DNA of 64,000 nucleotides from an uncultured bacterium (GCA_964373045.1 CAYJSI010000001.1:31650-95649), one strand, 5' to 3'. Shown: positions 1 to 64,000, numbered from the stretch's first letter. Notes: a model not told the origin generated them from the sequence alone. Numbers and translations are program-made.

Positions 1-278
1 ATCGTATTGCAACCCTTCTTACTTTTCAGGGCATTCGTGATTCCCAATGCGGTTTTAAGGGTTTTACCCGCAAGGCCGGAAGGGAGCTTTTTCAGCGTCA
101 GAGATTAAACGGATTCTCATTCGATGCCGAGATTCTTTTTCTCGCTCAAAGACTGGGATACCGTATCCTGGAACTCCCCGTAACGTGGAGGAACTCACCT
201 CAAAGCCGTGTCAACCTTCTTCGGGATCCGGCAGCTATGTTCCTGGATCTTTTACGGATACGCATGATTCATCACTGA
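1..278 (+). CDS. GT2-family glycosyltransferase, C-terminal fragment; the gene begins upstream of the window
   Basis: In-frame translation ends ...FDAEILFLAQRLGYRILELPVTWRNSPQSRV...RMIHH* with a stop near 276-278. This matches the conserved C-terminus of DPM1-like GT2 enzymes. Confidence 0.45.
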   Translation, partial: RIATLLTFQGIRDSQCGFKGFTRKAGRELFQRQRLNGFSFDAEILFLAQRLGYRILELPVTWRNSPQSRVNLLRDPAAMFLDLLRIRMIHH

Positions 279-279
279 T

Positions 280-1992
280 GTGAATAATTCAAATCGATTA
301 GTTCAATACCTCCTTCCCCTTACCCTGATTCTTGGATTTGGCCTCAGGATGACAAGCATTCAATTTGGCTTGCCGCATCTTTATCATGCCGATGAGCCCA
401 TCGTGGTGAACCATGCCCTTGCTTACGGAACGGGAGATCTTAATCCTCATTACTTCAAATTTCCTCCTCTCATCACCTATCTTTTGTTTATGGTGTACGG
501 CTTCTATTACATTATTTCACTCCTGCTCGGCCGCGTCTCAAGTGTTGCTGATTTCCAAAACCTATTTCTCTCGGATCCTTCCTCCTTTTATCTGATCGCC
601 CGCATCATCTTCGGGGCGGGGCTGGGCACCCTCGGAATCGCAGTTTTCTATCGCCTGCTGCGCCGTTTTTTCAGTAACTCCCTTGCCCTTACGGCAAGTT
701 TTTTTCTTGCAACCAATTTTATGCATGTGCGAAATTCGCACTATTTTTATCTCGATATTCCTTTAATGCTTGTAATGATCTTGAGTTATTTTCCCATTTT
801 GAATGTCCTCACCCAAAAAAGGGCGCGGGATTATTATCTCTTTGGCGTTTGCTTAGGGTTAGCTGTCGGCACTAAATACAACGGATTTTTTATCGTCATT
901 CCTTTTTTATACGCCCATTTTGCCGCACAAGGGTGGAATTGGCGGGGGTATGTGCAATGGAAATTAATGGCCGCAGTAATTTTATCTCTTTTGACATTTG
1001 TTGCGGTAAACCCCTACGCCCTTTTGGATTACCCCGCATTTCTCCGCGACATCCTGAGCCTGCATGAATTTGAAGGGTATTTGGGCTGGACGCATCATTT
1101 TGTCTATTCTCTTCGACACGCCCTGGGCCTCCCGATGCTCAGCTTGGCGATGGTGGGGCTGATTCTTAATCTCTTCAAACCCGAAAAAAAGAAACTGGCA
1201 TTTATATTTTTTGCGGTTCCTTACTATGTCCTTTTGTGCCACTTTAGCGAACAGCACGCCCGTTATATTTTGCCGCTTCTTCCTTCGATGATGTTTTTTG
1301 CCGCCGACGCGCTCGACCGCCTCGGCCGCGTCTTACCGAAATTTGCGAAACTGGTGTCCCTTGCGGGAATTCTTGTCGTAACCCTTCCCTCGCTTTCCAG
1401 GATTTATCATTTAGACCGTATCCTGCAAAGTGAAGACATTCGCACAACCGCGCTGGGATGGATTAAAGAAAATATTCCGCAGGGTTCACGGATCGCACTT
1501 GACTCGTCCTTCTTTATGCCGCGTTTAAAGCCGACCTTGGCTCAGCTTCAAGATAAAGCGCAAGAGGCACATCTGAAGAATCAGCCGGCCAATATCAAGC
1601 GCATGCAATGGATGATCGATGACGCTAAAGCCCATCGGAGGCCGCGCTATGAACTTTATTTTCTGAATAAGAATCCGGATAGCGAGTTTTTGTTTGCAAA
1701 ACCCGTTTTGCCCTACGACGTGGGGGTGCTTAAGGATGCCGGAATCGAATACGTACTCGCGGTCCGATTAAGCCCTGATCACTTGCGGGATTTTTACGAG
1801 GCCCTTGACCGTGGGGGAGAAAAGATCCGGCGTTTCACTCCCTATTTTGATTCCCATCGGGACTGGCCCCTTTCAACACGACCGCTCACGGGTGCGCCGC
1901 TTACTTGGGAGGAGTTGGTTTCCCGCAGGCAAAATGGTCAGATTATCGATCTTTATAAGTTATCGCCCGCCCAGCCCGCTGACCCCGCTTAA
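280..1992 (+). CDS. Multipass membrane glycosyltransferase, GT-C fold (GT39/ArnT/PMT-like)
   Basis: 570-aa ORF with a GTG start 2 nt after the upstream stop. It has many hydrophobic helices and an N-terminal loop with a YHADEP acidic motif (typical of GT-C), followed by a C-terminal soluble domain. It is immediately followed by a GT2 polyprenyl-P-sugar synthase. Confidence 0.5.
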   Translation: MNNSNRLVQYLLPLTLILGFGLRMTSIQFGLPHLYHADEPIVVNHALAYGTGDLNPHYFKFPPLITYLLFMVYGFYYIISLLLGRVSSVADFQNLFLSDPSSFYLIARIIFGAGLGTLGIAVFYRLLRRFFSNSLALTASFFLATNFMHVRNSHYFYLDIPLMLVMILSYFPILNVLTQKRARDYYLFGVCLGLAVGTKYNGFFIVIPFLYAHFAAQGWNWRGYVQWKLMAAVILSLLTFVAVNPYALLDYPAFLRDILSLHEFEGYLGWTHHFVYSLRHALGLPMLSLAMVGLILNLFKPEKKKLAFIFFAVPYYVLLCHFSEQHARYILPLLPSMMFFAADALDRLGRVLPKFAKLVSLAGILVVTLPSLSRIYHLDRILQSEDIRTTALGWIKENIPQGSRIALDSSFFMPRLKPTLAQLQDKAQEAHLKNQPANIKRMQWMIDDAKAHRRPRYELYFLNKNPDSEFLFAKPVLPYDVGVLKDAGIEYVLAVRLSPDHLRDFYEALDRGGEKIRRFTPYFDSHRDWPLSTRPLTGAPLTWEELVSRRQNGQIIDLYKLSPAQPADPA

Positions 1993-2056
1993 GCCAAAGT
2001 GGATGGGCTCATCATTCTGTGATAATATTCCCATTCGTTAAAAAAACAAAGGCTCT

Positions 2057-3013
2057 GTGGGTGCCATGAATCGAGAATTGACTATTAGCGTTGTCGCGCC
2101 GGTTTATAACGAGGCTGAGACACTAGAGGAGTTCTATCGCCAGGTTGTTCGGGTCCTGGAGGGGTACGACTATGAAATCATCTTCGTCAATGACGGAAGC
2201 GTTGATAATTCTTGGGAAGTCCTTCGCAAGATTTCGGAAAAGGACAACCGAGTTCGCTCGCTTCGGTTTTCCCGCAATTTCGGGCACCAGGCTGCGATTT
2301 CGGCCGGGCTTGACCACGCCAAAGGCGATGCGGTGATTATTATGGATTCAGACTTGCAGGACCCGCCCGAGCTCATCCCCGCTATGATCGCCAAATGGAG
2401 GGAAGGTTACGATGTGGTGTATGGGACACGCTCAGAGCGCCAAGGGGAGGGACTTTTTAAAAAATGGACTGCGACATTTTTTTACCGGCTTTTTCGTCAA
2501 ACCACGAATATCGACGCCCCGCTTGAAGCCGGTGATTTCAGGCTTCTATCCCGTCCTGTGGTGGAGGCGATTCGCCAGCTTCCCGAACGTGTACGATTTC
2601 TACGCGGCTTGGTCAGCTGGGCGGGTTTTCAGCAGGTCGGTATCCCTTACTCCAGAAAAAAAAGGTTTGCAGGGACCTCTAAATATCCGCTCTGGAGAAT
2701 GCTGCGCTTCGCCTTTGACGGGATTACCTCCTTCAGCAGTGTGCCGCTTCAGTTTGCAAGCTTCCTCGGACTCGTGGTCACTATGATCGCTTTTCTCGTC
2801 GGGCTTTATTCTCTTTATATCCGCCTGTGCACCCCTACGGCGGTTCAGGGCTGGACATCAATTTTAATCGTGATTATTTTTCTCGGCGGCATTCAATTAG
2901 TGATGATTGGCGTCATCGGAGAATACATTGGGCGCATTTACGAAGAGGTCAAACGGCGCCCACTCTATCTCGTCCAGGAAAAGATCGGATTTGAAGCAAA
3001 AAAGTTGATTTAG
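2057..3013 (+). CDS. GT2 polyprenyl-phosphate sugar synthase (ArnC/GtrB/DPM1-like) with C-terminal TM anchors
   Basis: ISVVAPVYNEAETLEEF...DGSVDNS...NFGHQAAISAGLDHAKGDAVIIMDSDLQDPPELIP are canonical GT2 DxD-type motifs, with two C-terminal hydrophobic helices. An AAGG Shine-Dalgarno sits 4 nt before the GTG. Confidence 0.7.
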   Translation: MGAMNRELTISVVAPVYNEAETLEEFYRQVVRVLEGYDYEIIFVNDGSVDNSWEVLRKISEKDNRVRSLRFSRNFGHQAAISAGLDHAKGDAVIIMDSDLQDPPELIPAMIAKWREGYDVVYGTRSERQGEGLFKKWTATFFYRLFRQTTNIDAPLEAGDFRLLSRPVVEAIRQLPERVRFLRGLVSWAGFQQVGIPYSRKKRFAGTSKYPLWRMLRFAFDGITSFSSVPLQFASFLGLVVTMIAFLVGLYSLYIRLCTPTAVQGWTSILIVIIFLGGIQLVMIGVIGEYIGRIYEEVKRRPLYLVQEKIGFEAKKLI

Positions 3014-3014
3014 C

Positions 3015-4811
3015 GTGATTAAGTCCGATCGTTCCCTCCAAGTCTTTTTCATCCTCTCACTTTTTTTTGCCCTCACCCAAGGGGCCTTCTTCGCCGGTTG
3101 GGAACTGATGAAGGCCTGCGGCGATCTGATCCAATTCCTCTCCCTGTTCTTCCTTGGAGCGGTGGGTTTTCTTGCCTACGGGCGCTACAAGCGTGATCCA
3201 ACCTCTTTTTTCTCGCTGGAGCCCATACACTCCCTGTCCTCCATCCTTGCCCGGGAATCTATCCTTCCCATTCTTCTTTTGTTTGGTATCTATTATTTAA
3301 CCCAACTTGTGAATCAAATCACCATGCACTTGGCGCTCGAAACAGCTCTCTGGGATCTTGCATTTTATGATCAGGTCATCTGGAACACCGCCCATGCTGA
3401 CTTTATGATCACCTCCGTTCGCGGGGGCCTGCACATCTTTGCCGAGCACTTTAAACCCATCCTTGCCCTGCTGGCCCCGTTTTACTGGATCAAGGATCAT
3501 GTCTATCTTTTGTTTGCCTTCACGACTTTTATTACCTCAAGCACCTTGATTGCGGTCTATCTCATTAGCGGACAGGTTCTTCGCTCGCACACGACGTCCC
3601 TCGTTCTTGTTCTTTGCGTTTTCTTCTACTCGCCCCTTCGAAACGGCATCAGCTTTCTTTATCACACGCAAACCCTTGCCGACCCGTTTCTCTTGTTTGG
3701 CTTATTTTTCATCGTGACCTCGCGGACGGTCCTCGGACTTTTTTTCTTCACGATGGCGTTACTTTGCAAAGAGAACATTACAATGGACGTCTTGGGGATC
3801 GGCTTGTTTTTAACCGCTCGGGGAGAAAAGAAGGGGTTGGCCGTGACGGCCCTTGCCTTGAGCTTTCTTGCGTTCATTTTGTTTTATATCGAGCCGCGTT
3901 TTCATTTCCCTTATCACTTTGTCAATAAATGGAATTTTTACGCGCATTTTTTTGCCCCGACCTGGGAGCGGTGGCTTAAACTACTTGAGCCCAATCCGCT
4001 TACGTTCCTATTTTTAATCTTTGCTCCCTTTCTTTTTTTAACGTTCCGTTGCAAGGGTTGGGTGTGGCTGCTCGGGCCCTCGCTCGCTATTCGGCTCCTC
4101 AGTGCCTGGCCCGGATTCAGGGAGATTATTTATCACTATACGGCCGGATTGAACGCCCTGATTTTTATATCGGTCATCTACGGCTTGGCCGACATCAAAC
4201 AAGCGCATTCTCAGGATGAAAAGACGCTGCCCCTTTTTCTTCAGGCTAAATTTTTAAACGTCCTTTTGCTTTTAAGCGCGCTTGTGTTTGCTGGGAGATC
4301 CCAGCTTTTTAAAATAGACAAATATTTATGGTGGGCTTCAGCGCCCGAGATTCAGCGTTCGGTTCGAATCCTAGAAACAATCCCCAGCCATTTTTCGGTT
4401 CTTACTTCCGAGCGCTTTTCACCGCACGTTTCTCACCGTTCTCATCTTTACGTTTTCTTTAACATGTTTCCTCATACCCCTTATGAAAAGGCGGCAGAAT
4501 ACCCCGATCTGGTGATTGCCGATGAGGGGACGGCCCATGATCGGGACCGTAAGGCAATGCAGGATTTTGAGGAAAAAGGATACCGGCTCATTTTTGAGAC
4601 GATGCCTTTGAAAATCTACGAGCGCCCTTCCAAAGAGGCCCTCATCCCGCAATCCTTAAAAGAGCAGTGGACTGAGACGGTTCGCGCCCCCGTGATTGAT
4701 TATAGGGGACTTGTGACTTTCACTTATCGCGTCAGCGCGGGACTTGCGGGGATGGCGCTCCTTTGCCTGATCGCCGTGAGGAGGAATCTGCCGGAGGCGA
4801 AGGTAGGTTAG
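3015..4811 (+). CDS. Large integral membrane protein, DUF2079-like (putative GT-C-type glycosyltransferase)
   Basis: 598 aa and highly hydrophobic, with motif ALWDLAFYDQVIWNTAH reminiscent of DUF2079. The GTG start is directly after the upstream stop. Its stop overlaps the stop of the convergent gene. Confidence 0.4.
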   Translation: MIKSDRSLQVFFILSLFFALTQGAFFAGWELMKACGDLIQFLSLFFLGAVGFLAYGRYKRDPTSFFSLEPIHSLSSILARESILPILLLFGIYYLTQLVNQITMHLALETALWDLAFYDQVIWNTAHADFMITSVRGGLHIFAEHFKPILALLAPFYWIKDHVYLLFAFTTFITSSTLIAVYLISGQVLRSHTTSLVLVLCVFFYSPLRNGISFLYHTQTLADPFLLFGLFFIVTSRTVLGLFFFTMALLCKENITMDVLGIGLFLTARGEKKGLAVTALALSFLAFILFYIEPRFHFPYHFVNKWNFYAHFFAPTWERWLKLLEPNPLTFLFLIFAPFLFLTFRCKGWVWLLGPSLAIRLLSAWPGFREIIYHYTAGLNALIFISVIYGLADIKQAHSQDEKTLPLFLQAKFLNVLLLLSALVFAGRSQLFKIDKYLWWASAPEIQRSVRILETIPSHFSVLTSERFSPHVSHRSHLYVFFNMFPHTPYEKAAEYPDLVIADEGTAHDRDRKAMQDFEEKGYRLIFETMPLKIYERPSKEALIPQSLKEQWTETVRAPVIDYRGLVTFTYRVSAGLAGMALLCLIAVRRNLPEAKVG

Positions 4812-5686
4812 CGGCTTTTGCCTTTGATGAATTGATGAATCCGGTCAAGCGCACCTAAAAGACCGCTCGCGAACCGATCGTTAAAATTAAGCCGGCGTTT
4901 CAAGGCATCGTAAGTTCGTAAGACCATTTTATCCAGATAAATCCAAACGCCGCGCATGCCTTCTCCCGGCCGGGCGCGATATTCTGTGGAGTGGATGAAG
5001 GGATTTTTTTCCTCCGTAAAATAATAGAGCGCGATGGATTTTCGAGTCACCCCTTCTGGGCACTGAAGGGGTTCCGGGTGACCGTGAAAGGAGTTGGAGC
5101 GCGTATTAAAAATGACCGCGCGGTTAAAAAGGGGTGCGACGCGATGAGCGCAATGCCTCATTTTCCGGTCCCAGAGTTCTAAGTGGCCTCCGTAAGCCTC
5201 CTGCCAATTTTCGTTGAGATAAACCAGAACGTTTATGCGCCGCCGCCAGTTGCGGCGCTGGGGATGCACCGTGAAGTCGGCATGAATATTTAAACGTCCC
5301 CCGGGGCCCGTTTGATGCAGTCCGCCTCCTTCCAGCGAATCATCCGCAAGCAGATTTTTAATTCCCGAAAGCTGCGACAAAAAATCAATAAATCGGGGTG
5401 AATTTAGCTCTTGAACGATGGCCCGAAGCATCGGAGGAAAGGAATCGAGATCCGTTTTCCCAAATTTTCTTTCATTGAAATGCACATAACGAATCCATTC
5501 GCCAGAATTTAAGGGAGGGAATTCCCCAAGGCCGGCTTTGAGTATTTCCGGATCGAGAAAGTTGTCGAGGACGATGTGAGGATAGGGTTGGGCAAAGCGG
5601 TATTGATTGCGTAAACGGTCTATTTGGGGAAGCCATTTCGATTGGGGGGCTATGGATCCCGTCTTCGCTGCTTCAGAGCGAATCAT
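4808..5686 (-). CDS. 2OG-Fe(II) oxygenase superfamily protein (prolyl-4-hydroxylase-like)
   Basis: NIHADFTVHPQRRNWRRRINVLVYLNENWQEAYGGHLELWD resembles the His/Asp...His iron-binding region of the jelly-roll 2OG-oxygenase fold. Its ATG overlaps the stop of the upstream TylF-like gene (TAATG). Confidence 0.5.
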   Translation of the reverse strand: MIRSEAAKTGSIAPQSKWLPQIDRLRNQYRFAQPYPHIVLDNFLDPEILKAGLGEFPPLNSGEWIRYVHFNERKFGKTDLDSFPPMLRAIVQELNSPRFIDFLSQLSGIKNLLADDSLEGGGLHQTGPGGRLNIHADFTVHPQRRNWRRRINVLVYLNENWQEAYGGHLELWDRKMRHCAHRVAPLFNRAVIFNTRSNSFHGHPEPLQCPEGVTRKSIALYYFTEEKNPFIHSTEYRARPGEGMRGVWIYLDKMVLRTYDALKRRLNFNDRFASGLLGALDRIHQFIKGKSR

Positions 5687-6633
5687 TATCTTTGCCTCGC
5701 CTTGGCAGCAGAGGAAACAGGGTCCTCTTTGCCTTCGAACATCTTGCCCGGAGTTGTAAGCCTCGCTGCCGCACCGAGCCCTAATTTAAGTCCGCCCACC
5801 TGCGGAAAACTCTTGAAAGCAACCTTTGAGGGGTTTTTGAGCGTAAACCCCAATGAGCTCGTAAAATAGGAGTCCGTTAGGATTTTCAGTCCCACACCCG
5901 TACCCGCGCCCACAAGACCCGGAGGTTCTGTTTGCAGGTTTTCCCTCCACCATGCCTCAGAATAAAACAGAGCCGCTATTTCCCTGTGCTGAGATTCATG
6001 CGTATACAAGTAACAACCGTCCCTTAGAAGCGGCCAAAGATATTTTAAGCATGTTTCCAAGGAAGAGCGATAATCCACATCCAGCCACACCTGAACGCAT
6101 TTTTCGCGATAAGAAGGCAACGTTTGATCAAAAAAACCCTTATGAAATCGGCACACATCAGCGTTTCCATAACGCCGGACGTTTTCTTTGACCTCCTCGA
6201 ATGTCCCGCACCACCAGCCCTTTTGATAGGTGTGAATTTCCTTGGAGCCGATAAGGGTGTGGGCCTTATCCTGATCACTGGGCTCCGGCAAGCCTTCAAA
6301 GGAATCAAAAACATCGAGCCGGCGGCGGACAAGGGCGCAGACCAGCGACATATTGGCGGCACTGACTCCCTTATAAGCCCCGCACTCCACAACAACCCCT
6401 TCGAGCGAAGGGGGAAGTCTCAAGAGAGTGGCGGCCATGAGGAGGTGCTCAATGAAGCTTGACCCGGAGACAATGCGGCTGTTATTCCAGGCCATGCGAA
6501 GCACCAGAGCCAATTTCTTCCAGAAGCCGACACCATAGGCCTCCCCCGTTTCACGAGCAAAAAATCCGCTCAGAAACACGGGGATGCACAGCAGCTGCAG
6601 GATGATTCGGTAAAGCTTGCCCAGGAGTTTCAT
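5686..6633 (-). CDS. TylF/MycF-family SAM-dependent O-methyltransferase (macrocin-O-MT-like) with an N-terminal hydrophobic segment
   Basis: VVECGAYKGVSAANMSL...VFDSFEGLPEP...VWLDVDYRSSLETCLKYLWPLLRDGCYLYTHE matches TylF-family signatures. Confidence 0.55.
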   Translation of the reverse strand: MKLLGKLYRIILQLLCIPVFLSGFFARETGEAYGVGFWKKLALVLRMAWNNSRIVSGSSFIEHLLMAATLLRLPPSLEGVVVECGAYKGVSAANMSLVCALVRRRLDVFDSFEGLPEPSDQDKAHTLIGSKEIHTYQKGWWCGTFEEVKENVRRYGNADVCRFHKGFFDQTLPSYREKCVQVWLDVDYRSSLETCLKYLWPLLRDGCYLYTHESQHREIAALFYSEAWWRENLQTEPPGLVGAGTGVGLKILTDSYFTSSLGFTLKNPSKVAFKSFPQVGGLKLGLGAAARLTTPGKMFEGKEDPVSSAAKARQR

Positions 6634-6667
6634 ATTAAGGATTGCCTTGATGCAGTAAGTTCAATGA

Positions 6668-6696
6668 TAGACAGGGCTTAGCAAAGCCGATATAAT
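6668..6696 (+). promoter_or_regulatory. Sigma70-like promoter TAGACA-17 nt-TATAAT in the divergent intergenic region
   Basis: Seen in the 138-nt gap between the minus-strand TylF-like gene and the plus-strand GT2 gene at 6772. The -35 matches 5/6 and the -10 matches 6/6. Confidence 0.3.
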
Positions 6697-6771
6697 GCAA
6701 ACCTTTATGTTGCAAGCTGTTATATATCATAAAAGGAGAGAGCGCACAAGCACTTCGGCAGCTAAACAGTT

Positions 6772-7542
6772 ATGATCCTCGGAAAAAAAATAGTTGTCAC
6801 TATGCCCGCCTACAATGCCGAACGGACTTTAGAGCGGACCTACCGCGAAATTCCGCGCGATGTGGTGGATTTGGTCATCTTAGTGGATGACTTAAGCCAA
6901 GACCGCACCGTTCAGCTGGCGCGCGATCTTAAAGTGGACGTCGTGATCACCCATAAAAAAAATAGGGGCTACGGCGCGAATCAGAAGACCTGTTACCAAG
7001 AAGCCCTTAGGCAGGGTGCTGACATTGTCATCATGCTTCACCCCGACTATCAGTATACCCCCGCCCTGATTGAGCCTTTGGCGTGGCTTGTGGCTCATGA
7101 CACCTACGATGTGGCCATTGCGTCAAGATTGCTTGGCAATAGCACCCTAAGCGGGGGAATGCCCGTTTATAAATATGTCTCCAATCGGGTGTTGACCTTA
7201 CTCGAAAACATTATCCTTTGGCAGCACGTCTCCGAGTACCACACGGGTTACCGTGCCTTTTCGAGAAGGGTTTTGGAAACCATCCCTTTTTTAAATAATT
7301 CCGACGGCTTCGTTTTTGATAACGAGATTTTAGCCCAGATATTCTATGCGGGATTCCGTGTCGGCGAAATCTCCTGCCCGACCAAATATTTTGACGATGC
7401 CTCGAGCATCAGCTTTCGTAACAGCTTAAAATACGGCTGGGGCTGCGTGAAAACCATGCTGAAATATCGGCTTCAATGCTGGCGCCTTATCGATCACAAA
7501 ATCTTTGCAGGGTTTAAACGGGGCCGGCCCACTCCTCATTGA
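6772..7542 (+). CDS. GT2 glycosyltransferase (polyprenyl-P-sugar synthase, CsbB/DPM1-like)
   Basis: VVTMPAYNAERTLERT...VILVDDLSQDRTVQLA...IVIMLHPDYQYTP. GT2 motifs present. Confidence 0.65.
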   Translation: MILGKKIVVTMPAYNAERTLERTYREIPRDVVDLVILVDDLSQDRTVQLARDLKVDVVITHKKNRGYGANQKTCYQEALRQGADIVIMLHPDYQYTPALIEPLAWLVAHDTYDVAIASRLLGNSTLSGGMPVYKYVSNRVLTLLENIILWQHVSEYHTGYRAFSRRVLETIPFLNNSDGFVFDNEILAQIFYAGFRVGEISCPTKYFDDASSISFRNSLKYGWGCVKTMLKYRLQCWRLIDHKIFAGFKRGRPTPH

Positions 7543-7579
7543 TTAACCGCGTATTCTTTAAAGCGCCCATAATTCTGCC

Positions 7580-9430
7580 ATGATACTTCAAACATTATTC
7601 GCCTTCCTTGCCTGGGTCGTTATTCTTCCCGCATGCTTTGTGAGCGGCCTTACGGCAAAGCGATGGTTCGATACGGAAGATGAAATCTTAAATGGGGTCA
7701 TCGCCTGTGCCTTAGGCTTTGCGGTTCTTTCTTACGGGGTGGTCGTTCTAAGCTACTCAGTGGGTTTAAATACGTTCACCCTCTGGGCGTTTCTAGGGAT
7801 AATTCTTTTGCTTCGTGTCAAACAATTACCCGAATGCGTTTACTGGCTCCGTGCGATCCCCCGCGATCTTCTCCGAGTTGATCTCACCCATTCCAGTTTT
7901 CTCGTGATCCTGTCGTGGGCCGCCATTTCGGTATTATTTTTTGCGGCCCTGACCCCTGAAATCGGGGGTGACTCCCTTGTTTATCACCTCAATCTCCCCA
8001 AGGTCTTCTTATCCCAAGGATCCCTAACACCCAGCGCCAACGATCCTAATTCTTATTTTCCGCTTTTCATGAACAATCTTTACCTGGCAGGGCTCGCCAT
8101 CGGAGGCGTTCTCACCGCAAAACTTTTCAGCTTCATGACCGGTTTTTTGATGTGGACGGGAGTGCAGCGGATCGTTTTCCGAGAAACCGAGCAAAGGAAC
8201 TTGGCGCTTGGCGCGGGTCTTGCCCTTTTGCTTACGCCGGTATTCTATAACCTGTTATCCACCACTTACGTCGATCCCGCTGTTGCCTTTTACACTCTTT
8301 TGTCGGTTTTTTTATTCGTCGAGGCATCTTCGAAAAATAGGTTGGCGTTTTTTGGCATGAGCGGATTTCTGATCGGCTGCGCTTTCGCCATTAAATATTT
8401 AGCCGTGGTATCCATCTTGACATTCGGCGCGCTTTGGATTTGGCAGCTCTTAGAGACAAGAAACCCTCGCGCATCCTTCAAGGGGTTTTCTCTCTGGTTT
8501 ACGGGATTGCTGCTGGGCGGGGGATATTGGTTGGTGCGAAACTGGTTTTTGCTGAAAAATCCTATTTTTCCCTATCTGGGCTCGGTGTTCGGAACCCCGG
8601 AGCTTTCAGCAGCCCATTTTGAAATCTATGGTATTGGAAAATCAATGTTTCATTTTTTTGTGCTTTTCTGGCATCTATTCAGGTATCCGGCGGAGTTCGG
8701 CGCTTTTAGCGATCGGATCGGACTTTTTTATCTGCTGGCGCTGCCTTTTGTCATTCTGGCTGTTATTCGCGTGCCTCGCACACGGCCTTATTTTATTTTT
8801 GGGGCTGCATTTTTGCTTCTGTGGTTTTTTGTCTGTCAGGCCAATCGCTACCTTTTGCCCATATTGCCCATGATGTTGATCTTGGCCGCGGTTGGGATAA
8901 AGGCGGCGGGGGATAGGATCCAACACTCAGCCCTCATAAAAAAAATTGCCGTTCTTTTAATTAACGGGTGTCTTATGTTTTATCTTGCTGCCGGAATTTT
9001 TCACTACCGTTATGCAGCGCTTTTGCATCTTGGGATCTGGAGGCCCGCGGAGTATTTGAAGAACCTGGAAAGGACGATCCCTATTGCGACCTGGATCAAT
9101 CGCAATCTCGCCCCCGACGCTAGAATCCTGCTCGCCTCGGAACCCCGGCAATTTTATTTCAACCGCTTCCTCATCCGCGACGTCTTCCTTCAATACAGAA
9201 CAAGCTACGGCGAAAAAAAGTGGGAGATGAAAGAGCTTCACGATTTTTTTAAATCAGAGGGGATTACTCATCTGCTGTTAAGCCGTCCCAAACCCGATCA
9301 GGATGGGGTGAGCGCAGCGCCCCTGCTTGAGGAGTTTGCGGCAAGCGCTTTTGCGAAACCAATCCACAACGAAACCTCAAGCAATATTCGAGATGCCCAG
9401 TATCAATACGACCTCTTCGAGCTTAGTTAA
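7580..9430 (+). CDS. Multipass membrane glycosyltransferase, GT-C fold (GT39/PMT_2-like)
   Basis: 616 aa with more than 10 predicted TM helices and an IGGDSLVYH loop. It is positioned after a GT2 synthase. Confidence 0.45.
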   Translation: MILQTLFAFLAWVVILPACFVSGLTAKRWFDTEDEILNGVIACALGFAVLSYGVVVLSYSVGLNTFTLWAFLGIILLLRVKQLPECVYWLRAIPRDLLRVDLTHSSFLVILSWAAISVLFFAALTPEIGGDSLVYHLNLPKVFLSQGSLTPSANDPNSYFPLFMNNLYLAGLAIGGVLTAKLFSFMTGFLMWTGVQRIVFRETEQRNLALGAGLALLLTPVFYNLLSTTYVDPAVAFYTLLSVFLFVEASSKNRLAFFGMSGFLIGCAFAIKYLAVVSILTFGALWIWQLLETRNPRASFKGFSLWFTGLLLGGGYWLVRNWFLLKNPIFPYLGSVFGTPELSAAHFEIYGIGKSMFHFFVLFWHLFRYPAEFGAFSDRIGLFYLLALPFVILAVIRVPRTRPYFIFGAAFLLLWFFVCQANRYLLPILPMMLILAAVGIKAAGDRIQHSALIKKIAVLLINGCLMFYLAAGIFHYRYAALLHLGIWRPAEYLKNLERTIPIATWINRNLAPDARILLASEPRQFYFNRFLIRDVFLQYRTSYGEKKWEMKELHDFFKSEGITHLLLSRPKPDQDGVSAAPLLEEFAASAFAKPIHNETSSNIRDAQYQYDLFELS

Positions 9431-9431
9431 T

Positions 9432-11807
9432 ATGAAGCGAGCCCATTCAACAGATCTTTCTTCAAAAAGGCAGGAGTGGCTGCCGCTCCTCGGGCTTGCC
9501 CTGTCACTTTTTATTTTTTATCCTGAACTTTTTTTTGCCAAGGCTGCTTCTTTAATGGGGGACCACATCGAACAGCACTATCCCTGGGCCCTTCTTCTTG
9601 CGGACTCACTTAGGCAGTTTCAGATCCCTTTCTGGACGCCTCTCATCCACTCTGGATTTCCCATCGCGGCGGAAAGTCAGATCGGGATTTTTTATCTTCC
9701 CAACCTCATTCTTTACTTTCTTTTTCCGTTTCATGTCGCTTACTCTTATATGAATCTCGTCCATTTTTACCTCGCAGGGGCCTCGACCTATCTTTACGCA
9801 CGCCTGATAAAGCTGGAGCGCCTCCCGGCTTTTACGGCCGCCTTTATTTTTCTTTTCGGCGCAGCCTATGGAGGGGCCTACTATAACATCACGTCCCTTA
9901 AAACCATTTGCTGGCTGCCTCTGGGTCTTTATCTTTTTGAAAAATATTACCAGGAGGGGCATAAAAAGTATCTCGTGGGCTTAAGTTTTTCTATGGCCAT
10001 GTCCATCGTTGCGGGCTACATGCAAGTCGCTGCCCTAACCTGGCTGATCTTTGCCGTTTATGTGTTTCTTCGATTAATTTTTTTTCCGCATGAAAAAGAT
10101 GCCGCTCAAACACCTCTAAGCCACGCTTTTGCTTTAATCCTCACGGCCGCAGGCGCTTCTCTCATCGCAGCCCCGCAGATCTATTTGACCTTTGAGCTGG
10201 CGATCCAGTCCAACCGGACAGGATTAGAGGAGGGCTACGCCTACGTGGGATCCCTCTCACCCTTTGCTTTGAGCACCTTGATCGATCCGGTCGCTCAAAG
10301 GATCTTCCGGGGAAGCAGCCTCTACGGCGGTCTTTTTTCACTCTTTCTTGTTCTGATTTCATTTTGTTCACGGGAGGTCAGAGGAGATAAATTTTTCCGG
10401 CTTTGGTCCGTCCTTGCCGTTTTTTGCTTATTCATGGCCTTGGGCCGTTGGAGTCCCCTGTATGTGGCTTTTGTCAAACTCACCCATTTTTATTCCTTTC
10501 GGATTCCTGCAAAGTTTTCGGTCTTTGTGTGTCTGGCCCTGGCTTTTTTATCAGGGATGGGGCTTCAAGGGGCGATGAAGGCTATGAAAAACGACGTTCA
10601 TGCCGTGAGACCTGTTTTATTAGCAGCAAAAGGTTACCTTGGTGTAGTCGTCATTTTTCTGTTAGCCGGCAGCGGTGTTTATTTTTTTGCCACTGCAGGG
10701 AAGGAATGGGCGCTCTTAATCGGAAAGTCGTATATCCAGCAATTTATTTATGGACACCCCGGCCACCCCCACTCCCTAGAAACATACCTGGAACGATTGT
10801 CCGGTTTTCCCGATAGCGTCTTGACCTTGTTTGCCCTTCATGAATGGGTCAATGGCTGGACATTGGGCATGATCTTAGGGAGTCTTGGGGGGGCTGTTTT
10901 TTTATTAAAAAGTCGGCGCCTTTCGAGGCGATGGATGATCAGCGGATTGATTTTTCTTGCCATCGATCTATACGGGTACGCTTGGTTTGACATCAAGCGT
11001 GACTTTGCCCGCTACGACGATGTTTTACGTCCTTCTGCGGTGGTCGAGGCTCTTAAAATGGAAAAGGCAAGAGGGGAGATGGGGCGTCTTTATGGGCGGA
11101 GAAATCCGGGAGAAGATTTAGCGCTTGTGCCAAGCATCAATATGCTCTATGGCCTCGAAGACATCGGGGCTTACTCTCCCTTTGTGACAAGGCGTTACCA
11201 TGAAACCGTCGGACGCTTTGGGAATGTAAATGACTCCAATTTTGCTTACCCATTGGACCCCCAATTTTTTAACGAACACGCGCCCCTCCTAAATGCCTTG
11301 GACGTGTCCCATATCCTTTCGAGTCAAGTGATCGATCACCCGGCTTGGACCTTGCTGATCGAGGATCAAAAAACGCCCGCCTATCTCTATAAAAATTCAG
11401 CTTCTCGATCACGGGCGCATTTTGTTCAGGCCTATCGCTCTTTTTCAAGTTGGGAAACCCTGCGTGAGGTGTTTCTCACGCCTCATTTTGACCCAAAAAA
11501 AGAATTGCTTCTGGAAGAGACAGAGCTTAAAAAATTACCGGTCGATTTTGTCAAAGATCTTCAACCAGAGAATGAATCCGCCGGGGTAGAGCTGATCAAT
11601 CGATCGGATGCAGGAGAGACCTGGGTCGTTCGTCATTCCCATGCCGGATTCTTGGTAGTGATGAATACGGCGTATCCGGGTTGGAGGGCAAACGCAAACG
11701 GCGCCGACCTCCCCTTGATCCAAGCCTACGGACTCTTTCAGGCCGTGTGGCTCAAAGAAGGCGGTCAAGACCGTGTCCACTTTTCTTACGCACCGTTTCG
11801 GGACTGA
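9432..11807 (+). CDS. YfhO-family membrane glycosyltransferase (GT-C)
   Basis: The ORF track begins at 9327 and overlaps the previous gene. An in-frame ATG at 9432, directly after the upstream TAA, is preferred. The protein is about 790 aa. Its N-terminus GDHIEQHYPWALLLADSLRQFQIPFWTPLIHSGFPIAAESQIGIFY is typical of YfhO, with many TMs and a C-terminal soluble domain. The GT2 + YfhO pairing is known from CsbB/YfhO-type LTA/WTA glycosylation. Confidence 0.5.
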   Translation: MKRAHSTDLSSKRQEWLPLLGLALSLFIFYPELFFAKAASLMGDHIEQHYPWALLLADSLRQFQIPFWTPLIHSGFPIAAESQIGIFYLPNLILYFLFPFHVAYSYMNLVHFYLAGASTYLYARLIKLERLPAFTAAFIFLFGAAYGGAYYNITSLKTICWLPLGLYLFEKYYQEGHKKYLVGLSFSMAMSIVAGYMQVAALTWLIFAVYVFLRLIFFPHEKDAAQTPLSHAFALILTAAGASLIAAPQIYLTFELAIQSNRTGLEEGYAYVGSLSPFALSTLIDPVAQRIFRGSSLYGGLFSLFLVLISFCSREVRGDKFFRLWSVLAVFCLFMALGRWSPLYVAFVKLTHFYSFRIPAKFSVFVCLALAFLSGMGLQGAMKAMKNDVHAVRPVLLAAKGYLGVVVIFLLAGSGVYFFATAGKEWALLIGKSYIQQFIYGHPGHPHSLETYLERLSGFPDSVLTLFALHEWVNGWTLGMILGSLGGAVFLLKSRRLSRRWMISGLIFLAIDLYGYAWFDIKRDFARYDDVLRPSAVVEALKMEKARGEMGRLYGRRNPGEDLALVPSINMLYGLEDIGAYSPFVTRRYHETVGRFGNVNDSNFAYPLDPQFFNEHAPLLNALDVSHILSSQVIDHPAWTLLIEDQKTPAYLYKNSASRSRAHFVQAYRSFSSWETLREVFLTPHFDPKKELLLEETELKKLPVDFVKDLQPENESAGVELINRSDAGETWVVRHSHAGFLVVMNTAYPGWRANANGADLPLIQAYGLFQAVWLKEGGQDRVHFSYAPFRD

Positions 11808-11813
11808 AAGAAA

Positions 11814-12728
11814 ATGACCATCCTTGCATCTAAAGACATTCGGTTGGCTTCACAAAAGCTTTGCCCTGCCTGCGGCGGAAGTAAGCGCACGAGGCTCTTC
11901 AAAATTACCGCCTCCGAAGTCTTTCGCTGTATGGAATGCGGACTCAAATACCTGGATCCCTGCCTCTCCGAGGGCTCCATGTCCGCCGCTTATGAATCCG
12001 GCGAATCCCTTAAATCCTTTCATGATTTTCATGAAGGTTACTATGACTACGGAGAACTCAGCCAAAAAAGCAAAACGCGGGATGATTTCCAGGAAGGACT
12101 GCTCCGTTTAGAAAAACACTTAAGTCCGGGACAGCCGAGGAAGATTTTGGATGTCGGGTACGGTAACGGATTCTTTCTTGCGGTTGCACGCCAAAGAGGC
12201 TGGCAAGTGGACGGTATTGATACAAGCGCAGAGAACCGAAAGATAGCCAAAGCAAGGTTCGGCCTGCAGCTTCGATCGGGCGGCTTTGAGCAGGACATTC
12301 CGAACGATCAAACTTATGGCGCCGTGGCCTTTTGGGACGTGATCGAGCATCTTGCCAATCCGCATCGCACGCTTCAAAAGGTGAGGCGCATTCTAAAACC
12401 CGGCGGGCTTGTCCTGATCGCTCTTCCTAATGATCAAAACTTACTAATGATCATTGCATCGTTCTTGTATAAAATCACGGCGGGCGTATTTAATTTTGGT
12501 CTCAAAAAATTATATTTCCTGGAACACGTTTGCTATTATGAACAAAAATCACTCAACGCATTGCTGGAAAAGAACCGATTTGTGAATCAGGATTATTTTT
12601 TCACAAACACCGATTTGGCAAAGTACCGGTTGCCGCGATGGGAGAAGATCGTGGCGGGGACCCTGCTTCAAATCGGCCATTGGCTGAGACTCGATAACAG
12701 ACTCGTCGTGATCTACCAAATTTTATGA
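11814..12728 (+). CDS. Class I SAM-dependent methyltransferase with an N-terminal Zn-ribbon
   Basis: CPACGG...CMECG zinc ribbon, then ILDVGYGNGFFL (motif I) and a Methyltransf_11/23-like core. Confidence 0.6.
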   Translation: MTILASKDIRLASQKLCPACGGSKRTRLFKITASEVFRCMECGLKYLDPCLSEGSMSAAYESGESLKSFHDFHEGYYDYGELSQKSKTRDDFQEGLLRLEKHLSPGQPRKILDVGYGNGFFLAVARQRGWQVDGIDTSAENRKIAKARFGLQLRSGGFEQDIPNDQTYGAVAFWDVIEHLANPHRTLQKVRRILKPGGLVLIALPNDQNLLMIIASFLYKITAGVFNFGLKKLYFLEHVCYYEQKSLNALLEKNRFVNQDYFFTNTDLAKYRLPRWEKIVAGTLLQIGHWLRLDNRLVVIYQIL

Positions 12729-13411
12729 TGCATTTAGCTAAAAAAGCATTCTATAAATTAATCGGACTAAATCCCTACCTTGACCGCTGGATTCGCTACC
12801 GAAATCCAAGAAAATATTGGTCCGAGAGGGGCGGTGACCGCTACTTCATTGAACAGGAATCAGTTCAGGCGAGGACGCTTCGCAGCGAATTTATTACAGA
12901 TCACCTTAGACAATACCCGGCACAAAGCATTCTGGAAGTCGGATCGGGCTACGGAAAGCAATTAAAAAACCTTGCTCGCGAGGGCCTGTTGCTCGCCGGA
13001 TGCGATTTCAGCCGGCCGCAGCTTCTGAAATCGCGCGACCATTGTCAGGGAATTGAGTTATGCCTTGCGGAAGCGGATGCGGAGCATATTCCCTTTGCCA
13101 GTCAGTCGATGGACTTGGTGTTTTCTTCCGCGGTCATCCTGCACAATCGCTATCCCAAGGCGCAGGGGATCATCGCCGAGATGATCCGAGTGAGCCGCAG
13201 GTGGATCGCTCACAATGAAGACACGGACGTTACGTTTTCGCGCTACGGCTATGACATGAAAAAGACCTACGAGAAACTCAATTTTAAAATTCACGAATCG
13301 ATCCAAATCCCTTGCGCCAATCAGCCCTCCATTACACAATTTACAGTGGTGGAACTTCCCAGCCCCGGCATTCAAATCGCCCCGAAGGATATCCCGCTTC
13401 AGTACCACTGA
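12725..13411 (+). CDS. Class I SAM-dependent methyltransferase
   Basis: ILEVGSGYGKQL motif I...MDLVFSSAVILHN. Overlaps the upstream gene by 4 nt (ATGA). Confidence 0.55.
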   Translation: MMHLAKKAFYKLIGLNPYLDRWIRYRNPRKYWSERGGDRYFIEQESVQARTLRSEFITDHLRQYPAQSILEVGSGYGKQLKNLAREGLLLAGCDFSRPQLLKSRDHCQGIELCLAEADAEHIPFASQSMDLVFSSAVILHNRYPKAQGIIAEMIRVSRRWIAHNEDTDVTFSRYGYDMKKTYEKLNFKIHESIQIPCANQPSITQFTVVELPSPGIQIAPKDIPLQYH

Positions 13412-13420
13412 GGCGCATCC

Positions 13421-14185
13421 ATGAAACCGATCATTGTCATCCCGACTTATAACGAGCGTGAAAACATTTCAGAGCTCGTGTCCTTGATCCACAAGGAAGC
13501 GGGAGAGTGGTCGCTAAGCATCCTCGTCGTCGACAGCGCTTCTCCGGATGGAACCGCAAAGGTCGTCCGCAAGCTGCAAGGGCAGTATCCCCATCTGTAT
13601 CTTTTGGAACAGACCGCAAAACGCGGGTTGGGGAATGCCTACCTCGAGGGGATGCGCTGGGCGCTGGAAAGAGATTTCGATTATTTGATTACTATGGATG
13701 CCGACTTCTCGCACCACCCCGGTCATCTGAACGACATGTTACAAAAAATTGAGCACTCGGACCTTGTGGTCGGATCTCGGTACATCGCGGGCGGGGAGCT
13801 TCGGAATTGGCCCAAAAGACGCCGCTTCCTCAGTCAATTTGCAAACTGGTATGCACGCACCTTGACGGGGCTTCCGTTTTCGGATTTAACCAGCGGATTC
13901 CACTGCTTTCGGACCCCTCTTCTTCGCAAAATTCTGCGTTATCGCATCCATGCGGAGGGCTATGCCTTTTTAATCGAGCTCAAATTCCTCGCCATCCTAC
14001 AAGGGGCCCGTTTCGGCGAAATTCCTATCATTTTTAATGATCGGACCAAAGGAGATTCCAAGATTTCAAAAAGGGTTATCCTTGAATCAATTTTAATTGT
14101 ACTGCTGCGCAGCCTCCATCGCGCCCGGATCTTACGGCTTGTGAAACAAGCCAAATCGCAGACCTCTCATGCCCAAGTTTCATAA
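13421..14185 (+). CDS. GT2 polyprenyl-phosphate glycosyltransferase (DPM1-like)
   Basis: IIVIPTYNERENISELV...VVDSASPDGTAKVV...YLITMDADFSHHP are canonical DPM1-family motifs. Confidence 0.7.
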   Translation: MKPIIVIPTYNERENISELVSLIHKEAGEWSLSILVVDSASPDGTAKVVRKLQGQYPHLYLLEQTAKRGLGNAYLEGMRWALERDFDYLITMDADFSHHPGHLNDMLQKIEHSDLVVGSRYIAGGELRNWPKRRRFLSQFANWYARTLTGLPFSDLTSGFHCFRTPLLRKILRYRIHAEGYAFLIELKFLAILQGARFGEIPIIFNDRTKGDSKISKRVILESILIVLLRSLHRARILRLVKQAKSQTSHAQVS

Positions 14186-15731
14186 AAAACAAGTCGCGCT
14201 TCTTGGATTCCTTGTTTTAGTGGTGCTGGGGATCCAGCTTTCAACCATTCAAAGACCCTTTGTCGGCCATTATGCAAGCTACCAGGGGACGGTTATGGCC
14301 GCCATGGCACGTAATATGGTTCGCGAAAATTTCAGGGAAATCCTTCTTCCCAAAACAGATGCCGTTATCGGAGGCGAGAGATCGCTCCATCTGAATCAAT
14401 ATCCTTTTCCATCACTTCTGGCGGCGCTCGGCGTTCGCTTCGTGGGGGGGAGCTATGAATTCTGGGGACGATTTCAAGCGGTTTGTTTCAATCTTTTCTC
14501 GCTCATCCTTCTTATATTGATTGCACGCAGACTTTTTGACCCCATGACCGCCCTTGTGGCGGGTTGCCTTTACGCTTGGTCGCCTTATACGCTCATTTAT
14601 GGTCAAAGTTTTATGTCGGAGGCGAGCTCGTTATGTTTTTTACTCCTTGCGCTTTGGTCGCTTCTTAAAAATTCTTCCTTTGTGGGTGTAACGCTCAGTG
14701 CACTATTTTTTTCAATCGCCGTCACGGGGCGCGTGCATTGGGCGCTTCTCTGGCCGGTTTTTGGCTTCAGTTTGTGGAGGGAGCCTCCGGGAATAAGATT
14801 TAAAAAGATGATCCTTTTTACGATCATTGCCTCGATCCTTCCCGTCGCGTGGTACGCCCACACTTATTTCGTCTCACTCGGGGCCACCAACCTTCATACC
14901 AACTTATTTCTCCAGGCATCGGCTCAAAAATCAGATCAATTTTGGTTGTTTTCAAACCCCATTTTTTTTATAAAAACCGTTCGCATTTTTTTTGGAATGA
15001 TGCTCACCCCGCTCCTCGCACCTTTTTTCTTTGCGGGCCTTATCCTGGGAGATCGAAAAAGTCATTCTTTTAAAGTGACGGCGATAGGAATCTTGGCGGC
15101 CGTCCTCGTTGCCTTTCTCGCTCCTTTAAAAGTCATAACGCATGATTTTTATCTTTACGCCGCCACTCCCTTTTTTATCATGATGGCTTCTGTGGGGCTT
15201 GCCCGGATCAGAGAGCGATTTCGGTTCTTGGCCAAATCTCTCTCTATCGGGATTTTTTTGGCGCTCTACGGAGTGGTTTCATTCCGTTTTTTTTCCCATC
15301 CCATTTTTGTTTACCCGGAAAATGAAATCCAGGCCGCGGAACGGGCTCAAATCGTAAAGAAAACATCCGAAAAAGGTGCTCTTGTTATCGCAGCAGGTGA
15401 GAATGCCCCCATCCTGGCTTATTATGTGGACCGTCCATCGTGGCAATTTCAACCCAGTCAAATCGGAGGGGCGCTGGAGGATTATCAGCGGGTTGAGGGA
15501 CTGAGCGGCAATGACCTGAACGAACTGCGAGAACTCGAAGCAGCGCAAAGGGATGGAATTAGCTGGGTCGAGTATCTAAAAGATCGTGGGGCGACCTACT
15601 TTTTCGCTCCCCACAAGGAAGAAATTGATCGGGTTCCGAATCTCTCAGAGCACCTTAGGAGTCATTACCAAAATCTGGCCAAGGATGAGGACGGCTATTA
15701 TTTTTATAGAATGGGTCCAACGCCAGCCTAA
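14169..15731 (+). CDS. Multipass membrane glycosyltransferase, GT-C fold (GT39/ArnT-like)
   Basis: 520 aa and hydrophobic, with a C-terminal soluble domain. It immediately follows the DPM1-like GT2. Confidence 0.45.
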   Translation: MPKFHKKQVALLGFLVLVVLGIQLSTIQRPFVGHYASYQGTVMAAMARNMVRENFREILLPKTDAVIGGERSLHLNQYPFPSLLAALGVRFVGGSYEFWGRFQAVCFNLFSLILLILIARRLFDPMTALVAGCLYAWSPYTLIYGQSFMSEASSLCFLLLALWSLLKNSSFVGVTLSALFFSIAVTGRVHWALLWPVFGFSLWREPPGIRFKKMILFTIIASILPVAWYAHTYFVSLGATNLHTNLFLQASAQKSDQFWLFSNPIFFIKTVRIFFGMMLTPLLAPFFFAGLILGDRKSHSFKVTAIGILAAVLVAFLAPLKVITHDFYLYAATPFFIMMASVGLARIRERFRFLAKSLSIGIFLALYGVVSFRFFSHPIFVYPENEIQAAERAQIVKKTSEKGALVIAAGENAPILAYYVDRPSWQFQPSQIGGALEDYQRVEGLSGNDLNELRELEAAQRDGISWVEYLKDRGATYFFAPHKEEIDRVPNLSEHLRSHYQNLAKDEDGYYFYRMGPTPA

Positions 15732-15768
15732 GTGCAGAGGATCGGTTGCTGCGCCATGAATTCAGTCG

Positions 15769-16476
15769 TCAAGCGCCGCGATGTTTTGAGGCTTTTAACA
15801 CCGCAAGCAAGGCAAAACGTTCCGGCCAAAAATGCGCCATCCGGTAACGGATCTTCCACGGCAAGAAACTGAGGCATAAGTTGACGCATTGAATGACCTT
15901 TCGGCTCCATGAAGAGTTCTTGCGAATGTCGCTCAAAATGGAGTCTCGCATCGTATAAGCCGGCACATAGTCGACCCACTCAATTTTAAAACCCGATTTT
16001 TTCAAATCTGCCGCCAGCTCTTTGGGGTAATAACGCCGTACATGCTGCACCCCGTCGGCGCGCATATTGGGCTGACCCACGTATAAGATCCCGCCCTCTT
16101 TGAGAACATGGAAAATTTCAGAAAGGGTCACTAAAGGGCTGTGGAGATGTTCCAAGACCTCAAAAAGAAAAACCGTATCATAGGTATCTTCCGGGATCGG
16201 AAATCGGCCTTGAATATCCCCAAGGATCGGGTTAAACCCGGATTGTTTTGCGACTTCAAGCCCTGAGGGGCTGATATCGAGCACATCGGCATCCTGAACT
16301 CCCAGGTATTTTAGAAATTGGCCGTTTCCTCCCGCCACATCCAGAATGCGATCCGACGGGTTGTGACGAATCTTCGGGAGTAAATGGGCATAAAGACGCT
16401 CATAATAGGCGCGCTTTTCCCGACATTCTTTTGCGCCCACCCAATAATTTTTATAATACTCCTCGGTTTTCACCAT
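15769..16476 (-). CDS. Class I SAM-dependent methyltransferase
   Basis: ILDVAGGNGQFL motif I, DISPSGL, VFLFEVLEHL. The ORF track extends to 16566 using a TTG codon. The internal ATG (MVKTEEYY) at 16476 is preferred and leaves a 125-nt divergent promoter region. Confidence 0.5.
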   Translation of the reverse strand: MVKTEEYYKNYWVGAKECREKRAYYERLYAHLLPKIRHNPSDRILDVAGGNGQFLKYLGVQDADVLDISPSGLEVAKQSGFNPILGDIQGRFPIPEDTYDTVFLFEVLEHLHSPLVTLSEIFHVLKEGGILYVGQPNMRADGVQHVRRYYPKELAADLKKSGFKIEWVDYVPAYTMRDSILSDIRKNSSWSRKVIQCVNLCLSFLPWKIRYRMAHFWPERFALLAVLKASKHRGA

Positions 16477-16601
16477 GGGCAATACCCGGCTCCGATCAGA
16501 ATGCGAAATTGTACAGCGGACGTAAGGAAAACGGAAGTGTTTGTTGCCTTTTGGCCGCCTTGCCAAGCCCCGCGCTCTTATAGTAGAATGCCGCTTCCTT
16601 T

Positions 16602-17624
16602 ATGAAGAAAATCATTGTTACGGGCGGCGCCGGCTTTATCGGCAGCCACTTAGTCGAAGCCTTGCTGGCCGAGGGCCATAGGGTCACCGTGCTGGACAAC
16701 CTTTCAACGGGCCGCCGAGAGAATCTCTCTCATCTTTTTTCCCAAAAGAATCTAACCTTCCATCAAGTTGATGTCGCCGATTTCGAAAAAATCCAGCCGT
16801 TTTTTAAGGATATTGACTGGGTTTTTCATCTTGCAGCGCTTGCCGATATCGTTCCATCGATTGAGCAGCCGCTTCACTATTACCGTTCAAATGTTACGGG
16901 TACGGTCTCTGTCTTAGAGGCTAGCCGACTGGCCAAGGTCAAGCGGTTTCTCTATGCGGCTTCGTCATCCTGCTACGGCATTGCCGAGGTGACGCCAACC
17001 CCTGAGGAGGCAAAGATTCAACCGCAATATCCTTACGCTCTAACGAAATATCTCGGGGAAGAGGCCATGCGGCATTGGGGCAAGGTTTACAACCTTCCCA
17101 GCGTGTCACTCAGGCTTTTTAATGTCTATGGTCCCAGGGCAAGAACCGCCGGAACCTACGGGGCCGTTTTCGGTGTTTTCTTGGCCCAAAAATTAGCGGG
17201 AAAACCCTTCACCGTCGTGGGGGATGGGAGTCAAACTCGTGATTTTACGTTTGTCACAGATGTTGTGCAGGCATTTTTGAGTGCCGCAAAATCAAATATC
17301 AGCGGAGAAATCTTTAACGTAGGGTCCGGCGGAACTTACAGCGTCAATCGACTCGTTCAGCTTTTGGGAGGTCCGGTTGTTTATATCCCGAAACGTCCCG
17401 GAGAACCTGATTGCACATTTGCAGACACCCAAAAAATTCAGTCTGCGTTGAAGTGGGAACCCAAAGTCGACTTCGACGAAGGTGTCGGAATGATGCTTGA
17501 CCATATCAACGACTGGAAAAGCGCGCCCGTTTGGACCGAAAAATCCATCGCGGAAGCAACCAAAGATTGGTTTAGCTATCTTGGAGAAAAGGAGTCCCTT
17601 CCGGCCGCGTCCGGTAAGAGGTAA
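16602..17624 (+). CDS. NAD-dependent epimerase/dehydratase (extended SDR; GalE/UXS-like)
   Basis: [15 protein letters not shown] Rossmann motif and YALTK catalytic YxxxK. Confidence 0.7.
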
Positions 17625-17625
17625 A

Positions 17626-18234
17626 ATGAAGAACGAATTCCTCGTGACCCCCAAAATTTATTTTGAAAAATTAGCTTCTTTGTTACAAACCACCGAAGTC
17701 ACTCGTCTTGACGGCTCTGTGATTTCCCTTGAAGAGGCCGGTAAAAAATCGGTGGGCCTGATCGTCTCGACAAAAGCAGCCGCCTCCAAGATGATGCTGA
17801 TTGGAAATGGGGGAAGCGCGGCGATTGTCAGCCATATCCAAAACGATTTGTGTGATTCGGTCGGGGTTCGGGCCATTGTGTTTAATGAGCCGCCTTTTCT
17901 TACCGCCGTGGCTAATGACCATGGCTATGAAACCTTCTTTGAGCAAGCCGTACGCCTATGGGCTGAAAAAGGGGATCTCTTGTACGCGGTGAGCAGCTCG
18001 GGCCGCTCCAAAAGCATCCTGCGCGCGGTTCAGGCTGGAAAAGAAAAAAGAGTGACGGTCATCACCTTTTCAGGGTTTCTTCCTGATAACCCGCTTCGTC
18101 AACTTGGCGATATCAATTTCTACGTGAAATCAGAAATCTACGGATTTGTGGAAACGGCGCACGCGGTCTTGGGACATTTTCTGACCGATAGCGCCATTCA
18201 AGCTGAAAAATCTTTGAAACCGGCGAGATCCTAA
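17626..18234 (+). CDS. gmhA: SIS-domain sugar-phosphate isomerase (GmhA-like phosphoheptose isomerase)
   Basis: LIGNGGSAAIVSHIQNDL and AVSSSGRS are GmhA-type SIS motifs. The ATG at 17626 directly follows the upstream stop. The longer track ORF from 17497 is an artefact of overlap. Confidence 0.55.
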   Translation: MKNEFLVTPKIYFEKLASLLQTTEVTRLDGSVISLEEAGKKSVGLIVSTKAAASKMMLIGNGGSAAIVSHIQNDLCDSVGVRAIVFNEPPFLTAVANDHGYETFFEQAVRLWAEKGDLLYAVSSSGRSKSILRAVQAGKEKRVTVITFSGFLPDNPLRQLGDINFYVKSEIYGFVETAHAVLGHFLTDSAIQAEKSLKPARS

Positions 18235-18235
18235 T

Positions 18236-19273
18236 ATGGCGTCTATTAAACGAGTTTTAGTGACCGGCGGGGCGGGTTATGTGGGCGCAGTGCTCGTGAC
18301 TAAATTGTTAGCCCAAGGGTATCAAGTCCGAGTTTTAGACCTCTATCTTTTTGGCGAACACCTCTGGAATGATCTTCCTGACCGATCTGGGCTCGAAGAG
18401 ATAAAAGGCGATATTCGCGATACCGACCTCCTCCGCCGTTCGGTCAAAAACTGTGACGCAGTCATTCACCTGGCCTGCATTTCTAATGATCCGAGTTTTG
18501 AACTCAATCCCGCACTCGGACGCAGCATCAATTATGAAGCCTTTCCGCCCCTTGTGAAACTAAGTAAGCAGGCCGGTGTGAAGCGATTCATTTATGCCTC
18601 CTCCTCGAGTGTTTACGGTATTAGCGAGATTCCCAATGTGACGGAAGATCACCCCTTAAAACCGCTCACCGACTACAGTAAGTTCAAACAGCTTTGCGAA
18701 CCTATCTTACTTGCTGAACAGGCAGCGGATTTCACGACTTTGGTACTGCGGCCCGCCACCGTTTGCGGTTATTCTCCGCGCTTAAGGCTGGATCTTACCG
18801 TTAACATTTTAACGAACCACGCTGTCACCCACGGCAAGATTAAAGTTTTTGGCGGAAAGCAGCTCCGCCCCAATATTCACATTGGCGATATGACGGATCT
18901 TTACGTTCAACTGATGGAACTGCCGGATAAGGAAATCGCGGGGAAAACGTATAACGCGGGATATGAAAATGTTTCGGTCATGGATCTTGCAAAAATCGTT
19001 CAAAAGGTCGTGCAAGAAAAAATGCCCGAACGAAGAAAGATCGATATTGAAGTCACGCCCACGGACGATGAAAGGTCCTACCATATTTCGTCCGAGAAAA
19101 TCAAAAAGGAACTTGGTTTTGTCCCGCGCCGCAATATTGAAGATGCGGTGAATGACCTTGTGACTGCGTTCCAGGCGGGAAGGATTCCGAATCCCATGAC
19201 GGATGAGCGCTATTACAATATTAAGACTATGCAGCACACGGAACTCTTAAACTCACTCCTCACAAGCCGTTAA
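18236..19273 (+). CDS. NAD-dependent epimerase/dehydratase (extended SDR)
   Basis: VLVTGGAGYVGAVL Rossmann motif; SSSSVYG; YSKFK catalytic YxxxK. Confidence 0.65.
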   Translation: MASIKRVLVTGGAGYVGAVLVTKLLAQGYQVRVLDLYLFGEHLWNDLPDRSGLEEIKGDIRDTDLLRRSVKNCDAVIHLACISNDPSFELNPALGRSINYEAFPPLVKLSKQAGVKRFIYASSSSVYGISEIPNVTEDHPLKPLTDYSKFKQLCEPILLAEQAADFTTLVLRPATVCGYSPRLRLDLTVNILTNHAVTHGKIKVFGGKQLRPNIHIGDMTDLYVQLMELPDKEIAGKTYNAGYENVSVMDLAKIVQKVVQEKMPERRKIDIEVTPTDDERSYHISSEKIKKELGFVPRRNIEDAVNDLVTAFQAGRIPNPMTDERYYNIKTMQHTELLNSLLTSR

Positions 19274-19283
19274 ACCTGCCGTT

Positions 19284-20522
19284 GTGACCCGAGATCCCTC
19301 CCTCGCGATCATTGGTGGCGGCATCGTGGGTCTTTCCACGGCCATGCAGCTTGCCCGGCAATTTCCGGACCTAAGTCTCACCCTCCTCGAAAAAGAAAAC
19401 GAACTTGCGAGCCACCAGACCGGTCATAATAGCGGCGTTATCCATTCTGGGATTTACTACGCCCCCGGTTCCCTTAAGGCACGCCTTTGTGTCGAAGGGG
19501 TGAAGCGACTTCTTGCTTTTGCGGATGACAATCAAATCCGCTACGAGCTTTGCGGAAAAATAATTATTGCGACAAGTGAACGCGAAGTCTCGGCACTCCG
19601 CACCCTCTTTGAACGCGGAAGGGCAAACGGTGTCACCGGCCTTGAGCGGATTGATCAAAAAAGAATCCGTGAACTCGAACCTCATGCCGCAGGCAGGGAG
19701 GGGCTCTATTCTCCTCGAACGGGAATCATGGACTTTCGCGCCGCGGCGATTGCCATGTCACGGCGCTTTTGCGATGCAGGCGGTGTCATTCGCACTCAGT
19801 CCAAGGTTCTGAAAATTATCCGGGAGGGCGATTCCTATATCCTCGAAACAACTTCCGGTGAGGTCCGCTCGAAGTATCTCATCAATTGCGCAGGACTTCA
19901 TGCCGACAAGATAGCGAGATTGGCAGGTGTTCAAACCGATTTAAGGATTATCCCCTTTCGAGGAGAGTACTGCCGGGTACGCAAAGAAAGAAAATCTCTT
20001 GTCAAAAACCTTATCTACCCTGTTCCGCTGCCCGAGCTGCCTTTCCTGGGAGTCCATTTTACTAGAACCGTTGACGGCGTCCTGGAAGCCGGGCCCAATG
20101 CGGTCCTGGCGCTGGCGCGCGAAGGCTATCGCCGAACGCAGATTCATTTCGGAGATGCGATCGAGATGGCAGCAACAGGGAATTTTTGGAAGATGGCGGG
20201 AAAATATTGGAAGACGGGTATTTTTGAATCTTATCGGGCCATGAGCCGGAAGGCCTTCGCCCGCGAACTCCAAAAACTGGTTCCGGAAATCCGTGAAGGG
20301 GACCTGACGGAAGGGCCGAGCGGTGTGCGCGCCCAGTGTGTGGATGGGGACGGATCCCTTGTGAATGATTTTAAAATTCTAGAAGCGCCTCACGCCATCC
20401 ATGTACTCAATGTGCCGTCTCCCGCCGCAACAGCATCGCTTGCGATCGGTGAATACCTTGTTGGGTTAGCAAAAAAATCTTTTGAACTCAAAGGAAGGGA
20501 AAAAGCAACTCGTAGTTTTTAA
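19284..20522 (+). CDS. lhgO: FAD-dependent L-2-hydroxyglutarate oxidase/dehydrogenase-like protein
   Basis: AIIGGGIVGLSTAMQL (FAD-binding fold), HQTGHNSGVIHSGIYYAPGSLKARLC, FRGEYCRV, GPNAVLALAREGYRR and VLNVPSPAATASL all match my recollection of LhgO/YgaF-family sequence. Confidence 0.55.
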   Translation: MTRDPSLAIIGGGIVGLSTAMQLARQFPDLSLTLLEKENELASHQTGHNSGVIHSGIYYAPGSLKARLCVEGVKRLLAFADDNQIRYELCGKIIIATSEREVSALRTLFERGRANGVTGLERIDQKRIRELEPHAAGREGLYSPRTGIMDFRAAAIAMSRRFCDAGGVIRTQSKVLKIIREGDSYILETTSGEVRSKYLINCAGLHADKIARLAGVQTDLRIIPFRGEYCRVRKERKSLVKNLIYPVPLPELPFLGVHFTRTVDGVLEAGPNAVLALAREGYRRTQIHFGDAIEMAATGNFWKMAGKYWKTGIFESYRAMSRKAFARELQKLVPEIREGDLTEGPSGVRAQCVDGDGSLVNDFKILEAPHAIHVLNVPSPAATASLAIGEYLVGLAKKSFELKGREKATRSF

Positions 20523-20528
20523 TCTCTT

Positions 20529-21260
20529 ATGCTTCCCTCAGTCAAATCTCTCACCATCATCATTCCCGCCTACAACGAAGAAAAAAATATCCGACCGACG
20601 TGCGAGGGGATGATCCGTCTCGCTGAAAGGCACCTGAAGGATTACGAAATATTAGTATTTGATGATACAAGCCAGGACCGAACGAGCGATGTAGTTCGTG
20701 AGCTCCAAAAAACGAACCCTCATTTGATCTTAATTCGGAATCCTGTGAATATGGGCCTTGGATATAATTATCGTGCCGGGGTGCTCAAGGCACGGTGCCA
20801 ATATGTCATGATGGTGCCCGGAGATAACGAGATGGTCGCCGAGGCCTTAGACGATCTCTTTCGGGAGATCGGCACCGCCGATATGTTTATCTGCTATTCG
20901 GCCAATCCCGAAGTGCGGCCCGGTTGGAGGCAGTTCATTTCAAAGCTTTTTACCGGAACCCTAAACATGCTTTTTGGGCTTAAGATCCGTTATTATAATG
21001 GCCCTTCCGTCATTCGGACCGATTTGGCAAAAGAGTTTCTTCCCTCTACCAACAGCTTTGCCTATATGGCCGTCATGCTGGTTCAGCTCCTGAAGGCAGG
21101 TTACGCCTATAAACATATGACCTTCGCCCTCCAACCGAGGCAATTCGGCATGACCAAGGCCTTTCAATTCAAAAATGTGGTCAATGTGATACGAGATATC
21201 CTGATCCTTTTCTGGAAAGTACGCATCTTGCGTTCTTGTAAGGGATTAAGCAGGCCTTGA
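20529..21260 (+). CDS. GT2 glycosyltransferase
   Basis: LTIIIPAYNEEKNI...ILVFDDTSQDRTSDVV...MMVPGDNEM are GT2 motifs. Confidence 0.6.
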   Translation: MLPSVKSLTIIIPAYNEEKNIRPTCEGMIRLAERHLKDYEILVFDDTSQDRTSDVVRELQKTNPHLILIRNPVNMGLGYNYRAGVLKARCQYVMMVPGDNEMVAEALDDLFREIGTADMFICYSANPEVRPGWRQFISKLFTGTLNMLFGLKIRYYNGPSVIRTDLAKEFLPSTNSFAYMAVMLVQLLKAGYAYKHMTFALQPRQFGMTKAFQFKNVVNVIRDILILFWKVRILRSCKGLSRP

Positions 21261-21278
21261 CAGGCCTAGGCCTGTCAA
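21257..21278. promoter_or_regulatory. Perfect 22-bp palindrome TTGACAGGCCTAGGCCTGTCAA overlapping the GT2 stop codon (candidate operator or stem-loop)
   Basis: Read directly from the sequence. It lacks a T-tract, so it is not a classic intrinsic terminator. It lies 96 nt upstream of the B12-radical SAM gene. Confidence 0.25.
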
Positions 21279-21374
21279 ATTAACATAGGGCGTTCACAGT
21301 CGGCCGTTGGCCGGTGCGCTGAGAGAGGGAATCAAGAAACGGCGTCTTTCGTCGACATTTAGACTAGGAAACCA

Positions 21375-23309
21375 GTGAAAATTCTCTTTATCCACAAAGA
21401 AGAAGATCCGATCGATCCCATGCAGATTGAGCTTCTTTCCGCCCTTGCGAGGCGGGAGGGGCACGATACCTTCCTCAATATTCTTCAGCATAAAAATCTT
21501 GCCGAGGATCTGCGCCGGATCCGTCCCAACCTCGTGGCTTATACCGGGAAAACCGGTGAGCACAATACGCTTCTAAAGGTCAATCGCTACATCAAAGACA
21601 CTTACGGTGACAAGGTCTTCACGATCATGGGAGGCCCGCATACGACCTTCAATCACAGCGGCATGCAGCTCTACGGAGAGAGCGACGACGAGTTTCAAAA
21701 TTTTCGCAATACCCGTGCTGAGCTAAAAATTTTTACGGGAAACAAACAACGTCATGTGGTGGCTGAAAAATCAGAACTCGATGCCCTCTGTTTTGGCGAA
21801 GGGGATGATGCGTGGGTTGAACTATTAAAAGCCCTCCAAGAGGGCCAGTCGATTGATGACATCCCTAATATCATTACGCGCACCAACCGTAAAAAATATC
21901 CGGAACCTCAGTTCCGTGAGCGCCGCATTGATCTTGACGATCTCCCTTTCTACGACCGCAAGCTGGTTTATGACAAAACCTTTCTCGCCCATTTTCCGAT
22001 GCGCAGTTTTATGTCGAGCCGCGGCTGCCCCTACCGGTGCACGTATTGTTTTAATTTTGACTACAACCGGACTTACAGCAAGGCCGGAAAAATGGTCAAG
22101 ATGCATAACCGCTACGGCGTCGACCGCTTGATTGCGGAGGTCAAAGACTGGCTTGCCCTGGAAGAAAAGCACGGCTATACCAAAACCCAATTCATCAAAT
22201 TTTATGATGATATGTTCGAATTCCGGGTGAGCCCGTGGCTTGAGGAATTCTCTGAAAAATTTCCGCGGGAGGTCGGCCTCCCGTTTTCCTGCCTGGTCCG
22301 CTGCGACGTTTTTTCCCACGAAAACAAGGACGGCTCGGTCCAGGAGCGAGAAGAAATCCTTCACTACCTCAAAAGAGCAGGCATGCGTTCCATTAATATG
22401 TCGATTGAGGCGGGAAATAATTTCATCCGTGAAAATGTTCTGGTGCGCGACATGACGGAAAAAGAAATCCGCTCGTCCTTTAACATGATGAAACGTAACG
22501 GTATTGGTACGTTTGCCAATACCATTCTAGGAATTCCCGCGCCCGTGATCCCGCGACGCTCGGATCCGCAATTTGACCAAAAGCTCGGTGTCTCCATCGA
22601 TCAAGTGCACAAGGCTTTTTTTGTGGCAAAAAAACAAGCAGGGGGTTCTCAGGGGCCGAAATATCCGGAAGTCTTCGATTCCATTGCCGATCATATCGCG
22701 ACCGGAACGATCACAGAGGACATGCGCCAGCAGGCGGTTCAAATCATGGAATCCATGCAAATGCGCTATGACGTCCTGGATTACGATATCGAATCCGTCG
22801 AACTCAATGTTCAGCTTGGCGTTCATCAAGCCCTTTTCCCGCGTCTTGAGCCGTATCCGGGCACCATTGTCACCGATTACACGATCGCCATTGGAGTTTT
22901 TGACGGAGATTTTGAAAAGCTCCACAGTTCCTGCCTTTCAAGCTCTGCCTTTCTGTGTTATGACAAAAGACAGCGCATGGTGCAGGACAACCTTTCATTT
23001 CTCGGTCAGGTCTGTACGGTTTGGCCGTGGCTCTGGCCCCTTTCCAAAAAATTTCTGATTTATCTTCCGCTCACCCATCTTTACTGGATTATGTTCGTTC
23101 TTGCAAAATCGTATGTTGTAAATAAGCATGTTTATCCGATGAAATTCAGCGTTAAGGATTTTATCCGGTCCGCCTACCGCATTATTCTTTTTGAAGTCAA
23201 ACAGTTTTTTCGGCCCGAAGCAGGAGAAAATTTTTACAAGAAGCCCAAAGGATGGATGGCGCGCGCTGCAAGCCCCACGGACACCCTCGGCGGTCGTTGG
23301 GAGTCCTAA
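21375..23309 (+). CDS. B12-binding-domain radical SAM protein
   Basis: CPYRCTYC (CxxxCxxC) about 215 aa in, after an N-terminal Rossmann-like domain. A long C-terminal extension carries hydrophobic segments. Confidence 0.55.
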   Translation: MKILFIHKEEDPIDPMQIELLSALARREGHDTFLNILQHKNLAEDLRRIRPNLVAYTGKTGEHNTLLKVNRYIKDTYGDKVFTIMGGPHTTFNHSGMQLYGESDDEFQNFRNTRAELKIFTGNKQRHVVAEKSELDALCFGEGDDAWVELLKALQEGQSIDDIPNIITRTNRKKYPEPQFRERRIDLDDLPFYDRKLVYDKTFLAHFPMRSFMSSRGCPYRCTYCFNFDYNRTYSKAGKMVKMHNRYGVDRLIAEVKDWLALEEKHGYTKTQFIKFYDDMFEFRVSPWLEEFSEKFPREVGLPFSCLVRCDVFSHENKDGSVQEREEILHYLKRAGMRSINMSIEAGNNFIRENVLVRDMTEKEIRSSFNMMKRNGIGTFANTILGIPAPVIPRRSDPQFDQKLGVSIDQVHKAFFVAKKQAGGSQGPKYPEVFDSIADHIATGTITEDMRQQAVQIMESMQMRYDVLDYDIESVELNVQLGVHQALFPRLEPYPGTIVTDYTIAIGVFDGDFEKLHSSCLSSSAFLCYDKRQRMVQDNLSFLGQVCTVWPWLWPLSKKFLIYLPLTHLYWIMFVLAKSYVVNKHVYPMKFSVKDFIRSAYRIILFEVKQFFRPEAGENFYKKPKGWMARAASPTDTLGGRWES

Positions 23310-23327
23310 CTCCTGTCCGAGCTCTCA

Positions 23328-23837
23328 TTGACTTTGACCCTCCGTCTCCTCGTTATTCCCTTTATCAGTTTCGCGGGATGCCTGATCTTCCATATTCTTT
23401 TATGGAGGTTTTATCGCCCGAAACATCAAGCCTCAGCCTTATTAGGGATCCTTATCGGCCTGCCCTTTATGATTTTTCTCTTCTGGAAGCTCCCCCGGCC
23501 CTATTTTCCCTGGACGGATTTTTATGCCATCCTGCTCCTCCACACCTCCCTTAGCCTCGCCTATATTCTGGTGTACCCGGCGAGCCAAGCCGATAGCCCG
23601 TCCTTTAAAATCCTTCTTCACGTCGGGAGGGCTATGCCGTCGGGATTAAGCACTGAGGAGATTCAATCACGGTTTCCTGCCAGCGCTCTGCTCGATGCCC
23701 GTATCCAGGACTTGATCAACGCCAACCTGGCCCGCGTTCAATCAGATAGGTTAATTTTAACGCGCCAGGGAAGGTACTTCATAAAACCCTTTATCATGCT
23801 GCGCAAAGCGCTGGGGCTTCCCGCCGGCGCCGGTTAA
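23328..23837 (+). CDS. Hypothetical small membrane protein (4 predicted TM helices plus a basic C-terminal domain)
   Basis: ORF only; no recognisable family. Confidence 0.35.
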   Translation: MTLTLRLLVIPFISFAGCLIFHILLWRFYRPKHQASALLGILIGLPFMIFLFWKLPRPYFPWTDFYAILLLHTSLSLAYILVYPASQADSPSFKILLHVGRAMPSGLSTEEIQSRFPASALLDARIQDLINANLARVQSDRLILTRQGRYFIKPFIMLRKALGLPAGAG

Positions 23838-23845
23838 TTTCAACC

Positions 23846-24373
23846 GTGGCTTTCTTCCTTTTTTTGCTGACCCTATCCCCGCTGCTTGCCTTTGCCATTC
23901 ATTTCCTCATGGCGTGGTTTGTCCAGATTTGTCACCTTCGAATGACTCCGCTGGCCGTTGCCCTTAGGGCCGTCCTGTCAGGTTACGTCGTCATGAATTT
24001 CCTTAGCTTGAAACATGTGATACTGCTTAAAGGATTTCATTTCGGCATTTTCTTTTATTTCCTATACGGGACACTCGTCTATGGGGGTCTTGCATTTTCT
24101 TATTTTCAATTTTTCGCCATGACGGAGACGGCAAGGCGCATTCGAATTTTGCGTGCTGCGTACGAAAGCGAGGGGCTTTTTATCGCCGACTTAAAAAAAA
24201 GTTATGACGCAGAGGATATGCTGAGCGTCCGTCTGGATCGACTGGTGACGTGGAAGCAGCTTAAGATGAACGAGGGGAGATTCGTCCTGGCAAGCCATAC
24301 CCTCCACAGAATCGCAAAAATTATCGATGCCTGGGCCGTCGTCCTTGGTTTTTCAAAGCGCGGATCCTCATGA
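23846..24373 (+). CDS. Hypothetical small membrane protein, apparent paralogue of the preceding ORF
   Basis: Similar size (about 170 aa) and similar TM-plus-C-terminal-domain architecture to 23328-23837. Confidence 0.35.
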   Translation: MAFFLFLLTLSPLLAFAIHFLMAWFVQICHLRMTPLAVALRAVLSGYVVMNFLSLKHVILLKGFHFGIFFYFLYGTLVYGGLAFSYFQFFAMTETARRIRILRAAYESEGLFIADLKKSYDAEDMLSVRLDRLVTWKQLKMNEGRFVLASHTLHRIAKIIDAWAVVLGFSKRGSS

Positions 24374-24882
24374 AATTTCAGGCCCTTACCAACCACGTCC
24401 TTCGGGATCATGTGCTGATCGGCGGCCTTGCGGCGGCATGTCTTGCGCCGTTCTGGGGCCCGTGGGAAAGTCTCGCCTTTTGGATCGCCACGGTCATGGT
24501 CGACGCCGACCATTATTTACACTATCTCAGCTGTACAAAAGGGAGACACTTTGGCATTGGCCCCATGCTTCGCTTTCACGAGGAACTTTTCTCTAGGCGC
24601 CACCGTCCCGAGCTCCTCGTTTTGGAAATTTTTCATACGGTTGAATTTGTCCTCCTGCTGGGATGGGCCGCTTTTAATTATTTTCAAGGCCTCATCCCGG
24701 TTTTTTGGGGTGTTGTCTTTCATATGGCCGTGGATTTTATCCATCTCAAACGATATGGAATTTTGAGCAAGCGGGTCAATAGCTTCCTGGAATACGAGTG
24801 GCGAAAGAAGGGGCTTCTGAAGCAGGGCTTAGATCCCAGTCGGCTGATGGAAGAGACGTTGAACGCCGCAAATTTAAGGTAA
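24370..24882 (+). CDS. Hypothetical His-rich membrane protein (possible membrane-bound metal-dependent hydrolase, DUF457/YdjM-like)
   Basis: VDADHYLHY and HMAVDFIH histidine clusters flank hydrophobic helices. Confidence 0.3.
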   Translation: MKFQALTNHVLRDHVLIGGLAAACLAPFWGPWESLAFWIATVMVDADHYLHYLSCTKGRHFGIGPMLRFHEELFSRRHRPELLVLEIFHTVEFVLLLGWAAFNYFQGLIPVFWGVVFHMAVDFIHLKRYGILSKRVNSFLEYEWRKKGLLKQGLDPSRLMEETLNAANLR

Positions 24883-24895
24883 CGGTGCGGTTTGC

Positions 24896-26659
24896 TTAGG
24901 CAGGCAGATCGATTCGATAGATGATGACCTCGTGCTTTTTGATGCGGCGCCCCACCTTCAATTTCATGAAGTTCAGCAGCTTCAAATATCGCATAAACCC
25001 CGTGGGGGCATCGTAGAAATTGTAACGATTCCAGAGCGTGACGCGGTACCCTGCCCTTCGGAACGATTCTAGCCGTTCGGCGTCTTCGCTGCGCGAAAAG
25101 AAATAAAGCAAACCTTCCTTCTCTATTTTGGCACGCGCCGTTTCAAACCAATCAGCCGGAAGATTGTACCAATCGATCACCCTGAATCTCTGCTCAAGCT
25201 CTGAGTGTTTGAGATAGATCTCCCAAGGCCCCGGCTCTTTTCCGTAGGCTTCTCGAAAAAGATCCTTCTCGGCCTCGACCTGCACCCACTGCATGCCTGC
25301 GAAATGTTTGGAGATTCCAGTATAAAATCCGTAATTCGGAATGGCAGTAAAGAGAATCGCGCCGGTCAGAACCCAACGAAACATTGACCGGCGATTACGC
25401 AAAAATTCGAAGCGCTCACTCCAGACTCCCATCCCCATAAAAAAAAGCAAGACCCCGGGGACATAGGCAAAGTTTAAGAACCGCGTGTCATCCACCGTTA
25501 ATCCGTTGGCAAATCCCGCCACCGTGGCCGCGAACCAAATCAAAAGGATCCAAAATTCATGCTCGAGCCGTGCCGGGTCCATCGATACTTTTGAAAAAGA
25601 CTTCTTTCGAAACCGTGAAAGGATCCATGGAAGCAAGAGCAAGTTAAGCCAGAATAACCATCCGATAAAAAACCCCATATTTTCCGTAAGAGATCGCGGG
25701 ATCTTTTTGCGGCAAAGCGTGGTCAAGGGAAATTCTCCACCCGCAACAAAAAAAGTCCGCTGCAACATATTTTTCCAGTGAAAACTCAGGGTTGTTTTAT
25801 CTTTGCTATCCACATCTTCAGCAACTTCAGAGGAGGCCACGCCCGGCTGGGAGGCAGTCGTGTGGGATTGAGTTTTGAAGGGGATAACCAACATTATCAT
25901 CGCCAACGCGGTCACGATCAAGAGGGAGAGGCGCCGAAGACCGATGCGAGTCGTTATGAACCGAAATCGCCAAACAAAAAAACCCAGACAAACCAAAGGC
26001 AAAATTTTCTCACTGGATTTAAGTTTGATGGCAAGCCAGATCGCGAGCACCCAGCCCATGATTTGAAGGAGAAAGCTCGCAAAGGATGGGGAACGTTCAA
26101 AGGTTAAACGCGACAATAAGAGTAGGGCCGTGATTGAAAGAATTGAAATGGTGGGCTGAAAATCACCGGAAAAAGTCGAGGTTAGTGTGTAATAATTTGT
26201 AGGAAAACTTGTGTAGAGAATGACAGCGAGCCAGGCGAAAAGTTTGCTCCCTGTCCAGCGATAGATCAGGAAAAAAAAGAGGGCCGATAAAAGTCCCGCG
26301 CCTACGGCAGCGGTCAGATGAAAGGGGATCAATGAATCAGCAAAAAGATCGAAATAAGACTTCATCCATAAAAACTGAAGTGGTCGTAAGAATTCCATCA
26401 TCCGATCCGGGGGATAAAACCATGCGGGGGACAGGGGATTTAAGGTCCGCAAGAAGAGATCGGAATAAGTGGAGGCGTTTACCCCGCGCAAGTTAATTGT
26501 GATGTGATCCGAATTAAAATCTGTCGGCAGGCCCAACCAGTAAAAGCAAATAAAGGCAAAGGAGAACAAGAAGGCTAAGAGAAGATGCTTTTTAATCGGG
26601 GCGGGAACCCAGAATGTCGTGGACGTCATAGGAGCTTTCATGATAACATTTTGTGTCAT
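24896..26659 (-). CDS. Large multipass membrane protein (putative GT-C-type glycosyltransferase) with a C-terminal soluble domain
   Basis: 587 aa with more than 10 hydrophobic helices. It is divergent from the carrier-protein cassette. Confidence 0.4.
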   Translation of the reverse strand: MTQNVIMKAPMTSTTFWVPAPIKKHLLLAFLFSFAFICFYWLGLPTDFNSDHITINLRGVNASTYSDLFLRTLNPLSPAWFYPPDRMMEFLRPLQFLWMKSYFDLFADSLIPFHLTAAVGAGLLSALFFFLIYRWTGSKLFAWLAVILYTSFPTNYYTLTSTFSGDFQPTISILSITALLLLSRLTFERSPSFASFLLQIMGWVLAIWLAIKLKSSEKILPLVCLGFFVWRFRFITTRIGLRRLSLLIVTALAMIMLVIPFKTQSHTTASQPGVASSEVAEDVDSKDKTTLSFHWKNMLQRTFFVAGGEFPLTTLCRKKIPRSLTENMGFFIGWLFWLNLLLLPWILSRFRKKSFSKVSMDPARLEHEFWILLIWFAATVAGFANGLTVDDTRFLNFAYVPGVLLFFMGMGVWSERFEFLRNRRSMFRWVLTGAILFTAIPNYGFYTGISKHFAGMQWVQVEAEKDLFREAYGKEPGPWEIYLKHSELEQRFRVIDWYNLPADWFETARAKIEKEGLLYFFSRSEDAERLESFRRAGYRVTLWNRYNFYDAPTGFMRYLKLLNFMKLKVGRRIKKHEVIIYRIDLPA

Positions 26660-26738
26660 TTTTGTTTAGCCAATTGTGCTGTGAGCTTCCAGGAAATCCC
26701 AAAGGAAACCCAATCGTCTAAAGGAGATAAACTTATTT

Positions 26739-27041
26739 ATGGTTTCAGAAGACCGCGTCAAAGAGCTAATGCTAGAGGCCCTCAAAAAAGTGAAGGAGGC
26801 CGAAGAGATTTATAAAAACCTTCCTTTGAATGATCAGACCATCGTCCTGGGACGGGGCGGGGCCTTCGATTCCATCGCCTTTACAGCCTTTGCCACGGAT
26901 TTTGAGGAAAAAATGGAAGATGAGACAGGTTCTGAGTTTATTCTTAAAATGGACGAGCTTTTTTCTAAAAGTAAAGGCAAGTCCGACTTTACAGTGGCCG
27001 ACCTCGCAAGGTTCGTGGCCGGAAAGAGTGGGCGCAACTAA
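26739..27041 (+). CDS. Acyl/peptidyl carrier protein-like (phosphopantetheine attachment Ser in GAFDSIAF)
   Basis: 100 aa and acidic, with a DSI serine motif in the position of the ACP DSL motif. AAGGAG Shine-Dalgarno lies 12 nt upstream of the ATG. Confidence 0.45.
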   Translation: MVSEDRVKELMLEALKKVKEAEEIYKNLPLNDQTIVLGRGGAFDSIAFTAFATDFEEKMEDETGSEFILKMDELFSKSKGKSDFTVADLARFVAGKSGRN

Positions 27042-27044
27042 CCG

Positions 27045-28118
27045 ATGGAAAAGGTCGTTTCTTCTGAGGGGCCCATGACCGCCGAAAGCAAAATCACGGA
27101 GGAACTCTCGACCCTCATTCGTGGTTTTTTCGCCACTCCCGTGATTTCTGGTTTGGGGAGAACAGGCGTGCTAAAAATGATTCTGGAGCGTGAGCGCTTC
27201 TCGCCGGGTGACTTTGCGGCCGTCCCCAATAAGCAATTGCTCACCTACAGCTTCCGATACCTTGCACGAATCGGCCTTCTTGAACCTGAAAATGAATTAA
27301 GGGGCGAATACCGCGCCAGCGAACTCGGCCGCCAGGTTTTTCAGCGGGTGAACTCTTTTTATGCCCCTCACTCTTACCGCGATTACATGCTCCATTACCG
27401 GGAGCAGTTATTGAACGCGGGCCCTTATCAAACGCTCAAGGTTGACCGTCTGGAAAATATCATCGGAAGCGGGCGCACTCATGAGCGTTATTTTCCGCCG
27501 GCGGTTTCTTTCTTAAAACGAAAGGTTCAATTTGATGTTTTGGCCGATATCGGGTGCGGAGACGGGCGGTTCTTGGAGTTTGCTTTAAAAGGCATTCCTT
27601 CCATCAAAGTTGTCGGAATTGACTTATCGGAGATTTCAACAGAAACCACGCGAAAAAATCTTCAACAGAAATATCCCGACCGCACAATCCATACCCTCTG
27701 CTCAGACGCAAGCGATATTGAAAAGTGGAGCGAACCGCTTACCCGTTTTGTCGGAAAGGAAACCCTTGCTATCTCCATGTGGTTTTTGCTCCATGAAATT
27801 TCGCGGAGTGAACCGAAAAATGTTTTGGAATTTCTCCTTCAGGTCCATCGCCTCTTTCCTAAGACACCGCTTGTGATTTGTGAGCTGGTCCGTCAAAGCG
27901 CTGAAGTTTTATCGCGATCCCGCAGGGAAATGATCATGCCGGAGTATTTGTTTTTTCACGACATTTCGCTGCAAGGAGTCCTCTCCTGGCGGGACTATCA
28001 ATCCATCCTCAAAAATATTCCCTACCAACTGGCAAGCGAAAGGCTCTTTGACGAGATTGGGAACGAAGGGGCGAAGGAGCCCGCCACTTTTGTGTGGTGC
28101 CTCACCCCCCGGCAGTGA
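27045..28118 (+). CDS. SAM-dependent methyltransferase, plant-type OMT-like (dimerisation domain + class I MT)
   Basis: An N-terminal winged-helix dimerisation-like region is followed by VLADIGCGDGRFLEF motif I. Confidence 0.55.
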   Translation: MEKVVSSEGPMTAESKITEELSTLIRGFFATPVISGLGRTGVLKMILERERFSPGDFAAVPNKQLLTYSFRYLARIGLLEPENELRGEYRASELGRQVFQRVNSFYAPHSYRDYMLHYREQLLNAGPYQTLKVDRLENIIGSGRTHERYFPPAVSFLKRKVQFDVLADIGCGDGRFLEFALKGIPSIKVVGIDLSEISTETTRKNLQQKYPDRTIHTLCSDASDIEKWSEPLTRFVGKETLAISMWFLLHEISRSEPKNVLEFLLQVHRLFPKTPLVICELVRQSAEVLSRSRREMIMPEYLFFHDISLQGVLSWRDYQSILKNIPYQLASERLFDEIGNEGAKEPATFVWCLTPRQ

Positions 28119-28130
28119 CCCTCCAATTCC

Positions 28131-29138
28131 ATGCCGTCCGTGACGCAATCTGATTTTGGTGTTGGGATTTCCGGACTTGGAAAATATCTTCCTCGGAAAA
28201 CGATCACCAACGCCGAGTTAGGTAAAAAAATCAAGATCCTCCCTTCTGAAATTTCTGAGCGCTCAGGCATCACGACCCGCCATTTTGCCGGAAAAGATGA
28301 GTCAGCTTCCCGGATGTCGGCCGACGCCGCAAACGCTGCGCTTCGCCAAGCAGGCGTCAAAGCTGACAAGATCAATCTGATTATCTGCTGCACAACTTCG
28401 GGGGATTACCTATTTCCCGCCACGGCCGCAAAGGTTCAAGGCTTGATCGGTGCGGAGCATGCGGCTGCCTTTGATCTTTCGGCAAGCGCGGCGAGCTTTC
28501 CTCTGGCGCTCGGTCTCGCCCATGACCGATTGCGTTCCCGTCCGGAGCTAAATCATATTTTAGTGATCGGCACGGCGGTGCAGTCGCCTTTTATTGACTG
28601 GCGGAATCATAGCCTTGCGGCCTTGCTCGGGGACGGGTCCGGGGCCGCTCTTCTTTCTCGTGTCCCTGTGCCCTACGGCATTCTTGCCAATGAATCAATA
28701 GTCAAAGGGGAACTCTTTGAAGCGGCACGCTTGCGGGGCGGGGGGTCCGCCTTTCCCATGAAAAAAGACAACGTCGATCAAGGATTGCAATATATCGAAA
28801 TGGATGGCCCTACGATCGGTCGTGAGTTTCTTAAAACACAGCCGCAATTAATCGATCAAGCCCTCAGCCGAGCCGGTCTGAAGCGTTCAGATATTGATTT
28901 AATTATTTTTCACCAAGCCAATCTCCGTCTGATTCAATATGCCATGGAGCGCCTTAAGCTCCCCATGTCAAAAACCTATGCTAATGTCAGCCGAGTCGGC
29001 AACACGGCTGAGGCCTCCATCCCCATGGCCTTGTGTGAAGCTGGGGAGAAGGGCTTGATCAAGCGGGGCTCGCTCGTTGTCTTATCCGGGGTCGGTGCCG
29101 GCTGCATCTTGAGCGTCACGGTGATGCGATGGCATTAA
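28131..29138 (+). CDS. 3-oxoacyl-ACP synthase III (FabH)-like protein, apparently lacking the nucleophilic Cys
   Basis: FHQANLRLIQ (His) and GNTAEASIP (Asn) are conserved. The region corresponding to FabH AFDVAAACAGF reads AFDLSASAASF, with no Cys. Confidence 0.55.
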   Translation: MPSVTQSDFGVGISGLGKYLPRKTITNAELGKKIKILPSEISERSGITTRHFAGKDESASRMSADAANAALRQAGVKADKINLIICCTTSGDYLFPATAAKVQGLIGAEHAAAFDLSASAASFPLALGLAHDRLRSRPELNHILVIGTAVQSPFIDWRNHSLAALLGDGSGAALLSRVPVPYGILANESIVKGELFEAARLRGGGSAFPMKKDNVDQGLQYIEMDGPTIGREFLKTQPQLIDQALSRAGLKRSDIDLIIFHQANLRLIQYAMERLKLPMSKTYANVSRVGNTAEASIPMALCEAGEKGLIKRGSLVVLSGVGAGCILSVTVMRWH

Positions 29139-30124
29139 ATATGCAGGATTCCTCCATCACTTATATTTTTGCGGCGGAGAAGGATGCGCCAGAGCTCGCC
29201 CAACTCTACGCAGAATTTTACCCTCATCTTTTGTGGTCGGAAGCGTATCTTAAGTGGCAATATTTTGAGAACCCGGCCGGCCAGGCTCGCGTCCTTGTGG
29301 CAAAAATTGGCAATAAAATCATCGCCACTTACGCCATGGTTCCTCACACGATGAAGATCCGAGGCAGGCTCAAAACAGGATTCAGGATCCAGGATGCGCT
29401 CACGCGCCCGGAGTACCGCGGGTATGGGATCTATCACGCTTTCTCGCGGCGGGCAAAAAAGGAACTTATGATTCCCGATTACCCCGTCAATTTTACCTTT
29501 CCCAATGATAAGTCGTATAACGGGTTTATCAAAACGGGTTGGCAATCGGTCTTCAAAATTCCCTTAAGGATTGTACCGAATCCTCAGAAGATAGACTTGG
29601 GTGATGTCTCAGCCAAGATCGAACCCTTGACTCAGTTCAATGAACGCACAGATCAAATCTGGAGTTCATTCCTAAAATCCTGCTGCGTTGACTACGCCGT
29701 CGAGAGATCCGCAGCCTATTTAAACTGGCGTTATCTCAAACGCCCCGGAGCCACGTATCATCCTTTCGTCGTGCATTCAAAAGAAGATCGGCTTGTCATC
29801 ATCCTTAAAGATTACGAGCGTGAAAATGGGGAGCGCTGGGCTCACATCTGCGATCTTTTTCAGTCCAATCCCAACCCTCCCTTGACCGAAGCGGCTCTTG
29901 TTTTTGCCATCCGTTTTGCCTCGGAACGCAAATGCCGGGCGTTGAGTTTGTGGTCTCTTCCCGGTGGTCCGATAAGCGAGGCGCTTAAAAGGTATCCGAA
30001 CAAAGAACCCAAAGATTTTAGCCGGTGGTTTGTTTTGAATGTCAATCCTGCTGATGAAATAGTAGCGCCGTGTGTTGATGCCGGCCGTTGGCATCTTTCC
30101 ATGGGGGATAGCGATGTCTACTAA
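29129..30124 (+). CDS. FemAB-like / GNAT-fold two-domain acyl- or aminoacyl-transferase
   Basis: 331 aa. The first half has a GNAT-like core (VLVAKIGNKIIATYAMVPH...RGYGIYHAF). The second half repeats the fold, as in FemAB-related PEP-CTERM-associated proteins. Confidence 0.4.
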   Translation: MALNMQDSSITYIFAAEKDAPELAQLYAEFYPHLLWSEAYLKWQYFENPAGQARVLVAKIGNKIIATYAMVPHTMKIRGRLKTGFRIQDALTRPEYRGYGIYHAFSRRAKKELMIPDYPVNFTFPNDKSYNGFIKTGWQSVFKIPLRIVPNPQKIDLGDVSAKIEPLTQFNERTDQIWSSFLKSCCVDYAVERSAAYLNWRYLKRPGATYHPFVVHSKEDRLVIILKDYERENGERWAHICDLFQSNPNPPLTEAALVFAIRFASERKCRALSLWSLPGGPISEALKRYPNKEPKDFSRWFVLNVNPADEIVAPCVDAGRWHLSMGDSDVY

Positions 30125-30899
30125 AACGAAATGCGGTTTCGGAATCGCCCATTACGAGGAAATTCTTTCCACCGGGATTGAGAAGGGGTATCGATTCATC
30201 CGTTTCGACGAACTGTCAAAACAAGCCGCGGGTCAGAAACTCTGCGTTCTTCGTCATGACGTTGATTACCTGCCGGAACGAAATCTCAGGTTTGCAGAAA
30301 TTGAAAATCGTTTAGGGATCCGTGCCGCCTATTTTTTTCAAATTGGTGCCATGCCGTACAATTTGCGGGAGGCTAAAAATTATAGGGTGGTCCGAGAGCT
30401 TTCGAAGATGGGTCATGTCATCGGCCTTCACTTTGATTTCACATGGAAAGAGAATGTTCGGTGGGACGAATTAGCGGCCCTGTGCAAGGGCGATAAAAAA
30501 GTATTCCAGGCGATTACTGGGATAACCCCCTGCGAAATCATTTCATTCCACAACCCGCATCGCTTCACCGAACGGATTCTCAATCAAAAAATAGCCGGGA
30601 TGTGTCATACGTACGAAGCAGATTACTTTTCTTCGATTAAGTATATTTCGGACAGCCAGGGATGGTACGAGGGCTGCATGTGCGGCCTTTTCCGCTCTGC
30701 GAAATATCCGGCCTATCAATTTCTGACGCATGACTATATCTGGCCGGACCGATCCTCGGGAGATTTCATCACGGACATGGCCCATATGATCAAGGGCAGG
30801 GGCAATGAGCTCCTGCGGTACATGATCGAGTTCCATCCTGTCTGCCGCAAGCACCAGGATCGCCTTCGCAAAGAGCTGGCTCACTTGCGCACGCAATAG
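30114..30899 (+). CDS. Polysaccharide deacetylase-like (CE4 superfamily) protein
   Basis: VLRHDVDYLPERNL...IGLHFDF resembles NodB-type metal-site motifs. The ATG at 30114 is preferred over the overlapping track start at 30072. Confidence 0.4.
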   Translation: MSTKTKCGFGIAHYEEILSTGIEKGYRFIRFDELSKQAAGQKLCVLRHDVDYLPERNLRFAEIENRLGIRAAYFFQIGAMPYNLREAKNYRVVRELSKMGHVIGLHFDFTWKENVRWDELAALCKGDKKVFQAITGITPCEIISFHNPHRFTERILNQKIAGMCHTYEADYFSSIKYISDSQGWYEGCMCGLFRSAKYPAYQFLTHDYIWPDRSSGDFITDMAHMIKGRGNELLRYMIEFHPVCRKHQDRLRKELAHLRTQ

Positions 30900-30967
30900 T
30901 TTCTCTCCCTTTCCTTCATTGAATATCATTGACTATTACTGACGTCTAATGATACATTTGCGCATTC

Positions 30968-32131
30968 ATGAAGATCATTCCCTACAGTCGCCAAACTATT
31001 CTCGCGCAGGACATCCGGGCCGTTTCACAAACCTTGCGCGCGGGCTGGATCACCCAGGGCCCCAAAATTTCCGAGTTTGAAAGCGCTATCGCGCTCTATT
31101 GCGGGGCCAAATATGCCGTGGCTGTCGCGAATGGAACCGCCGCGCTTCACTTGGCCTGTTTAGCCGTCGGATTAGGCAAGGGAGACGAAGCCGTTACGAC
31201 TCCGATCTCTTTTCTTGCAACTTCAAACGCCGTAATCTATGCGGGAGCGACGCCTGTATTTGCGGATATCGATTACGACACCATCAATATCGATCCTGAA
31301 AAAATCCGGACTCAAATCACGGCGAGGACAAAAGTCATCTTGCCGGTTGATTTTGCAGGGCTTCCGGCCCCCATGAAAGAAATTAAAAAATTGGCCTCAC
31401 GACACGGCCTGGCGGTCATTGAAGACGCCTCTCACGCCCTAGGGGCCCGGTATGACCGGACCGCAAAAGTGGGGTCGTGCCGGTATTCCGATATGACGAC
31501 GTTTAGTTTTCATCCCGTAAAACATATCACGACAGGGGAGGGCGGGTGCATCACCACCAACAGCCGCGTCCTTTATGAGAAGCTGAAGGCCCTTCGAAGC
31601 CACGGCGTTTATCGCAACAGCGGCGTGCAAAAAAAACTGGGACCCTGGTACTACGAAATGAAAGAGCTTGGGATGAATTATCGACTCACCGACTTCCAGG
31701 CCGCCTTGGGGATGTCGCAGCTGAGACGTCTCGAGCAGTTCATTGAGCGCCGGGACCTGATTTGTAAAAGATATGACGAGGCCTTCCGCGATCTGAAAAA
31801 AGTGCTAAAAATTCCGACGCAGAAAATCCTGCAGGGAAGTCACGTCCGGCATTTGTATTTACTCCGTTTAGCGGCAGAGCGGCCCGCCCCTTTACGGCGC
31901 CGGCTCTTTGATTATTTGCGGGCTAACCGTATCCAACCGCAAGTGCACTACATCCCTATTTACCGCCAACCGTATTACCGGCGTTTCTTTCAAAATAAGA
32001 AAGTGCGCTGTCCTCAGGCGGACCGTTATTATGATGAAGTGCTCAGCCTTCCTCTCTATCCTGATATGAAAGAGCATGAAATCCGTCACACGATCAATAC
32101 CGTAAAAAGATTTTTCGGCTCATTTTTATGA
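30968..32131 (+). CDS. pseC: UDP-4-keto-6-deoxy-HexNAc C4 aminotransferase (DegT/DnrJ/EryC1 family), PseC-like
   Basis: IIPYSRQTI...GPKISEFE...SFHPVKHITTGEGG (catalytic Lys motif typical of PseC). Confidence 0.65.
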   Translation: MKIIPYSRQTILAQDIRAVSQTLRAGWITQGPKISEFESAIALYCGAKYAVAVANGTAALHLACLAVGLGKGDEAVTTPISFLATSNAVIYAGATPVFADIDYDTINIDPEKIRTQITARTKVILPVDFAGLPAPMKEIKKLASRHGLAVIEDASHALGARYDRTAKVGSCRYSDMTTFSFHPVKHITTGEGGCITTNSRVLYEKLKALRSHGVYRNSGVQKKLGPWYYEMKELGMNYRLTDFQAALGMSQLRRLEQFIERRDLICKRYDEAFRDLKKVLKIPTQKILQGSHVRHLYLLRLAAERPAPLRRRLFDYLRANRIQPQVHYIPIYRQPYYRRFFQNKKVRCPQADRYYDEVLSLPLYPDMKEHEIRHTINTVKRFFGSFL

Positions 32132-33168
32132 TTAAACGTGTTTTGATTAGGGCCGATGCCCATAGCCGGGTCGGGTACGGTCATCTCATGCGTTCAATCG
32201 CTTTGGCTCAGGCCTTGAGCAGGGAAGGAGTCGCGGTCAGCTTCTGTACCGCCACTTCCGAGGATTCCCTGTGTCGTTATTTACAAGCACAAGCCTTCCC
32301 GACGCACTTTTTAACTCTCTCCGAGAAAGAATTAGGCTCCGACCGGGATCTGGAACAGATGCAAAAATGGATCGCCTCGCCGCCGGATTGGGTGGTGTTA
32401 GACAACGAATATTTTGCAACATCATACCAAACGCTAGTTCGCGAGACTGGGGCACGTCTACTTGTGTTGGATGATCACAATCGACGAGATTTTGATGCCG
32501 ATCTCATCGTCAACCATTCTCTTCATGCGGAAACTCTGGGATATAAAAAAGGGGGCGGGTGTCGGCGTCTTTTGGGACCTCGTTATGCCTTAATTCGCCA
32601 GGAGCTTCTCGATTTTCCACAAACTGAAAACAAATGCCTACGGCACGTGCTCGTCACGTTAGGGGGAAGTCCTCAGGAGGAAATGTATAAAAAAATTCTC
32701 ACTGCTTTATCGCAAATCAAAACCCACGAACTCCAAATACGGCTATTAGCGGGGTCGTCTCAGCGATCGGTTATTCAAAGCTTAACGGCCAAATTTCACT
32801 CTCATGAGATCGAGCTTTGCGAGACAAGTTTCGACTTGGCATCACTCTATGATTGGGCCGGTTTAGCAGTTTGCGCAGCAGGTGGCACTTGTCTTGAGCT
32901 ATGTTTTTTTGGCGTGACAGGACTTGTTGGAGCGTTGGAGTCTTGTCAGCTACCCGTTACTGAATCCCTGGCTACAGCGGGCATATTTCAGTCGATCGGA
33001 GATTACAGGGCAGCAAAACCGGATGATTTAGCTCACGCGATAAGTCTACTCCTAAAATCTCCCTCAGAGGAAAATGTTAGATGCACAAAAATCGGACGCC
33101 TTATAGACGGAGGGGGGGCGAATCGTATTTTAGATGTAATAAAAATGATTACTAATGACATCCTATAA
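32128..33168 (+). CDS. pseG: UDP-2,4-diacetamido-2,4,6-trideoxy-beta-L-altropyranose hydrolase (PseG-like, GT-B fold)
   Basis: N-terminal RADAHSRVGYGHLMRSIALAQAL matches the PseG signature R.D....G.GH..R...LA. Overlaps pseC by 4 nt. Confidence 0.55.
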   Translation: MIKRVLIRADAHSRVGYGHLMRSIALAQALSREGVAVSFCTATSEDSLCRYLQAQAFPTHFLTLSEKELGSDRDLEQMQKWIASPPDWVVLDNEYFATSYQTLVRETGARLLVLDDHNRRDFDADLIVNHSLHAETLGYKKGGGCRRLLGPRYALIRQELLDFPQTENKCLRHVLVTLGGSPQEEMYKKILTALSQIKTHELQIRLLAGSSQRSVIQSLTAKFHSHEIELCETSFDLASLYDWAGLAVCAAGGTCLELCFFGVTGLVGALESCQLPVTESLATAGIFQSIGDYRAAKPDDLAHAISLLLKSPSEENVRCTKIGRLIDGGGANRILDVIKMITNDIL

Positions 33169-33184
33169 CTAGTAAGAATAGTTA

Positions 33185-33213
33185 TTGACACTAAATAACC
33201 ATCATGCTAAAGT
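33185..33213 (+). promoter_or_regulatory. Sigma70-like promoter TTGACA-17 nt-TAAAGT
   Basis: Seen in the 66-nt gap after pseG, 22 nt upstream of the HTH ORF. Confidence 0.35.
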
Positions 33214-33234
33214 TACACCTCCCAAATCAACAAA

Positions 33235-33522
33235 TTGGATAACCGAGGCCCTATGGAAATCAATGAAAATGAGGTTTATACGACTGCAGAAATGCGGCAA
33301 ATCTTGAAGATTAGCCAGAGCACGGCGATGCGAATGCTTAAAACCGGTCTTATTCGTGCCGCGAAAGTGGGAAAGCAATACCGGATCATGGGAAAAGAAC
33401 TTTTGCGCCTTGTTTCACCTAAACTCGAAGACGAAGTGGGCAAAATTTACAACAAGGGACGGAGCTGGGTTCATGAGGGGGTCGGTCAAAACCCTAAATC
33501 GGTAGCGCAAAATGAGCTTTAA
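33235..33522 (+). CDS. Helix-turn-helix DNA-binding protein, excisionase/MerR-like family
   Basis: YTTAEMRQILKISQSTAMRMLKTGLIRAAKVGKQYRI matches the excisionase-family HTH pattern. It carries a C-terminal extension and overlaps the pseB start by 11 nt. Confidence 0.45.
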   Translation: MDNRGPMEINENEVYTTAEMRQILKISQSTAMRMLKTGLIRAAKVGKQYRIMGKELLRLVSPKLEDEVGKIYNKGRSWVHEGVGQNPKSVAQNEL

Positions 33523-34582
33523 GGAATTATTTAAAGGTAAGACCGTCTTAATCACCGGCGGTACCGGATCTTTCGGAAAAAAATTCACGCGAAAAGTCTT
33601 GCAAGAATGCCACCCTAGGCGTTTGATCATTTTTAGCCGGGACGAATTCAAGCAATTTGAATTGTCCCAAACTATCAGCCCGAAGGACCACGACACCATC
33701 CGCTATTTTGTCGGCGATGTTCGCGATAAAGAGCGCCTTTATCGTGCTTTTCATAAGGTGGATTACGTAATTCACGCCGCCGCCTTGAAGCAAGTTCCCG
33801 CCTGCGAATACAATCCCTTTGAAGCTGTAAAAACCAACATTCTTGGAGCTCAAAATGTCATCGATGCCGCTATTGATCAAGGTGTGAAAAAGGTCCTTGC
33901 CTTAAGTACGGATAAAGCGGCCAATCCTATCAACCTTTACGGTGCGACAAAATTATGCTCCGACAAACTTTTTGTTGCAGGTAACTCATATTCCGGCGCG
34001 GACAACTGTTGTTTTGCCGTAGTGCGGTACGGCAATGTCATCGGCAGTCGCGGCAGCGTTATTCCTTCTTTTCTCGAGCAGCGTAAAACAGGTGTGTTAT
34101 CAATCACAGACCCTCAAATGACTCGCTTTTGGATCACGTTGGATTACGCTGTTGATTTCGTACTTTCTTGCTTGGAATCCATGGTCGGCGGGGAGCTTTT
34201 TATCCCAAAAATTCCAAGCATGAATATCATGGACCTTGTGAAAGTTATTGCACCTAAATGTGCCACGAAAATCATAGGCATTCGGCCCGGGGAAAAGCTT
34301 CACGAAGTTTTGCTGCCTCAAAATGAAGCCCGAAAAACCTTAGAACTGGAAACTCATTATATTGTCCAGCCTGATTTTGAGTTTTGGGGAAAGCGGTTTA
34401 TCAAAAACAGTGGAAAACCAGTCGCGCATGACTTTGAATATAACTCGCAAACGAACCCATACTTTCTCGCCGCTGATGAGATGCGCAAAATTATCGTCGA
34501 ACAAATGGAAGGATTCGGCGTGCTTGATGAAGCGATTGAAAAAAGATATAAAAAAGATAAAGCGAAAATGAGGGTTTGCTGA
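33512..34582 (+). CDS. pseB: UDP-N-acetylglucosamine 4,6-dehydratase (inverting) PseB/FlaA1
   Basis: Near-identical signature blocks to PseB: KTVLITGGTGSFGK, FVGDVRDKERL, HAAALKQVP, EYNPFEAVKTNILGAQNVIDAA, LSTDKAANPINLYGATKLCSDKLFVAGN. Confidence 0.8.
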   Translation: MSFKELFKGKTVLITGGTGSFGKKFTRKVLQECHPRRLIIFSRDEFKQFELSQTISPKDHDTIRYFVGDVRDKERLYRAFHKVDYVIHAAALKQVPACEYNPFEAVKTNILGAQNVIDAAIDQGVKKVLALSTDKAANPINLYGATKLCSDKLFVAGNSYSGADNCCFAVVRYGNVIGSRGSVIPSFLEQRKTGVLSITDPQMTRFWITLDYAVDFVLSCLESMVGGELFIPKIPSMNIMDLVKVIAPKCATKIIGIRPGEKLHEVLLPQNEARKTLELETHYIVQPDFEFWGKRFIKNSGKPVAHDFEYNSQTNPYFLAADEMRKIIVEQMEGFGVLDEAIEKRYKKDKAKMRVC

Positions 34583-35805
34583 TGATTCGATGCACGAAAT
34601 GCGTGATGCCCGAGACCCAGGAAACGATTCATTTTGATAGCGAGGGCGTATGTAGTGTATGTCGCCAGCATGAGTATAAGCAAAACGTCAAATTCGATGG
34701 GCCGCAGAAAAAGCAAGAGTTTGATTCTCTGATCCAGCAATACCGGGATAAATATGACTATGACTGCATTGTGCCTTTTAGCGGTGGCAAGGACAGTACG
34801 TTTACGCTTTATCATCTGGTTAAGGAATATAAAGTTAAGCCGCTCGTGGTTCAGTTCGATCACGGATTTTTCCGCCCCAAGTTGCTTGAAAATAACAAAC
34901 GCACATTTCGAAAATTAGGCGTGGATGTTCATAGCTTTGCGCCGAATTGGCATGTTGTTCGAAAGCTCATGCTGCAGTCCTTGCTTGAGAAAGGCGATTT
35001 TTGCTGGCATTGTCATACCGGTGTTTATTCCTATCCCATGTGGGTGGCCATCCGCTATAAAGTACCGCTTGTAATTTGGGGCGAGCCCTCAACGGAATAT
35101 ACTTCTTACTATAGTTACGACCAGCAGGAAGAAGTAGATGAAAAGAGGTTTAATCGAATTGTTAACCTTGGTATTAACGCGGACGATATGGCGCTGCGTC
35201 TGCAAGGGGCTCTTGAGGAGCGCGATTTAAAGCCATTTAAGTATCCTCTGTTAAAAGAACTAAAGGCACTTAATTACCGCTCCGTTTGCCTTGGATCTTA
35301 CCTCCCTTGGGATACAAAAAAACAGGCGCAGGTGTTACGTGAAAACTTAGGATGGGAAGGGGATGAAGTCGAAAATGTCCCCCCAGTTTATCATTACGAA
35401 AAAATCGAATGCTACATGCAGGGAGTACGCGACTATTTAAAATATATAAAAAGAGGTTTTACTCGTCCTACGCATCTCGCTTCACTTGATTTGCGCAACG
35501 GCCGAATGACAAAGGATCAGGCCCTAGAAATGATTCGGCAATATGAAGGGAAACGCCCGGCGAGTCTTGATATTTTTTTGCAGCTACTGGGAATCACTGA
35601 AGAGGAATTTATGGAGATTGCGATGAGCCATGCGGTCTCTCCTTACGAACACGATCCCACCAAAGTTTCGTCCGGAAAAAAGACAAAAGATTTCGATCAA
35701 TGGAGCCAGGAAGGAGCGATGTCTCACGATGAAGCTCTTAAGCAAATACGAAGGTGGCGTGATAAATCCGAGAAGAAGTCCGAGACCGAAATACAAATTG
35801 AATGA
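34576..35805 (+). CDS. pseA: N-acetyl sugar amidotransferase (PP-loop ATPase; WbuX/PseA-like)
   Basis: SGGKDSTFTLYHL PP-loop, plus an N-terminal Cys-rich motif (CTKC...CSVC). Confidence 0.6.
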   Translation: MLMIRCTKCVMPETQETIHFDSEGVCSVCRQHEYKQNVKFDGPQKKQEFDSLIQQYRDKYDYDCIVPFSGGKDSTFTLYHLVKEYKVKPLVVQFDHGFFRPKLLENNKRTFRKLGVDVHSFAPNWHVVRKLMLQSLLEKGDFCWHCHTGVYSYPMWVAIRYKVPLVIWGEPSTEYTSYYSYDQQEEVDEKRFNRIVNLGINADDMALRLQGALEERDLKPFKYPLLKELKALNYRSVCLGSYLPWDTKKQAQVLRENLGWEGDEVENVPPVYHYEKIECYMQGVRDYLKYIKRGFTRPTHLASLDLRNGRMTKDQALEMIRQYEGKRPASLDIFLQLLGITEEEFMEIAMSHAVSPYEHDPTKVSSGKKTKDFDQWSQEGAMSHDEALKQIRRWRDKSEKKSETEIQIE

Positions 35806-36431
35806 ATGGGTCTGTGATCGGGGTTGTCGATTATGCTCGCGGAAATTTGCTTTCGATCATGAATGCGCTCCGAATGATTCCGGGTGTGAAGCTGGTCTTA
35901 TGCCGCACCCCCGAGCAGATCATGAAAGCGGATCGTATCATCTTACCCGGGGTCGGCGCTTTTGGAGATGGAATGGCCAATTTAAAGTTTTCAGGCCTCA
36001 TCGAGCCACTGCGGGAAGCAGCGTTAAATAAGAAAAAACCATTTCTGGGAATTTGTTTGGGTATGCAGCTTCTGGCCCGCAAAGGTTATGAATCGGGCGT
36101 CTATGATGGCCTTGGCTGGATAGACGGCGAAGCTATTCGACTAGCGCCGGAAGATCCTAAATTTAAAGTTCCGCATGTAGGTTGGAATGATGTTCAATGG
36201 AAATCGAACAGCCCTATTTTTCAAGGGTTGCCAGAATTTCCGGATTTTTATTTCGTTCACTCTTATTATCTAAAGTGTGATGCAACTCACATTGACGCCA
36301 CAGTGGATTACGGGGGGCGGGTAACAGCGGCCATTCGCAAAGAAAATATTGCCGGGGTGCAGTTTCATCCTGAAAAAAGTCAGGATATGGGACTCAAAAT
36401 TTTAGAGAATTTTGTAAATTGGAACCCCTAA
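35802..36431 (+). CDS. Class-I glutamine amidotransferase, HisH-like (WbuY-type)
   Basis: IGVVDYARGNL...ILPGVGAFGD...GICLGMQLL...HVGWN...FHPEKS are GATase catalytic-triad motifs. Confidence 0.7.
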   Translation: MNGSVIGVVDYARGNLLSIMNALRMIPGVKLVLCRTPEQIMKADRIILPGVGAFGDGMANLKFSGLIEPLREAALNKKKPFLGICLGMQLLARKGYESGVYDGLGWIDGEAIRLAPEDPKFKVPHVGWNDVQWKSNSPIFQGLPEFPDFYFVHSYYLKCDATHIDATVDYGGRVTAAIRKENIAGVQFHPEKSQDMGLKILENFVNWNP

Positions 36432-36439
36432 GTTAGCAA

Positions 36440-37234
36440 ATGCTAAAGAAGCGGCTTATTCCCAAGCTGTTATTAAAGCGGCGCCTGATCGATCGGGCTG
36501 AAAAACTTGTGCTGGTGACATCATTGATGTACCGTGATTTTTTTGAAATTGGCGATCCGGTTTCGCAGGCAAAAATTTACGAAGCCCAAGCTGCTGATGA
36601 ACTACTTTTTCTTGATCTTGACCGCTCCCTTTTGGGACCACAACGTGACATGCTGGGACAAGTCATCGTGAAAGTCGCTGAAGAAATATTTATGCCGTTG
36701 ACTGTGGGCGGTGGAGTTCAGACGTTAGATGATATTAGGTTCTTGCTTTTAAACGGTGCCGATAAAATTAGCATCAATACCAGTGCGCTTGAAAATCCTG
36801 GATTGATTAATGAGGCCGCTTGCGCCTATGGCTCGCAGTGCGTTATCGTGAGTATCGATTTTCGAAAAGACGAGTTCGGTTCCTATTGGGTTTGGGCTAA
36901 TGGAGGGAAAATGAAAACGGATTATGACCCCGCTTCTTGGGCAATCGAGGCTGAGAAAAGAGGCGCCGGAGAAATTCTGCTTTCCTCCATTGATCGCGAC
37001 GGCACGCAAACAGGTTTAGAGCTTGAGGTCGTCCGTGATGTCAGTAACCGTGTCTCGATTCCGGTCATTGCGTCGGGGGGATGCGGTGTCGCCAAACATT
37101 TTATTGAAGGTTTTTATCAGGGTAACGCGGATGCGGTAGCCGCGGGAACCTTTTTCGCTTCAAAAGATCAAAGTCCAATGCAGACAAGATCTCATCTTAA
37201 AAATGCCGGCATACCTATACGAACTCATTTTTAA
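36440..37234 (+). CDS. Imidazole-glycerol-phosphate synthase cyclase subunit HisF-like (WbuZ-type)
   Basis: (beta/alpha)8 HisF motifs: LTVGGGV, IDRDGTQTG, VIASGG. Confidence 0.7.
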   Translation: MLKKRLIPKLLLKRRLIDRAEKLVLVTSLMYRDFFEIGDPVSQAKIYEAQAADELLFLDLDRSLLGPQRDMLGQVIVKVAEEIFMPLTVGGGVQTLDDIRFLLLNGADKISINTSALENPGLINEAACAYGSQCVIVSIDFRKDEFGSYWVWANGGKMKTDYDPASWAIEAEKRGAGEILLSSIDRDGTQTGLELEVVRDVSNRVSIPVIASGGCGVAKHFIEGFYQGNADAVAAGTFFASKDQSPMQTRSHLKNAGIPIRTHF

Positions 37235-37260
37235 AACCGTCTTATGAGGGCGCTTCCATT

Positions 37261-38286
37261 ATGAAATTCGGGAAAATAAAACGATTAATTTTGTTCGGAG
37301 GATCAAAACTGATGGTTGAATTTATCAACCGCTTAGATTTTAAGTTTTATGAAGTGGTTGTGTTCACAGATCCCCGCCATTTGGAAGAAATGGCTTCGCG
37401 CGAAAAGCTTACGCTTCAAGCTTGTTTGGAGAAAGCAAGAATCCCTTATTTCTGCGCGCCCGATATAAATTCGGATCCTCATTTAGAAAGCTATATCGAC
37501 AAGCAGACGTTAGGTATCGGAATGGGTGAAGTTTGGAAGTTTTCAAAAAAAATAATCGAGTTATTTGAAGGCAAACTGGTTGACCTTATGGCCATTCCAT
37601 TACCGCAATTCCGCGGGGGAGCTCATTATTCGTGGCAAATCCTTTCCCAGAGCTTTAAGGGAGGGTCTCACATTCAAATTATCAATGAGGCTATGAGACC
37701 CGGCTGCTTTGATTCCGGCGGAATTATCAAAGCTTATTATTACCGGTTTCCCACCGAAGCAAGAACACCTCAGGATTATTTTGATTATGCTGGAAAAATT
37801 GATTTGGAATTCCTGTTGGAATTTTCACAAGAGATCCGCGACGACATAGATTTTACTATGATGTCGATACGAGAAGATATCAGTAGCTATTTCCCGAGGC
37901 TTAACACGCAACTTCAAGGGTTCATCAATTGGGGTTGGAAAGTCGGGGATCTGGACCGGTTTATCTGCGCCTTTGGCCGGCCTTATGCAGGCGCCTCCAC
38001 ATTTTGCAATGCGCAGCGCTATTACCTCAGGGAATCCCAAGTTATTTATGATGAAGGATTGTTTCACCCCTTCCAGGCGGGACTTATCTACAAGAAAATA
38101 GATCACGAACTTTACATTGCAGCAAACGGTGGGACGCTCATTATTCGCGAAGTTTTGGATGAAAGCGGCAATCCTGCCGATAAGGAATTAGGTATAGGTA
38201 TGCGTTTTTACACTCCCGCGGAACGTCTTGAAAATGCCATGCTGCTCGTGGCGGAGTATGACCGATATGAAAACACAAAAGTCTGA
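37261..38286 (+). CDS. Formyltransferase-family protein (Fmt/ArnA N-terminal-like), candidate sugar N-formyltransferase
   Basis: LPQFRGGAHYSWQIL and IQIINEAMRPGCFDSGGII align with the Fmt LPRYRGAAPIQWAI / MDEGLDTGDI catalytic region. Confidence 0.45.
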   Translation: MKFGKIKRLILFGGSKLMVEFINRLDFKFYEVVVFTDPRHLEEMASREKLTLQACLEKARIPYFCAPDINSDPHLESYIDKQTLGIGMGEVWKFSKKIIELFEGKLVDLMAIPLPQFRGGAHYSWQILSQSFKGGSHIQIINEAMRPGCFDSGGIIKAYYYRFPTEARTPQDYFDYAGKIDLEFLLEFSQEIRDDIDFTMMSIREDISSYFPRLNTQLQGFINWGWKVGDLDRFICAFGRPYAGASTFCNAQRYYLRESQVIYDEGLFHPFQAGLIYKKIDHELYIAANGGTLIIREVLDESGNPADKELGIGMRFYTPAERLENAMLLVAEYDRYENTKV

Positions 38287-38845
38287 AACCGAACGTCCAA
38301 ATGATGAAACGGTTTATCATCCTTACCTCGAAGCGGAAAATATATACCTGCGGGAAGTTCGAATATCGGATGTGAATGAGGATTATTACAGCTGGTTAAA
38401 CGATATTGAAGTTACGCGCTTTTTGGAAACCCGCTTTGCTCCTCAGTCCATGCAGTCTATCGCAGAGTATGTTCAGCGATACACCGAGCAGCAGAAGGAT
38501 TCTATTTTCCTAGCCATTATCGAAAAAAAATCAAATCTTCATATCGGAAATATTAAAGTCGGCCCTATCAATTGGTACCACCGTTTTGCGGATGTTTCTA
38601 TTATTATCGGGCGCAAGGAAAGTTGGGGGAAAAATTACGCCACGGAGGCCATCAAAACCGTGACCGAATATTCTTTTAAGACTTTGAACCTACATCGGCT
38701 GAGTGCTTATATTTATAATGACAATATTGCCTCCACCAAGGCCTTTTTAAAATCAGGATTCAAACAGGAAGGGGTCTGTTACCGAAAACGGTTTTCGGAG
38801 GGCCAGTACGTGGACGAAAAAATTTATGGCATCGTTAATGAATAA
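38267..38845 (+). CDS. GNAT N-acetyltransferase (RimJ/RimL-like, Acetyltransf_3)
   Basis: LREVRISDVNEDYYSWLND...IGNIKV...WGKNYATEAIK is a GNAT core. The ATG at 38267 is preferred over the track start at 38228. Confidence 0.5.
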   Translation: MKTQKSETERPNDETVYHPYLEAENIYLREVRISDVNEDYYSWLNDIEVTRFLETRFAPQSMQSIAEYVQRYTEQQKDSIFLAIIEKKSNLHIGNIKVGPINWYHRFADVSIIIGRKESWGKNYATEAIKTVTEYSFKTLNLHRLSAYIYNDNIASTKAFLKSGFKQEGVCYRKRFSEGQYVDEKIYGIVNE

Positions 38846-38863
38846 ACGGAAACAAGAACTTCC

Positions 38864-40204
38864 ATGAACATGTTAGAACTCTTAAATAAAATTTATATGC
38901 TACGTCTTGCACCTTCTTCACCTGATACGACCCTCGGCAATAAGATATTAAAAAATGAATTGCCATTTCGTACGCACGAATTTGAACCGGATCAGGAATG
39001 GAACGGATGGGTGGTTCCAAAATCGTGGAGTGTAAAGAAGGCATCAATTAGGAAAAACGGTAAACTTATCTATGATGGAATGGCTCACCCCCTTGGAGTC
39101 ATTGGGTACTCGCAATCTTTCAGCGGAACTATTAGCCTTGAGGAGCTTCAATCTCACCTTTTTTCAGATACCTCTCGCCCGGAAGCCATCCTTTATCACT
39201 GCGCCTTGTATTACCGTATGATGCTCAAACAATGGGGTTTTTGCATCCCTCATAAGCTTCGCGAGAGGCTGGAGAACGGGAAGTATGAAGTTGAGCTTGT
39301 CACGTCTTTCATAAATGCTCCAATGCAAGTGCTCGATTTTACTTTGCCGGGTGAGACAGAAAACACGCTGGTCTTGAACGCGCACAACTGCCATGCTGCG
39401 CAAGCCAACGACGGCACCAGCGGGATTGTCGTGGGAGTCGAATTAATAAAGCGTTTGATGCAGAAAAAGAATCGTCGACTCAGTTACAAGCTTGTCATTG
39501 CACCGGAGCATTTGGGGACCGTTTTTTATTTGTCGTGCCTTCCTGATGAGGAAGCGGCTAACCTTAAATACTGTATTTTTTTAGAAATGCTTGGCTCTAA
39601 AGGACCTTTTGCTTTACAGGAAACGTTTACAGGCGCTAGCTTGCTTGACAGGGCAAGTCATCACGTGTTGCAGCATTCGTTTCCGGATTATTTTTCCGAT
39701 AAATTCCGTAAGATTGTCGGCAATGATGAAACCGTTTGGGAGGCGCCCGGTTTGGAGATTCCAACGATATCCTTATCTCGCTTTCCCTATAACGAATACC
39801 ATACAAATTTCGATAATCATGAAATTATTCTTGAGTCTAAACTCGAAGAGGCCGTAACGGCCGGCCTTGACGTGATAAATATTCTGGAAACCAACACGTA
39901 CCTCAAACGGCGCTTCAAAGGTCTCGTGGCCCTTTCTAACCCTAAATACGATTTGTATATGCACACGCGGGATCCTGCCGCAACACCGAATGTAACCTCA
40001 ACGCAAAAGAAATGGAATTACCTCATGGATTGCCTACCGCGCTGGTTTGATGGAAAAACTTCAATTCTAGATATCGCGGAAAAGCACGATCTGCCTTATC
40101 GCCAGGTCTATGACTATCTTAAACGGTTTGAACAAAAAGAACTGGTTGAGTTTTGTCCACTAGAGCAGGCGGCGTTTTCCGCATCGTTGCCGGAGTCCAA
40201 CTAA
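38864..40204 (+). CDS. Hypothetical protein with a peptidase-like (M28/DUF4910-type) domain
   Basis: 446 aa. HNCHAAQANDGTSGIVVGVELIKRL is reminiscent of an aminopeptidase-like fold. Assignment is weak. Confidence 0.25.
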   Translation: MNMLELLNKIYMLRLAPSSPDTTLGNKILKNELPFRTHEFEPDQEWNGWVVPKSWSVKKASIRKNGKLIYDGMAHPLGVIGYSQSFSGTISLEELQSHLFSDTSRPEAILYHCALYYRMMLKQWGFCIPHKLRERLENGKYEVELVTSFINAPMQVLDFTLPGETENTLVLNAHNCHAAQANDGTSGIVVGVELIKRLMQKKNRRLSYKLVIAPEHLGTVFYLSCLPDEEAANLKYCIFLEMLGSKGPFALQETFTGASLLDRASHHVLQHSFPDYFSDKFRKIVGNDETVWEAPGLEIPTISLSRFPYNEYHTNFDNHEIILESKLEEAVTAGLDVINILETNTYLKRRFKGLVALSNPKYDLYMHTRDPAATPNVTSTQKKWNYLMDCLPRWFDGKTSILDIAEKHDLPYRQVYDYLKRFEQKELVEFCPLEQAAFSASLPESN

Positions 40205-40210
40205 CTTAAT

Positions 40211-41134
40211 ATGAAGGATTATTTGCAGGCAGATCTGATAAGAGCCCTTCAAGAAATTGGGCTTAAGAAAGGTGATGTCGCGCTGGTATCCACAGAGCTT
40301 TTTGCTATGGGGAAACTAAAAACGGCCCAGACTAAAGAAGAGCTCTGTCGTCTTATTTGTGAAGCCATTTTGAGTATCATCGGCGCAGAGGGCACCTTGG
40401 CGGTCAATGCCTATACGACTTATACCCAGCGATACGGCCTTCCGTTTGACCGGGAGCGGTCCAGGCCAACAACTGGTGTTTTCAGCGAATATATTTTGTT
40501 TCATCCTGACAGCATCCGAAGCACGCATCCGATCCACTCCGTCGCGGCACTTGGAAAATACAAAGAAAAAATATGCTTAGATACGAGCCCGTCGAATTAT
40601 GGTTTTGATTCGCCGGTTGACCGAATGTTAAATTTGAATTGTCAAATTCTCCGTTTGGGTGTTGATTTCGGTGACAATGTCTTTACTCATTACGTCGAGG
40701 GACTTTACGGGCTGCCATATTTTTATAACAAACTACTTGATGTGGACGTGGTTGTTGATGGAAAAAAAACGGACCGACTTTTTTTTGCGACCGTCCGCCA
40801 CCTGAATTTGACGATGGAAGATAATTACGAGCCAATTAAGGCTGCCTTGGTCAAAGCGAAACGGGTTTATTCTGCCGCCGTAGGCGATGGGTGGGTACAT
40901 CGAATAGACGCAAAAGAATATTGCCGGACATTAATTGAACTGCTTAACCAAAATCCATGGGCACTTGTAAAAAATCCACCCAACTTTAAAAAGGGGGAAA
41001 TCCCATTTGATGGGGCCACTAAAGGACGCGATGGGGTTGAAACGAGGGCCAATTTTTTGTTTGAGGAATTGCGCGGCACCAAGAGCCAAAATCAAGAGCC
41101 GATCTCCCTTCCTAAGTCCGCAGTCGCGAATTAA
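40211..41134 (+). CDS. AAC(3)-family (Antibiotic_NAT) N-acetyltransferase-like protein
   Basis: N-terminal DLIRALQEIGLKKGDVALVSTELFAMG matches the AAC(3) signature (L..LGV..GD.LLVHSSL...G). Confidence 0.5.
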   Translation: MKDYLQADLIRALQEIGLKKGDVALVSTELFAMGKLKTAQTKEELCRLICEAILSIIGAEGTLAVNAYTTYTQRYGLPFDRERSRPTTGVFSEYILFHPDSIRSTHPIHSVAALGKYKEKICLDTSPSNYGFDSPVDRMLNLNCQILRLGVDFGDNVFTHYVEGLYGLPYFYNKLLDVDVVVDGKKTDRLFFATVRHLNLTMEDNYEPIKAALVKAKRVYSAAVGDGWVHRIDAKEYCRTLIELLNQNPWALVKNPPNFKKGEIPFDGATKGRDGVETRANFLFEELRGTKSQNQEPISLPKSAVAN

Positions 41135-41188
41135 CTTACTCGTTTCTTTTACTGTCGTAGAAATACATTGAAAGGTGTTCCGATAAAA

Positions 41189-42103
41189 ATGGAACTAGGT
41201 CTTGGAACCGCCCAACTTGGACTCGATTATGGAATTACAAATGCCAGAGGAAAAGTGTCTGAGCGGGAAGCTGAAAATATTCTGAAAGCAGCCATCAAGC
41301 ATGGAATTGAATTGTTTGACACCGCGCCAGGATACGGCACGAGTGAGGAAGTCCTCGGAAAATTATTACTCCCCAATTCTCGATTTAAGATAGTGACGAA
41401 AGTGCCTCGTTTTGATAAATCGGTACTTGTTCCTGAGGATTGCCACAATTTACTTGCGGTTTTTCATCGCTCACTTAAAAAATTAAGGCAAGATGCGGTT
41501 TATGCGCTACTTTTCCATTATCCTCAAGATCTTTTGACGGACGGAGCCGAAGGACTTTTTGAAGCGGCGCAAGCTCTAAAAATAGAGGGAAAAATAAAAA
41601 AAATCGGTGTTTCTGTATATACGCTTGAAGAAGCAGAAATGATTATGGGCCGGTTTCCCATCGAGGTCATTCAAATTCCAGTGAATATTCTGGACCAGCG
41701 ATTCCCGAAATCTGGGATTTTGAAAGAACTCAAAAATCGCGGTATTGAGATTCACGGCCGTTCCATTTTTTTGCAGGGGATATTGCTTGCCGATCCAGAG
41801 GCTTTGCCGTCTTTTTTCCTGCCTCTCAAACCTCTTTTGCATCAATACCAGCACACGTTGAGTAAGAAAGGATTGACGCTCATTGAGGGGGCTATGGGAT
41901 ACGTGCACCAGCTAGAAATTGATTTTACCATTGTTGGCGCTGCTTCTGAGAGTGAGTGGAAGGAATCCCTTTCGGCTTTTGAATCTGCAAAACACTTATC
42001 GGGAGTAGATTTTTCTATATTTTCCTGCGAAGACAGCGACATGATCAATCCAACGAAATGGCCGAGCGCTTCAATGAAAACCCGAAAGGCCGTGCGATTA
42101 TGA
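41189..42103 (+). CDS. Aldo/keto reductase
   Basis: MELGLGTAQLGLDYG...ELFDTAPGYGTSEEVLG is an AKR signature. The track start at 41168 is a TTG; the ATG at 41189 is preferred. Confidence 0.6.
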   Translation: MELGLGTAQLGLDYGITNARGKVSEREAENILKAAIKHGIELFDTAPGYGTSEEVLGKLLLPNSRFKIVTKVPRFDKSVLVPEDCHNLLAVFHRSLKKLRQDAVYALLFHYPQDLLTDGAEGLFEAAQALKIEGKIKKIGVSVYTLEEAEMIMGRFPIEVIQIPVNILDQRFPKSGILKELKNRGIEIHGRSIFLQGILLADPEALPSFFLPLKPLLHQYQHTLSKKGLTLIEGAMGYVHQLEIDFTIVGAASESEWKESLSAFESAKHLSGVDFSIFSCEDSDMINPTKWPSASMKTRKAVRL

Positions 42104-42834
42104 TTTTGGGGATCTTGCAAGCCAGAATGAATTCACGGCGGTTTCCCGGGAAGGTTCTGAAGCCGATTCTGGGTGTGCCTATGATTCTCCGCCAAATTGA
42201 GCGTCTAAAGCAGTCAAAAAAAATGGACCACCTCTTGGTCGCGACCAGTCGAGAGGTTTCAGACGATCCGATTGCTGAAGTTTGCCGGTATAACCGAATC
42301 GAATGTTTTCGCGGCCATTTAGAAGATGTCCTAGACCGTTTTTATCAGGCCGCCGCTTTGCACCAGCCTGAGCATGTTATTCGGTTTACGGGTGATTGCC
42401 CACTTGCTGATGCTTACGTTATTGACAATCTCGTAAACTTTTACTTAGATGGAAATTTTGATTATGCAAGCAATGCTCTTGAACCCACCTATCCCGACGG
42501 CCTTGATGCTGAAATCTTTCGATTTTCGTCCTTAGCTCAGGCCTGGAAAGAAGCTGTCGCATCTTTTGATCGTGAACATGTAACACCTTATTTTTACTGT
42601 CATCCCGAAAGATTTAAAATAGGTAGTTTAAAAGGAGCTAGAGATTTATCCAGCATGCGCTGGACCGTCGATGAAGAGGATGATTTTAAATTTGTAACCT
42701 GTATTTTCGACGGTCTCTATCACCATAAGCCGACATTCGAAATGGCCGATATTTTAGAACATCTTAAACATCATCCCGAGCTCCAAGCCATCAATGCGTC
42801 GCATACCCGCAATGAGGGGGCACATCCATGCTAA
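42100..42834 (+). CDS. pseF: SpsF/FlmC-type (COG1861) cytidylyltransferase; candidate CMP-pseudaminic acid synthetase
   Basis: ILGILQARMNSRRFPGKVL is the SpsF/FlmC motif. The ATG at 42100 overlaps the upstream stop (ATGA). Confidence 0.45.
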   Translation: MILGILQARMNSRRFPGKVLKPILGVPMILRQIERLKQSKKMDHLLVATSREVSDDPIAEVCRYNRIECFRGHLEDVLDRFYQAAALHQPEHVIRFTGDCPLADAYVIDNLVNFYLDGNFDYASNALEPTYPDGLDAEIFRFSSLAQAWKEAVASFDREHVTPYFYCHPERFKIGSLKGARDLSSMRWTVDEEDDFKFVTCIFDGLYHHKPTFEMADILEHLKHHPELQAINASHTRNEGAHPC

Positions 42835-44120
42835 CTGGTCGTTACGCACTCTCGGAGGATTTGCTTGAAAAAACCCTCCGCATTATCCCGCTAGGGACTC
42901 AAACTTACAGTAAAAGTAAAACCCAATATCCGCGCGGCGTCTCACCGTACTTTATTACCAAGGGACGCGGGAGCAGAGTTTGGGATGTTGACGGTAATGA
43001 GTATATTGACTTCGTCAACTCATTAGCTGCCGTTACATTGGGTTATAACGACCCCAGCGTTAACCGTGCGGTGCGTAATCAACTAAGGAACGGCGTTTTG
43101 TTTTCTTTGCCTCATCCACTCGAACTCGAAGTTGCCAAAATAGTTACGGAAATGGTCCCATGTGCCGAAATGGTGCGCTTTGGGAAAAATGGGTCAGATG
43201 CGACAAGCGGTGCTGTTCGTTTAGCGCGTGCCTATACAAAGCGAGATCATATCGTAGTTTGCGGGTACCATGGCTGGCAGGATTGGTATATTGGTTCAAC
43301 TTCACGGAACGCCGGGGTGCCTAAATGCGTTCAAGAATTGACCCATTCATTTATCTATAACGAAATCGATTCCTTAAAAAAACTTTTTTCAGTCTTTCCC
43401 GACCAAATAGCAGCCGTTATGCTTGAACCCATGAACAAGCAGGAACCGCGTGACGGCTTTCTCTCAACAGTTAAAAATTTAGCGCATGAAAACGGCGCAC
43501 TGCTTATTTTTGACGAAGTCATCACCGGTTTTCGCTTTGCCAATGGGGGAGCTCAGGAATATTTTGGGGTCATTCCTGATCTTGCTACTTTTGGCAAGGG
43601 GCTTGCCAACGGTTTCCCGCTTTCTGCGATTGCAGGTCGAAAAGAATTTATGCAATATCTCGAAGACATTTTCTTTTCATTTACTTTTGGAGGCGAGACT
43701 CTCTCATTGGCTGCCGCAAAAGCAACGCTTGAAAAACTTCAGAAGGAACCCGTTGTCAATACGCTAAAAAGCCGTGGGACGAAAGTCCGTTCCGGGGCAG
43801 AAAGTCTCATACAAGCTCACGATCTTGGAAATGTCATACGGATTTCAGGGCATCCTGCCTGGTCTTTTCTGAATTTTACAGATACGCCAGAGGCTAACCA
43901 GTGGCAAATAAAAACTCTCTTTTTACAAGAAGTTTTTTCGCGTGGGATCCTTACGCTTGGTAGCCACAATATGAGCTATGCCCACACAGATAAGGATGTC
44001 GAACGATTGCTTGATGTCTATGATGAGACATTTGCGATTCTTAAAAAAGCGATTAAAAGTCAAAACATTAATGACTTCTTAAAAGGCGAGGTTTTAACGC
44101 CATTATTCACGGTTCGATGA
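42828..44120 (+). CDS. Class III PLP aminotransferase (glutamate-1-semialdehyde 2,1-aminomutase-like)
   Basis: RVWDVDGNEYIDF, LIFDEVITGFR and TFGKGLANGFPLSA (Lys) are class-III aminotransferase motifs. Confidence 0.65.
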   Translation: MLTGRYALSEDLLEKTLRIIPLGTQTYSKSKTQYPRGVSPYFITKGRGSRVWDVDGNEYIDFVNSLAAVTLGYNDPSVNRAVRNQLRNGVLFSLPHPLELEVAKIVTEMVPCAEMVRFGKNGSDATSGAVRLARAYTKRDHIVVCGYHGWQDWYIGSTSRNAGVPKCVQELTHSFIYNEIDSLKKLFSVFPDQIAAVMLEPMNKQEPRDGFLSTVKNLAHENGALLIFDEVITGFRFANGGAQEYFGVIPDLATFGKGLANGFPLSAIAGRKEFMQYLEDIFFSFTFGGETLSLAAAKATLEKLQKEPVVNTLKSRGTKVRSGAESLIQAHDLGNVIRISGHPAWSFLNFTDTPEANQWQIKTLFLQEVFSRGILTLGSHNMSYAHTDKDVERLLDVYDETFAILKKAIKSQNINDFLKGEVLTPLFTVR

Positions 44121-44620
44121 CCAAACGGGTCAGGCAGTCCTCTGCCACGGCAGAAATTCTGAACCTGCGGGCGGTTCAACCGAGCGATAAAAAAATCCTA
44201 TGGGAATGGAGTAACCGGCCTCAAACGAGACGCTATTCATTCAACTCAAAACCAATTTCCTGGGCGGAACACGTTAAGTGGTTTGCCTCAAAAATGCGAG
44301 ACCGACGATGCTATTTTTATGTCGCAGAAAACTGTGGAAACCGGCCCGTGGGCCAGATTCGGTTTGAGAGAAAGGGTGAGGTAGCGATTGTTTCTTTAAT
44401 GGTCGATAAGAAATATCAAGGACGGGGATATGCCAGTGAAATGCTGACGCTTTCGTCAAAGAAACTCTTTAAAAACAACATAAAAAAAATACTGGCTTAC
44501 GTGCTGCCGCAAAATTATATTTCGTTGGAATTTTTTAAAAAGAATGGATTTAAAAAGTCGGGTTTTATTTTTGTCAATAAGAAGTCGGCTTACAAGTTGG
44601 AACTTCGGAGAAAACGATGA
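44117..44620 (+). CDS. pseH: GNAT N-acetyltransferase, PseH-like
   Basis: 167 aa. LRAVQPSDKKILWEWSNRP...VGQIRFERKGEVAIVSLMVDKKYQGRGYASEML shows PseH-like architecture. It sits between the cytidylyltransferase/aminotransferase and pseI. Confidence 0.5.
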   Translation: MTKRVRQSSATAEILNLRAVQPSDKKILWEWSNRPQTRRYSFNSKPISWAEHVKWFASKMRDRRCYFYVAENCGNRPVGQIRFERKGEVAIVSLMVDKKYQGRGYASEMLTLSSKKLFKNNIKKILAYVLPQNYISLEFFKKNGFKKSGFIFVNKKSAYKLELRRKR

Positions 44621-45678
44621 CGGGATTTATCGAAATAAGCGGAAGAAAGATCGGTCCGGGATTTCCTGCCTATGTGATAGCAGAACTTTCCGCCAATCAT
44701 CATCAGCAGCTAAGAGTTGCCACCCGGCTTATTCACGAAGCCAAAAATGCAGGCGCAGATGCCGTTAAAATTCAGACCTATACAGCAGATTCGCTCACTT
44801 TGGATTGCCGCAATCGTTATTTTAAAATCGGCGGCGGAACGCTTTGGGATGGCCATACGCTTTATGACCTTTATAAAGATGCCTACACACCTTGGGAGTG
44901 GCACCCTAAACTCAAAAAGGTAGCTGAGAAGTTAGGGCTCGGTTTTTTTTCGTCACCTTTTGATTTCGTTGCCATTGACTTTCTCGAAAATCTAAAAATG
45001 CCGGCTTATAAAGTTGCTTCATTTGAGATTGTCGATCTCCCGCTTATTCAAAAAATGGCAAGGACCGGTAAGCCTATAATTCTTTCTACGGGCATGGCAT
45101 CCTTCAAGGAAATTGCAGACGCCGTTAAGGCTGCCCGCGAAGTCGGCGCCAAGCAAATCGCACTCCTGAAGTGTTGTAGCGCTTATCCCGCGCCTTCGAG
45201 TGAGATGAATATCAAGACAATAACCCATATGCAAAAAGCGTTCAAAGTCCCGGTGGGCATTTCCGATCATACCTTGGGCATCGAAGTTCCCGTCTCAGCG
45301 GTTGCGCTTGGCGCCTGCATTGTTGAGAAACACTTTATTTTGTCCCGCAAAGAGAAAGGACCGGACAACGCTTTTTCCCTTGAACCCGTAGAATTTGCAG
45401 CCATGGTAAAGGGAATCCGAATTGCTGAAAAGGCGGTTGGGAAAGTTCAGTACGGACCCACAGCGCACGAAAAGTCGAGTTTGCCATTCCGCAGATCTTT
45501 ATTTGTGGTGGAATCAGTCACGAAGGGGGAGGTTCTAACGGCGGCAAATGTCCGCTCAATTCGGCCGGCACACGGCCTTCCCCCAAAATATCTTCCCGAG
45601 ATTGTAGGACGCCGGGCACAGAGAAATATTAAACGAGGGACTCCTTTAAAATGGGACCACTTAGCTCCGAAAAGATAA
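44617..45678 (+). CDS. pseI: Pseudaminic acid synthase (NeuB family, with C-terminal SAF domain)
   Basis: IAELSANHHQQLRVATRLIHEAKNAGADAVKIQTY and ILSTGMAS are NeuB-family motifs. A C-terminal antifreeze-like SAF domain is present (IRPAHGL). Confidence 0.75.
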   Translation: MTGFIEISGRKIGPGFPAYVIAELSANHHQQLRVATRLIHEAKNAGADAVKIQTYTADSLTLDCRNRYFKIGGGTLWDGHTLYDLYKDAYTPWEWHPKLKKVAEKLGLGFFSSPFDFVAIDFLENLKMPAYKVASFEIVDLPLIQKMARTGKPIILSTGMASFKEIADAVKAAREVGAKQIALLKCCSAYPAPSSEMNIKTITHMQKAFKVPVGISDHTLGIEVPVSAVALGACIVEKHFILSRKEKGPDNAFSLEPVEFAAMVKGIRIAEKAVGKVQYGPTAHEKSSLPFRRSLFVVESVTKGEVLTAANVRSIRPAHGLPPKYLPEIVGRRAQRNIKRGTPLKWDHLAPKR

Positions 45679-48449
45679 GCTCTCACAAACTGACGAGCGA
45701 TCCAATTTCCTGTCTCCTAGAGATTCCGAAAAGGAATAAAAACCGAGTTTTTTTAGTCGATGGGATTGAAAATCGGGAGTGGACTTTTGGGCAAATCCAC
45801 GAACAGGCCTGCGCCATATCCGAATGGCTGCATCGGCACGGGTTAAAAAAAGGTGATCGCCTTGCGGCCGTGTTACCAAATGCGTCCTCCACTGTGCGGC
45901 TTTATTTTGGCTGTCTTTACGCCGGAATTGTAATTGTTCCACTCAACCCCATCTCATCTCCAAAGGAAATGGAATTTATTATCCGGGACAGTTCTGCAAA
46001 AATGATCGTACTTTCTAATCGTGAAATAAACAAAATTAAAGACGTGAATTTGCCAAAGGATATTCAAATAATCACCTTAGGAGGTTTAGACGAGGAATCG
46101 GATTGTGAAGTCCTCAATCTGAATCGTTTGAGTTTAAGCGCACAAGATTTTTCTTTTAAAAATGTTACGGCCAACGACGATTTAATTATTATTTATACTT
46201 CAGGAACGACCGCCGATCCAAAGGGAGTTATCCACCGCATCGCGGACTTGGTCCATAATGGAAAAGCATTTGGAGAGCTGTTCGGTATCGGTCACGAGAA
46301 TCGTTTTTATAATAATCTTGCCCTCACTTATCTTGGTGGTTATTACAATTTGCTTTTACTGCCTTATGTCTGTGAATCAAGCATTGTCCTCTCCGAAACC
46401 TTTAATCCCGCATCTGTGATTAATTTTTGGGGTCCAATTATGCAGCACCAAGTGAATACTCTCTGGCTTGTCCCAAGCCTCATGGCGATATTACTAGAAA
46501 TGGACAGGTCTAACCAAGGCGAAAGATACTGCAACGAGAAAGTAAAGCTCATCTTCGCTGGCATGGCACCTCTGCCGCCGGCAATTCGTATCAAATTTGA
46601 GGAACGATACCGTCAGCCCGTATATGAAAATTATGGTCTATCAGAAACATTGTTTATTTCAACCAATCAACCCGGCATCCCAATTCAGGATGGAAGTGTT
46701 GGAACCATACTTTCGGGAGTTCAGATTTCAATTAGAGATAAAGATGAGAATGAGCTAAGTAACGAAGAGGAAGGTGAAATCTGGGTTAAAACGCCTTATC
46801 TGATGCGGGGATACGTTGAGCGGCTTAAACAAAACAAGAGCTGGGAATTATCGACGCAAGATTGGTTCCCGACCGGGGATTTGGGAGTGCTTTCAATTGA
46901 CAAAATGCTTTCAATTACGGGAAGAAAAAAAGATCTTATTATCCGGGGAGGAATCAACATTAGTCCTGCGAGCATCGAAAATACACTCTATCTTCATCCT
47001 GCCGTTATGGAGTGTGCCGTGGTCGGTGTTCCCCACAAATTCTCCGGAGAAGAAGTTGTTGCCGTGGTGCGTTTAGTTGAGGGCTCTAATTCCGGAGAAG
47101 TTCGTAAAGAACTCGTTGTGCTATGCCAGAAAAATCTTGCACGAATTAAGCAACCGAGCCAGTTTGTCGAGGTTATTGAATTTTCACATACGACTTCGGG
47201 AAAAATTCAAAAAAGAAAAATTAGAGCATGGCTGATGCAAAGAAACGAGGTGCTTATCACACCGCCGACGGTTATTCCAGCCTCAAAATCCGAACCACAT
47301 TTCATGCCTTCAAAAATCGTGGAAGCCAGCGTTGAGGCAATGTCGATTAAGTTTAATACTATGGTTTATGAAATGCAGCGGGAAAAAATTGATGTAACCG
47401 TTCTTTCGCTAGGAGAGGCCTTTTTTGATATTCCGCTTTTCGACTTTAGTAGTCTGCCGTTCCCAAATATCTATCATTATTCGCATCCGCGTGGCATTCC
47501 AGAACTCAGGGAAACCCTAGCGAAATATTTTCAGGACGAATATGACGTTACTTTTAATCCAAAAAATGAAATTCTTATCACTGCTGGATCAAAAATTGCC
47601 ATTCATATGACGCTGATGACGGTAATTAATCCGGGGGACGAGGTTCTTTATTATGAACCGGCCTGGGTAAGCTATCCAGAGCAGATTAAGTTATGCTATG
47701 GCGTCCCAGTTCCAATCCCTTACTATGAAAAGATCTCAAATTTCGAAAACTATATCACCAATCGGACTCGAATGCTGATCATCAACAATCCAACAAACCC
47801 AACGGGGCGCGTTCTTAACCTTGACGAACTCGGCTATCTCCATACTCTCGCCAAGAAATATAATTTATTTGTACTTTCCGACGAAGCCTATAGTGATTTT
47901 CTTTTAAACGACGGAGAATTCATATCGTTGGCAAACCTAGACATCGAAAAGCAGCATACATTGATTGTAAATTCTCTTTCTAAAAATTTTGGGATGTCCG
48001 GATGGCGCCTGGGATATGTCATTGCAAATCCGGCATTAATTGAGCAAATTCTAAAAATTAATCAGCATTTAGTTACCTGCCCGCCTACCATCCTAGAGTA
48101 CTATGCTACTAAGTATTTTGATGAAATTATCCGGGTCACAAAGCCGCAGATTCGAAATTTGGTGACTCGTCGCGCGCAGATCCAAGAATTTATGGATGAA
48201 TTAGGGCTTGCCTATATGTCGGGAACCGCAACGTTTTACCTCTTTGTTTCGATTGATCCCTCCAAGCTTTCTTCAGTGGATTTTTGTATGCAATTTCTGG
48301 AACGTTATCACGTCTGCGTTGTTCCGGGAATCGGATATGGAAAAAGCTGCGATCGCTTTGTCCGGGTTTCGGTGGGAACGGAAAGCCTAAGCCGCCTCAA
48401 AAGAGCGCTCAAGCTTCTAAAAGATTTTATTAAGGAGAGCTCGAAGTGA
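45651..48449 (+). CDS. Fusion protein: ANL adenylation domain (AMP-dependent ligase, DltA/acyl-CoA synthetase-like) plus class I/II PLP aminotransferase
   Basis: The N-terminal half carries IIYTSGTTADPKGVIH (A3), YGLSET (A5), TGDLG (A7), GRKKDLIIRGGINISPASIE (A8) and SGKIQKRKI (A10). The C-terminal half carries ITAGSKIAIH, NNPTNPTGRVL and NSLSKNFGMSGWRLGYV (catalytic Lys), typical of fold-type I aminotransferases. Single continuous 932-aa frame. Confidence 0.6.
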   Translation: MGPLSSEKISSHKLTSDPISCLLEIPKRNKNRVFLVDGIENREWTFGQIHEQACAISEWLHRHGLKKGDRLAAVLPNASSTVRLYFGCLYAGIVIVPLNPISSPKEMEFIIRDSSAKMIVLSNREINKIKDVNLPKDIQIITLGGLDEESDCEVLNLNRLSLSAQDFSFKNVTANDDLIIIYTSGTTADPKGVIHRIADLVHNGKAFGELFGIGHENRFYNNLALTYLGGYYNLLLLPYVCESSIVLSETFNPASVINFWGPIMQHQVNTLWLVPSLMAILLEMDRSNQGERYCNEKVKLIFAGMAPLPPAIRIKFEERYRQPVYENYGLSETLFISTNQPGIPIQDGSVGTILSGVQISIRDKDENELSNEEEGEIWVKTPYLMRGYVERLKQNKSWELSTQDWFPTGDLGVLSIDKMLSITGRKKDLIIRGGINISPASIENTLYLHPAVMECAVVGVPHKFSGEEVVAVVRLVEGSNSGEVRKELVVLCQKNLARIKQPSQFVEVIEFSHTTSGKIQKRKIRAWLMQRNEVLITPPTVIPASKSEPHFMPSKIVEASVEAMSIKFNTMVYEMQREKIDVTVLSLGEAFFDIPLFDFSSLPFPNIYHYSHPRGIPELRETLAKYFQDEYDVTFNPKNEILITAGSKIAIHMTLMTVINPGDEVLYYEPAWVSYPEQIKLCYGVPVPIPYYEKISNFENYITNRTRMLIINNPTNPTGRVLNLDELGYLHTLAKKYNLFVLSDEAYSDFLLNDGEFISLANLDIEKQHTLIVNSLSKNFGMSGWRLGYVIANPALIEQILKINQHLVTCPPTILEYYATKYFDEIIRVTKPQIRNLVTRRAQIQEFMDELGLAYMSGTATFYLFVSIDPSKLSSVDFCMQFLERYHVCVVPGIGYGKSCDRFVRVSVGTESLSRLKRALKLLKDFIKESSK

Positions 48450-49417
48450 GAACTTTGTCATTAAATTCAAAAACCCGCAAAGGCGTCGACACCATTTTAT
48501 TTAACTGCGGGCAGTTAAAGAGGGGGGAAACTTGCTGCGTTGTGTCCGACAAAAAAACGGCTCACTTGGGCGATGCCCTAGTCGAGGCCTCAAATGCCGA
48601 AGGAGTGACAGCGAAACATTTTGTCATCGAGCCTTTTTCAATTCACGGGCAAGAACCACCATCCGAAGTAGCGCGCGAAATGCGGGAAAGTGATCTTGTC
48701 ATTGGTCTGACCAAATATTCGATGGCGCATACTTCAGCTCGTTATGAGGCCTGTCGCAACGGTGCCAGATATTTGAGCTTACCGGATTATTCGGAAAAGG
48801 TCCTCGGGCACCCGTCGCTTCAGGTTGATTATGAAAGAGTGGGAGAAGGGGGAAGAAAGCTTGTGGCTAAATTATCGAGGGGGAAAAGGGTTCATATCCA
48901 AACAAAAGCAGGAACGGACATTAGATTAAATTATGAGGGCAGGCCTTGGAATTTTTGCCCCGGTTATGTCAACACCGAGAAGTTAATTCTTGGTTCGCCT
49001 CCGGATATTGAAATTAACGTCGCGCCGCTTGAAGATCAATCGGAAGGAATTGTGGTTGTGGATGGATCCATCCCCGTCCCCGGGCTTGGCAAACTAGATT
49101 CTTCAGTCACCTTACTCGTACAAAAGGGGAAAATCGTAGAATTTAAAGCCAAGCGCCGCTATAAACAATCGCTGGAAAAACTATTTAGACCGCACGCCAA
49201 AAAAGCCCGTGTCCTCGCAGAGTTCGGTATCGGTTTGAATCCTAAGGCAAAGCTCTGCGGTATTCTTTTGATTGATGAAGGCTGTTTGGGCACCTTTCAT
49301 TTTGGTTTTGGTTCGAACGCCACTATAGGAGGTAAAAACGCGGTAAAGTTTCATGTGGACTTTGTATTTTATGCCAGCTCATTTTGGCTCGATGGAAGGC
49401 TAATGAAAGTTTCCTGA
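48446..49417 (+). CDS. M29 (aminopeptidase T/AmpS)-fold protein, short form
   Basis: HIQTKAGTDIRLNYEG, EGCLGTFHFGFGSN and HVDFVF...DG align with the C-terminal metal-binding blocks of AmpS-like proteins. Confidence 0.3.
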   Translation: MRTLSLNSKTRKGVDTILFNCGQLKRGETCCVVSDKKTAHLGDALVEASNAEGVTAKHFVIEPFSIHGQEPPSEVAREMRESDLVIGLTKYSMAHTSARYEACRNGARYLSLPDYSEKVLGHPSLQVDYERVGEGGRKLVAKLSRGKRVHIQTKAGTDIRLNYEGRPWNFCPGYVNTEKLILGSPPDIEINVAPLEDQSEGIVVVDGSIPVPGLGKLDSSVTLLVQKGKIVEFKAKRRYKQSLEKLFRPHAKKARVLAEFGIGLNPKAKLCGILLIDEGCLGTFHFGFGSNATIGGKNAVKFHVDFVFYASSFWLDGRLMKVS

Positions 49418-50616
49418 TGACGACAGCATTAAAAGCGCTCGCGTATAAAATTCCTGAGGATGTCATCTTCCATATTTCCAAAGAGCGTCTTATCGCCACC
49501 AACGTTTTTGCCCGGACCCATGTAGAGATCAATGACGATCTTGTCAGGTTGACAAGATTTCTGTTCAAAATGAGGTCTTTGGATGACATCCTTGAATTTA
49601 TTCAAAATTGCAATCTGAAACTTGCGGCAACGGACCGTACTATCTTCTCAAACAAAAAGGGGCTTTTGGCGGATCCGACCAATCTTGAAATAAGCCAGAC
49701 GTCCCAACCGCAAACCCAGTGGGAAGAGGTCCTTAAATTGTTTTTGAGCCGGTTCATTTTAATTCAGGACGAAAAAAAGTACCGTGGCTATTTTAAAGCC
49801 AAAGACAATGTCTTTGATAATGACCATTTCGGAAATTTTCATCAGCAACTCGGGTTTAATCTTCGCCTCTTAGAAAGAGTCGATCCTGATTTGTGGTGGG
49901 TGGAGCAAAAATACCGCCACGATGAAGACGCTCTCGGCGATAATCTTTATAAGCACATTCAGTTGTATTTTTACGAACGTTTTTTTACACCTGAAAGGAT
50001 AAGAGGTAAAAGAGTGCTTGATGTCGGATGCGGTACGGGGTTTTACTCGCGATTGCTTGCCCGGCAGGGTGCTACGGTTTTAGGCATTGATCCCAACGGA
50101 AAACATATTCAACGCGCTAAATCATTGCATACCGAAGGACTACGAGTTGAATACCGAGTCGTGGATATAGCGAGCGGTTCGGCTTTGGAAAATCTCGCAT
50201 CCGATTCCTTCGACCTAATCTTTTTCCAGGACGCATTGATGTTTTACTTCGTTCCCTACGGCAACCAGCCTTTGACAACGTGTCAAAAAGTGCTTTCTGA
50301 ATTGAAGCGATGCCTCAAAAAAAACGGCAGTTTTTGGGTGATTGAGCCCCACGGTATGTTCTGGCTTTCACCCTGGTTCGGAAGCGATGAATACCCCTTT
50401 AGTGTCATCACCGAATATGCGCACAAAACTTATGGCGTCACTCCGACGCTGGAGCAATTATCAGCTGCTTTTGAAGATGCAGGACTTTTAATTAAGCGGA
50501 TCCATGAGCTTGAAGTTTCTGAAAAAGCTCAAAAAGATGACGTGCGCGCCTTTTCGTTCAGCCGGGAATTTCCGCAGTGGTGGGCTTTTGAATTAGTGAA
50601 AGGTGGAGAATCATGA
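49417..50616 (+). CDS. Class I SAM-dependent methyltransferase with an N-terminal accessory domain
   Basis: VLDVGCGTGFYSRLL motif I, LGIDPN, FDLIFFQDALMF. The ATG at 49417 overlaps the upstream stop. Confidence 0.55.
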   Translation: MTTALKALAYKIPEDVIFHISKERLIATNVFARTHVEINDDLVRLTRFLFKMRSLDDILEFIQNCNLKLAATDRTIFSNKKGLLADPTNLEISQTSQPQTQWEEVLKLFLSRFILIQDEKKYRGYFKAKDNVFDNDHFGNFHQQLGFNLRLLERVDPDLWWVEQKYRHDEDALGDNLYKHIQLYFYERFFTPERIRGKRVLDVGCGTGFYSRLLARQGATVLGIDPNGKHIQRAKSLHTEGLRVEYRVVDIASGSALENLASDSFDLIFFQDALMFYFVPYGNQPLTTCQKVLSELKRCLKKNGSFWVIEPHGMFWLSPWFGSDEYPFSVITEYAHKTYGVTPTLEQLSAAFEDAGLLIKRIHELEVSEKAQKDDVRAFSFSREFPQWWAFELVKGGES

Positions 50617-50870
50617 AAGAATTGATCACTAAACAAATTATGAATTATTTAAATGATTCCGGATTGTCGGTCAATGCCTTGCGACCACATGACATGCTAT
50701 TTGAGACGGGTGCCCTTGACTCATTTAGCATGGTTGAACTCATCACATTTCTGGAGAATAAGTATTCAATGCGATTTAGCGCCGATGATTTGAAAAGAGA
50801 ATATTTGGAATCGGTCGACAAAATCGTTGAACTTATCTCTAACAAAATGGAACTAAAGCGACATGGGTAA
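50613..50870 (+). CDS. DltC-like (D-alanyl-type) carrier protein
   Basis: 85 aa. ETGALDSFSMVELITFLENKY closely resembles DltC EEGLLDSFGTVELLLAIENRF (phosphopantetheine Ser). Confidence 0.5.
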   Translation: MKELITKQIMNYLNDSGLSVNALRPHDMLFETGALDSFSMVELITFLENKYSMRFSADDLKREYLESVDKIVELISNKMELKRHG

Positions 50871-52620
50871 AGCTCTCATCTTGGAAGAACGAGTCTCGGA
50901 CAGGGCAGCCGATTATGATCACGTTTTCTCGTTTTCGTCTAATCCGGCAGATTCATTTCCCGAAGATTACATTACGCAGTCTGAAATCAATGAAATTTAC
51001 GATCAGACTTACGAGGAGGTTTGCTCACGGTTGGCATCGGCGTTTAACCATCTTCAGTACCGAAAAGTTAGTCTGCTAACTTGCTTTAGAAAGCCCATTT
51101 TCCTTCATACTTTTTATGCGCGCGCCTTCGCTGTTATTTTCCAACGTGTTCGCTTAAAAAACCAATCCTGCGATTTTTATTTAAAAAACTCGACTCATGA
51201 AAAAAATTGGTCCTACCTGAGTCAAATTCTGGAGCAACAGGATTCTCTTGGCCCCATTCACATTATTTATGACAACTCAGGTAATCACTCAATAAAGCAT
51301 GATCCGGGTCACAGGCTCAAGTTGTTCGGGCCTTCCAAAGTTTCATTTGGCAATCTTCGTAGTTGCCGCGTAGCTTTTTTTTCTGATTATGAAAAATCAA
51401 AGGCTGTATTGCAAAGATTACATGGTAATGATTGTATTTTATTCTCAACAACCGTGTCGGCGCGGACATTGATGCGAGCTTTTAAGCATCACACAGCGCT
51501 ATTTCAGGTTCAGACCAATTCCATGGAGCACTCTCGACGGAATGCCGTTTGCGAATCTTATATTTCGGAATGGTTAGCCAGCAACCCGTTTAGTAACTTA
51601 ATGCTTAACGATTTCTCGGGCATTAAGTTTATTGTTCAAAAGGTCGCAGAATTGCTACGGGAAGGTCTGCCTAAGCTATTGTGTGAAATTGACGCGATGT
51701 TTAATTTTTTCATAAAAGCACATTCACTAGAGAGTGCCTTATTAGATGAAGACGTCTCGCCCGCAAAAAATGCGTTTTGTCAAATTGCAAGAATGTTTGG
51801 GATACAAACCTACGTTGAATGTCACGGTGCACTTGGTGGGCGGCATGGCCTTGTCCCGATTACAGCCGATCATATATTTGTTTGGGGAAATGCTCAAAAA
51901 AGAAGGTTGCTGCAATGGGGCTGTAAAAACGAAGAGGTTATTGTCTCGGGACGAAGCCAATATGAGTCCTACAAGATCCTTGACAAGGATAAGGTTAAAA
52001 GAAAAATCTTCAAACGGTTCAATTTACACCCGGATAAGAGAACGGGCTTGCTTGCCATGCCGACACTTGGGGCTTCGTGGTTCTTCTTTTTTGAGAACAA
52101 AATGAAGCGAATTACTTTGGAAGCGTTAGATCTTGTATATGACTTGGTGAAATTGCAGGATATGCAGTTTATCATTAAGCTTCATCCGGTGGACCCATCG
52201 ATTAATTTTTACTCAGATTGGGTGAATCGGCACTCTTTGACTAAAAAAGTTGTAGTGATTAAAAGTTATGATCCGCTTTTGCTTGCAAAAGCGTCTGATT
52301 TCATGATTGCCTATGGCTCGACCACCTATGCAATTGATGGGTTTGCCTTAGGTCTACCTGTCATTTGTCTTGATTCAGACATGGAGTCCTATTACGAAGA
52401 ACTCAAGCCATACTCGATATTCCGTTTTGTTAATAACAGGCGAGAACTAGAAAAGGCGATCGCGGATCTTAATGTGGGTAAACTCGGCCCTGATCCTGAA
52501 ACCTTGAACCTGGCCAGAAGGGAATGTCTCAACGAAAACGGGCTTCCGCCTGATGAAATTATTGCATCTTATTTAAAAAATGGCTCTCTTCCAGGCGCTG
52601 CTCAAAAATATGCCGGTTAA
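50863..52620 (+). CDS. GT-B-type transferase, TagF (Glyphos_transf)/Capsule_synth (KpsS/KpsC)-like; candidate nonulosonic-acid or polyol-phosphate transferase
   Basis: C-terminal DFMIAYGSTTYAIDGFALGLPVI resembles the TagF D.LITDYSS...KP.I block. ECHGALGGRHG is His-rich. Confidence 0.3.
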   Translation: MGKALILEERVSDRAADYDHVFSFSSNPADSFPEDYITQSEINEIYDQTYEEVCSRLASAFNHLQYRKVSLLTCFRKPIFLHTFYARAFAVIFQRVRLKNQSCDFYLKNSTHEKNWSYLSQILEQQDSLGPIHIIYDNSGNHSIKHDPGHRLKLFGPSKVSFGNLRSCRVAFFSDYEKSKAVLQRLHGNDCILFSTTVSARTLMRAFKHHTALFQVQTNSMEHSRRNAVCESYISEWLASNPFSNLMLNDFSGIKFIVQKVAELLREGLPKLLCEIDAMFNFFIKAHSLESALLDEDVSPAKNAFCQIARMFGIQTYVECHGALGGRHGLVPITADHIFVWGNAQKRRLLQWGCKNEEVIVSGRSQYESYKILDKDKVKRKIFKRFNLHPDKRTGLLAMPTLGASWFFFFENKMKRITLEALDLVYDLVKLQDMQFIIKLHPVDPSINFYSDWVNRHSLTKKVVVIKSYDPLLLAKASDFMIAYGSTTYAIDGFALGLPVICLDSDMESYYEELKPYSIFRFVNNRRELEKAIADLNVGKLGPDPETLNLARRECLNENGLPPDEIIASYLKNGSLPGAAQKYAG

Positions 52621-54073
52621 AAAAGAAATAGTAAAGCAGGTCACGGCCTATACTGTAAGCTCTCAAACTGCCCAATTAATTACCTTGGCCGCTGCACTTC
52701 TCACCCGGCGTTTTCTCGGCCCTCTTCAAATGGGCATTTGGACAACCCTTCAAATCGTCGTGGAATATTCAAAGTACACAACGTTGGGTGTTACGACGGC
52801 CATGAGCCGTGAAATTCCTTATCTCTTAGGAAAACAGCAAGACGATAAAGCTGAAGAAATAAAAAATCTCGTTTTTACTTTCTCCATTGCTACCGGTTTT
52901 TTTGTGTCATTGGGAATCGTACTTTTTTCTTTTTTGACCAATGGCATTTTTCGACCGGAAATCACATACGGTCTCCTTTTTGTATCAGCGATGATATTTC
53001 TGCTTCGTCTTAATAACATCTATGTTTCTCTTCTACGCTGCTATAAGAACTTTTATCTTGCTGGGAATCAACTTATTTTATCCGCAATCGTCAATGCATT
53101 ACTTATCGCCTGGTTGGGATACGCTTTTAAAATTTACGGCTTCATGGCTGCTCTTCTTCTGAGTCTTCTTTTCAATATTGCTTTCGTTCAATATTTTACC
53201 CGGTGGAAATTTAAATGGCGCTTTAGCCGACCGGAGTTTCAACCTCTGATGGCCTACGGCTTTCCTTTGATGATGACAGGGATTTTAACGACTGTCTTTC
53301 GTAGTCTAGACAAAATTTTTATCGCGAAGCAAATGGGATTCGAGATGCTTGGTTACTACAGTTTGGGGGTGATGGCCTCAAGTTTCATATCTAACATATC
53401 GACCTCGATCGGGATTGTTCTTTTTCCCCATTTTCAGAATAAATTTGGTGAGCGAGATAGTCGTAATGATCTCAAAAACTACGTACTGAAATCGTCCGTG
53501 GGCTATGCCCTTTTAATGCCCTTAATTATTGGACCGGTTTGGACCTTTTTGCCTTGGTTAATCTCCGTTTTCCTGCCCCATTTTGTTCCAGGTATCCCTG
53601 CGATGAAATATTTGAGTTTGAGTCTTTATTTTGCGGCAGTCGCGGAACCCTTTCAGCATTTTTTGATCACAGTTAAGAAACATATGATGTTTTTTCCCGC
53701 AATGGGCTCGGCCATAATTGCCACCTGCCTCGGTATCTCATATGCCATCATGCTTGGTTGGGGAATATCAGGAGTAGCCTGGATCATGGTATGCGCATTT
53801 TTTATATATTTCTCAATACTGTTCGCTACAGCGGGGTCTATGATTTTTGCTGGAAGGGAGGCGCTCAAAGTTTATTCGAAGTTGGTAGTACCTCTTGTAT
53901 ACTTAGTGGGCGCGATAACTCTTATTGGGCGACTCTTCGCAGCATCACCTCTCGACTTTTACTCGGCTGCTTTCCAGACATTATCCTTGTGGATTTTTCT
54001 AATCCCATTGGTGATTTTTTTAAACTCTAAATCTCACGTATTTTTTGCATTTTTTCCAAGAAACTTATCGTAA
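52610..54073 (+). CDS. wzx: Wzx-type oligosaccharide flippase (MOP superfamily, Polysacc_synt)
   Basis: About 12-14 TM helices. The N-terminal pattern LTRRFLGPLQMGIW...TAMSREIPY matches Polysacc_synt. ATGs at 52580 and 52610 are both possible starts. Confidence 0.55.
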   Translation: MPVKKEIVKQVTAYTVSSQTAQLITLAAALLTRRFLGPLQMGIWTTLQIVVEYSKYTTLGVTTAMSREIPYLLGKQQDDKAEEIKNLVFTFSIATGFFVSLGIVLFSFLTNGIFRPEITYGLLFVSAMIFLLRLNNIYVSLLRCYKNFYLAGNQLILSAIVNALLIAWLGYAFKIYGFMAALLLSLLFNIAFVQYFTRWKFKWRFSRPEFQPLMAYGFPLMMTGILTTVFRSLDKIFIAKQMGFEMLGYYSLGVMASSFISNISTSIGIVLFPHFQNKFGERDSRNDLKNYVLKSSVGYALLMPLIIGPVWTFLPWLISVFLPHFVPGIPAMKYLSLSLYFAAVAEPFQHFLITVKKHMMFFPAMGSAIIATCLGISYAIMLGWGISGVAWIMVCAFFIYFSILFATAGSMIFAGREALKVYSKLVVPLVYLVGAITLIGRLFAASPLDFYSAAFQTLSLWIFLIPLVIFLNSKSHVFFAFFPRNLS

Positions 54074-54131
54074 CTACTTGCAAACAAAAGAGTAAGGAGT
54101 GAATCGGCCGCTGGACCGGGGAAAGTTTGTA

Positions 54132-54160
54132 TTTACAGATGGCGCTATTTGCTGTATTAT
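54132..54160 (+). promoter_or_regulatory. Sigma70-like promoter TTTACA-17 nt-TATTAT, with a TG dinucleotide directly upstream of the -10
   Basis: Seen in the 153-nt intergenic gap upstream of the HldE-like gene. Confidence 0.3.
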
Positions 54161-54226
54161 ACGTGCTTTATCCGCGTCAGAACACATTGCTACGCATGAT
54201 GTTATATCCAAAATCAATAGAGTGGA

Positions 54227-55798
54227 GTGGTTATGGGACGAACCTTTGAAAACATAGTGAAGGAACCCAAAATTAGGGCAGAGAGCAAGATACGAGCTCT
54301 TGAAGAGCTTGCCGATATTGCCAATGCCCTCAAAGCTGAGGGAAAGAAAATTGTCCATTGTCACGGAGTCTTTGATCTCCTCCACGTCGGCCACGTGCGG
54401 CATTTTCATCATGCTAAAAAAATGGGGGACGTCCTTATCGTGACGATCACCCCCGACCGATATGTCAACAAGGGCCCTCACCGACCGGCCTTTTCTGACC
54501 ACCTTCGAGCCGAGGTCATTGCCGCCTTAGAGCCCGTTGATTACGTGGCCATCAACAAGTGGCCCATAGCCACGGAAGCCATTCGTCTTATTCAGCCTCA
54601 TTTTTATGTGAAGGGCTCTGATTACAAGGACGCCGAGAAGGATCCCACGGGAGGGATCAAACTCGAAAACGAGGCCGTAAAGTCGGTGGGGGGACAGCTG
54701 GTTTTTACGGAGGATATCACTTACAGCTCCTCGAACCTGATTAATCGTCATTTTTCTTCGTTTTCGGAGGAGGTCAATGCCTATCGGCTTGAATTTGCTT
54801 CCCGCCACTCCCTGGATGAAATCGTTGGCTGCCTTGACCGCGCCCGCAATCTCAAAGTCCTTGTTGTGGGTGAGGCCATCATTGATGAGTATCAATATGG
54901 TGAGGCTATCGGAAAATCTTCGAAAGAGCCGATGCTGGCTGTGAAGCGGCTTTCTACGGAACAATTCGCCGGCGGATCTCTTGCCGTCGCCAACCACGTC
55001 GCCAATTTTTGCGACCATGTAGGGCTAGTGACTTTTTTAGGCGACCACCATTCTCAGGAAGAATTTATCCGTCAAAATCTCAACTCAAAAATTCAGGCCC
55101 GTTTTTTGTACCGCAAGGATTCGCCGACCATCGTAAAGCAACGATTCATCGAAAGCTATTTCTTCTCCAAAATGATGGAGCTTTATGAGATTAATGACGG
55201 TGCCTTGGATCCTTCGGACAATCAGGCCTTATGCCGTGCGCTGGAGGCTGAAATCGCCGAATACGACGTCGTGATTGTGATGGATTTTGGTCATGGGATG
55301 ATGACCAAAGAGGTTATTGATCTTCTGTGCCGTCGATCCAAATTTTTAGCGGTGAACGCTCAATCCAACGCCGGCAATATAGGGTACCAATCCATCGTCA
55401 AATACCCTCGGGCCGATTATGTTTGTATGGCTGAAAATGAAATCCGGATGGAAGAACGGGACCGGCGGGGCGATTTAAAGCAATTAATTTTGAACTTATC
55501 CAAAAAATTTGATTACGGCAGAATTACCGTAACGCGGGGAAAGTCGGGGTGCATCTGTTATAGTCAGGAGGAAGGATTTGTCGAAGTGCCTGCCTTTGCG
55601 GGAAAAGTCATTGACCGCATGGGGGCCGGAGATGCCTTTCTTTCCTTGACGGCTTTGTGCGTGGCCCAAAAAATTCCATCGGAAGTCGTCGGATTCATCG
55701 GCAATGTTGTCGGCGCCCAAGCCGTGGCCACCGTGGGCCACCGGCGATTTATCGAACGCGCGCCGCTCTATAAACATATCGAGTCCATCTTGAAATAA
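54227..55798 (+). CDS. Bifunctional sugar-phosphate nucleotidyltransferase (HldE domain-II/TagD-like, N-terminal) plus PfkB-family sugar kinase (C-terminal); domain order permuted relative to E. coli HldE
   Basis: N-terminus HCHGVFDLLHVGHVRHF...DVLIVTITPDRYVNKGPHRP...ALEPVDYV aligns with RfaE domain II. The C-terminal half has PfkB motifs (VVGEAIIDEY...GAGDAF). Confidence 0.5.
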   Translation: MVMGRTFENIVKEPKIRAESKIRALEELADIANALKAEGKKIVHCHGVFDLLHVGHVRHFHHAKKMGDVLIVTITPDRYVNKGPHRPAFSDHLRAEVIAALEPVDYVAINKWPIATEAIRLIQPHFYVKGSDYKDAEKDPTGGIKLENEAVKSVGGQLVFTEDITYSSSNLINRHFSSFSEEVNAYRLEFASRHSLDEIVGCLDRARNLKVLVVGEAIIDEYQYGEAIGKSSKEPMLAVKRLSTEQFAGGSLAVANHVANFCDHVGLVTFLGDHHSQEEFIRQNLNSKIQARFLYRKDSPTIVKQRFIESYFFSKMMELYEINDGALDPSDNQALCRALEAEIAEYDVVIVMDFGHGMMTKEVIDLLCRRSKFLAVNAQSNAGNIGYQSIVKYPRADYVCMAENEIRMEERDRRGDLKQLILNLSKKFDYGRITVTRGKSGCICYSQEEGFVEVPAFAGKVIDRMGAGDAFLSLTALCVAQKIPSEVVGFIGNVVGAQAVATVGHRRFIERAPLYKHIESILK

Positions 55799-55800
55799 AA

Positions 55801-56796
55801 ATGGAAAAAAGCGCCTCAAGCATCCTCACCAAGAACGGTATTTTGCTTAAATGCTACCGGGACATGCTGCGCATCCGCCGGGTCGAAGAACGCATTGCGG
55901 AACTTTATCCGGAACAGGAAATGCGCTGTCCAGTTCATCTTTGCATCGGCCAGGAAGCGATTGCGGTCGGTGTGGCCGCGGCGCTCGATAAAAAGGACTA
56001 CGTTTTAAGCAACCACCGGTCCCACGGACATTACTTAAGCAAGGGCGGCAATCTCAAGGCCATGATGGCCGAGCTTTACGGAAAAGCCACCGGATGTACT
56101 CAGGGCAAGGGCGGATCCATGCACCTGATGGATCTTAGCGTGGGTTTTTTGGGCGCCGCGCCGATCGTAAGCAGTACCATCCCCCTGGCCGTCGGAGCCG
56201 CCTTCGGATCCGTGATGAAAAAAGAAAAGAAGGTGACGGTTCCTTTCTTCGGGGAAGCCGCAACCGAAGAGGGTGTCTTTCACGAGAGTCTCAACTTCGC
56301 TCAGCTCAAAAAACTTCCCGTCATCTTTGTCTGTGAAAATAATTTATACTCTGTCTATTCTCCCTTGTCCGTGCGCCAGCCCCGCGAGCGCCAGATCTTT
56401 GAAATGGCCGAAGGCCACGGAATGGTAAGTTGCCAGGCGGACGGCAATGACGTTGAATCGGTAGCCGCCTTAGCCCAAGAGGCCGTGGCTAGGGCGCGGC
56501 GGGGAGAGGGACCGACCTTTTTAGAATTCATGACCTACCGTTGGCTCGAGCATTGCGGCCCGAATGATGATACGAGTGCGGGTTATCGAAGCGAGGCGGA
56601 ATGTCAGGAGTGGCGCAAGAAATGCCCGATTCAACGCGCTGAAAAAAAATTAAGGGAATCGGGGGACCTCACGGAAGAAGCGATTGACTCCATGCACCAA
56701 GAACTGGACGCAGAGATTGCAGAGGCCGTGACCTTTGCCAAACAAAGTCCGTTTCCTGCAAAAAATCTCGTTTGGGAGCACATCTACGCGTCATGA
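55801..56796 (+). CDS. Thiamine-diphosphate-dependent dehydrogenase E1 component, alpha subunit (pyruvate/acetoin dehydrogenase E1-alpha-like)
   Basis: YRDMLRIRRVEERIAELY, HLCIGQEAIAVG, GKGGSMHL and FGEAATEEGVFHESLNFA are E1-alpha TPP-binding signatures. Confidence 0.7.
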   Translation: MEKSASSILTKNGILLKCYRDMLRIRRVEERIAELYPEQEMRCPVHLCIGQEAIAVGVAAALDKKDYVLSNHRSHGHYLSKGGNLKAMMAELYGKATGCTQGKGGSMHLMDLSVGFLGAAPIVSSTIPLAVGAAFGSVMKKEKKVTVPFFGEAATEEGVFHESLNFAQLKKLPVIFVCENNLYSVYSPLSVRQPRERQIFEMAEGHGMVSCQADGNDVESVAALAQEAVARARRGEGPTFLEFMTYRWLEHCGPNDDTSAGYRSEAECQEWRKKCPIQRAEKKLRESGDLTEEAIDSMHQELDAEIAEAVTFAKQSPFPAKNLVWEHIYAS

Positions 56797-57857
56797 CCCG
56801 CCACCTTAAATTTTTCCAAGCCATCCACGAAGCCACCGACCTTGCGATGGAAAAAGATCCGCGTGTCTATTTGATGGGTCTGGGCGTCCCCGACCCCAAG
56901 GGCATTTTTGGAACTACGCTCGGGCTGCAGCAAAAATACGGACCGGGACGCGTCATGGATATGCCGACGGCGGAAAACGGCATGACCGGTGTCGCCATCG
57001 GCTCCGCCATGGTGGGAATGCGTCCCTTGATGGTCTTTCAGCGCGTCGACTTTGCGCTGCTTGCCATGGATCAAATTGTGAACACGGCGGCCAAATGGCA
57101 TTACATGTACGGCGGCAGAGAAAATATTCCCATGGTTATGCGTCTCATTATTGGACGCGGATGGGGACAGGGGGCTCAGCACGCGCAAAGCCTGCAGGCC
57201 TGGTTTGCTCACGTACCGGGTCTCAAAGTGATCATGCCGGCGACCCCGCACGATGCCAAGGGATTGCTGCTTGCCAGTATCGAAGATAATAATCCCGTCA
57301 TTTTCCTCGAGCACCGTTGGCTTCATAACACGTTTGGACCCGTGCCGGAAGGCTACTATACCGTTCCGATCGGAAAGGCCCGTGTCGCCCGCGAGGGAAA
57401 AGACGTTACCATCGCCGCCACATCCCAGATGTTCGTCGAGGCCTTGCATGCGGCTCAAATCCTAAGCGAGCAGGCTCAAATTGAGGCCGAGGTTGTGGAC
57501 ATCCGAACCTTGAGACCGCTCGATTCAGAAACGATTCTTAGGTCTGTAGCCAAGACGGGGCGTCTTATCGTGGCAGACACCGGTTGGAAAACGGGCGGAT
57601 TTGCGGGCGAAGTGATTGCGGTTGCAGCCGAGAAAGCGTGGGATGTCTTGAAATCTCCGCCAAGAAGGGTTGCCTCGGAAGACTGTCCTGTGCCCACAAG
57701 CCAGGCCCTTTCCATCCATTGCTATTCTCGAACCATGGATATCGTTTATCAGGTTTGTGAGATGGTTGGATCCGACAAGGAAAGCATTCGAGTTCCCGAG
57801 GAAATTTTAGCCGTACCGGCCGATATCCCCGATGCCAGCTTCGCAGGTCCTTTTTAA
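56793..57857 (+). CDS. Thiamine-diphosphate-dependent dehydrogenase E1 component, beta subunit
   Basis: FQAIHEATDLAMEKDPRVYLMGLGV, ENGMTGVAIGSAMVGMRP and the transketolase C-terminal-like region. The ATG overlaps the alpha-subunit stop (ATGA). Confidence 0.7.
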   Translation: MTRHLKFFQAIHEATDLAMEKDPRVYLMGLGVPDPKGIFGTTLGLQQKYGPGRVMDMPTAENGMTGVAIGSAMVGMRPLMVFQRVDFALLAMDQIVNTAAKWHYMYGGRENIPMVMRLIIGRGWGQGAQHAQSLQAWFAHVPGLKVIMPATPHDAKGLLLASIEDNNPVIFLEHRWLHNTFGPVPEGYYTVPIGKARVAREGKDVTIAATSQMFVEALHAAQILSEQAQIEAEVVDIRTLRPLDSETILRSVAKTGRLIVADTGWKTGGFAGEVIAVAAEKAWDVLKSPPRRVASEDCPVPTSQALSIHCYSRTMDIVYQVCEMVGSDKESIRVPEEILAVPADIPDASFAGPF

Positions 57858-59003
57858 ATGAAAACTTCCGTTATTCAGCCGCAAACGCAATCCTCAGCAC
57901 GCCAAATTCCGTACGTGAATATTGCCCGGCAGCACGCCCCGCTCAAGGCCCGCCTGCTCGAGGCCATCGGCCGCGTGATCGATAGCGGTCAATTTATTTT
58001 AGGAGATGAGGTTCAAACCTTTGAGAAACGCTTTGCGGCGTTTTGCGGCGTTCGTTTTGCCGTCACGGTTAATTCGGGCACAGATGCTCTTATTCTGGCA
58101 TTGCGTGCCTTAAATATCGGTCCAGGGGACGAGGTAATCACGGCGCCGAATTCATTTGTTTCCTCGGCAGCCTGCATTGTCATGGTGGGCGCTCGGCCTG
58201 TCTTTGCCGATATCGGTGCGGATTACAATATCGATCCGGCCAAAATCGAAAAGGCCGTTACTTCGAAAACGAAAGCCATTTTACCGGTTCATTTAACAGG
58301 CCGGCCTGCAGATATGGACGCTATCCTAAAAATTGCCAGCACCCGCAGACTCGCCGTCGTAGAAGACTGTGCCCAAGCAGGGGGCGCCGAATATCGGGGT
58401 CGGAAAGTCGGCTCCTTTGGCAGGTTGGGTTGCTTTAGCCTGCATCCTCTTAAAACATTGAATGCCTGCGGTGACGGCGGCATCATTACGACAGACGATC
58501 AGGCCTTATACCAAAGACTCAATTTGTTACGCAATTTAGGCCTTGAAAAACGCGAGAATAGTGTCCTTTGGAGCAGCAATTCACGCCTGGATACTATGCA
58601 GGCCGCCGCCCTGCTTGTCAAAATGGATTACCTGGAGGAGTGGACAGAGAAAAGGCGCCGGAATGCCGCCTTCTATCAAAGAAATTTGGTCGGAATTGTG
58701 GAAGTGCAAACACCGGTTGATCGCTCCCATGAAAAGGCCGTCTACCACACCTTCGTGATTCTGGCGGAAAGAAGGGACGAGCTTAAAACCTTTCTTTTTC
58801 AAAACGGCATTGGCACCAACATTCATTATCCCATCCCCATTCATCTTCAGTCGACGGCTCAATCGTTGGGATACGGACCCGGTTCTTTTCCAGTGACAGA
58901 ATCGCAGGCTAAAAAAATATTGAGTCTGCCCGTTTATCCCGAACTGTCCGCTTCAGATTTGGAATACATCGTTCAAAAAATTGAAGAGTTTTACAACCGA
59001 TAA
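57858..59003 (+). CDS. DegT/DnrJ/EryC1/StrS-family PLP/PMP sugar aminotransferase or dehydrase
   Basis: GDEVQTFEKRFAAFCG, VNSGTDAL, SLHPLKTLNACGDGG (Lys). Confidence 0.7.
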   Translation: MKTSVIQPQTQSSARQIPYVNIARQHAPLKARLLEAIGRVIDSGQFILGDEVQTFEKRFAAFCGVRFAVTVNSGTDALILALRALNIGPGDEVITAPNSFVSSAACIVMVGARPVFADIGADYNIDPAKIEKAVTSKTKAILPVHLTGRPADMDAILKIASTRRLAVVEDCAQAGGAEYRGRKVGSFGRLGCFSLHPLKTLNACGDGGIITTDDQALYQRLNLLRNLGLEKRENSVLWSSNSRLDTMQAAALLVKMDYLEEWTEKRRRNAAFYQRNLVGIVEVQTPVDRSHEKAVYHTFVILAERRDELKTFLFQNGIGTNIHYPIPIHLQSTAQSLGYGPGSFPVTESQAKKILSLPVYPELSASDLEYIVQKIEEFYNR

Positions 59004-59005
59004 CC

Positions 59006-60121
59006 ATGACCACCAAAACGATTCAGGTGAAATTTTCATACCTAGATAGGCAGTTTGAAGACATCGAGCCTTATTTAAACGATATTCGCACACTTGTACT
59101 CTCAGGTGATTTTACCCTCGGCCGCGCCGTTCAAGAATTTGAGACACGATTCGCCAAACTTTGCGAGATGCCCTTTGCGGTCGGCGTAGGTTCCGGAACG
59201 GATGCCATTGCCCTTGCCTTGCGTGCGCAGGGGATCGGACCCGGCGATGAAGTCATCACCCCATCCATGACCTTTATTGCCACCGTAGGGGCCATTGTCA
59301 TGACCGGGGCGAAACCTGTCTTTGTGGATAGTGAAAACGGTTTTGTGATTGACACACAAAGAATCGAGGCGGCGATCACCCCCAAAACAAAAGCCATTGT
59401 TCCCGTCCACTATACCGGCAACGTGCCCGATATGCCCCGCATCAAAGCCCTTGCGGAGAAGCAAGGCCTGCTCGTCGTAGAAGACGCGTGCCAATCGATG
59501 GCCGCGAGGCTAAACGATCAGCCGGTGGGTACGTGGGGGAGTGCGGCTTGTTTCAGTTTGCATCCCTTAAAGAATCTTAACGTATGGGGAGACGCGGGGG
59601 TGATTGTCACGCGTTCTAAAAAGCTGGCGGATGAATTAAGGCTCTGGCGTAATCACGGACTTAAAAATCGTGATGAGGTCGCCCTCTTTGGATGGAATTC
59701 CAGACTGGACACTCTTCAGGCTGTCATCGGAAACCGTCTGATCGATCAAACGGATTTCATCACCCGTCAGCGCATTGAAAATGCCAAGCGCTATGACGAA
59801 GGGCTAAGCGCCATTCCTCAGATTCGGGTCCCCGCGCGCCGCCCAGGAGTCAAACATGTCTATCACTTGTATATTGTCCGCGCCGAGCGCCGCAACGAGC
59901 TGCTTACCTATTTGAATCAAAACGACGTGGAGGCCAAGGTGCATTATCCCATCCCGGTCCATTTGCAGGAAGCGGCGAAATCCTTAGGGTATAAAAAAGG
60001 GGATTTCCCGATTTGCGAGGAAGACTGTCGCAACATGATCACCTTGCCGGCACATCAGCATCTCACCCCGGATGAGATCGATTATGCGATCGATCAAGTG
60101 CGCTCCTTTTACAAGAAGTAA
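59006..60121 (+). CDS. DegT/DnrJ/EryC1/StrS-family PLP/PMP sugar aminotransferase or dehydrase
   Basis: GRAVQEFETRFAKLCE, VGSGTDAI, SLHPLKNLNVWGDAG (Lys). Confidence 0.7.
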   Translation: MTTKTIQVKFSYLDRQFEDIEPYLNDIRTLVLSGDFTLGRAVQEFETRFAKLCEMPFAVGVGSGTDAIALALRAQGIGPGDEVITPSMTFIATVGAIVMTGAKPVFVDSENGFVIDTQRIEAAITPKTKAIVPVHYTGNVPDMPRIKALAEKQGLLVVEDACQSMAARLNDQPVGTWGSAACFSLHPLKNLNVWGDAGVIVTRSKKLADELRLWRNHGLKNRDEVALFGWNSRLDTLQAVIGNRLIDQTDFITRQRIENAKRYDEGLSAIPQIRVPARRPGVKHVYHLYIVRAERRNELLTYLNQNDVEAKVHYPIPVHLQEAAKSLGYKKGDFPICEEDCRNMITLPAHQHLTPDEIDYAIDQVRSFYKK

Positions 60122-60213
60122 CTCAAAAAAATGACGGCGCCCACACAATCGCCCATCACGAACGAAAGAATCGGGGCTTTTAAAACTTTTAAAGCAAAAT
60201 TCAAGACGATAAC

Positions 60214-61911
60214 ATGGCTCACGTGAAACAACCTTCTTACATGCTGCCGAGGAACATTGCATATACAAAACCTCCGAATCCGTTAGCGGTCGATGATGCT
60301 TTTGCGAGATATGCCAATCCGGACCCAACGACAAGCCGCACGATCACACTGATTAAGCCCCCAATCTTCTTCTCTAAAAATTCGTACAGCACCCCTTTAA
60401 CTATGCCGCTTGGCTTGGCTTATCTAGCGGCCGTTCTTGAAAAGGCTGGATATCGAGCGAAGATCATCGATTGTCCTGCTCTGGGCTTGGATCAGATCCG
60501 GTTGACATCCAATGGGCGTTTCAAAGTACAGGGTCTCGAGGATGAAAAATCGATCGAAAGGATCGACCGCAAATCCGACATCATTGGTATCACCATCATG
60601 TTTTCTGAAGAATGGCCGCATGTTCGCGATTATATCAATAAGATTCGGCAAGCGTTTCCTGAACAAACGATCATTGTTGGAGGTGAACATCCCACGGCAA
60701 TGCCCGAATATACTTTGCGAGACTGTCCTACGATCGATTATTTGGTGACGGGTGAAGGGGAATTGACCTTGCTCGAATTAGTCTACAGGTTGCGTTCCGG
60801 TCAATCGGTCCATGATGTCAACGGGATCGCTTATCTTGAGGGTAAAAAATTTTATCAGAAAGGGCTCTCTCCACGACTCACAGAAATAAGAGGAATACCT
60901 TGGCCTGCATGGCACCTTATTGATGTGCAAGCTTATTTTCATCCGAACTATACGATGGGTATTGGATACGGCAAAAATATGGCAATGCTTGCAACGCGCG
61001 GCTGTCCCTATCAATGCACTTTCTGTTCGAATCCACAGATGTGGACAACCCGCTACGTCATGCGTCCCGTCAAAGATGTCGTCGATGAAATCGTTCACAA
61101 TATTGAAACCTATGGCGCAAACAGTATCGACTTTTATGACCTTACGGCCATTGTAAAACGTGAATGGATCCTAGACTTTATCGCCGAGCTTGAAAGTCGT
61201 GCTGTTCATATTGTATGGCAGCTCCCTTCTGGAACCCGATCAGAAATTTTGGATGAACCGGTCCTTAAAGGGCTTGCGAAAACAGGTTGCGGTTTTTTGG
61301 TTTACGCTCCAGAGAGCGGCTCGCAAAAAACTCTCGATATGATTAAAAAGAGAGTGAATCTCAAAAATCTTCAACGCTCCGTTCGTACGGCACTACGGTA
61401 CGGCATTGTGGTGAAGATCAATTTTATTATCGGATTTCCTTTCGAAACGAGAAGCGACATTTTTAAAACACTCCTTTTTATCTGGAAGCTTGCTCTCATC
61501 AAAGCCGATGACTGCAACATTTCTACATTTTCGCCTTATCCAGGATCTGAACTATTTTTGGAACTTGATAAAGAAGGCACATTCGGCAAAATCAGCGATC
61601 GCTATTTTGAAAATTTGATGACACAATTCGATTTCACTGTAACCCAGACATTTTGCCGTCATGTGGGCTCTGCGGAAATAGTGCTTTACCGTATTTTTGG
61701 GATGTCTCTATTTTATATTCTGAGTTATCTCCGCAGGCCCGGCCGTTTGATAAGCTTAGTCAAATGCTTATTTCAAAAAGGGCCTTTCCAACCTAAAAGT
61801 TTGTTTGAACAACGAATCTATGACGTGGTCGCTCGGCGTCGACAAAGTGCTTCCATCGCGAATGTAAAGAGGGACGAGACTCCAGCGGTACTGGTTGCAA
61901 CGCAAAAATAA
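60214..61911 (+). CDS. Class B (B12-binding) radical SAM enzyme, candidate C-methyltransferase
   Basis: The N-terminal B12-binding domain (LGLAYLAAVLEKAGYRAKIIDC...IIVGGEHPT) is followed by TRGCPYQCTFC (CxxxCxxC). Confidence 0.6.
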   Translation: MAHVKQPSYMLPRNIAYTKPPNPLAVDDAFARYANPDPTTSRTITLIKPPIFFSKNSYSTPLTMPLGLAYLAAVLEKAGYRAKIIDCPALGLDQIRLTSNGRFKVQGLEDEKSIERIDRKSDIIGITIMFSEEWPHVRDYINKIRQAFPEQTIIVGGEHPTAMPEYTLRDCPTIDYLVTGEGELTLLELVYRLRSGQSVHDVNGIAYLEGKKFYQKGLSPRLTEIRGIPWPAWHLIDVQAYFHPNYTMGIGYGKNMAMLATRGCPYQCTFCSNPQMWTTRYVMRPVKDVVDEIVHNIETYGANSIDFYDLTAIVKREWILDFIAELESRAVHIVWQLPSGTRSEILDEPVLKGLAKTGCGFLVYAPESGSQKTLDMIKKRVNLKNLQRSVRTALRYGIVVKINFIIGFPFETRSDIFKTLLFIWKLALIKADDCNISTFSPYPGSELFLELDKEGTFGKISDRYFENLMTQFDFTVTQTFCRHVGSAEIVLYRIFGMSLFYILSYLRRPGRLISLVKCLFQKGPFQPKSLFEQRIYDVVARRRQSASIANVKRDETPAVLVATQK

Positions 61912-62036
61912 TTGCATCATGTCTTTAAGCCAAACAACCCTTTGCTTGAATTATTTTTCGCGTTATCGATGAGGCCGCTTGCGCCTGACATCACAGTGTG
62001 CGTTTTGTCTTTGCATGGAGATTCCAAAACTTGGAA

Positions 62037-62804
62037 ATGAAAGCAGTTATTTTGGCGGGTGGGCGCGGAACGCGCCTCAGCGAGGAAACCGATAGCATCC
62101 CAAAACCCATGGTTCTCATTGGGGGGAAGCCGATTCTGTGGCACATCATGAAGACTTATTCTGCGTACGGGATAAACGACTTCATCATCTGCTGTGGATA
62201 CAAAGGTTATGTGATCAAGGAATATTTCGCCAATTATTTTCTTCATATGTCGGACGTTACTTTCAATCTGGCAAAAAATAGCATGGAGGTGCATCAGAAC
62301 TCCGCAGAACCATGGCGCGTTACTTTGGTCGATACGGGTGAACATACGATGACCGGTGGACGGCTCAGACGCATTGCCAATTACGTGAAGGGTGGAACTT
62401 TTTGCATGACCTACGGCGATGGCGTTGGCAACATCAATATGAATGAATTGATTGAGTTTCATAGGAAGGGGCGATATCTGGCAACTGTTACCGCAGTTCG
62501 CCCCCCAGGCCGTTTTGGTTCTTTGATTATTGACAAAGGCAGGGTGACTCATTTCTGTGAAAAAGTTCCTGGAGACGGCGGGTGGATCAACGGTGGTTTT
62601 TTTGTTTTAGAACCGCAAGTAATCGATTACATTCAAGATGATTCGACGTTGTGGGAGCGGGACACGATGCGGATCTTGGCTGAAGATGGAAAACTTGCTG
62701 CCTTCCAATATTATAACTTCTGGCAGCCGATGGACACCCTGAGAGATAAAAAACATTTAGAAACTCTCTGGGAGTCCGGCCAAGCGCCGTGGAAGGTTTG
62801 GTAA
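62037..62804 (+). CDS. rfbF: Glucose-1-phosphate cytidylyltransferase
   Basis: [26 protein letters not shown]...[11 protein letters not shown]...LVDTG...GGRL is highly characteristic of RfbF/DdhA. The ATG at 62037 is preferred over the track start at 61998. Confidence 0.75.
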
Positions 62805-63958
62805 TGGATACATCAGGTTTGTTTCATGAGTTTTTTCGCAACAAGACGATACTCGTCACGGGACATACCGGTTTTAAAGGATCATGGCTCTCACTTTGGT
62901 TGCGAGAACTCGGGGCAAATGTCGTCGGATATTCTCTTCAGCCACCTTCACAGCCCAACTTATTTGAACGATGTGGTCTCGATAAAAAGATTCGATCTAC
63001 TTTCGGAGATATTAGAGATCTGAACCACCTCCGAGACGTCATTTCTGAGACAAAACCTCACGTCGTCTTTCACTTAGCCGCACAACCATTGGTTCGCACC
63101 TCTTATCTCACGCCTGTGGAAACTTTTTCGACGAATGTGATCGGTACGGTTCATGTGTTAGAAGCGGTCCGCCAAGCGGGCTCCTCGGTACGCGTGTGTC
63201 AGACCGTAACTTCGGACAAATGTTATGAAAATCTAGAAACAGAGCACACTTATGCCGAAACGGACTCCATGGGTGGGCGCGATCCTTATAGCGCAAGCAA
63301 AGGTGCTGCGGAATTAACGATTGCGGCCTATCGATGCTCTTTTTTTCCACCTCAAATGATTCATGAGCATGGGGTATCGCTAAGTTCCGTTCGAGCTGGA
63401 AATGTCCTGGGGGGAGGGGATTGGGGCGAAGGTCGTCTTTTACCTGACTGTGTCCGTGCCCTCTCAAAAAACCAGTCTATCGAAATCAGAAATCCAACTG
63501 CCGTACGCCCATGGCAATATGTCCTTGACGCACTGTCGGGAAATCTGCATCTCGCGGAACAGCAGGCGAGCGGCTCAGCGATCTATGCCGATGGGTGGAA
63601 TTTTGGTCCCGATGTCACTGAAGGTTTAAGGGTGGCGGACCTTACCGAAAAAGTGATTCAGCATTGGGGCTCCGGAAATTGGTTTCACGCCAACGGCAAC
63701 AACGTATCAGAACGAAACTCCTTCCGTGAGGCCAAACTCCTGAGGTTAGATTGTTCCAAAGCGAACAGACTTTTGAACTGGCGTCCTGTCTTTAATAGCG
63801 AAGAATGCATAGCAGAAACCGTACGTTGGTACAAGCTCGCGTATCAAGACACGAACTTCGACGCTTTTACATACACAATGGACTGCATCAAAAAATACAT
63901 CAAAGCTGCAAAAGAACGTGGGGCACCATGGGCCATTCAACAAAAAGCGTTCCGATAA
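62804..63958 (+). CDS. rfbG: CDP-glucose 4,6-dehydratase
   Basis: KTILVTGHTGFKGSWLSLWL, FHLAAQPLVRTSY and YSASK (YxxxK) are RfbG/DdhB signatures. The ATG at 62804 overlaps the rfbF stop. Confidence 0.75.
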   Translation: MDTSGLFHEFFRNKTILVTGHTGFKGSWLSLWLRELGANVVGYSLQPPSQPNLFERCGLDKKIRSTFGDIRDLNHLRDVISETKPHVVFHLAAQPLVRTSYLTPVETFSTNVIGTVHVLEAVRQAGSSVRVCQTVTSDKCYENLETEHTYAETDSMGGRDPYSASKGAAELTIAAYRCSFFPPQMIHEHGVSLSSVRAGNVLGGGDWGEGRLLPDCVRALSKNQSIEIRNPTAVRPWQYVLDALSGNLHLAEQQASGSAIYADGWNFGPDVTEGLRVADLTEKVIQHWGSGNWFHANGNNVSERNSFREAKLLRLDCSKANRLLNWRPVFNSEECIAETVRWYKLAYQDTNFDAFTYTMDCIKKYIKAAKERGAPWAIQQKAFR

Positions 63959-64000
63959 GAGCCGAGGAGATACGGGCTCAGATATTGGAATTAGTTGAAG

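Follow-up and report, generated by a model that had tools for sequence, protein, structure and literature searches.

The DNA analysed here is a 64,000-nt window, part of a 136.6-kb contig from an uncultured bacterium, and carries near one end the genes for both subunits of a ThDP-dependent E1 enzyme:

55801-56796, plus strand: ThDP-dependent E1 alpha subunit of an orphan clade (331 aa; PF00676 E1_dh, E=7e-76)
56793-57857, plus strand: E1 beta subunit (354 aa; Transket_pyr and Transketolase_C, E=5e-32 each)

Both genes are intact and match the Pfam families E1_dh and Transket_pyr/Transketolase_C, showing that the alpha/beta pair reported in the first-pass annotation is real. The start of the beta gene was revised from TTG 56772, as given by the ORF finder, to ATG 56793, and the translation from this codon is exactly the 354-aa gene product on record at NCBI. 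The revised start overlaps the stop codon of the alpha gene as ATGA, by which the beta subunit is predicted to be translationally coupled to the alpha subunit. Alignment with the human and G. stearothermophilus E1 was used to check the catalytic residues: E1 alpha keeps its catalytic His residues and ENN motif, with GEA in place of GDG, and counterparts of beta-Glu59 and beta-His128 are retained in E1 beta. With the ThDP/Mg motif, the alpha His, the beta-Glu and the beta-His all in place, the pair looks catalytically competent. With annotated PdhA and AcoA, the identity is 40-42%. At 327.3 bits, E1 alpha stays below the cut-off (393.85) of the PDH E1-alpha equivalog TIGR03182, and E1 beta barely passes the "PDH E1 beta" subfamily cut-off of NCBIfam (326.7 bits vs 321) and fails the PDH equivalog (316 bits vs a cut-off of 454). 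E1 beta also bears the signatures of its clade, IGRGWGQG, ADTGW and a C-terminal extension ending in DIPDASFAGPF.

The pair had been described as lacking E2 and E3, and a search for a nearby E2/E3 operon and a phylogeny of the subunits had been proposed as checks. Neither check gave a result against the description. Biotin_lipoyl, 2-oxoacid_dh and Pyr_redox domains were absent from essentially every ORF of at least 150 aa in the window when searched with Pfam or NCBIfam, seven E2/E3 queries gave no tblastn match within the window, and no E2 or E3 gene was found in 74 related loci with flanks of up to 10 kb per side. The same seven queries did detect E2/E3 beside canonical E1 pairs in control loci, where the plasmid-borne pdhA and BCKDH genes had E2 directly downstream and, in two of the three, lpdA as well. 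In a neighbour-joining tree without bootstrap and with a small reference set (the E2-linked PdhA of Desulfotalea and Priestia and BCKDH of Rhizobium, human PDHA1, a Thermus gene annotated as acoA, and RenH), the pair fell into a clade made up of orphan E1 pairs and separate from E2-linked PDH, AcoA, BCKDH and RenH. The closest Streptomyces relatives (~51% identity) reside in non-sugar NRPS/PKS-like contexts, and therefore clade membership alone is no proof of sugar chemistry.

These data bear on a conventional explanation of the pair, in which it is the E1 component of a dehydrogenase complex for pyruvate or acetoin, has its E2 and E3 encoded elsewhere and would supply, for example, acetyl-CoA for N- or O-acetylation. 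All the residues for lipoamide-dependent E1 chemistry are retained and the beta subunit does exceed, if barely, the subfamily cut-off; moreover, the E1 copies of Coxiella were interpreted as acetyl-CoA suppliers in one paper. Nevertheless, we regard this explanation as very unlikely. E2 and E3 were found neither in the window nor in any of the 74 loci, which belong to many phyla, whereas canonical operons have them adjacent; E1 alpha is under the equivalog cut-off and the pair is placed in a separate clade; and the genes form part of a glycan cassette that is horizontally mobile and within which they are translationally coupled. The beta subunits of clade A, in addition, carry the conserved extension at their C-terminal end, which we take to be the end that contacts E2, as in the G. 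stearothermophilus E1-PSBD structure.

The E1 genes form the center of a cassette at 54.2-60.1 kb, with the following features around them:

54132-54160, plus strand: promoter-like site TTTACA-17-TATTAT (10/12 consensus positions), within the 153-nt gap that precedes the cassette
54227-55798, plus strand: HldE-like bifunctional enzyme, its domains in reversed order (nucleotidyltransferase at the N-terminus, PfkB sugar kinase at the C-terminus)
57858-59003, plus strand: DegT-family sugar aminotransferase A (PF01041, E=2e-115)
59006-60121, plus strand: DegT-family sugar aminotransferase B (PF01041, E=4e-103)
60214-61911, plus strand: class B (B12-binding) radical SAM enzyme (Pfam B12-binding and Radical_SAM)
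61998-62804, plus strand: rfbF, glucose-1-phosphate cytidylyltransferase (NCBIfam equivalog, 440 bits)
62789-63958, plus strand: rfbG, CDP-glucose 4,6-dehydratase (NCBIfam equivalog, 456 bits); the window ends at 64000

Thus, the neighbours named in the first-pass annotation (the HldE-like enzyme, two DegT proteins, the class B radical SAM enzyme, rfbF and rfbG) were all identified again with Pfam and NCBIfam. In the HldE-like protein, CTP_transf_like covers residues 46-172 and PfkB residues 210-506, and the translation shows HVGH and GAGD motifs. Its nearest NCBIfam models are the HldE/rfaE domains, under cut-off, and the best PDB match of its kinase is the heptose-7-phosphate kinase 4e84. 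DegT A has its lysine within SLHPLK, with 7b0d and the 3-aminotransferase QdtB as its best PDB matches. The five genes from the HldE-like gene through E1 alpha and E1 beta to the second DegT gene look like one operon, because they are separated by gaps of only 2, -4, 0 and 2 nt and have a common GC3. The promoter-like site is the best consensus match across 53.8-62.1 kb; an operon start there is only plausible, because the total number of promoter-like sites is not above the shuffled expectation. It is uncertain whether the radical SAM gene, possibly encoding a C-methyltransferase, is part of the cassette: it follows after a gap of 92 nt, its GC3 is 0.45 vs 0.53-0.61 in the cassette, and its homologs are present in only some of the related loci.

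In the window, the genes that accompany E1 pairs elsewhere are divided into two blocks ~30 kb apart, the cassette described above and a second block at 16.6-24.9 kb:

16602-17624, plus strand: SDR A, GalE/LegB/4,6-dehydratase-like (Pfam and NCBIfam matches)
17626-18234, plus strand: GmhA-like SIS_2 homolog of sedoheptulose-7-phosphate isomerase (best NCBIfam model gmhA, under cut-off)
18236-19273, plus strand: SDR B, Cj1427-like (best structure match by sequence and by fold)
19284-20522, plus strand: L-2-hydroxyglutarate oxidase, LhgO (equivalog NF008726, 522 bits vs a cut-off of 299)
20529-24882, plus strand: GT2 glycosyltransferase, B12 radical SAM enzyme and small ORFs

Homologs of SDR A (57-72% identity; 70% in Azospirillum oryzae) directly adjoin the HldE-like gene in many loci. 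The GmhA-like gene, whose ATG at 17626 is preceded by an AAGAGG motif, is elsewhere found between the HldE-like gene and SDR B. Among solved structures, SDR B is closest by sequence to Cj1427 (6vo6/6vo8, E=1e-40; the next match has 6e-30), and by fold Cj1427 is again its best match, with 33% identity and a TM-score of 0.78 (query-normalised) or 0.86-0.90 (target-normalised) for a model of pLDDT 83. Cj1427 makes GDP-4-keto-heptose with alpha-ketoglutarate and releases L-2-hydroxyglutarate (PMC10680097). SDR B is thus a candidate NDP-heptose C4-dehydrogenase that could plausibly supply a ketone acceptor, and we propose that LhgO, encoded directly downstream of it, recycles the by-product to alpha-ketoglutarate. 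The set of genes that ends this block is found directly after E1 alpha and beta in what we call type B loci, where the E1 genes are accompanied by genes for GT2 and radical SAM enzymes and no NDP-sugar genes lie nearby; compared with these clusters, the GT2 is 48% identical, the radical SAM enzyme (21375-23309) 44% and the final small ORF 42%. No GmhB was found in the window. The best matches of the GmhA-like and HldE-like proteins are heptose enzymes, all under the NCBIfam cut-offs, and the sugar may differ from D-glycero-D-manno-heptose.

We compared the neighbourhoods of the E1 pair in the related loci and, for counts of individual partners, in 36 close loci (the window included). The common gene order is SDR A, HldE-like, SIS, SDR B, E1 alpha and E1 beta, followed by two DegT or other tailoring genes, and the module is spread over Chloroflexota, Omnitrophota, Nitrospinota, cyanobacteria, Planctomycetota, Alphaproteobacteria and several archaeal phyla. 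SDR B is the commonest immediate upstream neighbour of E1 alpha (15/32 close loci) and lies within 9 kb of E1 in 24 of the 36. An HldE-like gene is near E1 in 22/36 and the E1 pair is followed by two DegT genes in 11-13/36, and GmhB homologs were detected in ~8-12 related loci. LhgO occurs with the module in only 4 of ~75 loci, and it recurs in three lineages: in L014 and L015 its homologs separate E1 alpha from E1 beta, and an lhgO gene is present in the S. magneticus pDMC1 cluster. Only two of the 36 close loci had RfbG-like genes near E1, and one of these two is the window. Judged from this conservation, the partners of the E1 pair are the HldE-like enzyme, the GmhA-like isomerase, the two SDRs and often two DegT enzymes, and not rfbF/rfbG.

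The first-pass annotation placed the E1 pair inside a CDP-deoxysugar sub-cluster and suggested a role like that of YerE, with CDP-4-keto-6-deoxyglucose made by rfbF/rfbG as the acceptor. The genes that it named are there; the label itself is an interpretation, and the linkage to rfbF/rfbG is not conserved. Likewise, sugar branching of the YerE kind is the best-supported function, whereas the acceptor is not the one to which comparative genomics points. If the CDP pathway were used, the pair would transfer C2 from pyruvate onto CDP-4-keto-6-deoxyglucose or a 3,6-dideoxy derivative to give a yersiniose-like octose. In its favour, the two rfb genes are true equivalogs on the same strand, 4 kb downstream; YerE and the AviB/Pau-type enzymes classically use 4-keto-6-deoxyhexoses as acceptors; and a few relatives (L002/L003, L021 and L063) have RfbF-like genes within 10 kb. 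We nonetheless consider this route unlikely, given that RfbG-like genes in only the two loci mentioned above stand against a Cj1427-like SDR and an HldE-like gene in the majority of the close loci, that rfbG and the intervening radical SAM gene have a codon-position GC (lower GC3) different from that of the HldE-E1-DegT cassette and are set off by gaps of 92 and 86 nt, and that no RfbH/DdhD-type 3-deoxygenation gene is visible up to the window end. Probably, rfbF/rfbG are neighbours that belong to a separate pathway.

The notion that sugar branching or carrier-protein acylation would be a new use of an E1 does not hold, since both uses are on record. PDH-E1-like pairs proposed, or in some cases shown, to add C2 from pyruvate to keto-sugars include AviB1/AviB2 of avilamycin, Pau11/Pau12 of paulomycin (knockout) and the aldgamycin pair (knockout and feeding); KbDH-alpha/beta of kibdelomycin is reported to have been shown to branch a sugar in vitro, about 120 E1-type sugar-branching clusters are reported, and the branch ketone may subsequently be reduced or transaminated (PMC4425429, PMC4753412, PMC12247030). 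Like these actinomycete enzymes of the E1 ("alphaKADH2") type, the pair in the window is a split PDH-E1-like alpha/beta enzyme without E2/E3, encoded in an NDP-sugar pathway with a keto-sugar-forming enzyme at hand (putatively SDR B, and also RfbG). The actinomycete enzymes, however, act in secondary metabolism on dTDP-deoxyhexoses or already attached glycosides, while the pair studied here, likened to them by description, is found in a surface-glycan locus with heptose-type activation and a Cj1427-like C4-dehydrogenase, and its relatives are spread over many bacterial and archaeal phyla. The role proposed for YerE/ErwE is the same, in that an acyl-anion equivalent is added with the help of ThDP to an NDP-4-keto-sugar of an O-antigen pathway; YerE differs in being a single acetolactate-synthase-like polypeptide (TPP_enzyme_N/M/C), some of them FAD-binding, of another superfamily than E1_dh/transketolase. 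From PDH, BCKDH and acetoin heterotetrameric E1, with which it shares the fold, domain split, ThDP motif and catalytic residues, the pair is distinguished by the missing E2/E3, its own clade and motifs, the beta C-terminal extension and the low-scoring alpha subunit.

Carrier-protein loading by an E1-type enzyme is known from QncN/QncL/QncM, which require a lipoyl/E2-like domain (PMC6335953). By analogy, the E1 pair could generate an acetyl or glycolyl unit on the 85-aa carrier-like protein encoded at 50613-50870, for N-acylation of the pseudaminic-acid-type sugar of the window, and the first-pass annotation had offered acylation of a carrier protein as its alternative. The precedent is itself an argument, as are the LDSF motif of the carrier-like ORF, the presence in the window of a KAS III gene and an AMP-ligase/aminotransferase fusion, and a Streptomyces relative (51% identity) that adjoins a condensation-domain protein and ACPs. 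In the E1-E2-ACP systems QncN/L/M, SclQ1-4 and RenH/RenI, as would be the case here, a ThDP E1-like enzyme serves biosynthesis outside central metabolism, with glycolicacyl-S-ACP as the product of these systems. But these systems keep an E2-like lipoyl/acyltransferase domain and an adjacent ACP, both of which are missing beside the pair, and RenH falls outside the orphan clade. The known mechanism needs the acyltransferase domain, none of which was found in the window, and none of the 74 related loci has a homolog of the carrier-like ORF, which lies 5 kb off in a compositionally distinct low-GC pseudaminic acid segment. We thus find carrier loading hardly probable.

A further set of possibilities keeps the E1 pair in the glycan pathway and gives it another ThDP reaction in place of branching at a ring ketone: non-oxidative decarboxylation of a 2-oxo acid to an aldehyde for amination by DegT, acyloin extension at an aldehyde, or transketolase-like C2 transfer. 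The E1 and transketolase families support all these chemistries, and two aminotransferases are encoded directly after E1 beta. Several related loci also contain split transketolases or, in L002, L012, L021, L031, L033, L067 and L072, a YerE-like gene besides the E1 pair, which suggests that these pathways include at least two ThDP steps; type B loci, with E1, GT2 and radical SAM genes and no NDP-sugar genes nearby, fit as well. On the other side, the closest partner gene encodes an SDR predicted to form a keto-sugar, and DegT enzymes normally act on NDP-keto-sugars. According to a review, moreover, every characterised E1-type sugar enzyme puts its C2 branch on a ketone. A reaction of this group therefore seems rather unlikely to us.

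Our preferred interpretation is that the E1 pair is standalone, not part of a 2-oxoacid dehydrogenase complex, and works as a ThDP-dependent carboligase of the alphaKADH2 type on an NDP-4-keto-heptose; to these statements taken together we assign a probability of about 0.5. The pair would then most likely give an activated keto-heptose a two-carbon branch, and not make acetyl-CoA. Carboligase chemistry is plausible because E1-type pairs elsewhere branch keto-sugars with C2 from pyruvate, and a supply of the ketone acceptor is plausible because SDR B is Cj1427-like and adjoins an LhgO equivalog that recurs in three lineages, the Cj1427 and LhgO assignments being by homology only. In the pathway that we envisage, the GmhA-like isomerase and the reversed-domain HldE-like kinase/nucleotidyltransferase would lead to an NDP-heptose, with the 7-phosphate removed by a GmhB phosphatase, the gene for which is present in some related loci and presumably at another place in this genome. 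SDR B would oxidise C4 of the NDP-heptose at the expense of alpha-ketoglutarate, and LhgO would convert the released L-2-hydroxyglutarate back to alpha-ketoglutarate. The E1 pair would decarboxylate pyruvate to hydroxyethylidene-ThDP and attach the resulting unit to the ketone of the sugar, so that a heptose with a C-acetyl branch and a tertiary alcohol would result. The two DegT enzymes would transaminate the branch ketone and/or the ring ketone, as in the amycolose of kibdelomycin, and the SDRs and B12 radical SAM enzymes would modify the product further before its incorporation into a surface glycan. We infer all of these steps, including the nucleotide carrier, the branch position and the pyruvate donor, from the gene content. 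We know of no described natural C2-branched heptose.

Two known heptose systems can be compared with the proposed pathway. In the capsular heptose pathway of Campylobacter jejuni, an SDR likewise oxidises C4 of an NDP-heptose and the 4-keto-heptose is then tailored, and it is to this SDR, Cj1427, that SDR B is nearest, although the identity is only ~33%. The C. jejuni pathway differs in using separate HddA, GmhB and HddC, GDP as the nucleotide, and tailoring by epimerisation and reduction only; the literature cited here on it mentions neither an E1 pair nor LhgO. The second system is the phase I LPS region of Coxiella burnetii (CBU0674-CBU0698), where CBU0678 is an HldE homolog with the same unusual reversed domain order as the HldE-like protein of the window (PMC5843353). 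CBU0678 is essential for phase I LPS, and the large NMII deletion spans cbu0678-cbu0698. The region has the same gene types, a phosphoheptose isomerase (CBU0674) and SDR epimerase/dehydratases (CBU0676 and CBU0677), together with "pyruvate dehydrogenase E1" genes (CBU0686, CBU0692 and CBU0693), so that by gene type the window matches a Coxiella-type module of reversed HldE, GmhA-like isomerase, SDR and E1 in a glycan locus, as far as the description in the literature goes. Against C2 branching there, the known C-branched sugars of C. burnetii, virenose and dihydrohydroxystreptose, carry C1 and not C2 branches. We tentatively suggest that there may be an undescribed pathway, transferred horizontally among many bacterial and archaeal phyla, whose signature enzyme is the orphan E1 pair and which would convert an NDP-heptose, via a 4-keto intermediate made by the Cj1427-like dehydrogenase with LhgO recycling, into a C2-branched aminated sugar of at least 9 carbons, and which might also operate in the C. 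burnetii region (CBU0674-0693). If this speculative extension is true, one constituent of the Q-fever LPS has been overlooked or wrongly assigned until now, and so has the function of the essential cbu0678. In either case, the E1 pair lies in a widely shared surface-sugar cassette, the gene types of which are also described for the virulence LPS locus of C. burnetii. The solved structure nearest to DegT B is 3uwc (E=1e-141, 475 bits), a C. burnetii aminotransferase according to the entry title.

The two E1 reading frames proved to be real genes. E1a, encoding the alpha subunit (331 aa), matches PF00676 (E1_dh, E=7e-76), and E1b, encoding the beta subunit, matches Transket_pyr and Transketolase_C (Pfam, E=5e-32 each). 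The ORF finder placed the E1b start at TTG 56772; an ATG at 56793 overlaps the E1a stop codon as ATGA, and the 354-aa protein read from this ATG exactly matches the NCBI gene product, confirming the corrected start and indicating that E1a and E1b are translationally coupled. The neighbours named in the first-pass annotation were likewise confirmed by Pfam and NCBIfam:

54227-55798: HldE-like protein, with the nucleotidyltransferase domain N-terminal of the PfkB kinase
55801-56796 (+): E1a
56793-57857 (+): E1b
57858-60121: two DegT aminotransferases, DegT_A (57858-59003) and DegT_B (59006-60121)
60214-61911: B12-binding radical SAM enzyme
downstream of the radical SAM gene: rfbF and rfbG, both NCBIfam equivalogs

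The pair had been described as an orphan, and this held. Scans of essentially all ORFs of at least 150 aa against Pfam or NCBIfam revealed neither a lipoyl nor an E2 catalytic nor an E3 domain in the 64-kb window, which is the part of the 136.6-kb contig that the search in the source genome covered. E2/E3 proteins of E. coli, Priestia, Rhizobium and Desulfotalea, used as queries, gave no real match in 74 related loci (7 contigs from metagenome or other assemblies and 67 species-representative genomes). As a positive control, the same queries readily found E2/E3 in control loci on plasmids, beside the canonical E1 pairs there; E2 directly follows E1 beta, and lpdA comes next in two of three. 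Because no E2/E3 turned up in the 74 loci, it is very unlikely that the pair is a conventional E1 using distantly encoded E2/E3. E1a also falls short of the cut-off of the NCBIfam PDH equivalog, and annotated PdhA and AcoA sequences come no closer than 40-42% identity. In a neighbour-joining tree with few references and no bootstrap, the pair grouped with other orphan pairs, apart from E2-linked PdhA, AcoA and BCKDH and from the fused RenH.

Alignment with the human and G. stearothermophilus E1 showed that the pair keeps the ThDP/Mg motif, the alpha histidines, the beta glutamate and beta-His128. The Mg2+/ThDP-binding motif at E1a residues 151-153 is GEA in the window and GDG in canonical enzymes; among close relatives (clade A, or type A) this position reads GDG in 15, GDA in 14, GEA in 9, GEG in 5 and GDS in 1, and in the distant sub-clade (type B) it is nearly always GDG. 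E1b carries the clade signatures IGRGWGQG and ADTGW. In clade A it has in addition a conserved C-terminal extension of ~30 residues ending DvPDxSFtGPF (ADIPDASFAGPF in the window), which is absent from canonical E1 beta and from type B; one Streptomyces relative's E1b ends AGFAGPY. The extension may keep E2 from docking, or it may bring in another partner.

The close relatives, defined by an E1a identity of at least 55%, are found in Chloroflexota, Omnitrophota, Nitrospinota, cyanobacteria, Elusimicrobiota, Planctomycetota, Alphaproteobacteria and several archaeal groups. The type A gene order is SDR_A, HldE-like, SIS (GmhA-like), SDR_B, E1a, E1b, after which come two DegT genes or, in other loci, another set of tailoring genes (a 4,6-dehydratase-like SDR, a short-chain reductase, methyltransferases, a YerE-like ThDP enzyme, a NUDIX protein and a zinc-type alcohol dehydrogenase). 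An annotated case is a plasmid of Azospirillum oryzae KACC 14407, NZ_CP054615 (identities to the window of 70% for SDR_A, 62% for SDR_B, 54% for E1a, 51% for E1b and 49-57% for DegT), whose cassette genes bear generic annotation names throughout; its E1 pair is HUE56_RS00820 and HUE56_RS00825. Type B pairs (49-54% identity, mostly Deltaproteobacteria) are arranged as radical SAM/SPASM, E1a, E1b, GT2, B12 radical SAM, small ORF, GT9-like and radical SAM; those from Deltaproteobacteria MAGs are L048, L051, L053-L058, L060, L064, L066 and L071 of the loci collected for comparison. No nucleotide-sugar activation genes were found near the E1 pair in type B loci. The window holds the partner sets of both types 30 kb upstream of the pair:

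16602-17624: SDR_A
17626-18234: SIS (GmhA-like)
18236-19273: SDR_B
19284-20522: FAD oxidase, LhgO
20529-24882: type B homologs, namely GT2, B12 radical SAM and small ORF

Neighbours were counted in 36 non-redundant close loci. An SDR_B-like gene lies within 9 kb of E1a in 24 of the 36 (directly upstream of it in 15/32) and an HldE-like gene near it in 22, but an RfbG-like gene in only two, one of which is the window itself. The first-pass annotation had proposed a YerE-like branching of a CDP-sugar. The branching itself is still the best-supported function of the pair; the CDP pathway as the source of the acceptor is not sustained, and with the rfbF/rfbG linkage so weakly conserved, CDP-4-keto-6-deoxyglucose seems quite unlikely. 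GmhB phosphatase homologs, present in about 8-12 related loci, support a heptose-bisphosphate route. The heptose-type enzymes of the window (HldE-like, GmhA-like) score below the curated NCBIfam cut-offs, a weak point of the explanation proposed below.

By sequence, the best solved-structure match of SDR_B is 6VO6/6VO8, which is Cj1427 of Campylobacter jejuni (E=1e-40; the next match is at 6e-30). The fold of its AlphaFold model (pLDDT 83) also matches, with 33% identity and a TM-score of 0.78 normalised to the query or 0.86-0.90 normalised to the target. Cj1427 binds NADH tightly and uses alpha-ketoglutarate to re-oxidise it, releasing L-2-hydroxyglutarate (PMC10680097). In the window, SDR_B is immediately followed by an equivalog of L-2-hydroxyglutarate oxidase (NCBIfam, 522 bits; cut-off 299). 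Only four loci have LhgO together with the module, a further weak point. In two Omnitrophota loci, L014 (10025-13150) and L015, a homolog with 58% identity to window 19284-20522 lies between E1a and E1b, and the E1 cluster on plasmid pDMC1 of Solidesulfovibrio magneticus contains an lhgO gene too. Read most simply, SDR_B would make an NDP-4-keto-heptose and LhgO would regenerate its oxidant, so that a ketone electrophile would be available beside the ThDP enzyme.

We propose, with a probability of about 0.5, that the pair is a standalone ThDP carboligase that puts a C2 unit from pyruvate onto an NDP-keto-sugar, most likely the 4-keto-heptose of SDR_B. In the proposed pathway, SDR_B would oxidise NDP-heptose to NDP-4-keto-heptose with alpha-ketoglutarate, LhgO would return the L-2-hydroxyglutarate to alpha-ketoglutarate, the E1 pair would add the pyruvate-derived unit to the keto-sugar, and amination of the product by the DegT pair would follow. 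Some other ThDP chemistry within the same glycan pathway is unlikely, as the closest partner of the pair is a keto-sugar-forming SDR. The same linkage disfavours a role upstream of the SIS isomerase, in which E1 would make a ketose-phosphate precursor in the manner of DXS/LmbR: the tightest linkage is not to the isomerase, and the product would be a 1-deoxy-ketose, which cannot be isomerised to an aldose. We also considered alpha-ketoglutarate as the E1 donor, as LhgO might suggest, but dropped it: recycling of the L-2-hydroxyglutarate left by SDR_B accounts for LhgO better, and known E1-type sugar branchers use pyruvate (PMC12247030). A phosphonate-like route was rejected as well, since the radical SAM matches to P-methyltransferase models were weak, with scores far below the cut-off, and the scans turned up no PEP mutase domain.

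Several related loci encode further ThDP enzymes. A YerE-like gene (TPP_enzyme_N/M/C, ~593 aa) lies a few genes downstream of the pair in L002, L003, L012, L021, L031, L033, L067 and L072, and a split transketolase is additionally present in L004, L008 and L038. With such genes beside E1 pairs, pathways of this kind may include two or three distinct carboligations by ThDP enzymes.

The first-pass annotation had regarded either sugar branching or carrier acylation as a new use of an E1; precedents exist for both, so neither function would be new. Pau11/12 and AviB1/B2 have been proposed to install a C4 acetyl branch from pyruvate, and paulomycin production is lost on pau11 knockout (PMC4425429, PMC4753412). 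A 2025 review groups these enzymes as "alphaKADH2", citing about 120 clusters, knockout and feeding evidence for the aldgamycin pair, in vitro ketone carboligation by KbDH-alpha/beta and transamination of the branch ketone in kibdelomycin; it assigns alphaKADH2 enzymes to secondary metabolites, and to LPS those that resemble YerE (PMC12247030). The window pair, compared with AviB, Pau and KbDH by description only, differs in belonging to a surface-glycan cassette. A full-text search returned no paper tying an E1 to a branched sugar in an O-antigen cluster, and a broader search returned annotation tables only. What the genes plausibly represent is an E1-type sugar brancher, together with a partner that would recycle a cofactor, in a heptose-based cassette for surface glycans that is widespread.

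E1-like carrier-protein loading by QncN/L/M uses a lipoyl/E2-like domain (PMC6335953). Such a domain is absent here and the carrier-like ORF of the window has no homolog in any related locus, making acylation of a carrier protein by the pair, the other suggestion of the first-pass annotation, highly improbable. Two orphan pairs of ~51% identity to the window were seen on Streptomyces plasmids, in S. griseofuscus pSGRIFU1 (L077, 14980-17026) and S. albogriseolus pSALBX2 (L085, ~13947-16000). One is flanked by a condensation-domain protein, ACPs, ketosynthases and a thioesterase, and the other by ABC transporter genes, an AMP-ligase, TrpA-like and PRAI-like proteins and an acyl-CoA dehydrogenase. 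No deoxysugar context was found in either of these secondary-metabolite clusters; thus they form no bridge to the antibiotic sugar enzymes, and the orphan E1 clade is functionally mixed, which weakens the proposed explanation.

The best solved-structure match of DegT_B is 3UWC (E=1e-141), a C. burnetii aminotransferase according to the PDB entry title; a single-sequence AlphaFold model of DegT_B (pLDDT 35) was unusable. Matched by gene type from the literature, the C. burnetii phase I LPS region resembles the window, with a phosphoheptose isomerase (CBU0674) and two SDRs (CBU0676, CBU0677). CBU0678 is an HldE homolog of "unconventional, reversed domain arrangement" essential for phase I LPS (PMC5843353); its role is still called unclear in 2026 texts. 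The E1 genes of this region (CBU_0686, CBU_0692, CBU_0693) were read as pyruvate dehydrogenases boosting acetyl-CoA and fatty-acid metabolism (PMC5423948), and given the conserved glycan context of E1 pairs this reading is probably wrong. An E1 pair is also listed, without comment, in a strain-specific polysaccharide cluster of Crocosphaera watsonii.

If our proposal is true, thousands of glycan-locus genes labelled "pyruvate/acetoin dehydrogenase E1" would be re-read as sugar-tailoring carboligases; at least one paper already counts the Coxiella copies as acetyl-CoA suppliers. The proposal joins four assayable parts (the reversed-domain HldE, the Cj1427-type dehydrogenase, LhgO and the E1 pair), and its relevance lies in the C. 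burnetii LPS locus, where it would offer a link to virulence through what cbu0678 and the genes around it do for phase I LPS. Biocatalysis seeks ThDP enzymes that form tertiary alcohols, and many untapped ones would be available in the orphan E1 clade.

In the window, the five genes from HldE-like to DegT_B are separated by 2, -4, 0 and 2 nt and have a GC3 of 0.53-0.61, similar to the block at 1-32 kb. The segment between the two blocks (33.5-54 kb) has a GC3 of 0.42-0.47, below its flanks, and includes most of a pseudaminic acid cluster (PseB, PseC, PseG and PseI equivalogs). This suggests an insertion, and the heptose/E1 module therefore looks as if it had been split by it. GC3 is also low in the radical SAM gene (60214) and rfbG; rfbF appears to form with rfbG a unit of its own.

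Other genes of the window were noted as follows:

280-1992, 7580-9430 and 14169-15731: three PMT_2/GT-C-like membrane glycosyltransferases
3015-4811: DUF2079 gene
4808-6633 (-): 2OG-Fe(II) oxygenase and TylF-like O-methyltransferase
28131-29138: KAS III homolog
30968-45678: pseudaminic acid cluster
45651-48449: 932-aa fusion of an AMP-dependent ligase and a class I/II aminotransferase
50613-50870: 85-aa carrier-protein-like ORF with an LDSF motif, without a Pfam match

The pseudaminic acid cluster also contains WbuX/HisH/WbuZ-type amidotransferase genes (acetamidino modification), a CMP-sugar synthetase-like gene, a class III aminotransferase, GNAT acetyltransferases and an aldo-keto reductase. 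The nonulosonic acid probably receives an unusual N-acyl group made by the ligase/aminotransferase fusion, the carrier-like ORF and KAS III. ORFs 9327-11807 (+, 826 aa), 24896-26659 (-, 587 aa) and 50863-52620 (+, 585 aa) had no Pfam match at E<=1e-5. The region 280-15731 is a dense glycan-assembly gene set, also with four GT2 genes and several methyltransferases, and its gene content suggests periplasmic transfer from a polyprenyl-phosphate sugar. A phospholipid-carrier-dependent glycosyltransferase accompanies the E1 genes in the S. magneticus cluster.
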